In this document: piece after piece, positions 1-64,000 of the stretch
Position numbering within the stretch: the stretch's first letter is position 1
Layout: every line of letters begins with the position of its first letter
NCBI GenBank assembly: GCA_002269645.1
Contig: NIVC01001391.1
Coordinates: 124,001-188,000 of the forward strand
DNA length: 64,000 nt
Reading direction: 5' to 3'
From: Macrostomum lignano
Taxonomy: Eukaryota
Position numbers and translations under genes: made by a program
Notes under the pieces: model-generated
What the model saw: only the letters and a program-made list of their open reading frames with translations
Databases searched by the model: none
What the model was told of the DNA's origin: nothing

Positions 1-1097
1 AATCCCCTTAGCAATGAGCTAGAGCTCATTAAAATAGCTATAAACCCAATCCGGAAAATTTGCAGTTTTCCCATATAAGTTTCAACGCTGACTTGCCAGT
101 AGTCTAGGAGAAAAATTGCAACACGCAGACAATCATCGCACCAGTTTTAGTATTAAGACGAGGCCAACTCCTCCTTCGGAGAAGAAAGGGGAAGAACTCC
201 CATCACCGGAATTCCATTCCCTGAACTCCATCAGCCTAATCCCATTTTCCAACAGCTCTCCGCGCAATAGAAATCGTCTCCGTGAAACTGAACACCATCG
301 AAATCGTCTCCGTGAAACTGAACACCATCGAAATCGTCTCCGTGAAACTGAACACCATCGAAATCCTCTCCGCAAAATAGAAATCCTCTCCGTGAAACTG
401 GACTCAATCGAAATTCCTCCGTCAAACAGAACTCAGCTCTCAGAATTCATTGGTTAGGGTTAGGGTTAGAGCTACACACAGCTGCATGTTGAAGGGGACC
501 GGTAAAAAAAGCATTTTTTCTCATTCAGTCAATATCATGGTCTCAGTTAGAGTTACCAAAAAGATTGCGCAATCTAATTCAACCCTCCAATACACAGCGA
601 CCGATCCCCTTCCAGTACGCAGTGGCAATTAAAAGTTGAACTGATATCTTTCCCTTATGCAGAAAAGCATGCTTTCGAATCCTCATATTTTGAATTTCGA
701 ATTATTTATAGCTCGTAGCAAAAGCTCAAGAAGTTGAAGCTTAGTCTATGGCCATAGACATATTATTATTTCTCAAGTGCTCACTGCGAGAAATATTTAT
801 TTATTTTTAGCTCATAGCATCCAAGCCACAATAAGTTGAAGTTTAGTCTATGGCCATAGACATATTGAGCTCTCACTGCGAGAAAAATACACTAATTAGA
901 TAGGGAAAGTACAGTTTTTTGAATATTTAATCCCCTTAGCAATGAGGTAGAGCTCATTAAAATAGCCTAAAGCCTGCTCCGGAAAATTTGCAGTTTTCCC
1001 ATATAAGTTTCGACGCTGACTTGCCAGAATTGTAGGAGTTTACTTGCAACATACAGACAGACAGACAGACAAACATCGCAGCACTTTTAGTATAAGG
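1..1097 (+). mobile_element. Non-autonomous Helitron/Helentron-like (HINE-type) repeats: two copies of a ~165-bp end module (1-160 and 929-1097)
   Basis: Direct repeat AATCCCCTTAGCAATGAG..TTTTAGTAT at 1-160 and 929-1097. The second copy contains (CAGA)n. There are two ~60-bp repeats carrying the palindrome GTCTATGGCCATAGAC (~745 and ~845) and a short (TTAGGG)n tract at ~453-469. Family assignment is by resemblance only. Confidence 0.4.
262..410 (+). repeat. 30-bp tandem repeat AAATCGTCTCCGTGAAACTGAACACCATCG, 3 perfect copies plus degenerate copies
   Basis: Identical units at 271-300, 301-330 and 331-360. Confidence 0.95.
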
Positions 1098-1106
1098 AAA
1101 GAAGAA

Positions 1107-1483
1107 GTATAAAGGGAAGTTAATGGCCTGGAGAGATGAAGTTTCCGGTTGTACACCGTTGGAGTTTGCATTTCTACGTCCGAAAAACTATTCAATGGTG
1201 TATGCAAAGAAAAGCCTCTGTCAGGCTCTTGTGCGTTGCAAGGGCGTGTCGAAGTCGATTGTAAGAGGTATGAAGCACAATGTATTTTTGAGTGTGTTGA
1301 AGGATCGAGTTTTGGAGCATGTAACGATGCGGACGATTACCTCGCGACGACAGAAGATTTATCTTCTTGAGCAGCGCAAGCAGGCGCTTAGCTTTTTCGA
1401 CACGAATGGCTCGATGTAATGCTCGAATGGCCTGGCTCGATCCCTACTCATCCCTCCCATTTGGTCATTGGCGGTTGACTTGA
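1107..1483 (+). pseudogene. C-terminal fragment of a Polinton protein-primed DNA polymerase B (GC-richer family)
   Basis: EFAFLRPKNYS..KGVSKSIV..TITSRRQKIYLLEQRKQALSFFDT and, after a frameshift, SLPFGHWRLT*. These match the pPolB C-terminal motifs EFxxLRPKxYS, KGV, KxALSxxDxKR and LPFGH. Confidence 0.8.
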
Positions 1484-1754
1484 CTTGTTCTCCCTGTCTC
1501 TATTTTCTGTCTGTTTATGCTTTTTCTGCTCACAATATATGTGCGCAATTATCGAATGTATATGCAAGAATCCGCCTTTCCTTCTTTCTTTTTGTATTTT
1601 TTTTCGTTTTTCTAGACCAATGATAGCAGTGCAGGGGATTAGTACTAGGCTTAGTTTTTTGGATTGGGACGAGGATTACGAGGGTAGTACTAGACTTATT
1701 TTAGAGGATGACAAACCTCCTAAGCATAAGAGGAACTATGATCCGGCAGCCACG

Positions 1755-2234
1755 ATGAGCCCCGACGCTTGCACGACGGTCCCGCTGCGCGTAGTGCTCA
1801 CGGATGCCGGGGCAGTGATGCCTCGGCGAGCTACGGCCGGGTCGGTGGGCTACGCCTAGCCACGTGCGAAGACCGCACTGTGGAGGCCTTTGACACGGCC
1901 ATCATTCGCACCGGCCTCCGGGTGATGCTGCCGCCAGGCACCTATGGTCGGATAGCGAGCCAGTCCAGTTGGGCCAACCGAAACCTCAATGTGCAGGGCG
2001 GCGTGGTTGACCCGGACTATACCGGGGAACTCCGCGTGATCCTGCACAACACGTCATGAGAAAGTTCATCTGCCGTGTGCCACCAGCGTGGCCCAACTGA
2101 TTCTGGAGCGCTGCGTCACGCCCCCGGTAGAAGTCGGTCGAGCTTGCGAGGGCCAGCTGCCGGGGGTGTGGCACCGACAACCGGAGCCGGTGGCGGTTCG
2201 CGAGACGGGTGACATGGGCAGCACTAACATGTGA
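1755..2234 (+). pseudogene. dut: dUTPase, two frameshifts (~1857 and ~2056)
   Basis: All five trimeric dUTPase motifs are recognisable across frames: AGSVGY(D)L, GRIASQSS, GGVVDPDYTGEL, VAQLIL and a variant motif V RETGDMGST. Confidence 0.9.
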
Positions 2235-2380
2235 TGCTGCTCGCGCCCGGAGCCCGTCGGTCAGTGGTGGGAATTGGTGGCGGCTTGTCACTTTGATTAT
2301 TAATACAAGATACTGCTCGTGGATTTAACCGCTGTGTGTATAAGTAAATGCAATTGGTTCTTTTGGTACAATTAAGTGGG

Positions 2381-2905
2381 ATGGGAACACAAGGCCGACA
2401 GAAGAAGAAGAAGCGAGTGCGTTCGACAGCAGCAAAGTCGACTCGAGCTAAGAAATCTCGTCGTCGAGGTCAGACGGGGTTTGGTATTGTTAATTGGGTA
2501 ATAAATCATCTCCCAGGGGAGCTTCATTTGCCGGGAAGTTACCAATTCTGCGGCCCCGGGACCAGATTGAAAGAACGTTTGGCGCGGGGCGATACTGGAA
2601 AGAATCGGCTCGATAAATTGTGTCTCTTACACGACCTGGCATACGAGAAGCACTCGGACGTGGCAGAGCGTTCAAAGGCCGATCAACAACTCGAAGCAGG
2701 AGCTCGAGAGATTGCTGCGGATCCTACAACTAAGTGGGGGGAACGTTTGGCCGCAAAACTGGTCCCGCGTTATGAACGTAAAACAGCGTTTGGGTGCCTA
2801 GAATGGACAGGCGTACATTCGACTTGCGATTTGCTCATGACTCGACGTTTATCGTCGCGGGTCCTTCGAATTCGGGAAAGACTGAATGGGTGCTTCGACT
2901 GGTAA
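2381..2905 (+). CDS. Parvovirus VP1u-like phospholipase A2 of a Polinton/adintovirus; intron-less allele
   Basis: ELHLPGSYQFCGPGT (Ca-binding loop), DKLCLLHDLAY (catalytic HD), and KADQQL. The 3' end is probably extended by decay. Confidence 0.9.
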   Translation: MGTQGRQKKKKRVRSTAAKSTRAKKSRRRGQTGFGIVNWVINHLPGELHLPGSYQFCGPGTRLKERLARGDTGKNRLDKLCLLHDLAYEKHSDVAERSKADQQLEAGAREIAADPTTKWGERLAAKLVPRYERKTAFGCLEWTGVHSTCDLLMTRRLSSRVLRIRERLNGCFDW

Positions 2906-3410
2906 GGGAGCGCTTGGGTCTGTTTCGAGTAGTACCAAGGCGTCTAATTTGGTGTCTCGGTACAGAGTTACATTCGTCTGAGGAAAAACGAGTTCGAGAA
3001 TGTTGGACGTTGGGTGGAAGTGGCGAATGTCACTTCGTACAGGGATTCCCCGATCAGTTGTTGGCTAGATTCAAACCGCACGATTTAGTCGTTGTTGATG
3101 ATTTGCAGGGTGAAGTTGCAAAGCAACGCGCTTTTACCGCTGTATTCACCAAATTGGCTCATCATACGCCATTGACTTGTCTTTATTTGTGCCAAAATTT
3201 GTTCGACCCTGCGGATCCTGAGGCAAGAAAAAGAAGTTTATCGACGAGTTATATCTGTTTAAGCCGAAACGTTAGGGATCGTAGCGCCGTTGAACATTTG
3301 GGTCGGCAGATGTACCCCCGAGCTAGTAGATTTCTGGTGCAGGCTTATGACGACGCGACGAGTGACAAGGCCTTCAGCTATCTCTTCATAGACTTACGAC
3401 AGACCACGTC
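2803..3410 (+). pseudogene. A32/FtsK-like genome packaging ATPase, truncated at an inversion junction
   Basis: Walker A GPSNSGKT, Walker B VVVDD, and AHH..CQNLF, RNVRD, LGRQMYP, AYDDAT, FSYLFIDLRQ. Homology stops at ~3410. Confidence 0.92.
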
Positions 3411-3640
3411 CTGGTCGCCGACCACGTCCAACCTGTTTTTTTACCACAGGTGTCTTTCTGCTTATACCCTTTTTCCTGACTTGTCGCCGCTTAACCACAA
3501 CTGGTCCATCAGTAGTCGTCAATCTACGTTTCTTACCCATTCCAATCGTCTTCTTCAGGAAGCTTAAACCGCCCTCTACTAAATCCTTCCGGGCTCTACG
3601 TAGCACGGGATTTAATGCGTTGGACTTGCGGCGAATTCAG
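3410..3640 (-). pseudogene. Basic (K/R-rich) Polinton core-like protein fragment, inverted relative to the ATPase
   Basis: PVLRRARKDLVEGGLSFLKKTIGMGKKRR..KKQVGRG resembles the basic QxGRG-ending proteins of Polintons. Confidence 0.5.
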
Positions 3641-3699
3641 TTAAATATACTTTGCAGAAATAAATGGCCAAGGCTAAGGAAGAATTGGATTTTGCATTC

Positions 3700-3878
3700 A
3701 ATATTTCTTTTAGAAGAGCGCTAGTGTTGGTTCGTGTGTCGTATAAGATAAGAAAGGTGAGATTTGTACCTTATCAAACGCCGGCTTGGGCGAGTTGCGT
3801 TTCGCTCGTTAGCTCGAATTGACGGAGGCGTATTACAGTTCGAGTGTAGGTGGTTGCGTGTAATTTACTAATACTACT
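3700..3878. mobile_element. Probable right terminus of a Polinton (..GTAATTTACTAATACTACT)
   Basis: Ends in ACTACT at 3878 and resembles the termini at 24255 and 30829. The matching left end was not found, so the TSD cannot be tested. Confidence 0.5.
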
Positions 3879-3957
3879 AACAAGCGCTGTTAAATACTGA
3901 GAAAATACTCAGAGAATGTAACATTTTACTCCGCTGTGCTCTTTATATTGAAAAAAC

Positions 3958-4302
3958 ATGCCTTCAAAGGGTGAGCTCGTCCTTCGCTACAAGGAGTCAA
4001 CGGCGAAAGTTAACCACTTTTACGACGAAATCGCTGCTGTTTGGCCTGAAACTGTATTGAAAGACTTAGATGTCAACATGATTTTGAAGTCGATACCTAT
4101 CGACTACAAGTTGACAAAGGAACGGGACCTTGTCGATCTTCTAGACAAGTTGGACGCTGCAAGAAGAAGCCAGGAAGCCGCGGCTGCTGCAACTACGCAA
4201 CAGGGGATCAAAGCCAATCGAAAAAGAAAATTGGAGGAGAAGAAGAGCGAAATATTTTCTAGCGTGGGTACCCGCTCGCCAACGAGTCAAGAGTTGCTTT
4301 AA
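3958..4302 (+). CDS. Hypothetical 114-aa viral-type protein with a basic NLS-like motif (NRKRK)
   Basis: Clean ATG-to-stop ORF with globular-looking composition; no family recognised. Confidence 0.45.
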   Translation: MPSKGELVLRYKESTAKVNHFYDEIAAVWPETVLKDLDVNMILKSIPIDYKLTKERDLVDLLDKLDAARRSQEAAAAATTQQGIKANRKRKLEEKKSEIFSSVGTRSPTSQELL

Positions 4303-4437
4303 CTAATATTATCATCTTTTTTTAATGTTCTTCATATTATTGTCTGTCCGCTCTATGAGAATTTTTTCGGATCGATGGAGCAATCTTATTATCATAAATA
4401 TATCAGTGAAGATAGGTGAAATTAGTGAATTGTGACT

Positions 4438-5008
4438 TGTGAGAAAAAATCACAATTTCTTAATGATTTCTGTAAAGTTATAGTAGCTGTCATAATTTTT
4501 TACGTAGGTTACTCCATACTTAATAAACCAGTGTCTTTGGAGAGCTAGATTAATATTAGGGACATTTATTGTGTGGTCTGGCCAATATTTTTTCATGTAC
4601 TCACTGCATTCTAGTTTGCATCGGTACTTACGAGTACTCTTGTAATTAGGCTCGTGCCTTTTGTAAAAAGAACCTGGAGAGACGAATGGAAGCATTTTTA
4701 ATTGAGAATTTAATTTTTTCAAAGGTAAGGACCCTGCGCCGAGGATCTGGTTTCGCATTGCGAATTGAATGTGGGGAGAAGAATGCAGATTATTTTCTGA
4801 TTGTTTCGAAGATGCTATGGGTGGATGTCGGTGGATTATGTCAGTGTCAGGGATAATATGGTTGGATTTAGGTGGATTATGTTCGAAGTTTACGGAGCAA
4901 GTGCGTCCCCTCTTTTTTCTGATTCTGTCGGGGATAATATGGATGGATTTAATGGGATTATGGAGGACGTTAAAAAAATTGTCCCAAAAGCCCCTCATGC
5001 ATTCTACT
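4438..5008 (-). repeat. Repeated module, copy 1: small ORF (MLPFVSPGSFYKRHEPNY..) plus ~60-bp GGATAATATGGATGG tandem units
   Basis: Near-identical direct copy at 23190-23960 and a more diverged inverted copy at ~19025-19570. Confidence 0.9.
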
Positions 5009-5014
5009 TATGGG

Positions 5015-5920
5015 AGTAGTAGTGTTATATAAGGGGCTGCGCCACACTTATTGCTCAAGCGCATTGCGCGCCAGCTCGCTGGATGACTCAGCCCCTTATA
5101 TAACACTACTACTGCCAGGTGGTCAGAGTTGCAAGGGGTGTGTGATATATGAATATACATATATCTGTGAGTGAGGGTGTTGAGGGTGAGGGCATGTGGG
5201 GGGCATTGACCTGTGGTATATTTCTCAGAATTTTTATACTTTTTAAAAAGGAGGGTGCCCTCGCCCTCATGCCCTCAGTCATTTTGAAAATCACAAAAAA
5301 TAACTGAAAATGACTAAAAACAGGTGAAAATGGTCTGAAAACAGCAATTTTTCGTGATTTTCAAATTTTTGAAAAAGTGAAATTTTCACGATTCCAGCTC
5401 TAAAACCATGAGAAAAGTTGGATTCACGGGTCAATTCAAAACTAGGACGTTGGGTCCTAGTTGGGTCCCAATGTTAGGACGTTTGGTGGGTCTGTACGTG
5501 GACGTCTGTACGTGGACGTCGTGGAGTCTGGACGTGGGTCTGTAGATGAGTATATATATATATATATATATATATTTTACTATCGTTGAATTGGATGACA
5601 CTTTCATATTGTATATACCTGAATTGCATTGAATTGATATATATCAAATATATATATCAAATATATATAAATATATATATATATATATAAATACAAGTTT
5701 ATTTTATATACATAAAATAAACATATACATATATAAACATATATAAACATAAACATATAAACATATAACATATATATATATATATATATATAATGGCCTT
5801 CAGTAAACCATTATTTCTAGGAAACGCTTAGATATTCAGTCAGCTATAACAAAACTACCACCCATCTTCGCCACTGGAAAGTATCCTGGCGAATTTCATA
5901 TTCCAGGCTATTCTTTCGCA
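5015..5920 (+). repeat. Left TIR of element A (partner ~16275-16928), with (TA)n tracts and the PLA2 5' exon
   Basis: Reverse complement matches 16275-16928 apart from a left-only insertion/inversion at ~5440-5790. Confidence 0.9.
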
Positions 5921-5923
5921 GGT

Positions 5924-6817
5924 TACGTAGTGGCCTGAGTGAGGAAGTCAATGTCCTTGCTAGTCATCGAATAAGCACTTGTTAAATTTTCTAAAGTAAA
6001 AATGGAGCAAACAATTCGAAAAATCCTTCTGAAACCAATTGATGATAAGGTTGGGCATGATCAAATTCTTCATGATCTTTTCCAAGAAGAGTTAATAATT
6101 TCACACAAGATTAAAGTTATTCAAATGAGACTAGGCAGACTATATGAAATATTAGCAGAAAATTATTTTATATTCGAGAAGGTAAAAAAGATAGACCTGG
6201 TTCACGTTGAGCGAAAGATTGCATTAGAGCTTAAATCTTCTGATAACAAGGACAATTCATCAAGTCGTGAAAGGAATTATCAGAAACTATTAGACTATAA
6301 AAATTCTTATCCCACCTATCAGTTGTATTATGTATGCATCAATAAAACTACAAAGGAACCTAATAATATTTTACTACACAATGAAATCACCCTTATAACA
6401 GGAGAATTTGCATTAAAATTTTTTATGGGGATCAATACAAAAACATTATAACCAACATTAAACAAGTGCTTAGTGATTGGCAACACCTTCAAATTGCGGG
6501 AACTCCGTCCGAACGAAGTTCGAGTACCTCAGGTACGTCAACAACAGCCTCAAGTACCACTTCAGTTGAGAAATCTTCTGAAGGAACACAGGTAATTCCT
6601 GTTCCCAATCGGACTTCGTCCGCGATCCTATGGTTCGATGGTAACAAGCTTGAAGACATGGTGGAAATCCGCAGCCAAGCTCGTAAGTCCGAACGAAGTT
6701 GACAAGGATATTGAGAAGGTTCAGAGACTTAATGGGGGTGGGGCTGAAGGATCTGGTCAATCCTGATGATGCCTTAAGATAAAGTCCAGCCTCTTTCGAA
6801 AGATTGAGGATCGACTG
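5924..6817 (+). ncRNA. Group I self-splicing intron, subgroup IC1-like, 894 nt
   Basis: P1 CAGGU(5919-23)/GCCUG(5933-37) with the U.G pair at the 5' splice site. P2.1 UUGCUAGUC(5957-65)/GAUUGGCAA(6475-83). P3 CACCUUCA(6484-91)/UGGGGGUG(6733-40). P4 UGCGGG(6495-500)/UCCGCA(6668-73). P6 GCC/GGU. P7 G-A-GACUU(6724-30)/AAGUCC(6782-87). J8/7 UAAGAUA. P8 GGGC/GCCU. P9.0 AG/CU. Omega-G at 6817. Removal restores the GPGT motif in frame. Confidence 0.95.
6002..6451 (+). CDS. Intron-encoded PD-(D/E)xK restriction-endonuclease-like protein (putative homing endonuclease), 149 aa
   Basis: Intact ORF in the loop closed by the stem TAAGCACTTGTT(5972-83)/AACAAGTGCTTA(6461-72). Motifs QMRLGRLYE..IDLV..IALELKSSDNKDNSSS; strong Kozak context AAAATGG. 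Confidence 0.75.
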   Translation: MEQTIRKILLKPIDDKVGHDQILHDLFQEELIISHKIKVIQMRLGRLYEILAENYFIFEKVKKIDLVHVERKIALELKSSDNKDNSSSRERNYQKLLDYKNSYPTYQLYYVCINKTTKEPNNILLHNEITLITGEFALKFFMGINTKTL

Positions 6818-8013
6818 CCCGGTACAAATTTAGACAAAAGACTCAATCCAATTACAGACCGGCCTCGGTATGACAGTCTACCAATTAACCCAATCGATTG
6901 GACTGCTTACTATCATGACAAAAACTATAGAGATGCTGAAAACACTTCTTCAAATCCAGAGGAAGCTCTAGCAAAGAAGCATATAGCTGATGAAAAAATG
7001 ATAGCTGATTTAGATGCTATTCCAACCAGCGACTTGTCTGTGAAGGAGAGACTCATTAGAAATCTAGTAAAGCGTATTATCAAAGCTAAAGTTCGGTTTG
7101 GATTAGGCATTCATACTCACAACCCCAACAATTGTATAGACTGTCTAACCATATACGGCAATAGTCTTAGCTATGAAGATGCTTTGAAATTGCATAAAGA
7201 AAATCGAAAGCCAAGAGTGTTTAGAAAAATGATTCACTATGCAAAAGACACAATTTGGCATGCAGATATCATTATCCTACCACCTGAAAGAGGTTACAAA
7301 TATGCTCTCACTATCATAGATGGTTTTACACGTTACGCTTGGGCAGTTCCTTTAAAAACAAAGACGGGAGCGGAAGTTGCATAAGCTTTCCAAAAAGTAT
7401 TTCAGGAATCAGGAAGACGTTCAGAGAGACTTTGTGTAGATGAAGGCAAGGAGTTTTATAATCAGCATATGTAAAAGCTATACTCGTTTTCAAAAGACAA
7501 CATTAGAAAGAAAGATGAAAATGGGGAGTATATTAACAAGATGTTCTCAATTTATGGTGAGTCTAAGAATACAATGATTGAGAGGTTAAATCGTACTCTC
7601 ACAAATAAACTCTGGTTTGAATTTGATCTACAAGGAAACCAGAAGTGACTCCACATATTGCTAGCTATTGTTGATAAGTACAACAACACAATCCATTCAG
7701 AGATTCTGATAACTCCTTCAGAAACATCTAAACATCCTGAGCGAGTACCAAAGCCTTCATTTGAGTATTCAAATGAGAAACAAAACTTCAAAGTAGGTGA
7801 CAAAGTTCATATCTATAGATATAAGGAGCACTTTGAAAAGGGTCGAAGAAGTTATTGGAAAATTTCAGAAGTGTTTAGGATAAACAAATAGTTTATAATA
7901 GAAAATAGTTTATTCAAATCCAATAACCTACATTATTGAAGATGAGAATGGAGAAGAAATTATTGGATCATTTTACAAATCCCAGCTTCTACCAGCAAAT
8001 TTTTCAACTAAAA

Positions 8014-8436
8014 ATGAGCGCTTACCGAACAAACTGCAAACGGGCGAAAGGTCAGATTGAAACGTCAGATTCACAGCTACTAGCTGATAAAGAGGGTGAA
8101 GGAATTGGTGATATGATCAGTGGTGTCACAAACTTTTTATCAAATCATGGAAGTAAAATTGTGAGTGGAGCTGATGCAATAGATAAAACAGCTACCACAG
8201 CGAAGAACATATTCGATGCGAAGAAATCATACAGTGACATGTCTAAAGCAGGTGAGGAACTGGAATATATTAAAAAGAAACGTAGAGAAAAAGAAGCAAA
8301 GAAAAGAATGGAAGAAGAGCAACAGATAGCTTCTCAATCAAATAAGGCTATTCAAGATATTGTTAAAAAGGCTCTAGGAACAGCAGAACAGTCTCAAGTG
8401 TCTTTGAGACAAGGCAATGGTTTGAAGAAATTCTGA
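8014..8436 (+). CDS. Polinton core/cement-like protein (GEGIGD motif, coiled coil)
   Basis: KEGEGIGDMISGVTNFL followed by a charged coiled coil and a C-terminal QGNGL. Lies downstream of the integrase. Confidence 0.55.
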   Translation: MSAYRTNCKRAKGQIETSDSQLLADKEGEGIGDMISGVTNFLSNHGSKIVSGADAIDKTATTAKNIFDAKKSYSDMSKAGEELEYIKKKRREKEAKKRMEEEQQIASQSNKAIQDIVKKALGTAEQSQVSLRQGNGLKKF

Positions 8437-8444
8437 CCTTAAAA

Positions 8445-8861
8445 ATGAGCGAGAAAAACACTGAAGCCAGACTCAATCGATATGTTCGAGAAGGGAAACC
8501 AAGATATGTTACTGTAAATAAACAAAAGCAGTATCTTTCTAAAGAGAAGATTCGAGAATTGCAAGAGAAACAGAAAGAATATGAAGGTGGAATAATTCCT
8601 CTATTAGGCTTACTACCAGCAATTTTGGGGGGTATCGGAGCAGCCTCTGGAGTTGGTACAATGATTGCAAAAAGTGTTAATACAGCCAACAATGCTAAGC
8701 ATAATAAGACAATAGAAAGCATTGAACGGCAAAAACTAGAAGACTTGAAAAAGGCTCAAGGGAGTGGAGTATTAGTTGATGCGGCTAAAAGAGTCGAACA
8801 AGTACCCAGCGAAGCAGTCAAGTGGCTGCTAAAGACTTTTAAAGTTAAAGGAATTTTTTAG
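8445..8861 (+). CDS. Polinton pVII/pX-like core or membrane-lytic protein
   Basis: EGGIIPLLGLLPAILGGIGAASGVG: a GG-hydrophobic motif typical of Polinton protease-processed proteins, with a later QGSG. Confidence 0.65.
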   Translation: MSEKNTEARLNRYVREGKPRYVTVNKQKQYLSKEKIRELQEKQKEYEGGIIPLLGLLPAILGGIGAASGVGTMIAKSVNTANNAKHNKTIESIERQKLEDLKKAQGSGVLVDAAKRVEQVPSEAVKWLLKTFKVKGIF

Positions 8862-9029
8862 CTTTCATATTGGTTTTGGATTTTGACAACCAATAGGAGT
8901 GTCGCCCAAGCTAAAAAGAATTAGCTCATAAACCCAGTCTATATAAGTAGTTCATTCACCAACAGATAGACATAGATGTGCGCGCCTCTAACTACTCAAC
9001 TACAACTCTGTCACTGCTTACTTCACATT

Positions 9030-9629
9030 ATGCCCTCGGCTCTGAAATTGCGAAGACGATATAACGACGCACGTACCAAGACAGAGCATATTAAAAGAAA
9101 AATTGAAAAACTTTATCCGTTGACTGTTTTTCCTAATTTGGGAAATATAGATAACATCGATGTTTTCTACGCTTTTGTTCGAGAAGATAAGCTGCTTAGT
9201 CTTCTAAAGCAATATTTAAACTGCCGAAAATCGGTTAACTATGCCCGAATAGCATATCAGTCAAAGAAAGATGAGAGCACGAGCCTCAATGAACTACCAA
9301 GGGAAGATCGATATGATGAGCCACCGCCATATCAAGAGATTCAACGAGCGATAACACAACCAACACTAGCGGGCGGCAACTGGCCATCTGAACCCTACCA
9401 CAAACAGATGGCGGCGCACCAACAGATGGCGGCGCACCAACAGATGGCGGCGCACCAACAGATGGCGGCGCACCAACAGATGGCGGCGCACCAACAGATG
9501 GCGGCGCACCAACAGATGGCGGCGCACCAACAGATGGCGGCGCACCAACAGATGGCGGCGCACCAACAGATGGCACCAACAGCGGCAAACCAAACAGGCA
9601 GCTTCCAATACGCCACTGCCGATGGATGA
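9030..9629 (+). CDS. Hypothetical protein with a PPPY motif and an 18-bp (QQMAAH)n expansion
   Basis: Homologous to 17586-17982, with shared LRRRY, LLKQYL and EPPPY. The tandem repeat lies at ~9402-9575, nine full units plus a partial. Confidence 0.6.
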   Translation: MPSALKLRRRYNDARTKTEHIKRKIEKLYPLTVFPNLGNIDNIDVFYAFVREDKLLSLLKQYLNCRKSVNYARIAYQSKKDESTSLNELPREDRYDEPPPYQEIQRAITQPTLAGGNWPSEPYHKQMAAHQQMAAHQQMAAHQQMAAHQQMAAHQQMAAHQQMAAHQQMAAHQQMAAHQQMAPTAANQTGSFQYATADG

Positions 9630-9819
9630 GGATATTATTTCATTTTGACTTTTTTTTAGATATTTAATTTTTAAATATACCTGGATGGCTTATTAGTTCC
9701 ATCAACTCAGCTCAAACAGAGTTATTACCATCTTTGGATTGAAAAAATACAATCTTTATGGCTACTACATTCTTTAATGTGTTCTGCATTCATTTTTTCT
9801 GTTACTAAAAATAGACAAA

Positions 9820-10014
9820 ATGACACACCACACACACTTATACAATCTGAATGAATTGCAAGTCGGAGACCCAGTCGAATATAGGGGTGAGGGTCTGTTT
9901 GACATAATAGGCAAAGCAGCGAATACAATAAAAGATAATATGCCACTCATAGCACAAGCAGGCTCAGCAGGCTCAGGCTCAGCAGGCGCAGACTTACGCT
10001 CAGCAGGATCATGA
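9820..10014 (+). pseudogene. Truncated core-like protein (RGEGLFDIIG motif)
   Basis: The GEGLFD motif resembles that of the 8014 ORF. Confidence 0.4.
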
Positions 10015-10269
10015 GATGGATGAACTTGTCCAACGAAACCAAGGCATTTGACAATGAAGACTTGAGTTTCCACTGTATAAGTGTTTAAAGTAGTTATAAC
10101 ATCTCTAGAAATAAAATGAATTACTATCATGCTAAATCTCTTTAAGCAGGCCACAGAATGCTCTGCGGAGTCTGGCCATTTGTGTCTGAAAATATTTTAT
10201 TTTGTGTTCCCCCTTATTGTAAACTTCCACTCGAATCAGATTGTGACTGTTAAATTTTTCATAGAAAAA

Positions 10270-10608
10270 ATGGAAGCTAATAACCCAAATGTTCAAAATG
10301 CACTGCCACAAAAATATTATTATTTTATTTTAAATTTCTCTCAAATAAAAACACCTATTCGAAAGGCTCGACTAATTGCAGCAATTGATAAAGCTTACGA
10401 TGAATATAAAGCAGAAATATTAAATCACACCGATTGTAAATGCCAACTATATTTGTATTCATTCAGAGTATATCTTGCACATGTTGATAAATGGGCATTG
10501 ATTTCGAGACAGCACATAAGGAATGATGAATTTTTCGTCATGCTGAAATTGAAGATTTTTAAACTCCCCATAACCCTTGAGAAGTACATTGAAACTGATG
10601 AATATTAA
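10270..10608 (+). CDS. Hypothetical protein; decayed duplicate at ~18405-18760
   Basis: Clean ORF, with strong nucleotide similarity between ~10240-10880 and ~18400-19015. Confidence 0.5.
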   Translation: MEANNPNVQNALPQKYYYFILNFSQIKTPIRKARLIAAIDKAYDEYKAEILNHTDCKCQLYLYSFRVYLAHVDKWALISRQHIRNDEFFVMLKLKIFKLPITLEKYIETDEY

Positions 10609-10867
10609 CAATATATGAATATTAACAATTATATTGTTAAATTTATTTAAATAAAATGGAAGGAAAAAATCAAAATGATTCAAGTGTCTCTCCTGTGATC
10701 GTACAGGATCCGCTTCAAAACCATGATGCCCCACCGCCAAGATTGACAAATTTAAAACAAAAAAATCGTACGATAAACTAATTAATCTCTATGGAGAACT
10801 TAATTTTAGATTCGGAAGTTGCGGTATAACATGGAATAGTAAAGCAAAGAAAAAAATACCGTCAGGA

Positions 10868-13168
10868 ATGCCAACCAAAGTAGATAGAAATTCAACCTCC
10901 CCACCACTTCGACCAGAGGTAGACAACATGATTTGGATAGATATTCGAAATTCAAATATAACCGTAATCGATATTGATAATGCTGACCTATGCCTTGAGT
11001 TGAATAAACTGTGTATGACTCATTGTTATTGGATTGTTCAGACAAACAAGCGTCATCACTTTTACTTTCACAAGGTAGATAGATTAAAAAAGTAACGACT
11101 CAACAAAGTGTGGGTTTTGATTTCCCGCCTTAGTATTTGCTCCACCAGGTTTCTATTATGTCGATGGTGAAATTAAGGAATACAAACGTACAAAGCCCGA
11201 AGGGTTAATGGACATGCCAGATGTAGTTCTTGAGGAGATAAATAGATTAATAAAGCCACAGGATAAAAAAAGAAAACCAAGAACCCGACAAACAGGCAAT
11301 AAAAAGCACCGTCCCACCACCCACTTGTGAAGGAGTTTCAAAGTTGTTAAATATAATACAACACAAAAACCAAGACTATGATTCTTAGTAAAAGGTAGCA
11401 CTCATACTCCGCGACATAGACAGTGGTGATGAAATGTACAAAGTATTCACTGATTGGTCAAAAGTAAATTATGATAAGTTCGATTCCGAGTCATGTAAAA
11501 ATGTGTGGAATAGCACCAGTACCAGCTCTGCTGATCGAGAGGGCAGACTTACTATCGGTACACTAAAGAAATGGGCAAGTGAAGAAAATTATTGTAAATA
11601 CAAGGAATGGAAAAGCAAATATGATTATTATGGTAGGATTGAGTTTCTTGATGATAATTTCACTGACGTTAACTTAACCAATTTTGTTTATGAATATAAG
11701 AAGAATAATATAATTTACAATAGCGATGGTATTTACTATTTTGATGATGATAAGTGGAGAGAACTAAGTAGTATAAATGACATATTTCTTAAAATATCAA
11801 ATCTTGTTAGCAGTGAGTTAAACCACCGAAAGACTAGACTCGAAATTGCAATTAAGAAGGCGGCTGATGATAAAGAGAAGTTAAAAGCACTTGAAAAGAA
11901 ACTACAGAGTACAATGAAGAATATAAATTCAATACAATGAGCCAACAAACTCAAACAGGTAACTAGTTTGTTCAAAGAGAGGTTTACTAACAATGAAATT
12001 GAATTCGACATGAAATGGAATCTGCTAGGGTTTAACGATGGGAGTATACGACCTCATTACAGGTGAGTTTCGCGAGTATAGATATGACGATTACGTTACT
12101 AAATCGGTGGGATATAATTACTCGGATGTGCTTAGAGTGAGTGATGACGACTATGAGTTCATTGTTAATCTGCATAACCAAATTCATCCCGATCCAGAAA
12201 ATAGAAAGAGTTGGGAATCCGTTATAGCCACAGCTCTAATGGGTAATAATGTTGAAAACTTTATAATGTTTGATGGCGCTGGTGGAAATGGCAAGGGAGT
12301 TGAGGACAACCTACTTCTTAGAACTCTAGGATCTGATTATGCAGCACCACTGAGTCCTGATGTTTTGAATTTACCAATAAGAATAGACAGGCCACAACCA
12401 GCCCTAGCACATATTAATAAAAAGAGGTTGGTTATCAGTCAAGAAGTAAGTGGTGTCTTGAACAATGCATCAATAAAATTACTTACTGGTGGAGGAGTTA
12501 TTCAAGCTAGAACTTTATATTCAAGCCAGTGTAATGTTGTTTTATACGCAACCCTAATAGTCGAATGTAATAACAAGCCCGACCTTAGACAAAATATTGG
12601 AGATGCAGAAAAAAGACGAATTATAAATATTAATTACCCATGTAAATATACAACAGATACCGACATCATTGATCATGCGAAACACATTTATAAAGCCGAT
12701 TCATATCTTAAGACCGAGGAGTTTAAGAATAAATATAAGTTTGCTGAGATGAAACACCTACTAGAAATTTTCAAGCAAACAAATGGTGAAATATATCGAT
12801 CGAAAAGCGTAATTGAAAACACTAATGAATTCATACAAAATTGTAATTGGTTTGCTCACTTCTTTGAAGAGAATTATGAATTTTTAGAAACTGAGGAAAA
12901 AACATTTATGCCTATTAGAGAAATTTACACTGCCGCAACAGAGAGTGAATACTATAGGACTCTAGCCAAACGCGAGAAACGTGAGTTCCAACAACAATAC
13001 ATAACAGATTTCTTCAAGAATCACAATGACTATTGTAAGTATTATAAGGATAGATATAGGCGTAGGATAGATGGTAAACGGCAAGAAACTAGAAATGTGT
13101 TGCTACAGTGCACGAAAAAAATAAACGAAGATGTTATCAATGAGATTACATTGGCTGATGAGGAATAG
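10868..13168 (+). pseudogene. Primase-polymerase / PriCT-2 / D5-like SF3 helicase, frameshifted
   Basis: VIDIDN..QTNKRHHFYF (prim-pol); FTDWSK..WNS..LTIGTLKKWA (PriCT-2); GVYDLITGEFR..DYVT (D5_N); Walker A GAGGNGKG; SIKLLTGG..ARTLY; ECNNKP; RRIININYP. Confidence 0.92.
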
Positions 13169-13475
13169 ATCTGATAGGATCCAAATAATATCTTTTATCA
13201 TCTAACGGACTCATTGTTTGTTTCATAATCTCACGAATATATATTTTATTTTTTTCATATACAGTCATACTTACTCTACCTCTTTGAATATATTTGTAAT
13301 TGTTAGCTCGGAGTCGATTATTGAATCACTTTCACTTGACAATCAAGCTGCATGCTCTCGCGGCTTACTTTGCCTTCTTTCGTTCTTTTTTATTTATTCT
13401 TTAGCGCTGCCTTCACTCATTACAACTCTATGGGTTTGGCCAAAGACAGCATACCGATGCACACACAAGCCGATA

Positions 13476-15790
13476 CTAACAGTAATCTGTCAATAGTATG
13501 TTTTTAAATGTTTCAAACTTTATATTTGTACTGCTTTTATCAACCCCCTTGATCGTAACACACTCTCCTGAAACTGTAGTGAAAGCATACTCCTTTGACC
13601 GCAAGAATACAGCTTCGGAAATTATTGAACCATTCATTTCAACTTTCAACTTTCCAGTGACTTTCTTATTCTTCTCAGAGTATAGTGGATGCTCTCTTGG
13701 ATAATCCGATGTGTCTAAGTGTTCTTTATTTTTTTTCAAGATCCTCATAAACATCCTAAGTAATCACTGAGAATATCAACGAATCACAATCAGAATAGTG
13801 CAATTGACAGTTGTTCCAATTCTTCTCAATAACATTGTAATAGCAATCGTACATTAGCATTTTTGCATAATCCAGAATGGCCATTCCTAAATAAATTGGC
13901 TTGTCACACGCAATTGTCTTTTTGTACATTTGGATACCAACTGCATCCTCACTAAACATAATGAAATCTTTGAAATTTGGTTTGGAAAAATAACGCCTTG
14001 CAGTTTTTTCTTCGGCTACAAGATGAAAGTTCGACCTATTCTTTACATTTTCGATTGTTTTACCGTAGAATAAGTTGTTTAGTAGTTTCCACAGGTCTTT
14101 CTCAAATTTAGTTTTTGCTTCCATTCTCCGCCTGGTATTAAATTCGATGTATTTACTCAACCAGTTTGATTCTTTGAATGAAATAATTCTATGAACTCTC
14201 GTAACTCGCATGCCCATCTTCTCATAAAACTCAAGTTTCAAGTGATGTAAAACAAATTTCTCCTTGTTGTAAAATGTCAACATCAACTTGGATTAAACAA
14301 ACTTTTTCTTTTCGACTTCAAGATATTGCTTCTGTATATCAGATAAATCCTCAAATCTAGTTGTTCGTTTCTCAGGAGCCAGTGGATATTTACTTGTAGC
14401 TTTCTTACATTCCTCTGTATATTCAAGGTCAACTGCAAAAAAACAACCCCTGTCATTAGGAATATTCTTGTGATACTCTAGATCATTTTCAAACTTGAAA
14501 TCTCCCACAGGAAGATTTTTCATCATTGCTTCACCATATAAATTATTTTTGTCTAGGTATAACATGTATGACGATTCATAATTGCTGTCATAATTTTTTA
14601 AATACTTGTTATTTATTTTTTTATATCGATCTCCAAGAACTCCAGAGAAACCGCTGCGAATACCACCTTCTACCATGGATATCATATCTTTATCACCAAG
14701 TAATTCCAATTCCACATTAGTATATTTCAACCCACATGCCCACGATAATCCAGAAAGGGAAAAGCAATACGCAGGATCTATCTTGAAATATTTCAAAAAT
14801 GTTGATCGAAACTTCTCAAAAGCATTGACAAATGAGTAAATCTTTCTAATTTCTGTCGTTGTATCACTGGGTGGCAAATATTTTATTTCTTCTTCAGAGA
14901 GTGTAAATGGTGGTTCCAAAAACCTAGATCCATCTAAAAACACAACACCACTGGTATAATTCCCCCACTTAATTGAATTATTAATTGAATTATTAATTGA
15001 ATTGATTCGCCTTGCCCTCCTTGGTATTACATGATCGACATGCTGCGCCGCGATATTTACCATTGTAGTGATTATGCTCTCGAATTTTTTTACTATCTAC
15101 AAATGGCCTTGAGCAGAGAAAACATTGTTCTGCTGCTTTGTAATCAGTCTCTTCGACATCACTTAATCTTGGATGTTTATATTTATCCATTTTATTTTTT
15201 ATATGCTCAAATTTTTTTTTACGGTTTTAACGAATGATTCCACTGTAGTATTTGAAATAATATCTGATTTTATAATATTTTCATAATCGGAACTAATAAA
15301 AAATGTCCAGTTTCATAGCTGTATGGATTTATCATCCATCGTTACATAATCTAATATTGCATAAAACACAAATGGCTTTCTTACACTCATGTGGTAGTTC
15401 TTAAACTTTAACATCCTCTTATCAATCTTTGGAACTTCAATTGACACCTTGAAGTCATTACAGATTGCTTTATGATTATCCAGTGCATCCTGGGAGTATT
15501 TAACTTGAAGACACTTTCGACAAAGAAAAACCCTGTTGTAATTTTGGGACGTGAGGAATAAGCTTAGGTCTGTTATTAAACAATAATGATTTTTAACAAG
15601 TAGTAAATCAATAACATCGGGGTTGTAATCTTCTGTCAGACGAATAGAATATATTGACTCTTTGGTATTTATATCTCTCAATCCAAACACATTTATATGG
15701 AGGCTGTTCAACTTTTCAATCTCAGAGATATCTCGAATGTTCACTGGAAATTTAACGTCTCCTAAGTTTATTTAATTTATATACTGTGCA
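13476..15790 (-). pseudogene. Protein-primed DNA polymerase B (pPolB), fragmented by frameshifts and deletions
   Basis: FPVNIRDI..INVFG..HYCLI..CRKCL; EndoVII-like CFLC..REHNHYNGKYRGAACRSCN; motif A YLDKNNLYGEAM; motif B KLLNNLFYGK; KPIYLG; motif C YSDCDS; C-terminal KEY..IKGV. Confidence 0.95.
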
Positions 15791-16017
15791 TACTTACCAA
15801 CTCTATATCTATGTTCCTTCACAGGATGGATACAATTTATCCTGCTACTTTGCCGTTTGTACTTTTTTACCTTTTTGCTATAGATTGTAAGATCTTTAGT
15901 AATGCATTCAATACTGCCTTTGATTTCACCCTTTCTCTGATTGAAATAGTCCCGCTCCCTCAAATCTGCTTCATGCAGCTCAACCACAGGATAGATGTGT
16001 TCATTTTTTTCATTCAT
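15772..16017 (-). pseudogene. Truncated small Polinton ORF (HIYP..KKYKR)
   Basis: Resembles the N-terminus of small coiled-coil/membrane ORFs of Polintons; weak support. Confidence 0.35.
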
Positions 16018-16274
16018 TTTTAAGTGGCGATTATGTCTAATAGCCGTTTTCGCCCAACAAAGATAGAACCTGTGTATGGGGTCGAAGAGAAACTGTACTA
16101 AACATCTCTACAACATCACCTTCTCCCAATTCGAGTCAATATAATTTAAGCACTAGATTATCCTTGAGTGCAAATCCGAAATACCATATCAAAGCCTTAG
16201 GACGAAGCGAATACAGAACAAATTGTTGAGTTTTGTTCAGCATTGTATGGATCAAGTGGATAAGGTACAAGTCA

Positions 16275-16928
16275 TGCAAAAGAATACCATGGAATATGAA
16301 ATTCGCCAGGATACTTTCCAGTGGCGAAGATGGGTGGTAGTTTAGTTATAGCTGACTGAATATCTAAAGCGTTTCCTAGAAATAATGGTTTACTGAAGGC
16401 CATTTTATATATATATGTTATATATATATAATTTACTATCGTTGAATTGGATGACACTTTCATATTGTATATACCTGAATTGCATTGAATTGACCCGTGA
16501 ATCCAACTTTTCTCATGGTTTTAGAGCTGGAATCGTGAAAATTGCACTTTTTCAAAATTTTTGAAAATCACAAAAAAATTGCTGTTTTCAGACCATTTTC
16601 ACCTGTTTTTAGTCATTTTTCAGTTATTTTTTGTGATTTTCAAAATGAGTGAGGGCATGAGGGCGAGGGCACCCTCCTTTTTAAAAAGTATAAAAATTCT
16701 GAAAAATCTGTGTTCTGAGAAATATACCACAGGCCAATGCCCCCCACATGCCCTCACCCTCAACACCCTCACTCACAGATATATGTATATTCATATATCA
16801 CACACCCCTTGCAACTCTGACCACCTGGCAGTAGTAGTGTTATATAAGGGGCTGAGTCATCCAGCGAGCTGGCGCGCAATACGCCCGAGCAATAAGTGTG
16901 GCGCAGCCCCTTATATAACACTACTACT
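16275..16928 (-). repeat. Right TIR of element A, with an intron-less dead-end copy of the PLA2 5' exon (MAFSKPLF..HIPWYSFA*)
   Basis: Inverted match to 5015-5920; similarity ends at the FA codons. Confidence 0.9.
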
Positions 16929-17001
16929 TATGGGGATCAATACTAAACATTATAACCAACATTAAACAAGTGCTTAGTGATTGGTGACACCTTCAAATTG
17001 C
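16929..17001 (+). pseudogene. Fragment of a second copy of the group I intron (end of the nuclease ORF, P2.1 3' strand, P3 5' strand)
   Basis: TATGGGGATCAATAC..AACAAGTGCTTAGTGATTGGTGACACCTTCAAATTGC matches 6424-6497 with a few substitutions. Confidence 0.9.
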
Positions 17002-17585
17002 ATGTTGAAGAAATTTCCAAGCATTCTTCAATACTTAGACACAAATAGACAATACTCACTCAATACGAGAGTGGATTTTCGCTCATCTCGTTCGCTCACC
17101 CAACCTACTATTGTTGTATGGTAGCAAAAAAGCAAACAGAACTACCTCCAAGCGCCTCCTCTTAGTACCACAAAGAGAAAAAGAAGCATTAAAAATGAAC
17201 GCAGCGAAAAAACGTGCTCAAGTTGAGTTGAGTTAGCATTCTATTGTGCTCAACCTAAATCTAAAAGCAAACAATACGTCGCATAGCACTACTTCAAAAA
17301 AATCATTCCCACGGTGCCACAATGAGACATTTTTTACCTATTCATTAAGATTTCTATAGAGCCCAGTATGCCAAATTCCATTCTGACCAACCGTGCGACC
17401 AAAAAGTTCAACCAAAAAGCTCAACCAAAAAGCTGAACAAAAAGCTCAACCAAAAAAGTTTTGGATTTGGCAACCAATAGGAGCAGGCTCACACAAAAAA
17501 ACTATAAAACCTCCAACAATAAGACACAGAAAGCAAAAACTCTGTCGCTTTTTATTGCGCTTTTCTCTCAAGAGATCTCTCAACA

Positions 17586-19015
17586 ATGCCTACCACTTCC
17601 GAGTTGAGAAGACGGTACCGTGAAGCAACAACTAAGCTGAATTCTTTTACGCAAACGACAACTATATCCATCGACGGTTTTTCAATCTTCAATTAGCAAG
17701 TTGGAGAGTCTCGACGTCTACTATGGATTTGTCGCAGAAGAACGCTTCCTGGCTTTGCTTAAGCAGTATCTTACCTCAAAAAAGTCAGTCATGACAACAC
17801 AATTAGCATTTGAAGCCAAGACGATCGAGCACCTTAGCCTAGTTGACCTCACAACAGCAGAAGAAACCTACAAAGAACCACCACCATATCGACCTACAAC
17901 AGTGAGAACTCCAAATCTCGACTCGGCACAAAACGAACCACAAGTCTCCGATCAGGTGCACCCTATTGAGTCCGATTATTGATTAACTCAACAAATTATA
18001 CGAGAATTTTCGATTACATTAAGTTAGAAATATAAGATCTCTTTGAATAAAAGAAAGCTTCAATCGTGCTTAAGATGAGTCAGCCTTGTTTTGTGCCTGA
18101 CACTCGTTATTCCAGTCTCACTCATTTTTATACCCCATAAAAATAGAAGCTGAAGATTAATATAACAAAGCAACAATATGACAGACTTGGGTAAAGAAAT
18201 GAAAATGAATACGCACAAGGAAAAGGATTTGCATTTTTTTCTAGGCTCAGTTTGAAATATATCTTTTCAGAAAGATCCACATTATTTTTTACTAAATTGC
18301 CTACTCTGCCAAAGAACAACTCTGAGTCATAATGTAAGGAAAGAGGTCCTGCAGGTTTCAAACAAGTAAAAGAATAGTTTGTGACTTAAAAATAAAAACT
18401 ACATGGCTAAATTTTCTTAGAAAAATTGAAGCTAATAACCCAAATGTACAAAATGCTCTACCACAAAAATAATATGATTCTATTATATCATTTCTCAAAT
18501 CAAAACCCATACTCGAAAGTTTCGACTAATTGCAGCAATTGATAAAGCTTACGATGAATATAAAGCAGAAATATTATAACACACTGATTGTAAATTCCCC
18601 CCATATTTGTATTCATTCAGAGTATATCTTGCACATGTTGATAAATGGGCATTGATTTCGAGACAGCACATAAGGAATTATGATTTTTTCTTTATGCTGA
18701 AATTGAACAATTTAAAAATTTTAAAACTCCCCATAACCTTGACAAGTACATTGAAACCGAAAAAATTATATTGTTAATTTTATTTTTAATAAAATGGAAA
18801 GAAAAAATAAAAATGATTCAAATGTCTCTCCTGTGATCATACAGGATCCGTTTCAAAACCATGATGCACCACCACCACCAAGATTGACAAATTTAAAACA
18901 CAAAATCGTACGATAAACTAATTATTCTCTATGGAGAACTTAATTTTAGATTCGGAAGTTGCAGTATAGCATGGAATAGTAAAACAAAGAAAAAAATACC
19001 ATCAAGAATGCCAAC
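17586..19015 (+). pseudogene. Remnant of a sister element: paralogs of the 9030 and 10270 ORFs and of the primase start
   Basis: ESLDVYYGFVAEERFLALLKQYL..KEPPPY; a nucleotide duplicate of ~10240-10880. Confidence 0.75.
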
Positions 19016-19024
19016 CACAGAAGT

Positions 19025-19570
19025 AGAATGCATGAGGGGGCTTCTGGGAAAAATTTTTAACGTCCTCCATAATCCCATTAAATCCATCCATATTATCCCT
19101 GAATCAGAAAAAAGGGGTCGCACTTGCTCCGAAAGCTTCGCACAAAATCCTCCTAAATCTATCGATATTAGCATAACAGTGTCCTACATAATCCACTGAC
19201 ATCCGCCCATAGCATCTTCGAAACAATCAGAAATAATCTGCATTCTTCTCCCCACATTCAATTCGCGAAACCAGATTCCTAATACTTTAAATCCTCAGCG
19301 CAGGGCGCTCATCCTCCGAAAAAAAATCTAAATTTTCTCTAAAAATGTTTCCAATCGTCTCTCCAGGTTCTTATTACAAAGCGCACGAGCCTAATTACAA
19401 GAGTAAGTACCATTGCAAACTTTGAATGCAGTGAGTACATGAGAAAATATTGGCCCGACGTTGATATCAATGTCCCTAATATTAATCTAGCTCTCCAAAG
19501 ACACTGGTTTCTTAAGTATGGAGTAGTTACTAAAACTTTGCAGAAATCATTAGGCAATTGTAGAATGTCA
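19025..19570 (+). repeat. Repeated module, copy 2 (inverted, more diverged)
   Basis: Inverted match to 4450-5008, including CSEYMRKYWPDVDINVPNINLALQRHWFLKYGV. Confidence 0.85.
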
Positions 19571-20197
19571 TTACAATACGCTTTAAGACTTTTAGACTGC
19601 ATTAATAGATATTTTTACGCATGGTATGTTGCTGTGTGGCGGGTGGGTGATGAGCCGAATGGGTGGCAGCTGTTTCTTGTCATAGCGCGAGCGGCGTTGG
19701 TAGCAACTCCCAGTTGGCACTTATTGGTTGCATTAATTTAACGAACGTTCGTAAAAATCATGAGCAGCATAGAAAAAAAAGCTTTCCCAGCTCAAGGATC
19801 CCTTAACTAGCTCAAATGATCCCTTGCCTAGCTTCAGAAATGCCCATTTAGTTCCTTGTTTAAACCCCCAGCCTTCTCAACCCCCAGCTCTTTCAGCTGT
19901 CTTCCTAGTTCTTAACTTGGCTCATGCAATACAAAACCCGCCCTTTTCTCAGGGAACCCCAATCATCCATTAATAGAAAATCTGCGGTTTTCCCTTCTAG
20001 AATTCGAATTCTAGAATATTCTAGAATAAAAAGAGAATCCATGGATTCCCGAGCCCACACCAATGGTATATAAACAGCCGATTCACACCGCCCCTCGCCT
20101 CACCCTACCTGCTCCGCCTCGCCCCGCCTCGCCCCGCCTCACCTCGCCGCGCCAGCAACTTCTTATTTTTTGACTTGCTTAATCTCCGGATCTTGCC

Positions 20198-20798
20198 ATG
20201 GATGTTGAAATGCGAGCAGGCGACAACGTTTACATCGAAAATCTGGAGAACTTCATCAAGGCAGTTTTTTCTAGTAAAGATCTTGACAATTGGAATGTTT
20301 GGTTCGATAAATATAATGCAATTGCTCGGACACCCATCGCGAAGCAGACTATCATCGGTCGACTAGCAAAAAACTACCGGCAAGCAATCACAAATCAGCA
20401 AGGCTCTGGACGAGTTGCGCATGGCCTACAAGGCCAACGGTGAGCCTGCGCCAGAGCATTCTCTAGAAGAATTTAAGCAGGGAGCATTCACGATCGACGC
20501 GGTGCTTATACAGATTGCTAACCTCAATAAACTAGTTGAACGGCATGGTAAGCATGGCTTTGCAAACGGCCTACAGCTCGGCAGGATCTTTCTGAGAATG
20601 GAGCGGGTTCTCAGTAAGGAACAGTTCAACGAGCTGAGAAGACGTGCACCGTTCACCAGCCAGTGGACCAACTTTCTGATGAAATTGGCTGACCAGGCTG
20701 AGAAATATCCGGTGCTACGAAGATCTGCAATGTTACTGCACAAGCTGAAGTCGATGAATCCATGGATTTCCGAGCCCATACCAAAGGTATATAAATAG
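20198..20798 (+). pseudogene. Unknown helical family member 1, frameshifted (~20415)
   Basis: LQLGRIF..FTSQWTNFLMKLADQAEKYPVLRRS shares the NF.MKL...EYP.L..S motif with 26887-27279. Confidence 0.55.
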
Positions 20799-20868
20799 CC
20801 GATTAACACCGCACCCTCGCCTCGCCTCACCCCGCCCCACCTCGCTCCGCCTCACTCCGATTCTTGTT

Positions 20869-21844
20869 ATGGCTTCCAAGACTCCCAGTCAAATTATTAA
20901 CACAATCAAGAGCAATAGCACCAAGGACACGGCCAACGCAGCAATCGCCATCTCAGAAACATCTGAGATGAACAAGTCACCTTATTGAAGAGCCTCCAAC
21001 AGGTTGAAGAGCAATCTTCAAAAAAAGAAAAAACGAACGACGATAGCGAGAACGAACGACGTGACGTACGTTTTATAGCTCGGTTAAAGGAAACCATGAG
21101 CAACATAAGGAATGAGGAAATCGTAATCCGGATAAGGTAAGTCTTTTGCTTATTATTTTTACTAGCTTGTTAGTGAAACATATTGAAAAAATTTCTCAAA
21201 ATTCTTGACTTAGTGATTTAAAAGTGATATAGATAGATTTGACGGACATTAGAGATTTATGCAAGCCTTTGACCTCATTATAATTGAATATTATTTCTTT
21301 TTTTAGATATAACGACCCCAAAGAGCTGTGCACAGCCGATGTGCCAGACGACGAAGAAGGCATGCGCTTGCAATACAGCACGCTGGACTTCTTTACCGCA
21401 GACGTTGAAGTTCTGGGGTGTCTAGCGACGAAAAAACAGGCTGAGGTTTTTGCCAAGTACAAGAACAAATTTGGTCCAACGACCGAAGAGACCGCTAGAC
21501 GTATAAATACTCCGGTAAAATTTGGTCAGCGGCTGCTTACATTTCATGGTTTAATTAGCAAGTTTCCCAACATCCTGTTCTCTGGCTACAGCATGAAGAC
21601 GTTGCTTGCATTCAAGAAGATTATCGAGAAAGAAGCCTTGGACGACGAGAACTTCCGGTGCAAGCTGGAAACAGACTTCACTTTAGTCTGGGAAGATGAC
21701 GAAGCGAAGAAAGCCTTCGGACGACGGAAAAATGAAGACAGCTGTTTAAACGTTGAAAAGGAAGAAGGAAGAAGAACGGGAGGTGATGCAAAAGAATGCT
21801 CACTTTCAGAGGTAGAACTGTCATGTCGTGCCTGTCTTTGTTGA
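20869..21844 (+). pseudogene. Unknown helical family member 2, with a GT-AG intron at 21137-21306
   Basis: Splicing gives IRIR|YNDPKELCTA..EVLGCLATKKQAEV..KFGQRLLTFHGLISKFPNILFSGYS. There is a 1-bp deletion at ~20968. Confidence 0.7.
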
Positions 21845-22140
21845 GGTGTGAAATCTCTTTGATTGATTCTATTCATTCGATCTGGAGTGTTGTTCTAAGC
21901 GTTGCCAGTTTGTTGGGTATTGTTTCTTATATTCAGCTACTTCCAAGAGGCCTCACTCCTCGAGTTGACCGAGAACTTGTTTTTCTGTGAAATGTTTCTG
22001 CTGTTGTGGCGGTTGCTGTTGTATTTGTTCTGTATATTTCATGACTTCCACCTGATCTGGCAAACCGAACCATTGTTTAAAGTGCTTGTACTTTTTTAAT
22101 TTTTAATCATTTCTTATTTATATTTTCTTTTAGTTAAAAA

Positions 22141-22527
22141 ATAAACGACCCACTGACACCAGTTTTCTACAAAATTAACAAGCCTATTTTGAGTGATGAT
22201 AGCACAATCAAAGCGACTCAGGTAAGATTTCCCAGTCAGGAAAATCAGAATGAAACTAATATTGGTCCTGGTCAAACACTGACATTCACTTACAATGGAT
22301 GTTCGTCTCTGGTTAGTGCGCACAGTCTTAAGAGCAGCTTTCATATGACATTTTAATTCAAGACAAAGGGTGGTGCGGATGCGGCTCATGCTAACGTTGA
22401 CAGGCATGATGCGGATTTGGCTCTGATCAGTAACTTTTGGGCATACATGTTCAAGGAGTTTAGTGTTAGTACTAATTACCATGTCTATCTTAACGACTTC
22501 CCTGGTTGGTCAAACATTCCAATGTGA
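22141..22527 (+). pseudogene. N-terminal fragment of the Polinton major capsid protein
   Basis: Frame not in the ORF track: PILSDDSTIKATQVRFPSQENQNETNIGPGQTLTFTYNG..(stop)..DLALISNFWAYMFKEFSV..DFPG. This fits the D-S-[IT]..[FY]xP..G..[IT]xF..N..xF pattern of Polinton MCP N-termini. Confidence 0.65.
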
Positions 22528-22639
22528 CGGCAGCAAATAATAACTTTTATTACAAATGAAAAAGTGCAGCAGCAGAAGCTGTGGTATTCCCTGTGAGCAC
22601 GCAGAGTGTGGATACCTACAATTACTTTCTAGAAAACTT

Positions 22640-23195
22640 CTTTACTAAGAGGCCATTTTGAGACACCTGATCCGAGTAGGCCAGACAAAAACTGTTCCCT
22701 GTCAAACTAACCTATGATCTCACTGTAATGAGAGTGGTCATGCAAGTTCACAAAGATGCGGAGGTTGAGTTTAAAGATGACACTTGGTATAGGGAATTGG
22801 GATTCGAGAAGAAAGTTTATAAGGTAGAATCCACGGCGCGGACCGACACTCAAGCGCCTAAATCATCGGGGGCCGTTAGCATGGCCCGGGAAAATGTAAG
22901 CGGTTTGTTCTTAGCACCCAATATTGCAGACATTGTAAAGGGTTTGAATATTCTAATCAGAAGTACTGTCAGTATTGATTGGGTATTTAAAGGAAAGCGA
23001 ACGAATATTTTGTACAACATCTGGAGGACAGCTGGAGGACAGATGCTGGTAGAGAAACCAAATCCAGTGAAAAGAGTTGTATTGAGTAATAAGGAGATTT
23101 ACGAGATTGTGCTACAGTTTAAAACTGAAGATGGGGTAGGTGTTGATTTCAACGGTGAAGAGTTTGTATTGACGTTAATCATTGAGAGAATGTGA
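22640..23195 (+). pseudogene. Minor capsid (penton-like) protein, 5' truncated
   Basis: RELGF..NILIRSTVS..GKRTNILY..GQMLVEKPNP..IYEIVLQFKTEDGVGVDFNGEEFVLTL. Confidence 0.8.
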
Positions 23196-23960
23196 GAAAA
23201 AACTACAATTGCTTAATGATTTCTGCAAAGTTATAGTAGCTGTCGTAATCTTTTACGTAGGTTACTCCATACTTAATAAACCAGTGTCTTTGGAGACCTA
23301 GATTAATATTAGGGACATTTATTGTGTGCTCGGGCCAATATTTTCTCATGTACTCGCTGCATTCTAGTTTGCATCGGTACTTACGAGTACTCTTGTAATT
23401 AGGCTCGTGCCTTTTGTAAAAAGAACCTGGAGAGACGAATGGAAGCATTTTTAATTGAGAATTTAATTTTTTCAAAGGGTAAGGACTCTGCGCCGAAGAT
23501 CTGGTTTCGCATTGCGAATTGAATGTGGGGAGAAGAATGCAGATTATTTTCTGATTGTTTCGAAGATGCTAGGGGTGGATGTCAGTGGATTATGTAGGAC
23601 ACCTGTTATGCTCTGATTCTTTCAGGGATAATATGGATGGATTTAGGAGGATTATGTTAGAAGTTTCCGGAACATGTGCGACCCCTTTTTCTGATTCTGT
23701 CAGGGATAATATGGATGGATTTAATGGGATTGCGTTCAAAGTTTTTGGAGCAAGTGCGACCCCCCTTTTTTCTGATTCTGTCGGGGATAATATGGATGGA
23801 TTTAATGGGATTATGTTTGAAGTTTTCGGAGCAAGTGCGTCCCCCTTTTTTTCTGATTCTGTCGGGGATAATATGGATGGATTTAATGGGATTATGTTCG
23901 AAGTTTTCGGAGCAAGTGCGTCCCCCTTTTTTGATTCTGTCGGGGATAATATGGATGGAT
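23190..23960 (-). repeat. Repeated module, copy 3, with about five to six ~61-bp tandem units
   Basis: The ORF at 23203-23475 is nearly identical to the one at 4450-4720. The unit GGATAATATGGATGGATTTAATGGGATTATG..TTCTGTC repeats over 23627-23960. Confidence 0.9.
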
Positions 23961-24255
23961 AGTAATATGTAAAATTACCGGACTAGATCTGAGAGCCCTT
24001 TTTAAATCGACATTTAGACGTCTAGTGGGGGAGTCTGGAGGGGGCACTAAAAAAACACTAAAAAACACCATTTAACCAATTTAATCAACCCAAAATCAGA
24101 AAAATTACCACAATAGACAAATCACCAAAACCAACTCTTAAAAACACAAGACAATCAGATTCTTACAAACTAAACCCCCAGACTTCCCCACTAGACGTCT
24201 AAATGTCGATATTAACCACAACTCCAACTCTAGTCCGGTAATTTTACATACTACT
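23961..24255. mobile_element. 295-bp fold-back with Polinton-type ends (AGTAATATG..CATACTACT)
   Basis: Arms AGTAATATGTAAAATTACCGGACTAGA / TCTAGTCCGGTAATTTTACATACTACT and ATCGACATTTAGACGTCTAGTGGGG / CCCCACTAGACGTCTAAATGTCGAT. No TSD. Confidence 0.75.
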
Positions 24256-24828
24256 ACCTAACCAACACATCTAACACCTCCAACACATCTAACACTTCCA
24301 ACACAACCAACAGATAGAAAAACTTACTTACCCCCGCCCGTGCCGCAGGCACGCGGACGAAGTCCGACCGCCCCGAAGGGGCTTGGGGTAGACAAGAGCT
24401 TTTTTAAAACTGATTCATAGGAAAGTTACGCTTAACAAAAAGTTACTCTCATAGTCACTATTGTTCATTTTTTCACAGAGAAAGGAAGCAACACAACTAG
24501 CTCAAACTGACTCACGCGCAGGGGGTGCAGAAAAAAGCTACCCGCGTGATTCAGAACTATAGTTAGTTGAGAAGCTGAGCACCACACACTACACACTTGT
24601 TAAGACGTGTTTTTTCAATAAAAGCAGACTGTCTCAGTGTAGTCTGTAGTTCAAGAAGTACGAGCGTACGAGTAGTTTGTAGTTTCCGCTAGCTTGCAAA
24701 ATCTTGCTGCAGCAGGAATTGAACGCCCACTCTGTCCCCAACTCTATAAAAACCACAGTAATCAACCCCGTTCTAGCTTATCTCTTAGAAAAAAAAACGA
24801 TTGAGCTTTTATTAAACATTATCTAAAA

Positions 24829-25669
24829 ATGGCTTTTTCTATGGATAAAAAGCGTCCTAGTAGGATTGTCGCCTCAATTAAAAGCATTAGCTCTAAAGAC
24901 CAAGCCAGATCTGCAGTTGTAGTTAGCCGCATGTCTGAAGAGGAGCAGGACTTGCTCTTAAAGCAGCTGGTGAAAATTGAAGCCGAGTCCGAAGACCGGG
25001 AGAAGAAAGAGAAGAAAAAAGAGGCCGATGCTAAAAGCATTAGAGAAAGTCGATTCATTAGTCGTCTTATTGAAAAAATGAGACAAGTGCAAAACGAAAG
25101 CTTTACCATCAAAACTCGGTAAGTTAAATTTTTTCGAATATTTTCACTCAATGAAAAACAATTTCCACTACTTAGTTCGTTTTATTTTAGGTTCAACAAC
25201 GCTAAGGAACTGTGCACCGCTCCAGTTGGCACCGATGAAGCTCAAATGATAGAACAATTCAATCACCTGGAAATTTATCGCGAACATGGAAGTATTAGGG
25301 TGTTTTGCTCGAAAGAAACGAGCGGAATTTGTTGTCGCAATGCGCGAAAAACTCGGCCTGAGCATCGAAGGCGTTTCGAAAAAACTGGCGATTGACGTAA
25401 AGTTCACCCAGCGCCTATTTACTTTTTCGGCGCTAATAACAGCGTACCCACTGCTGGTAATTTCTGGGTATTCTTTTGAAACCCTGCTGACTTTCAAAAA
25501 GGCAATTGAGAACCGAGCATCAGAAGACGAGAATTTCCGATGCAGCCTTGAACGCAACATCAACTATCACTTCGAAGGAGAGGACGATGATTTAATGCTT
25601 GATGACGCGGAAGAAGACACAATTTCCGCCATCTCAAGTGAAATGGAGGCGTCCACCATCCATGAATAA
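24829..25669 (+). pseudogene. Unknown helical family member 3, with a GT-AG intron at 25119-25190
   Basis: IKTR|FNNAKELCTA has the same intron position and phase as member 2. There is a 1-bp insertion at ~25272. Confidence 0.75.
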
Positions 25670-25903
25670 ATTTTTGACAAATGTCCAGAAAAAATTCTGG
25701 ATTTCCAAAAACACATTGAGTGTATATGACTACTATCATTGAATAAAAAGCTTCTATTGTGCTCCAGCGGGGCAGGTCATTGTGCCATCGGGCGCAGCCC
25801 GCGAACCATAGGTTCATTTTTGGATAGAGAATCGTTTAGTTTAGCCGTTTAGTTTCAATAGATGCAATGGCAGCGAAGATATTGCACTGCATTGCGCGTA
25901 TAT

Positions 25904-26140
25904 TTATACCAGTGAATACAGCGCGAGATTATTGAGAGGTTGAGGGAGGTGCGCACATGTGGCGTGGCTAAAGGATTTATGTAGCATTATTTCATCACCA
26001 ATCTGCGGAGCTGCCACTTCATCATCTGTGGACTCTGCTATAGGCCTATTATCTGTGGGCTTTTGCTGCTGACGCCGAAGCCGCTCAGCTTGAACGTATT
26101 GTTCAAATTCTTCATCACTAATCTCTCTGAGTTGTTCCAT
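25904..26140 (-). CDS. Hypothetical 78-aa protein
   Basis: ATG in an AAAAATGG context and a charged helical N-terminus; no family recognised. Confidence 0.3.
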   Translation of the reverse strand: MEQLREISDEEFEQYVQAERLRRQQQKPTDNRPIAESTDDEVAAPQIGDEIMLHKSFSHATCAHLPQPLNNLALYSLV

Positions 26141-26886
26141 TTTTTATAAAATAAATATAGCAATAAAATCTTCTTGCTTAATTTCTGTTTTGCATTGTGT
26201 CCGACCGAATTCGACATGAGGGGGGGGGCTATTGTTCGTATGTAAATCTTTACCTAGTTTCTCATGTTCCAGTGCTATAAAATCTCTCCATGTATTAACC
26301 TATCGCCCCTAGGGTCGCGAGCATTGTTCAATTGTATCTTACCTGGCCCACTTCATATCTTTTTACAACTAGAAAGAGGGTAAACACAAAAGACTTGCAT
26401 GAGCCACTCCTATTGGATGCCAAAACCAAACACTTTTTGGCAGAAATTTTGGTTTTGGCAAAAATTTTGGCAGCCAATAGGAATGTTGAGTGCTGTGGTT
26501 ATGTATAATTAGTTTTGTGAGTTCCTGCGAGAGCTTGTTTGACCATACGCTTCACTCAGTCTGGGTTCCACACGGCGTTAAAGCTAAGTCACAATATACA
26601 AATTAGTTTCAGGAGAAGTTCTCGTACTGAATGTCTAAAGCAGTTCCTAGAAATTGTGGTTTATTAATGGCCATTTTATGACGAAAAATTAAGCAATATC
26701 AAATTTGATGACAGTTTCAAATTGTTTACACCTGAAATGGCATTGAGATGAACCAACGATTCCAAAATAACTATTGATTTTAGAGCTAGAATTGTGCAAA
26801 TGACACTGTTTCAAAATTATTGAAAAAAAAATCCCTAAAATCACTGTTTTAAGACCATTTTCACCTTTTTTAGTGAATTTCAAGGT

Positions 26887-27279
26887 ATGCTTTGCGCTCA
26901 AACCTACCCATCCGATACCACTCCTGCCGATGATGAAGGCGGTGATGTGGTAGAGCGTCTGCAGTGCGCTCTGCTTCGTTTGAGAATGTCGCAGAAGAGT
27001 AGTCTGCTTCATGCGACCCAATGTGGAAAAATCTTGTTGACATTTAAAGCCAGTAACCACAACTACGGTAGGAAGGCACGAAAACAGCATTTTGACTGTC
27101 TTTTTGATCGAGTAAACCTCAATGTTTCGTCAGCAAATTTTTATATGAAGTAATTCAAGCTGGAAAGTGAATACTCTGGTCTTAAGCAAGTCTCCCTGCC
27201 GCTTCGTGATTTGAACACTAATATGTTAATATTAGTTGAAATCCTTGAGGATGATCAGTCATGGAAGCAACTTGTCTGA
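26887..27279 (+). pseudogene. Unknown helical family member 4 (in-frame stop at 27151)
   Basis: QCGKILLTFK..LNVSSANFYMK*FKLESEYSGLKQVSLPLRDLNTNM..EDDQSW. Confidence 0.55.
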
Positions 27280-27539
27280 AAATAGACACTCTAGCCTGCT
27301 TTGGATTGGTCAGAAAAGGTTAACGCGTTGGCTTTTTCCCTATTGCAGAACACACGAGAGAAATAGTTGTATATGGTATCGTAATAATTTTTGTAAAATA
27401 TTTTTGTAGTATACGGACGCTCTAGCTTGCTTTCGATTGGCCAGGGGACAAAGAAATGCCAGGGGACCATGCAAGATCTGACAGGTTTTATCGATTCCAT
27501 CGATCAATTTATTGTTGAGGAGCATAAGGATGACGGTAA

Positions 27540-28137
27540 AGAAGACATGGTTCGAGAACTCCCCGAAAATGGAGGAGGTCTCCCAACAAAGACCCTCCTG
27601 CCAGTACGGCCACGGCATATGTTTTACGTGTTTTGACACGGGCCTAATACACCAGTGCCCCTTGTATCGAGATCCTCTTATCTATTGCATTTTCTGCGGC
27701 ACGGACCCGCAAATCCGACTATGCAGCTCCAAACAATGGAGCTGCTTTACGTGTCTCCAACGGCTGGCCGGAAGGAAAATTACATACTGCCCAATGTGTA
27801 TGGGTCCCTTTGAGGACACGGCAACTGACATCAGCCGCTTCACGCCTGAGCGATCCGGCTGTGCTTCACAAACATTAACGAAATGACGGCGCAGGAGATC
27901 GCTGCCAACATTCACGATTGGCCGGTACCCGCTAGTTACCAAGACACCCGGCGACGTCTACTAAGCATGGGACGCTACTATGCTCAAAGTAACAGCCAAG
28001 TGACGACGGAAGCGATTTACCAACACCTTCTGGAGGCCACCGAACACACGGAATACACGGCCCTCCAGCCGCTCATCTGGCCAGTGGCGGTATTGGCATT
28101 TCGTGCCCGGCGCCTGATACACGGATTCCTAAGGTAA
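27540..28137 (+). pseudogene. Tandem-RING protein paralog, disrupted
   Basis: CQYGHGICFTC..CPLYRDPL..CIFC..CFTCLQRL..YCPMC, then EIAANIHDWP..RRRLL..LIWPVA, colinear with 32484-33119. Confidence 0.8.
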
Positions 28138-29206
28138 CTTTTTTGAAACATAAAACAACCAAACACCACTCACTATAAGGCCTATTCTCCTAGCTAACTT
28201 CATTAATGTTACAAACGCATGTAAAGCCATTACTTGATTCGTTTATCTCATTAATTGCTGATATTACTGTAAAAACATTCGTTTATCTCATTACTTGCTG
28301 ATATTACTGTCAAATCATTCATTTATCTCATTACTTGCTTATATTACTGTAAAAGCATTCGTTTATAAATAAAATTACGCCTGCAACATTTTAAACAAAA
28401 TACCACTCTTCTTTAATAATGTGTTAAAAATTCGGGACGAAATTCTTGTAAAAAAGAGACATATTGTAAAGATCTAAAAACTTAGTAGCCTACTAAAAGT
28501 AGTAAGATAAAACTATGAATAAAAATTTAAGAATAGCTGTGCGTCATACTCTATTTTTTCTAATACCAGTAATATCGCGAAAACAGCGAGTGACTATGCT
28601 ATTGTCCGAAAAACCGGTTCTCGACATCTATTTTCAGAACTTCAAAATATGGTAAATGTTAACCTGAATGTAACATAATTCTCACTCTTTTCTATTCAAA
28701 AAACCGCACCTATCAAATAATAAAAAATTTTTCGTGAACTCATCAAATAAACCGGTTTTGAGCTCAAGGTCAACTCAAGGCCGACAAATTGTGCATAAAT
28801 ATAAACGCAAAATCCGAGCTGAAATCTCAGACTCGGAGCAGCCTCCAAAAAGCTTTGGCTCTGCAAGAGCAGCCAAACGAGGCGACATCTCTGAGGAAGA
28901 GATTAAATATCAATTGGTAAGCTTTGTTCGAGTCTTCGTTAGTAGTAATAGAAAATTACGTCCATACCCCATCTTTCAATTGCAAAACACGTAATAAGGT
29001 ACCCGTCAGAAATTTTATTACGCACATACCCTATTTTTCTATTAAAAATCAAGTAGTAAGGTACCGAACCAAACGGTAGGGTATTCTACAGGAATTGTAA
29101 CTACACTGCACCGCACCCACAAAGAATCCAAAAGAAGAAAAGATCTCAATTTCGATCAACCAACTAACCAACTTGTCCAAAAACGCACTTTCGGTATATT
29201 TCTGCA

Positions 29207-29600
29207 TTACAAAAACAGAGGCAACACATGTGCTGCAAAGCGTCGTAGGCAAAAATACGCGCGCCGAAATTCATTCCTTCGCCGAGACCCACAACCAAGA
29301 ATACGCGTTAAAAAGAATCGAAGGCTACCACCACCAGTCAGTTTGAAATACAAATAAAACAACACCCAAATACCGCAATGACCAGTCCGAGGATCCTGAA
29401 TAGCAAATCGGCTGTAGGACCAATTTTGAAAATCCCCACATTCTCGCCCCAACCACCGTCTAATATTTTCCGGTGGATTTAAACCAAGCGAATCAAAATA
29501 TTCCCCGACTCTTCGTCCACGGCGCCCCCTTACCCGCCTGCTACTCACCCAAACTGCAACCCAATGCCTACCAGGAAGATTCGAAGTGTCTGTATTCGCT
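29207..29600 (-). pseudogene. Adenain/Ulp1-like maturation cysteine protease, 5' truncated
   Basis: NTDTSNLPGRHWVA (His), EYFDSLG (Asp), IQDPRTGHCGIWVL (Gln/Cys). Confidence 0.92.
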
Positions 29601-29920
29601 TGGCTAGGAAAAAGCAAGCTGAAGTCTTGAATCTACTGAAAGAACATCTTGGCTTATCTACCGAAGACACTGCCAAGCGTCTCGACATTCCAACAAAGTT
29701 CGGGCAGCGCTTGTTCACATTTCATTCCCTAACAACAAAGTACATGAACATCGTTTTTTCGGGTTACAGCTTCGAGACGCTACTAACATTCAAGAAGACA
29801 ATTGAAAAGGAAGCCGAAGACGATGAGAATTTCCGGTGCCAATTGGAGAATGCGCTTAACATCGTGTTCGAGCATGAGAAGGAAGAGAAGGACTTGCTGG
29901 ATGAGATCGATAAAATGTAA
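29600..29920 (+). pseudogene. Unknown helical family member 5 (C-terminal half)
   Basis: LARKKQAEV..KFGQRLFTFHSLTTKYMNIVFSGYSFETLLTFKK..DDENFRCQLE. Confidence 0.75.
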
Positions 29921-32099
29921 GTTTTATCGACAAATGAAGGCTAAGAGTGACATTTTGAGCATTTTTTTAAATTAACAAATTCTGGAAAAAATCTGGATTT
30001 CCAGAATCGGTTGGTTAGTTTGTATATTTGGACAGCAGGCCGGGCTTCCACAGACGCAGGTGCTTGACACCGTGGCCAGGGCCGTGTGCGTGGTGACTGC
30101 TTATACGCCGCGGCGGCTGATGACGAACGCCCGGATTGATGAAATCAGGACGGTGTGCCGAGCGGAGGGAATTAATCTACTCGGACGACACGGGACGGGG
30201 ATACCCGCGACGGCGTCGGGACTACCATCCGACCGCCGCTGCACTTCTTTGGACGGTGCTGGCTACTGCCGCCACTTGAGGTCCGACGGCTCCGTGTCCA
30301 TTGAGAGTGTGGCCAGATTCCGGGTGGACGAGACTGCGAATAGTTTTAAGATGGTATACATGCGCGCTCCGCCGCGGGTGCGTCGCCGAGATCCTTAAAC
30401 TTAAGGGGGAGCGTGGACGAAGAGTCGGGGAATATTTTCATTCGCTTGGTTTAGAAATATACTGAAAATGCGTTTTTGGACTAGTTGGTCAGTTGATCGG
30501 ACTTGGGATCTTTTCTTCTTTTGAATTATTTGTGGGTACCGTGCAGTGTAGTTGGATTTCCTGTAGAATACCCGACGATTTGGTTCGGTACCTTTTTGAA
30601 CAAGTTGCTTCGTGGATCGAAATTGAGATCTTTTCTTCTTTTGATTTCTTTGTGGGTACGGTGAGGTGTAGTCAGACTTGCTGTTGTATACCCTACCATT
30701 TGGTTCGGTACCTTACTACTTGATTTTTAATAAAAAAGGGTATGTGCGTAATAAAATTTCTGACGGGTACCTTATTACGTATTTTGCTATTGAAAAAATG
30801 GGGTATGGACGTAATTTTCTATTACTACTTTCGTTATTTTGATTATTGAGAGCGATTGATATTGCCGGCCGTTACTGTTCAGTTGATTTTATTGAGTTTG
30901 AGGCCTCCCTTTTCCCAAGGGATTGGATTGCTCTCTATTAGAGCTGAAGAAAATAACATTAAGAGTATTTTCTGAACCAAATATGCTAGTTCATCATTTG
31001 CTCTCTCAACTAAAAAACCCAACTATGTTCGTCAATCATTATCGAGAAAATCAGGAACTAATTTCTAACGATGTTCGTCTTCTTATCTTACTAAAGATGT
31101 TGAATAAGGAACGGGCTGCACTGCAAGTACAACGAGAAATTGAAACTGCGGAGACAATGAATAATGTGACAGTCACTCAAAATGACACCAAATTAAACTT
31201 AAACATGAGCGATCAAGCAGGGAATGGACACTAATGTTATGTGTGAAATCGAAGAGTACAAAGACGGATTTTTGTTATATACCATCAGATGGTAATTTTT
31301 TCTATAAAAGTGTCAAGTTTGCTTATGGTGATAAAGCCCCAACTAAAGACTTGTTTTTATGACTCTATAACTTAAAGAGGCACCATGACAAATTCAAAAA
31401 TAGAACGTTTAATGAGCATTTAAATTCGAATATGGGGGTTATATAACCTAACCAATCGCGCTATTGAACGAAAGTCCCAAAAAATCAAACTCGAATGGTT
31501 ATTAATAAATAATTTAGATTCGACAGATTATCACATAGGTCATTATTGTTTGATCAGGAATTCACAAGAGGGCTTGGTCTTCAACATATCAGCGACAACT
31601 ATAAATTAATTTACAAAACTCCAACTACTGAAAACATTTCTAGGATAGAAGTGTTCGATCACCAACTTTGGCAACTAAAACAAACGTCTATATATTTGAT
31701 TTTGAAACATAATTTAAAATACAGGAAGTAGAGGAAGACTACAGGAAGCAAACAGAGAGTACGGAGACTGAACCAATCGCGGCTAGAGAACCATGACTGC
31801 CTTTCCTGTCGAAGCAGTTCTGACGCTGAGCCATCTGGCTGACGGAGCAAGACTACACATTGGGGAGAAGTCAACAAACGGCGAATGCTTCTTCCGATCT
31901 GTGACGTGGACTCGGCCGGGGGAGAAGAAGCGCCAACGAGTAAAAACAGAAAATTCATTGTTTCCTAATTCTTCCCAACTTTCAGCCACAACAACAATTT
32001 CAGTGGAATCGGGGCTGATGAAACATCAAGCAACGGAACAGCAAGTTGTTGGTGAGACGACTAATACCACCTCGTCACCGAAACGTCTGCCTGCGCTAT

Positions 32100-32319
32100 T
32101 GTAAGTAAAGCGGCTGCGGGAGTGTGCCGTACTTCCTCTGTACAACCTCCTACAAACGCCCTTCCTGCGGAGGAAATCTACCTCAACCTACTTCACGAGA
32201 CCAACACTCGGGAGTACGCAGCCGTTCAACACCTCATTTGGCCCATAGCATTACTAACGGCAAGTATCAATAATTACTTTATCACAACGCTCAACGACCA
32301 CTTTGCTTCTTGCTACTAA
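32100..32319 (+). pseudogene. C-terminal fragment of a third RING-family paralog
   Basis: AEEIYLNLLHETNTREYAAVQHLIWPIA matches the C-terminal domain of the other two copies. Confidence 0.6.
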
Positions 32320-32446
32320 ACATTCACATAGCTTAATTGACTATACCTTCCACTAAATATGGCCACATAGAAAACAGCATTGTTTCTGCGCACCAATCAC
32401 AAACAATAACCATCGAAACACCCGAGTCCACTACAATTAGTCTACG

Positions 32447-32483
<37 letters not shown>

Positions 32484-32488
<5 letters not shown>

Positions 32489-33119
32489 ACTACTCGCCTA
32501 CATACATAGCGCAGGCCCTACCAAACTATCCTACCACGCTACCATATCTTGCCTTACAATTCCCGAAGAAGAATGCCCCGTCTGCCTGGAGGCCACCTTT
32601 CAGCAGGTGATGTGCCAACACGGGCACAAAACCTGCTTCAGGTGCGTCGACTCCGGCATGATAGCCACCTGCCCACTATGTCGCGACCCCCTAATAGCGT
32701 GTAGCCTTTGCGGGGATAATCCCCAGGTGAGGCTGTGCCAGTCCCGTCACTGGTGTTGCTTCACCTGCTTGCAAAGGCTAGGTACACGTGGTATCACCTA
32801 TTGCCCTAATTGCCTTGACACTCTCCTTCCCCCGACAGTAGAATTAAACCGAAACATTGAAATCTGGCCAGAGGTAGGCCTACATAACCTAGACCAATTC
32901 ACTACAAAAGAAATCGCCAACAACATCCGAGAGTGGCCGCTGCCGGTCACGTCGCACGACGCACGCCGGCGACTGCTAGCTCTCGGGCGGCAACACGCGA
33001 CAATGGAACCACCGAGACCAGCAGAAGATGTGTACTACCAATTAGCCAACACAACGGACACCGCCCACCAGATGCAACTACAGTACCTGTTCTGGCCAGT
33101 AGCCATTCTGGACGATTAA
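32484..33119 (+). CDS. Tandem C3HC4 RING-finger protein (putative viral E3 ligase)
   Basis: RING1 CPVC-x9-CQHGHKTCFRC-x8-CPLC; RING2 CSLC-x8-CQSRHWCCFTC-x11-CPNC. The ORF is open, but the true start is uncertain because it follows a (TA)n tract. Confidence 0.8.
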
Positions 33120-35768
33120 GTGAAGTAAGTGATGTGAATCTACTTAAGTTTACCTTGCTTGTGGCATCTCGAAAATTAAGCAAATTTTTTAGATTAGTAT
33201 GGCGAGACAGAGCAGGCAAGCCAGCGCCAGAATGTAATCCGGCAGTATTTCTTAATAGCGCGATTGAAGACTCGGTGCGGTCAAAGGCAATGGATACAGA
33301 CTAAAACTTGACTAAATTTAATAAGAATAGTTTTTATTCTGATTTACTCATACAGATTTGGTTTGTCTCTTGGTTCGAGTGAAATTCTGATCCTTTTTAG
33401 GCTCTCAGTTTAATAGGAAAACCTTTCTACTTGTAAAACGAACAGTTAGATTCTCATTTCAGACGTTATCCGAAAAGACGGGGGGTTACGAAAGTACAGT
33501 TGGAATCCAATCTCTAACTTGAGGCCACGTCTCCCAACACCCCCTCAAATTTGGGTTTGATGGACGTACTCTCGCGACGGGGGGGGGGTGAACGCTCGGC
33601 TTTTCGCTCTCGGTTTTCAAGCTTTTGTCTGCCTTTTCCTCGCAGCTATAGTGTTATCGTGGCCCTCTCTTCGATATGTGTGGTAAGCGTTCGCATGAAA
33701 TTGTCTAGGTAAGGAACTCGGGCTTGCTACACTTATTTGCTTGCCTCGATTCTTATAACGCAGCTGTACATCGGATTGAGTTTCTTTGGAGAGGTTAGTA
33801 GATGAAAAATGGTCTTTTCTTTCGTTCTTTGTGAATGTCAATGTGGGTAGAATAGTTCCATATTCTACAGATGGTTCGGTACCTTACCCATTGATTCGTA
33901 TTCGTAATGGAAAAAACGGCTCTTGTTCTTGTCTTGTCTTATCTTGTCTTGCTACAGGCACTTGTTCCCCAGTGTCTAGAAGCGGGAATTTTAGAGTGAT
34001 TGATCACCAGTCTTAATCTCTTCAGTAGTTGTTATTAACTGTGACCGTATAAATAGTGACCCTGTTATATTTCAACATAAAACAAATACTATTTGGGCTC
34101 AAGTAGTTAACTAAATAGCAAAGGCATTATTGTATTGCTCTATCAATACAAAAGAATGGTCCTAGTCTAAAATTTAATCCATAAAATCTATGAAACTAAT
34201 GGCATTAAATTAAAATAATACATAGTACATACATACCGGTTCAAATTAAGTTTTTTAACTTACTCCGCTAGTTGCTGTCAATGCCGAAGCATCAACAATA
34301 ACAAGCTGTGCGTTTAAACTCACCAAAACAGAATCGTCCGTATAGAATTTAAAGAATTTCAGCCGTCTAAAAGCCATGGTGAGGGAGAGACGACCACGAC
34401 TGCCGAGCAGCGCGTGTGCTGATATAGTGTATAGAAAGGCCGCTTGTGCATGCACAGGGGTTGCTGGACTCCGGGGCATGTGGGCAATCCAGATTGGCCG
34501 AGAGGGAGAGGGAGAGAGAGGGAGAGAGAGGCTTATAGTTTTCTGTACAGGTCCAAGGCTTCATTCTGGATTGTGAAAGCGCTTGCCTGCATGACTGCTG
34601 TGTTTGCTCTAAATTTCCTGCCCAATGTGTGAGTCAGACTCAAAAGATTCTAGAATTCTAATCTAACTGGAAGTGAAGGCGGACCCCCCTCTTCTCAGGG
34701 GGCTTGGGGGTTGTGTTCCGCCTGTTGACCAAGTTTGCATGTGCGCGTGACTCCAACCCCACACTTTTCAATTCCTCTTTTACATGTAGGGCAGAAAGCA
34801 CAGAAGATAAGGAGAGAGGGCTTGAAATTGGTCCTTCTGCTTTGCATGGGATGACTCATTGACACCTGAATAGTAGAAGAAGGTCTAGACAGGAAACAGA
34901 AAAGGAAAATGTTTATTTAGCGTACGACAGAAGGCCAAGGCCCAAAGCGAATGAGTGGGTCCACATTTTCTCCTTTGGCGCGAAACCCAGAGGTCCTCTC
35001 TCCCTCACTCTCTATTTTGAGACTGCTCCATCTAGGGACCTTTTGGTCTCTATGTGGGTGGGTTAAGGGCAAGGAAATCTAGATCTACCAGCTGGAATAC
35101 CAATTCTTGAGTGAAGATGCTCGGACCCGGACTCTAGTATGAGCGAGCAAGTGAGAAAAATGGGGAAGAGATGAGAGAATATAGGGATGAAAATCACATA
35201 CTATTATACGTTGTCTTTTATCATACAAAAACATACGGGTACAAATGTGCGTTGAATTTCCAGTTAGTCATCGTAATTCTGAGTCTAAAGCTGTGTGTGC
35301 ACACAAAGGCAGAGCTGAGGCGGTGAGTCGCATGCATTTTTCATGATTTCAAGTTCCCTGCTTTTTCTTAGCTCTTTGTCTTTGACTTTACTCATACTAA
35401 GGACAGGTAAAATGCACTTTTCCGAATGCCATGCGGACACACCTGCCGGGCCATTTCAGATTTAGCCGACTAAATATGTTCAGTCAGCTCAGCTGGGGCA
35501 GCTACATCATCTCTATTCGTCAGTAATCTGAGAGCGACAGGAAACTCAGAGCTGTTTCCCTATTGAAGTACTCCAGTATTTTAATGTCACCGACATGGAA
35601 CTGGTGCTAGTTCTAGTTCTAGATCTCTATGAGTAGGGGGATAGACGAAGCACAAGCTCGTTAGCTCAGTGCTTCAGCTTTATTTTTTGCGCTTCGGAAC
35701 CAAGTCTGAGTTAAAAGCAGAGACCATAAGAATTTTATTGTCTGTGGTTAAAAAGTAAGGGAAGCGAT

Positions 35769-36197
35769 TGCGCCAAGGAGTTCTATAAGTAGCAGCCTGG
35801 AGTGGAAGCGAGTTACCTCATGAGGCCAGACCATGGATGAATAATATAACTGGATCGCCAGAAGCTCGATTTTTTTGGTTCTAGCCATAGACAAGCACCA
35901 GCATCACAAGAAGCTCAGAATGCCGTACTTTCACACATTTTCACTTATCCTACTAAGTATACTTATAAATAAAGGTTTGCAGCTTCTGCAGCGGCTATTT
36001 GTCTATGTGTGAAAGCCCAAAAAAATCGAGCTTCTGGCGATCCAGTTATATTATTCATCCATGGGCCAGACTAGCATAGACAGAGCCATAGACGTTCTGT
36101 GCTGGCTCCTTATGTTTACAATTGGCGTGGCCTCATGACATGAGGTAAAACTCGCTTCCGCTCCAGATTGCTAATTGTAGAGATCCTTGGATTGCGC
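35769..36197. mobile_element. Older fold-back/MITE with ~60-bp imperfect inverted arms
   Basis: CCAAGGA..CTGGAGTGGAAGCGAGTTACCTCATG is inverted at 36129-36197 as CATGAGGTAAAACTCGCTTCCGCTCCAG..TCCTTGG. Confidence 0.65.
35832..36063. mobile_element. MITE with ~47-bp perfect TIRs and 8-bp TSD GGCCAGAC (P-superfamily-like)
   Basis: TIR CATGGATGAATAATATAACTGGATCGCCAGAAGCTCGATTTTTTTGG. The TSD lies at 35824-35831 and 36064-36071. CAT..ATG ends with an 8-bp TSD resemble P elements. Confidence 0.85.
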
Positions 36198-36839
36198 GTG
36201 CAAGGCTTCTAGGGATTTCAGTGTACAGCCTGGGCTTTGCGTGACTCAACTCAACCCTAGCATGCCCATTCTTATCCCACTCTCATTTCTTTGACATTTC
36301 ATTCTTTTCCGAAAGATGGAGCTCTTAAAGCCTTGTGGATGAAAGCCAACCCAAGAAAGGACATAGTTCCTTCCTTCCAAGCACTCGAGAATGTCCTCCC
36401 TGCACTTTGTGCGCAGTGACTTCATCGAGGAACATTCCGACAGCAATTTTCGCCGTTCGAAGAACTTTTGCACGAAGGAGCTGACAAAAGTCGAAAAGGT
36501 GCTTGAAGAAGGACGCACTGTCAACTAGCTTTGCTAATGCCTATCTTGTCGTCAAAGCCAGCCCCTGTTCGACACTCCGCTTCCATTGCAACTGCCTTTG
36601 GTCGTCTAGAAGACATGGGACTGATGGGAGAGGAATTCGAAGATTAAGATGATACTAAAAGATACCGAGGAACTCAAGTGGAAGGGGTGTGGCAAATATC
36701 GGAGGCTTAGCTTCATTCTTGAGCAAACCGGGCTGGCTTCTTTAGTTCAGCAGCCGACAGAATATTATGCATCTACTTATAAAATAGTAATGCAGTTTAG
36801 ATGCTCTCAGTGGAAGTTTATGTAGAGTCATGGCATCAA

Positions 36840-37620
36840 AATGAGAAACATCGCATCAAAATGAGAATCATGGCATCAATATGAGAATCATGGCATCAAT
36901 ATGAGAATCATTGCATCAAAATGAGAGTCATTGCATCAAAATGAGAGTCATGGCATCAAAATGAGAATCATGGCATCAATATGAGAATCATTGCATCAAA
37001 ATGAGAGTCATTGCATCAAAATGAGAATCATGGCATCAAAATGAGAGTCATGGCATCAAAATGAGAATCATGGCATCAATATGAGAACCATGGCATCAAA
37101 ATGAGAATCATGGCATCAAAATGAGAATCATGGCATCAAAATGAGAATCATGGCATCAAAATGAGAATCATGGCATCAATATGAGAATCATGGCTCCAAA
37201 ATGAGAATCATGGCTCCAAAATGAGAATCATTGCATCATAATGAGAATCATGGCATCATAATGAGAATCATGGCATCAAAATGAGACTTGACTTAGCTGC
37301 AGGGGGCGTCCGGCGGATGTAGCGAGGAGGCGGAGGAGACCGCCCATTTCGCTAGCCCCTGGCGACCAATGACTTCCGTTGAAGTGATGTCGCTCAGGGG
37401 GACCCGTCGGTCTCGCCTGCAGCGCGGTCCTCCTCACCGGCGGTGGGGAAGAAGTCAGCTGCATCAAAATGAGAATCATGGCATCAAAATGAGAATCATG
37501 GCATCAAAATGAGAATCATGGCATCAAAATGAGAATCATGGCATCAAAATGAGAATCATGGCATCAAAATGAGAATCATGGCATCAAAATGAGAATCATG
37601 GCATCAAAATGAGAATCATG
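36840..37620 (+). repeat. 20-bp minisatellite ATGAGAATCATGGCATCAAA, interrupted by a unique GC-rich ~180-bp block (~37286-37466)
   Basis: Direct inspection. Confidence 0.95.
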
Positions 37621-38020
37621 GCAAATCAAATAGAGAAATTCAAATAGTCATAGCCAAATAGACCCGCATCCGCAGTCAAGGCGCAGGCGTGGCTGCACTC
37701 GAGCGGTGAGCACAGACCGGACAGTGTCCGAGAAGTCGGAGCTCACGCAGTCCAGCCCAGTGGTTGGGTGGAAGGCGGCTCTGGGGGAGCTGCAGGACTC
37801 GGACAGCAGCTGCGGAGGCGCCGCCCACAGCAGCAGCAGCAGCAAGGCGTGCGGGTGGCATGAGACCAGCGTCCACGTCGCGCCCTTGGACAACCCGCCA
37901 ATGTGGCCAGGAGCTCCGTGCGTCCCTGCCATCGACGGGGTGACGAATTGGTCTCACCCCGGGTATGCAGCCTGGGGGAGCTGTCCCCCACTGTTGGGTT
38001 GGCGGTGGATGGCGGTTTTT
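37286..38020 (-). other. Probable exons of an unidentified host gene
   Basis: GC-rich, CTG-rich blocks (HALLLLLLWAAPPQLLSESC..) between satellite arrays. The reading frame and splice sites were not resolved. Confidence 0.3.
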
Positions 38021-39190
38021 ACAGCGTAAGTCGGTCTGCGGAGGAGCCCTGCGCACCGGGACTCGGGTCCCCACGCTCTCTGGCCACCCGCCGCAGGCCG
38101 CAAATTGGATTCCGCAGTCTCTACCGCCAGTGCCCACCCGCGCAGAGTCAGCGCCCCGGCTGCATGGTGCTACGCACCCGGTCCCATTAGCTACGTCTAG
38201 CTACAATGTCCGTGACCCGAAGAAGAAGAAGAAGAAGAAGCAGGGCGTGCAGCATTATGGCAGCTTTGGCTTGAGACCAGTTAGGACCCGTGGGATTTAG
38301 TGCCAAGCTCCCGGAGACTTGATGCAGAGCAGCAAAGCAACGCGCAGCTCTGGCTTAAACAGAGTCGCGGCTATTTACATTACTCCGAGTCACTGAGCTG
38401 TAATACAAAAAATTCAGGCAGCTGTTACTGCTACGGTGGTATCAGGTATCCGCGGCCCAGAGTGCAATATTTCTGCCTCAGCTTAAACAGAATCGCAGCA
38501 ATTTTTATTCCGCGCCACTGAGCTGCCGCTCGGGAAGCTGACAATACAATTGACTATGAGCAGAGCAAGAACGACAATCGATATTTATCAGCTAGCTTCG
38601 CCCCAGCCAAGCAGAATAGGCACCGAATCCATTCAACTGTTTTCCGCTGCAGTCGGAAGCCAGTTCAAGCACCCATTGCTTTGGAAAAGCTACATTGGGG
38701 TAGCCCGGCAAATGAGACCATTACATTAGATTTGTCATCGGAAGCAGACGGAATGCTCATGCATCTGCCATAATCCTTTATTATGACTTGTTCACTGCGT
38801 CATCGATTTGTTTTGCAAGAATAATCCAGTTTCTCGAGAGCATGCTAAATGCACTGGCGACAAGTTCCCTACCGGCCTCCAGCTCTAAGCGAGTGTAGCC
38901 AGCGTCCAGCTGTCCAAGGCTTAAATCGAGTCAGAAGTTAATAAAGAGAGAAGATTTGAAACAAATGCGCCATGATTGTTTTAATTCGCTTCGCAGGACA
39001 GCCTGGACTGCATCAAATTTATTAATATTTTACACGCTGAAGCGCTCAATCTTCAGGTATGCGAAAATAGACTGATTGGATTAGTGTAAAAATCATAATT
39101 TAGCTAGCTAAAAGTGCAACAAACAGGACTGCAGCTACAGACAGGTGTTGAATAGTGCTGAAGCCAGCATCAGCAAGCACTGCTGTGCCT

Positions 39191-39508
39191 TCACTGGAAG
39201 GAGATGCCGCTGCTGCCGCCGCCGCCGCCGCCGCTCTCCCTGGCAATGCGGCTGCCGTACACTTTGCTGACGATGTTCCAGGTCTCCACGTACCTGTCCA
39301 GGCACATGCTCACGCACTTCTGCTCGGAGGTGGCCAGCTCCCCGCCGGGGCTGGGCACGCACTTCTCGAAGCACTTCTCCGTGGAGGTGTTCACCAGCGA
39401 CTGGATGAGGTTCAGCGCCGTCTGCTGCTGAAGCTGTTCAAGGATTTGGCGCTTATCGGAGTCCGACCCGCCGCCATCGCCGACACCACTGGAGCTGAGG
39501 CTGTCCAT
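39191..39508 (-). CDS. TIMM13: Mitochondrial small Tim chaperone Tim13
   Basis: Twin CX3C (CFEKC, CVSMC) and SEQKC..MCLDRY..WNIVS..Y..R, diagnostic of Tim13. Confidence 0.93.
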   Translation of the reverse strand: MDSLSSSGVGDGGGSDSDKRQILEQLQQQTALNLIQSLVNTSTEKCFEKCVPSPGGELATSEQKCVSMCLDRYVETWNIVSKVYGSRIARESGGGGGGSSGISFQ

Positions 39509-39559
39509 GCTGGCTGGGGAGCTGCGGGGGTCCGTTGGAATTTGAGCTGGGGAATTGAG

Positions 39560-40105
39560 ACTTTCGGAGCGAATGCCGAAGTAGCAAGTACATTGGGGTT
39601 GGCGGGGATGACCAGGGAGAGTAAATTGGGTTTATGGGGGTAGTGATGGAGAGTGTACAATCTGGTTTATGGGGGTGGTGAAGATGTACTTGGGGTTGGC
39701 CATGGAGAGTGTACATTGGGGTTGATGAGGATAGCCAGGAAGAGTGTACATTAGGTACGGGGGTGGTAAAAGAGAGTGTACATTAGGGTTGGCGGGGCCG
39801 GTTTCCAGGGAGTGTATATTGGGCTGGCGGGGATGGCCATAGGGAGACTGTACATTGGGTTGGCGGATATGGCAAGGGAGACTGTACAGTGAGTTGGCGG
39901 CGATGGCAAGGGAGACTGTACAGTGAGTTGGCGGGGATGGCAAGGAAGACTGTACAGTGAGTTGGCGGGGATGGCCATAGAGTGTACATTGGGTTAACGG
40001 GGATGGAAAGGGAGGGTGTACATTGGGGTTGGTGGGAATAGCCAGGGAGAGTGTACATTGAGTTGGCGGGGCCGGTGGCCAGGGAGTGTACATTGGGTTG
40101 GCTAA
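39560..40105. repeat. Degenerate G-rich minisatellite (~40-bp units, GAGAGTGTACATTGGGTTGG..)
   Basis: Recurrent GTGTACATT/GACTGTACA cores. Confidence 0.8.
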
Positions 40106-40939
40106 TAAATAAACAAGCGCAGACACCAGAGGTCCAGTCGGCCCGGGAGAGGACCATTTTATTTTTTTAATCGGCAGCAAAAACGGCAGAATTCCCGGCG
40201 CGAGCACACGGAAGGCGCGGACGCAAACAAGGAGAGGCTGAGATGCACGCCTTGTTTTAGCCTCATGGACACAACAGACGGAACACAAAATATAGCAGGC
40301 CAACAGCAAAGATTTATTATCAAACAAAAAATAAACTAACACAGGTCACAGACAGGCTGGCGGAGGCCAAGATCGACAATAAATGTACTTAAATAAGATC
40401 GTCAGAATAACAAAGGTAAGCAGAACTCATTAGATGCCAAAACCGGAGAATGGGAGAAGGGCGCGCGCGCATTTCTAAGCCAGCCGAAACTCTGACTTCC
40501 GAATGCACACCTGGGCAATTAAGCGGACACTTAACCTGCTCACGGAATTGGAAGATGCAAAGCCGACAGCTCCATATAACAATGAACTGATAAGCAATGT
40601 TTAAGCCGCAAAATAGCACAAAATAGCAATTACAGGGTGGCTACTGGGTAGTTCAAAGGGGCAAATCGCGAAATAAGAATTCAGCTAATAAAGGGCTTGA
40701 TAACAGCTTCTGGATAGATGCATTATCATATGCTAATTAGAATGAGCTGATGTTTAAACTGGATCTCATCAAATACAGGGACTCAGGATTCCGAACTTCT
40801 CAGGCGCGAATTAAGTAGGAGAAAAAACTGCAAAACTGTACTAGCAAAAATTGACAAGAATAAAAATTCTGCAAAAATATAGTCAACTACTTCAGGCTTC
40901 CCTAAATCTCAAACTGCAGATCTGAAAATCTTCGGGTTC

Positions 40940-41470
40940 GTAGGAAATCCCCAGTTGACAAGGGAAATTCTCAACAGAAAGAGGAATCCCCAGTTGACAA
41001 GGGAAATTCCTGACGGAAAGAGGAATCCCCAGTTGCCAAGGTAAACCCTCAGTTGTCACAGGAAATCCCTTTCGGCAAAGGGAATCCCCCTGTTTCCAAG
41101 GGAAATCATTTTCGGCAAGGAAAATCCCCAGTTGTCAAAGGAAATTCCTGACGGAAAGAGGAATCCCCAGATATCAAGGGAAAACCCAGCTGCCAAGGAA
41201 AACCTTCAGTTGTCACGGGAAATCCTTTTCGGACAGGGGAATCCCTAGTTGGAAAGGGCATTCCCCAGTTTCCAAGGGAAATCCCTCCTCAGTTGTCAAG
41301 GGAAATCTCTGTCGGCAAGGGGAAACCCAATTTGGCAAGGAAAATCCACAGTTGCTAAGGGAAATCTCAAGTCAGCAAGGGAATTTCCAAGGAAATTGAT
41401 TCTTGAGTGTTTGACTAAAAAACCCCAGTGCTGGCGCGAAATCCTCAGTCGAAAAAGGAAATCCCCAGTT
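40940..41470. repeat. Degenerate GGAAATCCCCAGTTG..AAGG repeats
   Basis: Direct inspection. Confidence 0.75.
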
Positions 41471-41512
41471 GCTATGCAAAAGGGACTCGGCACAAGCGGA
41501 GAGATCAGGGGG

Positions 41513-42283
41513 TCACATAAAGTCGTCAAAGTCGTCATAATCGTCGTAGCCCTCGCCGTCGAGAGCCGCCGGGTCCCGCTCGACCTTTACAGTGCCCTTG
41601 GCCTTCTTCGGCTTGCCCTTAGCCGTCTTTTGCATTTTTTGTTTCTCAGTCGCCAGCGCGCCAAAAGAAGTGGAGAGGCGGCGCAGGCACTCGGGGTCCA
41701 GCTCGAGCGCGCACTCCCTGTAGACGCCTTCAATGAATCCCGGGTAGTGCGGCGAGGTCTCCAGGCTGCGCAGCTTCTGGGAGAGCAACCGGGCCAGCTT
41801 GTCGAAGTCCTCCTTGCCGCTCGGCTGCAGCAGGTCGATTGACTTCTCCGGGATGATGCCAGCAGCCGCGGCTGCTTCGTTGACCCCGAAGGTGTCCTTG
41901 GTGATGAGCAGGTCGGACTCCTCCTGCAGCTTGCGCAGCTCCTCCGCTGTCAGGTTCTTGACGGCGGCTCCGCCCGCCTCCGCCGAGTCCGGAGCGCTCT
42001 GCTTTTTCCGCTCTTCGACTTCGGTTTTCTTCTTCTCCAGCGCCTCGGCCAGCGCTTTTTTGCCCTTCTTCGGCTTCGTGGAGGTCGCGGCGGCGGCCGG
42101 CTTCTTGTCGGCTGAGGCGGCGGAGGCAGCCGCGGGCGCGGCCGGCTCGGCGTCCCAGGCGTCGGGCACCTCGTCCTCGTCTTCGCCCTCCCACTTGTCC
42201 GTCTTCGGCGGCACCGACAGCGGAATCAGCGAGGGCCCGCCGGCCTCCAGGGTTTCGGCTTCGTCCTCCCAGGTGTCGGCCAT
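41513..42283 (-). CDS. EIF3J: Eukaryotic translation initiation factor 3 subunit J, single exon
   Basis: MADTWEDE..DKWEGEDEDEVPDAWD..LQEESDL..TFG..KEDF..HY..EKQK..DDYDDFDDFM. Confidence 0.95.
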   Translation of the reverse strand: MADTWEDEAETLEAGGPSLIPLSVPPKTDKWEGEDEDEVPDAWDAEPAAPAAASAASADKKPAAAATSTKPKKGKKALAEALEKKKTEVEERKKQSAPDSAEAGGAAVKNLTAEELRKLQEESDLLITKDTFGVNEAAAAAGIIPEKSIDLLQPSGKEDFDKLARLLSQKLRSLETSPHYPGFIEGVYRECALELDPECLRRLSTSFGALATEKQKMQKTAKGKPKKAKGTVKVERDPAALDGEGYDDYDDFDDFM

Positions 42284-42439
42284 GCGAACTGCAGCTGGTG
42301 CGGTTGCGGGGTCGGGGGGAGGCATAATTTGTCTACCTGCTTTGGGAGTTACCGGCAGCCTCTATTACTTTCCTATAGATAATTTAGGGATACTAACAAA
42401 AGAGATCTTAAAGCAGGGCTTGAAATGCCAACTCTCGTA

Positions 42440-42545
42440 AAAAGTCACTGACAGTCAAGTGTCACCGATAGTCAAATGTCACTGACAGTCAAATGTCACT
42501 GACAGTCAAATGTCACTGACAGTCAAATATCACTGACAGTCAAAT
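42440..42545. repeat. 17-bp tandem repeat GTCACTGACAGTCAAAT
   Basis: About six copies. Confidence 0.85.
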
Positions 42546-42902
42546 GACGGTATCCTGGTTTGTTTGATCAATCTCTAATTACTTAACTAACCGAATACTC
42601 CAGCCAGCTATTTATCGGACAGAGATGTACTTTGAAATGAAACGCAGAGACGACAAGCAGTTAAAGGCTCAACAGCAAAGGTGCAGGTGAGCACACGTGT
42701 ATTTCCAGTCAATGAGCCTCAGGTTGAGTTCATGACAATGGAAGCGAATATTTTTAGTATTTGAAACTCTACAGAACAGTGAATTGCTGGTATGCATGTG
42801 GCTAAAACACTGGACAAAATGCCATCTTCTACGCTGCATCGCAACTTATACTACTGAACAAAGCAATGAGTAGTCAGCAAAGGATTTTTATAAAGAATTT
42901 TG

Positions 42903-45900
42903 CTAATCGAGGTCGCGCCACTGTCCTTGGCGCAGAATCTTCTGAGCCTCTCGCTCCTTCAGCCAGCTGGGCTGGTAGCCCTCGGCCGGCACCGCCAGGG
43001 GATACTTGGACTCCGGCCTGCGGCGGCCCAGGAACGGGTGCACCGACTTCAGCTTCTCCTTCAGGGTCTCCTCGGCGATGTCTTTGGTGTCCCGGTACTT
43101 GTCCAGGTAGCTGGGTGGGTGGAGTGGGATGACCAGGTATAGCTGGGAAATAATGTACATCTAGTGAGATTCAATGAGAAATGAGGTGCATCAAATGAGA
43201 CATGAGATGCATCTAATGAGACATGAGATGCATCCAATGAGACATGAGGTGGATCAAATGAGACATGAGGTGGATCCAATCAGACATGAGGTGGATCCAA
43301 TGAGACATGAGGTGGATCAAACGAGACATGAGGTGGATTCAATGAGACATGAGGTGCATCTAATGAGACATGAGGTGGATTCAATGAGACATGAGGTGCA
43401 TCTAATGAGACATGAGGTGGATCCAATGAGACATGAGGTGCATCTAATGAGACATGAGGTGGATCCAATGAGACATGAGGTGCATCCAATGAGACATGAG
43501 ATGCATCCAATGAGACATGAGGTGGATTTAATGAGACATGAGGTGGATCCAATGAGACATGAGGTGCATCTAATGAGACATGAGGTGGATTCAATGAGAC
43601 ATGAGGTGCATCTAATGAGACATAAGGTGGATCCAATGAGACATGAGGTGCATCTAATGAGACATGAGGTGGATCCAATGAGACATGAGGTGCATCCAAT
43701 GAGACATGAGATGCATCCAATGAGACATGAGGTGGATTTAATGAGACATGAGGTGAATCTAATGAGACATGAGGTGGATCCAATGAGACGAGATCTCTCA
43801 ATCCCCAGGGTGCTCACAGATTGAAGGGCTCGGAAAAGGCGAACTGCTGCATCTTCGGTCTGTAGGGCGCCGGCCAGCGGAACTGGAAGACGGGCTCGGC
43901 GCCCATGTCGGTCAGCCGATGCCGGTAGACGGTCCGCACCGACGGGTCCCAGGCGGCCTGGAAGAAGCAGAGGCCGGCCGGGGTCAGCCGGTCCTGGTGG
44001 CGCCGGTAGAACTCAGCGGTGCTGAAGTCGCGCTCAGCCAGTCGGTCTCCGGCCAGCTGTTGGTTCTCCTGCTGGTCCTCCAGCGGCGCGGACTGCAGGA
44101 AGAGCACCAGCGCGTAGCGGTGCAGGCCGGTGCCCAGCGGCGGGATTGGCTGCAGGTAGGGGAGGCGGACGCGGCCCTCCGCCACGCGGCCGCTGCCGGG
44201 GATGTCGGTGACCAGCCAGTGCGCGTACTCGCGCTCCGCCGACTGCAGGTGCTCGTCAGGACAGGTGAGCAGCACCGCCCACTTCAGCTGCTGCTGCTGG
44301 CCAGAGCTGCTGCTGTTGAAATCCTGCGGCTCCTGCCAGCGCAGGTCTGGGGCCTCGGAACACTGGAATTGCGGGACAGCGGAGATTTTGGCTGGGATCT
44401 GGGAGGGCTGCTATCCCAGTTGGGATCTGGGAGGGCTGCTATCCCAGTTTGGGATCTGGGAGGGTTGCTATCCCAGTTGGGATCTGGGAGGGCTGCTATT
44501 CCAGTTTGGGATCTGGGAGGGTTGCTATCCCAGTATTGGATCTGGGAGGGTTGCTATCCCAGTTTGGGATCTGGGAGGGTTGCTATCCCAGTTGGGATCT
44601 AGGAGGGCTGCTACCCAGTTTGGAATCTGGGAGGGTCGCTATCCCAGTTTGGGATCTGGGAGGGTTGCTATCCCAGTAAGAGGATCTGGGAGGGTTGCTA
44701 TCCCAGTTTGGGATCTGGGAGGGCTGCTATTCCAGTTTGGGATCTGGGAGGGTTGCTATCCCAGTTTGGGATCTGGGAGGGCTGCTACCCCAGTATGGGA
44801 TCTGGGAGGGTTGCTTTCCCAGTAAGGGGATCTGGGAGGGTTGCTATCCCAGTTTGGGATCTGAGAGGGTTGCTATCCCAGTTTGGGATCTGGGAGGGCT
44901 GCTATCCCAGTTTGGGATCTGGGAGGGCTGCTACCCAGTTTGGGATCTGGGAGGGTTGCTATCCCAGTTTGGGATCTGGGAGGGTTGCTATCCCAGTTTG
45001 GGATCTGGGAGGGCTGCTATCCCAGTTTGGGATCTGGGAGGGCTGCTACCCAGTTTGGGATCTGGGAGGGTTGCTATCCCAGTTTGGGATCTGGGAGGGT
45101 TGCTATCCCAGTTTGGGATCTGGGAGGGTTGCTATCCCAGTTTGGGATCTGGGAGGGTCGCTATCCCAGTAAGGGGATCTGGGAGGGTTGCTATCCCAGT
45201 AAGGGGATCTGGGAGGGTTGCTATTACAGTATGGGATCTGGGAGGGTTGCTATCCCAGTTTGGGATCTGGGAGGGTTGCTACCCAGTTTGGGATCTGGAA
45301 GGGTCGCTATCCCAGTTTGGGATCTGGGAGGGTTGCTATCCCAGTTTGGGATCTGGGAGGGTTGCTATCCCAGTTTGGGATCTGGGAGGGCTGCTATTCC
45401 AGTTTGGGATCTGGGAGGGTTGCTATCCCAGTAAGGGGATCTGGGAGGGTTGCTATCCCAGTTTGGGATCTGGGAGGGTTGCTATCCCAGTTTGGGATCT
45501 GGGAGGGCTGCTATCCCAGTTTGGGATCTGGGAGGGCTGCTATTCCAGTTTGGGATCTGGGAGGGTTGCTATCCCAGTTTGGGATCTGGGAGGGTTGCTA
45601 TCCCAGTTTGGGATCTGGGAGGGTTGCTATCCCAGTTTGGGATTTGGGAGGGTTGCTATCCCAGTTTGGGATCTGGAAGGGCTGCTATCTCAGTTTGGGA
45701 TCTGGGAGGGTTGCTATCCCAGTAAGGGAATCTGGGAGGGTTGCTATTCCAGTTTGGGATCTGGGAGGGTTGCTATCCCAGTAAGGGAATCTGGGAGGGT
45801 TGCTACCCCAGTAAGGGAATCTGGGAGGGTTGCTATCCCAGTTTGGGATCTGGGAGGGTTGCTATCCCAGTAAGGGAATCTGGGAGGGTTGCTATTCCAG

Positions 45901-48233
45901 TTTGGGATCTGGGAGGGTTGCTATCCCAGTAAGGGAATCTGGGAGGGTTGCTATCCCAGTAAGGGAATCTGGGAGGGTTGCTACCCCAGTAAGGGAATCT
46001 GGGAGGGTTGCTATCCCAGTTTGGGATCTGGGAGGGTTGCTATCCCAGTTTGGGATCTGGGAGGGTTGCTATCCCAGTAAGAGGATCTGGGAGGGTTGCT
46101 ATCCCAGTTTGGGATCTGGGAGGGCTGCTATCCCAGTTTGGGATCTGGGAGGGCTGCTATCCCAGTTTGGGATCTGGGAGGGTTGCTACCCCAGTCTGAG
46201 ATCTGAGTTAGATTCTCTAAGTCGAAGAGGGGATAAGGAGGCGCCATAACCGAAGGCTGTCACCAGATTGAATGTGCTCAGCAGTCAACTGCAGCCTAGC
46301 AACTAAAAACAAATAGTCAAGAAGCTGCAATCGCTAAGGCGCAAATTACGTCATCACGTGACCGAGTTCTTATAGAACAATGAGTGCTGGATACTGCATC
46401 AGACAGACTGAATCAGCAGTCACTTGCGCACGTTTTTACGACGAGTTAGGCGCTCGTCCGTCGCGCAAGGCTAAGGCGCAAATTACGTCATCACGAGCAG
46501 CGAAACAGCACTATCTAGCTACAGTGTGATAATATCCCAACTGATTGACTACTGAGAGTACTATAAAATAGATAATAGGTGATATATAAGCCAGGCACTG
46601 CGGTCAGACAGATTCTGTCAGCAGTCACTCGCGCACGTTTTTTAAAACGAGTTAGGCGCTCGTCCGTCACGCGAGGCTAAGGCGCAAATTACGTCATCAC
46701 GCGCAGAGGCTGGCGAAGAAGACTATCGTACGCGATCTTGCATTCAAGATTTGCAGATTTGAATGCAAGATCCCGACAAAGACCAGATCTGAATTTTAAC
46801 ATCCCGACAAAGACCAGATCTGAATTGTAAGATCGCGACAAAGACCAGATCTGAATTGTAAGATCGCGACAAAGACCAGATCTGAATTGTAACATCCCGA
46901 CAAAGACCAGATCTGAATTGTAACATCCCGACAAAGACCAGATCTGAATTGTAAGATCGCGACAAAGACCAGATCTGAATTGTAACATCCCGACAAAGAC
47001 CAGATCTGAATTGTAACATCCCGACAACGACCAGATCTGAATTGTAAGATCGCGACAAAGACCAGATCTGAATGCAAGATCGCGACAAAGACTAGATCTC
47101 AATGCAAGATCCCAACAAAGACCAGATCTTATCCCAACAGGATCTTGCCATTCTACCAGAAAATGACACGACAGAGCAGCCATCAGACAGATTTTACTCA
47201 GCATCGATCAGCTCCAGTTATAAGGAAGCTGGCTAAGGCGCAAATTACGTCATCAGTTGGACTGCTCTATAAAAATGAGACAGTATGGGGAAATCTCACC
47301 TGTCTCGGCGTCATTACGTTGCCAAGGGCAATGGGACGAACTCGGCCGGGCAGATCCGGATCGGCAAAGTGAGCCCTCAGCGGCACCACCGGGTAGAAGA
47401 AGCAGCCGGTCCCGAACAGGTGCTCCATGATGGAGTAGTGCCTGGCGGCAGACAGGGCGTGCTCGGGCCGCCGCTCCGACTCCCAGGCGAGCTCCACCGC
47501 GTCGAGGTCGACGCGCAGCTGCTGATTGCGGGCCAGGCGCTCTAGCTCCTGCTGGCGCTTCTGTGGCGGAATAGAAAATATAGTTATTTTCAACACATAT
47601 CGGTCAGTGGCATTGAACCCCATATTTGTAGTGCACGTGCTGTATAAAATGCTTTAAACTCGCGCACTTAGTGCGGTTCCAATGCCTTTCTAGCGCGTGT
47701 GCTTCCAAGCATCACATGTTTAGTTGTGCTTCTGGCGGCTTGTTTAATGTGCTTCTGGCGGCCTGTTTAATGTGCTTCTGGCGGCCTGTTTAATGTGCTT
47801 CTGGCGGCCTGTTTAATGTGCTTCTGATGCCTTCATTAAAGTGCTTTGAGCACCTTATTATTCTTTTGCGGCGCCCTACACTATTAGGGAGAACTCCAGT
47901 CCATCACTGGTAGAACAGAAGCCACAATAATTTCGCTCGCACCTCATCGGGCGGCTCCGGCCGGGAGGCGGTGAGCAGCGACCGCGGCAGGCCGATGTTG
48001 CAGGCGGGCGGCTCCGGGTGGTGGCGGGCGCGCCACTCGGCCATGCGCTGCCGGAAGCTGAGCTTGGCCTCCTCCGGCACCTCCTGCTTGACGCGGACTT
48101 TCACGCCGGGTTCCTCGTCCTCCGGAGTGCGCGGGTCGTACGGCCCCATCATGAATATTGTGCGGGCCGGGGTTCGAGTCTGCGCGGCTGGTGGCCGCAG
48201 GCCGCGAAGTAGGCCGATGAGGGAGCTGCGCAT
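42903..48233 (-). CDS. MRPL38: Mitochondrial ribosomal protein L38 (PEBP domain); exons 48233(or 48260)-47943, 47560-47300, 44362-43818, 43110-42903
   Basis: GT-AG junctions keep the frame. LERLAR..L.VDLD.V..W, HY..LF, GN, PDEHL..EYAHWLV.DIPG, YLQPIPPLGTGLHRY, CFFQAAWD, EPFNLYLDKYRD. R-rich N-terminal presequence. Confidence 0.93.
43170..43790. repeat. 21-bp minisatellite ATGAGACATGAGGTGGATCCA (MRPL38 intron 3)
   Basis: Direct inspection. Confidence 0.95.
44390..46195. repeat. 29-bp minisatellite GATCTGGGAGGGTTGCTATCCCAGTTTGG (MRPL38 intron 2)
   Basis: Direct inspection; this is the source of many spurious ORFs. Confidence 0.97.
46760..47125. repeat. 31-bp minisatellite GACAAAGACCAGATCTGAATTGTAACATCCC
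   Basis: Direct inspection. Confidence 0.95.
47725..47825. repeat. 23-bp repeat GTTTAATGTGCTTCTGGCGGCCT (MRPL38 intron 1)
   Basis: About four copies. Confidence 0.9.
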
Positions 48234-48371
48234 CTGGGTGGCTGTGGGCTGGGGGTACATGCTCTCGCATTGGTATTTGCGAGCGATACCAGAACTACAA
48301 TGTGACTAGAGACCAATCCTAATCAAATGTCTAGAGACCAATCCTAGGGAGATGTCTAGGGACTGATCCTA

Positions 48372-48539
48372 CATGCGCAACCTTGGGAATCACCCGGCCG
48401 TTTCTAATGGCAACACGCACATGTAAGTCGCTATTGGCTGAGAGCAGTCACGTGACTACTATTCCGTCCAATAGCGACTTCCATGTGTGTGTTGCCAATA
48501 GAAACGGCCGGGTGAATCCCTAGGTTGCGCCCAAGCATG
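48372..48539. mobile_element. MITE with ~65-bp TIRs inserted in a 27-bp satellite; apparent TSD ATCCTA
   Basis: GCGCAACC..CACCCGGCCGTTTC..AAGTCGCTATTGG is inverted as CCAATAGCGACTT..GAAACGGCCGGGTG..GGTTGCGC. Confidence 0.75.
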
Positions 48540-48800
48540 ATCCTAGCCAGATGTCTAGAGACTCTGATCCTACTAGCCAGATGTCTAGGGACTGATTCTA
48601 GCCAGATGTCTAGAGACTCAGATCCTAGCCAGATGTCTAGAGACTCGGATCCTAGCCAGATGTCTAGAGACTCAGATCCTAGCCAGATGTCTAGAGACTA
48701 AGATCCTAGCCAGATGTCTAGAGACTCAGATCCTAGCCAGATGTCTAGAGACTCAGATCCTAGCCAGATGTCTAGAGACTCAGATTCTAGCGAGATGTCT
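48540..48800. repeat. 27-bp minisatellite GATCCTAGCCAGATGTCTAGAGACTCA
   Basis: Direct inspection. Confidence 0.93.
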
Positions 48801-49344
48801 AAAAACGAAATCATTCTTACAATGTCTAAGGACACATGCCATTGACACCTAGATAGCCAATCTAATAAAAAAGGCTCTATCCAGTAATAATAAAAGTACA
48901 TAACGCACCAATATCGCAAAACGAAGCCGACTAAGACTGGCAAACTACAGTACGTATATTTTATTACGAGCGTAATTTGGCAAAAATATTAACTACTGAC
49001 TTCAAAGGAATGCTGGAAAATGAGTGAAAATTAAACAAAGAAAACAATAAAAAGATGCAGCACGCTAACTGACGCACAAAAACTTCAAACAGAACACAAG
49101 GCACAGTTTTAATTTTATGGCTAGATAATAAATTTTCTAAGACACAAATAGGCATATATTCATTTTTGGGCAAATAAAACAACCAAAAATGCAAGTCAGT
49201 TTCTCGTTAACAAGCGCTATGTGACTGGATAAATAAATAACTACATGTGTCTTATATAGCAACCTGTGAGTGCAGCAGCTGTACCAGAGGGCCAATCACA
49301 ATGAGCTGTTACTGGCTAATGCGACAGGTGAGGAGCGCCATCAT

Positions 49345-50475
49345 TTGGGAATTGGAGGGCGATTCTTCAGGGATTTGAGGGCGATTCTTCAGGGATTGGA
49401 GGGCGATTCTTCAGGAATTGGAGGGCGATTCTTCAGGAATCGGAGGGCGATTCTTCAGGAATTGGAGGGCGATTCTTCAGGAATTTTAGGGCGATTCTTC
49501 AGGAATTGGAGGGCGATTCTTCAGGAATTTTAGGGCGATTTTTCAGGAATCGGAGGGCGATTCTTCAGGAATTGGAGGGCGATTCTTCAGGAATTTTAGG
49601 GCGATTCTTCAGGAATCGGAGGGCGATTTTTCAGGAATTGGAGGGCGATTTTTCAGGACTGGGACGGCGATTCTTCAGGAATTGGAGGGCGATTCTTCAG
49701 GGATTGGAGGGCGATTTTTCAGGACTGGGACGGCGATTCTTCAGGAATTGGAGGGCGATTCTTCAGGAATTGGAGGGCGATTCTTCAGGAATTGGAGGGC
49801 GATTCTTCAGGACTGGGACGGCGATTCTTCAGGAATCGGAGGGCTATTCTTCAGGAATTGGAGGGCGATTCTTCAGGAATTGGAGGGCGATTCTTCAGGA
49901 ATTGGAGGGCGATTCTTCAGGACTGGGACGGCGATTCTTCAGGAATCGGAGGGCTATTCTTCAGGAATTGGAGGGCGATTCTTTAGGAATTGGAGGGCGA
50001 TTCTTCAGGAATTTTAGGGCGATTCTTCAGGAATTGGAGGGCGATTCTTCAGGAATTTTAGGGCGATTCTTCAGGAATTGGAGGGCGATTCTTCAGGAAT
50101 TGGAGGGCGATTTTTCAGGGATTGGAGGGCGATTTTTCAGGGATTGGAGGGCGATTCTTCAGGAATCGGAGGGCGATTCTTCAGGGATTGGAGGGCGATT
50201 TTTCAGGGATTGGAGGGCGATTCTTCAGGAATCGGAGGGCGATTCTTCAGGAATTGGAGGGCGATTTTCAGGAATTGGAGGGCGATTCTTCAGGAATTGG
50301 AGGGCGATTATTCAGGAACTGGAGGGCGATTCTTCAGGAATTAGAGAGCGATTTTTCAGGACTGGGACGGAGATTCTTCAGGAATTGGAGGGCGATTTTT
50401 CAGGAATCGGAGGGCGATTTTTCAGAAATTGGAGGGCGATTTTTAGGAATCGGAGGGCGATTATTCAGGAATTAT
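49345..50475. repeat. 22-bp minisatellite GGAATTGGAGGGCGATTCTTCA
   Basis: Direct inspection. Confidence 0.95.
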
Positions 50476-51069
50476 AGGGCGGAAGGCCAAATGTAGTCCA
50501 GAGCTGGGAATGACGGCAGCAGCTCAAGAGAACAATTCTCAGACAACCAGAAGCCCCAGTTTCTTGTCACTCAGCCAATAATTAAGTAAATTGTTGCCAT
50601 CCGCCTGTCTCAGAGCTGCTCACAATTATGAATAAAACTAGATTAAGACTAAGGCGAAAAGTTGATGGAAAAAAGTAAAATAAAAACTGTCCGAAGCATG
50701 CAACTGGCAAGGTGAGCCAACGTGTTACAGACTGCATAGCAACAAGAAAGCTGTTCCTCTAAAAGCTTGTGACTTAGGAGTGAAACGTAGGATGAAGGGG
50801 CGGAGGGTGGGCCAAAGCACGGCAAGCAGCACTGCAAACAGACAGCCAGCCACTCTGCTGTCACCTGCACCGAAATCAGCGAGTCATCTAATTTTAATAA
50901 TAAATAATTAGATGATATAAAAGTTTTTGGCTGCCAATCGCCTGCTGGAAGAATCTCACCGCGAAATCTTACTAGTAGATAAATGAATAAGATCTTTAAT
51001 CCGAACTCTGATCGCTAGGTTCAAACAACTCTAATCAGAAATCTCACGTTAGATTTTAAATCTACCCCT

Positions 51070-51425
51070 ATCACCCCTAGATCTGACACCTCTAATCTCA
51101 CCCCTAGATCTGACACCTCTAATCTCACCCCTAGATCTGACACCTCTAATGTTACCCCTAGATCTGACACCTCCAATCTCACCCCTAGATCTGACACCTC
51201 TAATGTCACCCCTAGATCTGACACCTCCAATCTCACCCCTAGATCTGACACCTCTAATCTCACCCCTAGATCTGACACCTCTAATGTTACCCCTAGATCT
51301 GTAACATCTAACCTCACCCCTAGATCTGACACCTCCAATCTCACCCCTAGATCTGACACCTCTAATCTCACCCCTAGATCTGACACCTCTAATCTCACCC
51401 CTAGATCTAACACCTCTTAGTCTCT
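51070..51425. repeat. 27-bp minisatellite CCCCTAGATCTGACACCTCTAATCTCA
   Basis: Direct inspection. Confidence 0.95.
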
Positions 51426-51599
51426 CCTAGATCTGACATCTCAAACCCGAAATCTCGCCCCTAATCCTAAAATCTCTAATCCGAAATCTTACTTCTACAC
51501 GGTGGATTATGGCCCAGACAGGTGGTCAGGAGCCGCAGCAGTTTCAGCCATACAAATTGACTGCCCTGGCTGACACAGTCACAAAGCCAGACAGGCGCA

Positions 51600-54500
51600 T
51601 CACGTCTCCTTCCGGCTGGCCCGCTTCCGACCCAGCAGGATGTCGCAGGCGGCGCTGACATCCTGGAACTTGGCCTGGAATTCCGCTTTCTTGTCCGGGT
51701 CCTGTTGCCGGTCCGGGTGCAGCTCCACCTTCAGCTTGCGGCAGCGGGACCGAATCTCGTCCGGGCCGGCGCCCTCTTTGATGCCAATTATCTGTGGGAA
51801 ATTTATTGTTCATAAGATATGCTGATGCCAACAAACTACTGCAAGTAGAAGTATGGAGCATGAATTTTATTTCAATTTTCTATGCGGTTCATGCAGCGAT
51901 TGAAAGTCAGGTGGGATTCAGGGCGGTTTTCTCACGTGGAGATTATCAATGGGGATTTCAGGGCGATTCTGTCATGGGGAGATTATCGATGGGATTTCAG
52001 GGCGATTCTGTCACGGGGAGATTACCGATGGGATTCCGGGGCGATTCTGTCACGGGGAGATTATCGATGGAGATTTCAGGGCGATTCTGTCACGGGGAGA
52101 TTACCGATGGGATTCCGGGGCGATTCTGTCACGGGGAGATTATCGATGGAGATTTCAGGGCGATTTTGTCACGGGGAGATTATCAAAGGGGATTTCAGGG
52201 CGATTGTCACGGGGAGATAATCGATGGGGATTTCAGGGCGATTCTGTCACGGGGAGATTATCGATGGGGATTTCAGGGCGATTCTGTCATGGGGAGATTA
52301 TCGATGGGGATTTCAGGGCGATTCTGTCATGGGGAGATTATCGATGGGGATTTCAGGGCGATTCTGTCATGAGGAGATTATCGATGGGATTTCAGGGCGA
52401 TTATCATGTGAATCCAGGGCGATTGTCACGGGGAGATAATCGATGGGATTTCAGGGCGATTGTCACGGGGAGATAATCGATGGGATTCGGGGCGACTCTA
52501 CAGTGGCTAAGTTTCTAGAGCCAGTATATGCTCTTACACTGGCGGCATCTTTTAATCCCTGCGGATCCAGGGCGTCCCACAGCTGCTTGAGAATCTCCTT
52601 GAAGCCGTGAATCTTGTAATACTCGTACAGCTTGCCCACCGTGTCGCGCATCTCCCGCCAGAGCGGCGATTTAAAGAAATTCCTGACGGCCTCGCGCAGC
52701 GGCACGGACTCGCCTTCGTAGGTGACGCGGGCGTTGTTGAGCAGGCTGAAGGCCAGCAGCGAGTAGAACAGACAGGCGCCGAGGCTCACCGCGCAGGCGC
52801 GGCCGCAGCGCGACTTCGGCTTGGCTGGCCGGCTGCGCCAGTCGCGGCAGAACCAGTTGGCCAGGGAGACAGTGAGCAGTGAGCCGTAAAGGATGTTGTT
52901 GAAGTCAGTTGAGTAGACAACGAATGAGCAGTACGAGCAGATGGCCAGCTTCGTGAAGGACATTTGATGAACACCGATGTTGCCAACTAGGTACACGCCT
53001 GGGTAGTGGGTGGATAGTGGGTATGGTAGAGGGCGGATAGAGGGTATGGCGGGGGGCGGATAGAGGGTATGGCAGGGGGCGGATAGAAGATATTGCAGGG
53101 GGCGGATAATAGGTATGGTAGGTGAAGATAGTAGGTATCTTAGGGGCGGATAGTTGGTATAGCAAAGGCGGATAGTATCTATAGGTATGGTAGGGGGCGG
53201 ATAGTAGGTATGGTAGGGGCGGATAGTACCTATAGTTATGGTAGGGGCGGATAGTAGGTATGGTAGGGGCGGATAGTAGGTATGGTAGGGGCGGATAGTA
53301 GGTATGGTAAAGGGCGGGAGTAGAAGATGATGGGGCGGAAAGTACACATAGAACTTGTGGCAAAGAACAAATAGGTGAAACTGGATGATATTATATCAGA
53401 CTTGGTCAGCGCACTTTCTGTTGCTAGGGGGGGGGGGGGAAGATTTCTACATCCTGAATTGCTTTTATCTTGTCAAGAAAGTACAAAGCCATCAAAGCAG
53501 TGCAACAAATGAACAACCCTGTGGTCAGGAAATTAACACAAGAAGGCCATTAAGTGCAGGTTATAAAAATAAAAGCACTACAAGAGCGTCAGTCTCCGGA
53601 AGTTAGAAGAATCGAGCAGATTGCCAGGTACAAGGCGCAAATGAAAACAGTCAAACAAGCCCGAGCGACAGGTGTGGGGAATTACTGAGCCAGACACATT
53701 GTGAGTGCACATGTAGCAAGGTGATGGGCTCTGCTTTAGGCGGAAAAAACAATAAATTTACACAAAAGCAAACTGTTTACCGCATACCAATAGCCATTGC
53801 CAAAGGTGACAATAATTCAATCACGAAGCGAACCTCCTCGACCGTCAATGCCAACTCATCCGATTCTAAAAGTAAATTGTCAATCACGAGAGGTTAAATC
53901 ATGGACAGTTGCCGATATTTGAGCTGCACGTCACGCAAAATTTCCGATTAATCACGAAAGCAAAAATACAAGCTATATTAAACAGATCCCCGCATTCCCA
54001 TCTGACACCAATTGGATTCCCATCTGACACCAATCGGATTCCCATCTGACACCCATCGGATTCCCATCTGACAGCCATCGGATTCCCATCTGACACCACT
54101 CGGATTCCCATCTGACAGCCATCGGATTCCCATCTGACACCACTCGGATTCCCATCTGACACCCATCGGATTCCCATCTGACAGCCATCGGATTCCCATC
54201 TGACACCACTCGGATTCCCATCTGACACCCATCGGATTCCCATCTGACACCAATCGGATTCCCATCTGACACCACTCGGATTCCCATCTGACACCACTCG
54301 GATTCCCATCTGACAGCCATCGGATTCCCATCTGACACCACTCGGATTCCCATCTGACACCACTCGGATTCCCATCTGACACCCATCGGATTCCCATCTG
54401 ACACCCATCGGATTCCCATCTGACACCAATCGGATTCCCATCTGACACCACTCGGATTCCCATCTGACACCACTCGGATTCCCATCTGACACCCATCGGA

Positions 54501-57500
54501 TTCCCATCTGACAGCCATCGGATTCCCATCTGACACCACTCGGATTCCCATCTGACACCCATCGGATTCCCATCTGACACCACTCGGATTCCCATCTGAC
54601 ACCCATCGGATTCCCATCTGACACCCATCGGATTCCCATCTGACAGCCATCGGATTCCCATCTGACACCACTCGGATTCCCATCTGACACCCATCGGATT
54701 CCCATCTGACAGCCATCGGATTCCCATCTGACACCACTCGGATTCCCATCTGACACCCATCGGATTCCCATCTGACAGCCATCGGATTCCCATCTGACAC
54801 AAATTTGATTACCATCTGACACCACTCGGATTCCCATCTGACACCACTCGGATTCCCATCTGACACCACTCGGATTCACATCTGACACCACTCGGATTCA
54901 CATCTGACACCACTCTGACTCCCATCTGACGCCCATCGGATTCCCATCTGACACCACTCGGATTCCCATCTGACACCCATCGGATTCCCATCTGACACCA
55001 CTCGGATTCCCATCTGACACCACTCGGATTCCCATGACACCCATCGGATTCCCATCTGACAGCCATCGGATTCCCATCTGACACCCATCGGATTCCCATC
55101 TGACACCAATCGGATTCCCATCTGACACCACTCGGATTCCCATCTGACACCACTCGGATTCCCATCTGACACCACTCTGACTCCCATCTGATGCCCATCG
55201 GATTCCCATCTGACACCACTCGGATTCCCATCTGACAACAATCGGATTCCCATCTGACACCACTCGGATTCACATCTGACACCACTCTGACTCCCATCTG
55301 ACGCCCATCGGATTCCCATCTGACACCACTCGGATTCCCATCTGACACCACTCGGATTCCCATCTGACACCATCGGATTCCCATCTGACACCACTCGGAT
55401 TCCTATCTGACACCATCGGAGTCCCATCTGACACCCATCGGATTCCCATCTGACACCATCGGATTCCCATCTGACACCCATCGGATTCCCATCTGACACC
55501 CATCGGATTCCCATCTGACACCCATCGGATTCCCATCTGACACCCATCGGATTCCCATCTGACACCACTCGGATTCCTATCTGACACCCATCGGATTCCC
55601 ATCTGACACCCATCGGATTCCCATCTGACACCCATCGGATTCCCATCTGACACCACTCGGATTCCTATCTGACACCCATCGGATTCCCATCTGACACCAC
55701 TCGGATTCCCATCTGACACCACTCGGATTCCCATCTGACACCACTCGGATTCCCATCTGACACCACTCGGATTCCCATCTGACACCCATCGGATTCCCAT
55801 CTGACACCCATCGGATTCCCATCTGACACCCATCGGATTCCCATCTGACACCACTCGGATTCCTATCTGACACCCATCGGATTCCCATCTGACACCACTC
55901 GGATTCCCATCTGACACCACTCGGATTCCCATCTGACACCACTCGGATTCCCATCTGACACCACTCGGATTCCCATCTGACACCACTCGGATTCCCATCT
56001 GACACCACTCGGATTCCCATCTGACACCACTCGGATTCCTATCTGACATATATAACTGGATTCCAGCAAACAGCAACAGAATTTGATTGGTTTCCAAGTT
56101 CGCCCAAGCAGACGAGCATCAATAGGTTACCTATTTTCCCCAATGAGATTTGCCTTCCCCAGCCTCCCATTGCGGGCAGGATAAGCTCCGCAGCTTAAGA
56201 AAATAGCAAGAAAATCGCTCCGGGCCGCTGAGGAACCCCAAAGGATCGCCAGGCCGCAGCCTTGCAGCTGTCGGCGGTAAAAGTGCGCGCAGGCCAAGAC
56301 CAGCGCGTGCGGGCGAAAGTTGCGGCCATAAATAAATACAGAGCAATAAATTATCCGGGCAAAGCCAGTTACAGGATGCGGCCCGCAATCTCTGCGTGGG
56401 AAATCAGCTGGGAAGTCGCGGCCTAAATGGGACCGAAAGTGCAATTCGGACTTGAAAAGATCAAACGATCCGGCAGTTCGGAATCGAATAGATCAATTTT
56501 TTGTATGCAGTTCAAAAGTACATGCCAGCCTACTGGATGATGGAGAGCCGCAAGTGCCAAACAGAACTCAAAGCTGACTCACCCAGAGCAATGGGCAGCG
56601 GCCAGGTGAGGCGGATCAGCTGTTTGCGATTGTCGTCATCGAACCATTCGGTTGGGAAGGCGCCGAGCCACAGCATGGCGCAGGTCAGGCCGAACAGGAT
56701 CTCACCTGAGATGATGGGGCGGGAATCTGTGCATATGGAAACTTCTGATTGACTGCTGCCTGTGATTAAAGCCAGCCTCCCTCCTCATCAGCTTATGATT
56801 TTCACTTGTAAATCTTAATATTCAACAGCAGCTGGTTTCTCGCATTCGTTTTATTGTTTACAGACCACTTAAAAACTTTTAATACATTATCAACGGGAAA
56901 GGTACACGGATGGGAGTGGGCGATGATGGGAGCAACTGGAAACTGGGAGATCTGCCACTTGGATGAAGAAAACAGGTTTGCCTGCTGGCTGGGAACAGCG
57001 GCGAGCTCCAGACTGGCTTTCTGAGGGTGAATCTCAGGGGTGAGACTGGTTTCAATGTAGTGAATCCCAGGGGTGAGACTGGTTTTAATGTAGTGAATCC
57101 CAGGGGTGAGACTGGTTTCAATGTAGTGAATCCCAGGGGTGAGACTGGTTTCAATGTAATAAATCCCAGGGGTGAGACTGGTTTCAATGTAATAAATCCC
57201 AGGGGTGAGACTGGTTTCAATGTAGTGAATTTCAGGGGTGAGACTGGTTTCAATGTAGTGAATCCCAGGGGTGAGACTGGTTTCAATGTAGTGAATCCCA
57301 GGGGTGAGACTGGTTTCAATGTAATGAATTTCAGGGGTGAGACTGGTTTCAATGTAGTGAATCCCAGGGGTGAAATTGGTTTCAATGTAGTGAATCTCAG
57401 GGGTGAGACTGGTTTCAATGTAGTGAATCCCAGGGGTGAAATTGGTTTCAATGTAGTGAATCTCAGGGGTGAGACTGGTTTTAATGTAGTGAATCCCAGG

Positions 57501-59996
57501 GGTGAGACTGGTTTCAATGTAATGAATCTCAGGGGTGAGACTGTTTTCAATGTAGTGAATCCCAGGGGTGAGACTGGTTTCAATGTAGTGAATCCCAGGG
57601 GTGAGACTGGTTTCAATGTAATGAATCTCAGGGGTGAGACTGGTTTCAATGTAATGAATCTCAGGGGTGAGACTGGTTTCAATGTAATAAATCCCAGGGG
57701 TGAGACTGGTTTCAATGTAGTGAATCCCAGGGGTGAGACTGGTTTCAATGTAGTGAATCCCAGGGGTGAGACTGGTTTCAATGTAATGAATCCCAGGGGT
57801 GAGACTGGTTTCAATGTAGTGAATCCCAGGGGTGAGACTGGTTTCAATGTAATGAATCTCAGGGGTGAGACTGGTTTCAATGTAATGAATTTCAGGGGTG
57901 AGACTGGTTTCAATGTAGTGAATCCCAGGGGTGAGACTGGTTTCAATGTAGTGAATCCCAGGGGTGAAATTGGTTTCAATGTAATGAATCTCAGGGGTGA
58001 GACTGGTTTCAAGGAGATGAATCTCAGGGGTGAGACTGGTTTCAAGGGGATGAATCTCAGGGGTGAGACTGGTTTCAAGGGGATGAATCTCAGGGGTGAG
58101 ACTGGTTTCAAGGGGATGAATCTCAGGGGTGAGACTGGTTTCAAGGGGATGAATCTCAGGGGTGAGACTGGTTTCAAGGGGATGAATCTCAGGGGTGAGA
58201 CTGGTTTCAAGGGTGTGAATCCCAGGGGTGAGACTGGTTTCAAGGGTGTGAATCCCAGGGGTGAGATTGGCCTTCAAGGATAATCTGAACGATATACTGG
58301 TTAATATACTGAATATCCATAAAGCAATTTAGCGCAGCAAAACTGCAGTGGGCAAGTTTTTCGCAAAGCAGAAAGCAAGCAATGTATTGCGTGGCGCGGG
58401 ACAAGAGAGAATAAACGCTATTAAAGACAAAAATACGAACTGCGCATGGAAAACCGGGATACAGGGAAGGCACAGGGGGATTGGGTTGCCACACAGCGAA
58501 CTGTGATCTGCAATGGCCAGCGCCTGAAGCTCTGATTCTCATCACACTAAAATATAGATTTATTACCTGCAGATAAGCCATTTGCGCTGTGGAATATCCT
58601 CTACGGGTTTTTAGGGAAGTTCAGTGGACAGTCTGATGGTTCTGGGAAAGACAGAATAGTAGGGAGCGGATAGCAGATTTGTAAGGTGGTGGGTGGATAG
58701 TAGAAGATTACATATGTAGAGGAAGAGGGACGGTAGAGGATGGCTGGGGCGATAAAGGGTGATAGGGGCGGATGGTAGGGGCAGTAGGGGCGGATGGTAG
58801 GGGGAAGTATGGGCGGATGGTAGGGGGAAGTAGGGGATGGCAGGGGCAGATGCTAGGGGATGGCAGGGGCGGATGCTAGGGGATGGCAGGGGCGGATGGT
58901 AGGGGATGGCAGGGGCGGATGGTAGGGGATGGCAGGGGCAGATGCTAAGGGATGGCAGGGGCGGATGCTAGGGGATGGCAGGGGCGGATGCTAGGGGATG
59001 GCAGGGGCGGATGGTAGGGGATGGCAGGGGCAGATGCTAGGGGATGGCAGGGGCGGATTGTAGGGGGCGGCAGGGGCAGATGCTAGGGGATGGCAGGGGC
59101 GGATGGTAGGGGATGGCAGGGGCGGATGGTAGGGGATGGCAGGGGCGGATGGTAGGGGATGGCAGGGGCGGATGCTAGGGGATGGCAGGGGCGGATGGTA
59201 GGGGATGGCAGGGGCAGATGCTAGGGGATGGCAGGGGCGGATGGTAGGGGATGGCAGGGGCGGATGGTAGGGGATGGCAGGGGCGGATGGTAGGGGATGG
59301 CAGGGGCGGATGGTAGGGGATGGCAGGGGCGATTTGTAGGGGGCGGCAGGGGCGGATGGTAGGGGATGGCAGGGACAGATGCTAGGGGATGGCAGGGGCG
59401 GATGGTAGGGGATGGCAGGGCGGATTGTAGGGGATGGCAGGGGCGGATGGTAGGGGATGGAAGGGGCGGATGGTAGGGGATGGAGAGGCGGATGGTAGGG
59501 GGCGGCAGGGGCGGATTGTAGGGGGCGGCAGGGGCGGATGTGCATCCTAGTGGCAATAGACGCATGTGGCGCAAGTCCATCAGCGGCAGAGCAGCTCACC
59601 GAAATACCTGGACCAGCTGCACCTGGGCGCCTTGTCTCGCAGCTTGTCCCGGAAAAATATGGACCCGGCCAGGCGCCGCTTCAAGGCTTCGTAGTCGTCG
59701 CGCAGCCGGCCGCGGTCCTGCGTCTCCGGTTGGCCGGGCGCAGGCGCTGACTGCAGGATCTGCTGCACCGAGGTGAACCTGCTCAGGTCGGCCTGGTACT
59801 CCTCGGTCAGAAACTGGTCCTCAGACTCCCGGATGTAGCGCTCCAGGTTGAACAGGTCGTGCAGCCAGCCGGCGAAGAAGCCGCCAAGGCTGCACAGCAT
59901 CACGAAGCCGTGCAGACTGCGGCCGAGATAAAACTGGTGCGCGCCGAGCAGGCCGAGGGTGAACAGCAGAATGTAGGCAATTGTGCGGGACGCCAT
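51600..59996 (-). CDS. DNAJC22: DnaJ homolog subfamily C member 22 (wurst; TM2 domain plus J domain); exons 59996-59600, 56705-56583, 52998-52538, 51791-51600
   Basis: TM2 motif AYILLFTLGLLGAHQFYLGR; ALG|VYLVGNIG; EAVRNFFKSP.W; DPQG; J domain with HPD (ELHPDR..F..V..A). GT-AG junctions keep the frame. Confidence 0.93.
51940..52490. repeat. ~40-bp minisatellite GGGCGATTCTGTCACGGGGAGATTATCGATGGGGATTTCA (DNAJC22 intron 3)
   Basis: Direct inspection. Confidence 0.93.
53020..53340. repeat. 22-bp G-rich minisatellite GGTATGGTAGGGGCGGATAGTA
   Basis: Direct inspection; it abuts the acceptor of DNAJC22 exon 3. Confidence 0.9.
53990..56050. repeat. 22-bp minisatellite CGGATTCCCATCTGACACCACT (DNAJC22 intron 2)
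   Basis: Direct inspection. Confidence 0.97.
57025..58270. repeat. 33-bp minisatellite GTTTCAATGTAGTGAATCCCAGGGGTGAGACTG (DNAJC22 intron 1)
   Basis: Direct inspection. The unit length is a multiple of 3, which explains the long open frames. Confidence 0.97.
58760..59540. repeat. 23-bp G-rich minisatellite GGCAGGGGCGGATGGTAGGGGAT
   Basis: Direct inspection. Confidence 0.95.
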
Positions 59997-60089
59997 GGCT
60001 GATTGGCTTCTCTGCTTTGGGCAACTGCCTGCAGCAAGTTTGGTGGAAGTGGGCATCTTGATAATTGGGATTTGAGTAAATTATGATAA

Positions 60090-60330
60090 TTGCGACCTGA
60101 GTGCATCCCGGTAATTGGGATCTGAGTACATCCCGGTAATTGCGATCTGAGTGCATCCCGGTAATTGGGATCTGAGTACATCCCGGTAATTGGGATTTGA
60201 GTACGTCTTGGTAATTGGGATCTGAGTGCATCCCGGTAATTGGGATTTGAGTACGTCTTGGTAATTGGGATCTGAGTACATCCCGGTAATTGGGATCTGA
60301 GTACATCCCGGTAATTGGGATCTGAACACA
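60090..60330. repeat. 25-bp minisatellite CATCCCGGTAATTGGGATCTGAGTA
   Basis: Direct inspection. Confidence 0.93.
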
Positions 60331-60464
60331 ACCTGATTATCGGGATCCGAGTATATTTGGACAATTGGGATTTAACGAAGCAGCCATCCAGGATTGGAGC
60401 TAGTCAAGACACCCTGGTAATCAATGTACTCAGGGTACTTAAGAATAAGTCAAGAGCGGACATC

Positions 60465-61340
60465 CTGACAATAGGAGTCAAAGCCTGGAGCGGACATCCT
60501 GAAAATAGGAGTCAAAGCCTGGAGCGGACATCCTGACAAGAAGAGTCAAAGCCTGGAGCGGACATCCTGACAAGAAGAGTCAAAGCCTGGAGCGGACATC
60601 CTACAAGAAGAGTCAAAGCCTGAAGCGGACATCCTACAAGAAGAGTCAAAGCCTGAAGCGGACATCCTGACAAGAGGAGTCAAAGCCTGGAGCGGACATC
60701 CTGACAAGAAGAGTCAAAGCCTGGAGCGGACATCCTACAAGAAGAATCAAAGCCTGAAGCGGACATCCTACAAGAAGAGTCAAAGCCTGAAGCGGACATC
60801 CTGACAAGAAGAGTCAAAGCCTGGAGCGGACATCCTGACAAGAAGAGTCAAAGCCTGGAGCGGACATCCTGACAAGAAGAGTCAAAGCCTGGAGCGGACA
60901 TCCTACAAGAAGAGTCAAAGCCTGAAGCGGACATCCTACAAGAAGAGTCAAAGCCTGAAGCGGACATCCTGACAAGAGGAGTCAAAGCCTGGAGCGGACA
61001 TCCTGACAAGAAGAGTCAAAGCCTGGAGCGGACATCCTACAAGAAGAATCAAAGCCTGAAGCGGACATCCTACAAGAAGAGTCAAAGCCTGAAGCGGACA
61101 TCCTGACAAGAAGAGTCAAAGCCTGGAGCGGACATCCTGACAAGAAGAGTCAAAGCCTGGAGCGGACATCCTGACAAGAAGAGTCAAAGCCTGGAGCGGA
61201 CATCCTGACAAGAAGAGTCAAAGCCTGAAGCGGACATCCTGACAAGAAGAGTCAAAGCCTGGAGCGGACATCCTGACAAGAAGAGTCAAAGCCTGGAGCG
61301 GACATCCTGACAAGAAGAGTCAAAGCCTGGAGCGGACATC
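60465..61340. repeat. 34-bp minisatellite GAGTCAAAGCCTGGAGCGGACATCCTGACAAGAA
   Basis: Direct inspection. Confidence 0.97.
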
Positions 61341-62344
61341 CTGACAAGAAGAGTCAAAGCCACGAGCTGTTACTTAATTGGACTGAAGAACTCGAGTGAA
61401 CAAGCTAACAATCGGGATTTAAGGAACGAGACACTGGCAATGGGATTCCAGGCGAGGAGCCGTTCGCTGGGAACAGGGGCTCCAAGTAGCGAATATAGCT
61501 AAGCTTTAACTGCATTTGGAATTACAAAAAGAAAGCCAGCCGGCCTCTCAACTAGCAAGATCACAGAAGATGCAAACAATTAAAGCAGCAGCAAAAGCTA
61601 CACGCCCCACCCTGAAGAGCCCGCAGCTGCAAGTGCGAGCGCTAATAACAAGGCGAGCCCCGGGAATCCAAGCAGATGCAAACAGCAGATCTAACTACCT
61701 CCAACCCCCAGACCTGTCCGTCAGGCAAAATTACACAAGAAACAAGAAAAATCTGGCCAAAGTGCACCTGGCCGGGAGCAGACAAGCGGAGAAATAGTAG
61801 GGCATCCAGATTCGATTGATATCCCATTAGAAATCGCAAAATCCCAATGGCGCACAATGGGGAACAGCTCTAGTGCAGAAATACGAGCGGCATAGCAGGT
61901 AGAGAAAATCTGCATTCAGCCCCTACACAGGCCTGACAAAGGAAGTTGAACTGGCGAATGAAACGCCGACTGGATGCGGCCAGACCGCATTAGGCATTGC
62001 CGGAAAGAAGAAGCCAGTGTTTCCCATTTCAATATTTGGCCATCAGAGCTTTCATTTTTGGCAATAAAAACGCGGTGTCAGAGGCAGACCCCATCTAAAC
62101 TGCAGTAAAGCCACCCGACACTGAGGTGATTCGCACTGAATGAAGGAAAAATAAGATGAGAATGCCTTCTGTACAAGTGCACTTAAGAGTACTTCAATGC
62201 TCGCTGTAAGCCAAAACTGCTATCAAATTTAAGAGTTGAATCCACTACAAATTCCACTGGCTTCAAATAGAAGTTAGATTACTTTGACGACACCAAATGC
62301 AAAAAGCGGTTGAGTTAAATGCGATTAGTTACGGGTTTGATTTG

Positions 62345-63230
62345 CATTCTATTCCTGCACTCACGATAGGCTAGATTAGCAATCCATTCTAATCCTGCAC
62401 CCACGATAGGCTAGATTAGCAATCCATTCTAATCCTGCACCCACGATAGGCTAGATTAGCAATCCATTCTATTCCTGCACCCATGATGGGCTAGATTAGC
62501 AATCCATTCTATTCCTGCATCCATGATAGGCTAGATTAGCAATCCATTCTATTCCTGCATCCATGATAGGCTAGATTAGCAATCCATTCTATTCCTGCAC
62601 CCAAGATAGGCTAGATTAGCAATCCATGCTATTCCTGCATCTATGATAGGCTAGATTAGCAATCCATTCTATTCCTGCATCCATGATAGGCTAGATTAGC
62701 AATCCATTCTATTCCTGCATCCATGATAGGCTAGATTAGCAATCCATTCTATTCCTGCACCCATGATAGGCTAGATTAGCAATCCATTCTATTCCTGCAC
62801 CCATGATAGGCTAGATTAGCATCCATTCTATTCCTGCACCCATGATAGGCTAGATTAGCAATCCATTCTATTCCTGCACCCATGATAGGCTAGATTAGCA
62901 ATCCATTCTATTCCTGCACCCATGATAGGCTAGATTAGTAATCCATTCTATTCCTGCACCCATGATAGGCTAGATTAGCAATCCATTCTATTCCTGCATC
63001 CATGATAGGCTAGATTAGCAATCCATTCTATTCCTGCACCCATGATAGGCTAGATTAGTAATCCATTCTATTCCTGCACCCATGATAGGCTAGATTAGTA
63101 ATCCATTCTATTCCTGCACCCATGATAGGCTAGATTAGCAATCCATTCTATTCCTGCATCCATGATAGGCTAGATTAGCAATCCATTCTATTCCTGCCTC
63201 AATGATAGGCTAGATTAGCAATCCATTCTA
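62345..63230. repeat. 40-bp minisatellite GGCTAGATTAGCAATCCATTCTATTCCTGCACCCATGATA
   Basis: Direct inspection. Confidence 0.97.
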
Positions 63231-64000
63231 TGGCTGAATACATGCAGAATACAATAATCTTTTAATAAGCCGCGCCTAAACCAGATTCGAGAAGCTGCCA
63301 TGCTTCTGAAGCACTTCAGAAGAGGCCGGATGCACAGCGGGACACAACAAAAAGCCTTCCTTTATTTACCTAATTGGCCTCGGCCGCCCTCTCCAGACTC
63401 AAGACCGGTCTCCAATCACGCATAAAAAATAAAATTCCTCAAAAAGCGATCTTAAATTAAACTCTGCCGTCTCCTCCCCGCCCTCCGCCCGTCACCCGGC
63501 TGAAGCGGGATGAGCAATTACGATCGCGCAGATCCCCCGCCCAGCCATAGCAGAATTCATTTCATAACTGGCAGTTTATTATTTAAGAAAAACAGCCAGC
63601 AGGAAACGCGAAATTTTAGCGAGGATTTTTGGCTACTGGGGCCGGCCCGACACAGCAGGCTTATCGCTAATGCGCCACAGGGGAATTTAGAACTTAGTTA
63701 TAATATGAGAGCCTGCAACTCAGGCGGTCTTTTAATGCCATCGGAACAGGGATTAGCATGGCATGGCGTCAAGTTTTTATAGCGAAGCTTTAGCTTAATC
63801 TAGACAGAAATCTTAATGAGCAGCCGGGTCTACGCTTACTTGGAAAGGCGCTTCGCTTTGCTCTGCCTAATGAGAAGATTAATTCACAGTTGAACCACTG
63901 AGAGGAGTCGAACCCCCTGACGATAATTCTCTGCCTACTTTCAACTAGGCCTAGTTAAAAATATAAAATTTTGCTTTTGGCTGAAGGTCCGCCACGGTAT

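Follow-up and report, generated by a model that had tools for sequence, protein, structure and literature searches.

The 64-kb stretch of DNA analysed here (the window) carries an 894-nt group I intron (type A, 5924..6817, + strand) in a gene of a Polinton-type element, and the intron in turn encodes a nuclease. In the reading that we consider fairly probable, this is a mobile intron, its nuclease cutting intron-less copies of the gene and its insertion making the carrier immune. From the structure of the intron and from comparison of its copies we infer splicing, cleavage, specificity and homing, and the arguments for each are laid out below together with the alternatives that have to be weighed.

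The intron and the element that carries it

A covariance-model search bears out the group I identity claimed in the original prediction: RF00028 matches at 6404-6808 with 84.6 bits (cut-off 50; E = 4e-20), and this is the sole Rfam family match within the window. The boundaries proposed there, between a Gly and a Pro codon, hold as well; a T precedes 5924, the base at 6817 is a G, and the two codons flanking the window intron are those found joined in natural alleles that lack the intron. Checked position by position, P1 (5919..5937, +), holding the internal guide sequence as well as a U-G pair at the 5' splice site, consists of four Watson-Crick pairs plus the pairing of the U with G5933 (5919-5923/5933-5937). 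The helices of the ribozyme core (P3 to P9.0 and the terminal G6817; 6484..6817, +) all pair, P3 (6484-6491/6733-6740) in 8 of 8 positions including two G-U pairs, P4 (6495-6500/6668-6673) in 6 of 6 including one G-U pair, and P7 (6726-6730/6782-6786) in 5 of 5, with G6726-C6786 as the guanosine site; P9.0 lies at 6788-6789/6815-6816, and hairpin folds are present for P8 and P9. A convincing P10 had not been found in the window intron before and was not found by eye here either. Two P2.1 stems (5959..6481, +), one of 9 bp (5959-5967/6473-6481) and one of 12 bp (5972-5983/6461-6472), enclose most of the nuclease ORF, which takes up about 480 of the intron's 894 nt in the P2.1 loop. The ribozyme structure originally described stands, but the intron is more than a ribozyme, as this loop encodes a nuclease that had gone unnoticed.

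Folded as a single strand, 6455-6817 is unexceptional (z = -1.34, with 10 of 100 shuffles equally good), so that the support for the intron comes from the covariance model and from pair changes between intron types, not from folding energy. P7 is paired in 5 of 5 positions with three different sequences, those of the window, of a metagenome contig (L074) and of the type B1 introns described below, the L168 row of this comparison being a wrong pick, and by eye type B2 adds a fourth fully paired P7 sequence, its P1 being altered on both sides too. Almost every copy retains the core helices, and the changes that distinguish the intron types are two-sided. The terminal G is found in 28 of 28 type A copies when small end offsets are allowed for, and RF00028 scores above the cut-off in all 28 scored genome candidates; the intron-less loci L055 and L059 and the decayed copy L026 gave no RF00028 match.

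About 165 nt between the P4 strands fold as a multi-helix domain, and the P4-P6 stretch bears what we take to be a resemblance to the Tetrahymena A-rich bulge. The Tetrahymena IC1 intron Tth.L1925 has an extended 3' domain (P9.1, P9.2, P13); this is absent from the window intron, where just 31 nt lead from P7 (6786) to G6817 and make up P9.0 and one hairpin. The window intron is a group I intron, and IC1 may serve as a candidate label for its subgroup, the general Rfam model alone having been used for scoring.

ORFs, Pfam matches and inverted repeats agree with the earlier placement of the intron in a protein-coding, PLA2-like gene of a Polinton-type element, and the gene proves to be a PLA2-integrase fusion. 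Exon 1 (5793..5923, +), delimited by comparison of 28 copies, runs up to the Gly codon of the Ca-binding loop and is frameshifted near 5825-5830 in the window copy. Exon 2 (6818..7891, +), delimited from ORFs, Pfam and copy comparison, opens with Pro-Gly-Thr at 6818 and holds the remaining PLA2 domain and the rve integrase, with a stop at 7382-7384 and further breaks in the window copy. The uninterrupted PLA2 domain of an intron-less allele matches PF08398 over its length with 36.8 bits; rve is matched with E = 1.4e-5 by the window piece and with E = 1.3e-7 by the second element family (B, see below), both slightly below the cut-off, and PF00665 is present on most of the 120 listed homologues.

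The element spans about 11.9 kb (5015..16928, without a strand of its own), contains several broken genes, and ends in terminal inverted repeats (5015-5230/16713-16928, 98% identical, plus further arms), with identical 6 bases abutting both ends at 5009-5014 and 16929-16934. Both flanks are themselves pieces of related elements. A primase-helicase (PriCT_2, D5-like; 10727..13168, +), recognised from ORFs and Pfam, and a protein-primed DNA polymerase B (13756..16107, - strand) are both present in pieces. The polymerase is assigned through its nearest atlas clusters, which are DNA polymerases (look-alikes at 0.95, two clusters having PF03175 on 17% and 23% of their members); the pieces themselves have no Pfam polymerase match, and a PDB sequence search with one of them returned nothing significant. 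The element thus combines the hallmarks of Polintons/Mavericks, namely inverted repeats with a 6-bp duplication, an rve integrase and a protein-primed polymerase B. No capsid, penton, packaging ATPase or protease gene was recognised within 5015-16928 from ORFs and Pfam, and the window element may therefore be a non-autonomous derivative. ORFs upstream in a family B copy look capsid-, penton- and protease-like by eye and have no Pfam match.

Further remains lie in and around the element. Just beyond its right end lies a fragment of the same intron that covers the last part of the nuclease ORF and runs up to where P4 begins (16929..17001, +, by eye); additional, truncated exon 1 copies are found within the right repeat (16272-16400, - strand) and upstream in L023-L025 and L059, and in L059 a 40-nt intron remnant adjoins the intron-less allele. 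Window positions 1742-3567 are the remains of another element, with a dUTPase, a PLA2 gene whose Gly-Pro loop is unbroken and an A32-like ATPase, in which GGNCC is not depleted. A penton-like ORF at 22114-23195 (by eye) represents a separate large family, with at least 150 genome copies at 87-92% identity (490 candidates). Three related genes of unassigned function, with apparent GT-AG introns, lie at 20860-21850, 24805-25670 and 29480-29920; an element ORF contains an 18-nt coding repeat (9399-9574), numerous tandem-repeat arrays with periods of 20-40 nt occur in 36700-63400, and the window holds no tRNA.

Intron copies and empty alleles in an animal genome

The assembly searched (G000; 764 Mb in 5269 contigs) has the gene content of an animal nuclear genome, in keeping with the original prediction. 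It contains 159 matches to the nuclear-receptor zinc finger, against none in 14 control prokaryote genomes, and 150 homeodomains, among them a Hox1-like one (best solved match HOX-B1, E = 7e-30) and, by eye, a Hox3-like one; its 18S gene, judged on signatures rather than on a tree, is presumably that of a bilaterian. Among its 13 small-subunit rDNA matches none exceeds 1813 nt, that is, none is longer than an intron-free gene. Most marker genes are present three or four times, nearly identical and each time on a different contig, which points to polyploidy or to haplotypes that were not collapsed; copy counts are therefore inflated by about that factor.

The window by itself shows virus-like pieces and tandem repeats and no identified host gene, which would also be expected if the element came from a symbiont, a food organism or a free virus and had been joined to animal contigs during assembly. 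We nevertheless consider this very improbable. The full intron (836-895 nt) occurs at the same site in at least 28 copies on 28 contigs, with 77-100% local identity and differing flanks, and homeodomains or zinc fingers of nuclear receptors are also encoded on intron-bearing contigs C292, C56, C1319, C23 and C2098, in the closest case 38 kb away (C56). In addition, 6-base repeats flank the window element, and the stretch is present in 20 of the 24 listed sequencing runs, which come from seven studies and all from one organism.

These copies emerged from a DNA search in which 40 of 291 candidates were scored and 43 matches obtained, and the intron-plus and intron-minus copies that the original prediction had proposed to look for are both there: among 30 loci fetched with exon 2, 11 are clean intron-less alleles and one more has lost a base of exon 1. 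When 24 intron-plus alleles were compared with the 12 intron-minus alleles over 75 + 540 exon bases (4 of the 28 copies being excluded as truncated or offset), fixed differences were confined to positions -6, -4, -1 and +3 of the 615 nt. A tree of exon 2 intermixes the two kinds of allele; in L005 and L023 exon 2 is identical, the introns being 93% alike. Short co-conversion during homing would leave such a pattern, and gene conversion could do so too; the mixing of alleles could likewise come about through ordinary recombination or gene conversion between copies.

Four of the 24 runs were examined for junctions, all in the form of assembled contigs, which drop rare variants (no run holding the stretch is listed as RNA in its record, and 14 of the holding entries are RNA by guess). 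The sole exon-exon joint, seen in three of these four runs, bears the letters of the intron-less allele, and some contigs bridge unspliced junctions; the contigs of the four runs, from which rare variants are dropped, show no listed joint at the ends of the intron itself.

The same genome harbours a second Polinton family, B, whose PLA2-integrases are 57-59% identical to that of the window and make up most of the 150 matches listed. Its type B1 introns, of about 300-330 nt and without ORF, occupy the same site; RF00028 gives 53-63 bits in 4 of 4, and when the best 40 of 212 candidates were scored, all 40 matched at 96-100%. Twenty further family B loci comprise 19 with a B1 intron, ending in A in 15 cases and in G in four, and one that is empty; L165 is an empty allele reading Ala-Gly-Pro-Gly-Thr, with T at -1. 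For type B1 overall (L164, L167, L168, L171, L174-L192), 19 of 23 introns, among them all four of those read first, have A at the terminal-G position, with P9.0 kept, and four have G. A terminal A instead of G should slow or block the second splicing step. The A-ending B1 introns may splice, or may use a G nine bases earlier, which would add three residues in frame; the literature search brought up no paper on introns ending in A. Type B2, at two loci (L166:626-950 and L170), scores 42.9 bits, below the cut-off, with E = 2e-8, and its guide sequence has changed along with the exon. These B2 introns show an unusual P4 region, and exon 2 is in frame there only as Ala-Gly-Leu-Thr, not as Pro-Gly-Thr. 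P3 and P4 of the family B introns were assigned from Rfam alignments and reading by eye.

A restriction-type nuclease and its predicted site

ORFs, copy comparison, Pfam, fold and dN/dS together describe the intron ORF (6002..6702, +) as a PD-(D/E)xK nuclease of the Eco47II family. The window version is frameshifted near 6420 (149 aa) and scores 21.3 against PF09553, below the cut-off; in 15 of the 28 copies the frame is open for 211-250 aa and reads through into the ribozyme core. PF09553 (RE_Eco47II) matches all 18 aligned members, with 31.1 bits (cut-off 25.9) for the one from this genome. Seventeen metagenome proteins are 46-64% identical to the nuclease, a profile search collects 313 proteins at E 0.001, and its atlas look-alikes are viral and bacterial restriction-type clusters. 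In the structure model (pLDDT 91.7) the top fold match is EcoO109I (Foldseek E = 1.5e-4), which in a second fold search is the sole chain of 48,161 with Z of at least 8 (Z 9.9, rmsd 3.7, 162 aligned). A PDB sequence search with the nuclease profile returned nothing significant, and the listed fold matches include no homing enzymes of the I-Ssp6803I type. Residues E76 and K78 are invariant and D65 is nearly so. By family score, fold and PD-(D/E)xK residues the nuclease belongs to the Eco47II family, and it probably derives from these type II restriction enzymes; its gene has the setting of a homing-endonuclease gene, an ORF in an intron loop with intron-less alleles present. With dN/dS at 0.11-0.30 in 7 of 10 pairs (1.04 in one pair with five changes, two pairs being saturated), the nuclease is, as judged from these ratios, under purifying selection within each family.

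This last result bears on the idea that the introns are inactive relics of an old viral acquisition, no longer spliced and passively multiplied, with the integrase perhaps starting at a Met inside exon 2. Many type A copies are indeed broken, most type B1 introns end in A, and an in-frame Met at residue 61 of exon 2 lies ahead of the integrase domain. We nonetheless think it quite unlikely, for both exons are open over the stretches compared in 13 of the 28 type A copies, to which come the open nuclease frames, the near-universal retention of the core helices through two-sided changes, and the apparent purifying selection on the nuclease.

The recognition sites of EcoO109I and AvaII contain a GGNCC core. 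Every Gly-Pro codon pair spells GGNCC, the intron being inserted after the third base, and therefore no synonymous change can remove the intron site. GGNCC is also what the available part of PMC10305163 assigns to an Eco47II homologue. Among 60 homologues examined, Gly-Pro stands at the Ca-binding loop in 26 of the 29 that have the motif. In the element core (5790-16270) GGNCC occurs 0 times against 10.2 expected, the lowest of 16 such palindromes, and in 8.1 kb of a family B element 0 times against 7.1; observed/expected ratios elsewhere are 0.70 in the flanks, 0.91 in window 1-5014 and 0.59 in rDNA. Synonymous shuffles pooled over the families give 0 against 4.3 expected (23 of 2000 shuffles; control ORFs 14 against 14.4). 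Taken per family they are not significant (132/2000 and 377/2000, with one ORF of the A set in the wrong frame), so that part of the depletion stems from the protein sequences. Two intron-plus copies have GGNCC re-created just within exon 2, and two sites lie in the left repeat of the window copy. Around distant relatives of the nuclease GGNCC is not generally avoided (rank 6 of 16), and these relatives are therefore no confirmation of the specificity. We regard the depletion as moderate evidence; the nuclease most likely cuts GGNCC, or a longer site built round it. What the depletion indicates is a 5-base core, as opposed to the homing sites of 14-44 bp given in the accessible text of PMC7463340, a longer site being possible.

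Family-wide avoidance of Gly-Pro outside the loop, which the 60 PLA2-integrase homologues seemed to show (2 against 27 expected), was discarded when Pro-Gly, Gly-Ala and Ala-Pro proved equally low in the control and other integrases behaved alike. Giant-virus-like loci around distant relatives of the nuclease (L065, L076, L085, L121, L130 and L147) strongly avoid other 5-base palindromes, namely CCNGG, CTNAG and GCNGC, a hint of other restriction specificities.

The intron might splice while the nuclease serves a virus as a restriction enzyme against host or competitor DNA, the intron then shielding an unavoidable site or riding along and moving by ordinary recombination. By fold the nuclease comes nearest to type II restriction enzymes whose sites are short, giant-virus contigs carry free relatives of about 30% identity with no group I match in 9 of 9 scanned, and in family B the gene lies outside the intron, in a slot that another endonuclease-like ORF can occupy. 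We hold this possibility to be unlikely, though less so than the relics considered above, in view of the position of the gene within the intron loop in both family A and L074, the read-through tail on at least nine metagenome proteins, and the fixed allele differences, which stay within 6 nt ahead of the site and 3 nt behind it, a pattern that short co-conversion would lead one to expect. A methylase motif set was found neither in the window element nor in the family B stretch by a motif scan, the same scan being positive in 3 of 48 relatives' loci.

In family B the nuclease, 64-68% identical to the embedded one, is free-standing: of the 7 loci in which the slot can be seen, 5 contain it there, with an overlap into the PLA2-integrase start, and the other two (L164:45-638, L165:1-288) have an HNH/endonuclease VII-like ORF instead. 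The HNH/endonuclease VII-like and PD-(D/E)xK ORFs end in the same residues over the next start codon, much like an exchangeable nuclease cassette. In L169 (G000:C1063) the nuclease gene is truncated and leads into unrelated coding sequence for a cysteine-rich, RING-like protein. The nuclease tree places the free-standing enzymes as sister group of the type A ones encoded within introns (99/91), inside a clade with embedded-type tails (97/88), and this position suggests, with moderate force, that the free-standing nuclease escaped from an intron; the deep branches of the tree may suffer from two wrongly picked giant-virus ORFs (L064, a long branch, and L110, dropped), and P0052 and P0053 were dropped as well.

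The mobile-intron reading that we prefer would then run as follows. A family of mobile group I introns would reside in the PLA2-integrase of Polinton-type viruses and would have entered the animal germline with them. The folded transcript would be attacked by guanosine following the U-G pair, and joining of the exons would restore the Gly-Pro of the PLA2 Ca-binding loop and the frame into the integrase. Where another element, co-resident or co-infecting, has its Gly-Pro site empty, the nuclease would cut there, and repair from the intron-bearing copy would spread the intron along with a few flanking bases, that is, by homing. The element would have purged GGNCC elsewhere, leaving the intron to split the sole remaining site, and the intron would act as self-protection in a methylase's stead; since the Gly-Pro site cannot be recoded, the intron would also protect its carrier. 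In family A the nuclease gene would act from inside the intron, and in family B the free gene just upstream would serve ORF-less introns by collaborative homing. Since an enzyme cutting at 5-base sites would be toxic to an animal nucleus, this reading has to assume either that the site is longer or that the enzyme is expressed only while the virus replicates. More tentatively, and with rather less than even confidence, we suggest that an animal germline harbours a natural system of homing and immunity made up of an active self-splicing intron and a domesticated restriction enzyme of 5-base specificity, with GGNCC purged except at Gly-Pro, where ribozyme introns would stand in for a methylase, and with at least three intron types (one mostly A-ending) and embedded and free nucleases competing for the site.

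Relatives and known systems

The original prediction had supposed that the virus picked up an rDNA-type ribozyme. The closest relative with DNA is an intron at the same site of a metagenome PLA2-integrase: on the 1.3-kb contig L074 the guide sequence is the same, the core scores 80.6 bits and the nuclease is 55% identical, in a PLA2-integrase only 35% identical in exon 2. At least nine further metagenome nucleases carry read-through tails, and two integrase homologues start with the intron-tail peptide. Among 90 loci of nuclease relatives L074 alone convincingly matched the ribozyme core (L110 gave a weak match and no Rfam match), and the distant relatives (about 30%) free in giant-virus contigs gave no group I match in the 9 of 9 scanned; a pattern scan of viral contigs brought up 10 loci, none with an RNA family match, and a PLA2-integrase scan matched no viral contig. 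Because L074 shares the site in so distant a gene and none of the 13 host small-subunit rDNA matches exceeds an intron-free gene in length, a recent pickup from rDNA is not indicated, and by these comparisons the intron family is a virus-resident one.

The comparison with known systems draws on those parts of the cited papers that were available. Nuclear group I introns are stated to occur solely in rRNA genes of microbial eukaryotes (PMC3679873) or to be confined to microbial-eukaryote rDNA (PMC9223047, PMC8395846), and their nucleases to be of the His-Cys box type (PMC9548176). With such introns (IC1, IE, e.g. Tth.L1925; PMC3679873) the window intron shares the core fold, the 5' U-G pair, the P7 G-C guanosine site, a nuclease gene in a peripheral loop near P2 and an enlarged P5 region; unlike them, it lies in a protein gene, encodes a PD-(D/E)xK nuclease and has a very short 3' domain. 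Closer in setting are the RF00028 introns of polinton-like viruses integrated in cryptophyte, rhizarian and chlorophyte genomes (PMC12220804), which are likewise group I introns of an integrated element in a eukaryotic nuclear genome. The cryptophyte ones, of 309-376 bp, interrupt a short gene without annotation that lies upstream of the capsid gene, and the part of that paper available identifies no nuclease; the introns described here have an animal host and a PLA2-integrase gene as their site, and are accompanied by a nuclease and by intron-less alleles.

PD-(D/E)xK homing enzymes and collaborative homing are known from phages and bacteria (PMC3984707, PMC3943268). Phage mobile introns (PMC3984707) resemble those described here in that a conserved protein motif hosts the intron and a free-standing nuclease stands beside an ORF-less intron; here, in contrast, the embedded and free states coexist in one animal genome, and the suggested path is the reverse of the published one. 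With Eco47II-family enzymes (PF09553) and EcoO109I the nuclease has sequence family, fold and catalytic residues in common; it differs in having no adjoining methylase by motif scan, in being encoded by a virus-like element of a eukaryote, inside an intron or beside it, and in that its activity is predicted. Polintons/adintoviruses with PLA2X (PMC8502044) have similar inverted repeats, integrase, protein-primed polymerase and parvovirus-like PLA2, but here the PLA2 is fused to the integrase. The available main text of PMC8502044 describes no intron or endonuclease in such elements (one unrelated mention of 'intron', none of 'endonuclease'), nor do the accessible portions of PMC8502044, PMC11296320 and bioRxiv 10.1101/2023.08.22.554363 report such an intron in animal Polintons.

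The original prediction knew of no standard description of such an intron. This remains true for animals, as no nuclear group I intron of an animal was found in print by a literature search covering few of the subscription journals, but the introns of protist polinton-like viruses have been published (PMC12220804, as far as available). What is known, therefore, is the protist cases, and what is new is the animal nuclear setting, where group I introns were held not to occur. According to the accessible text of PMC7463340, homing endonucleases exist only in unicellular organisms and organelles; dozens of protein-gene copies in animal chromosomes would break both this statement and the rRNA-only one of PMC3679873. 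The locus shows stages of an intron-nuclease association together, namely the empty site, the ORF-less intron, the free nuclease and the embedded nuclease, and it supplies natural ribozyme variants ending in A. It offers a candidate link by which restriction enzymes with short sites could have given rise to homing enzymes, together with a precise prediction of cleavage, and it would make group I ribozyme splicing from a nuclear mRNA in a metazoan cell, as well as natural homing in a germline, testable in an animal.
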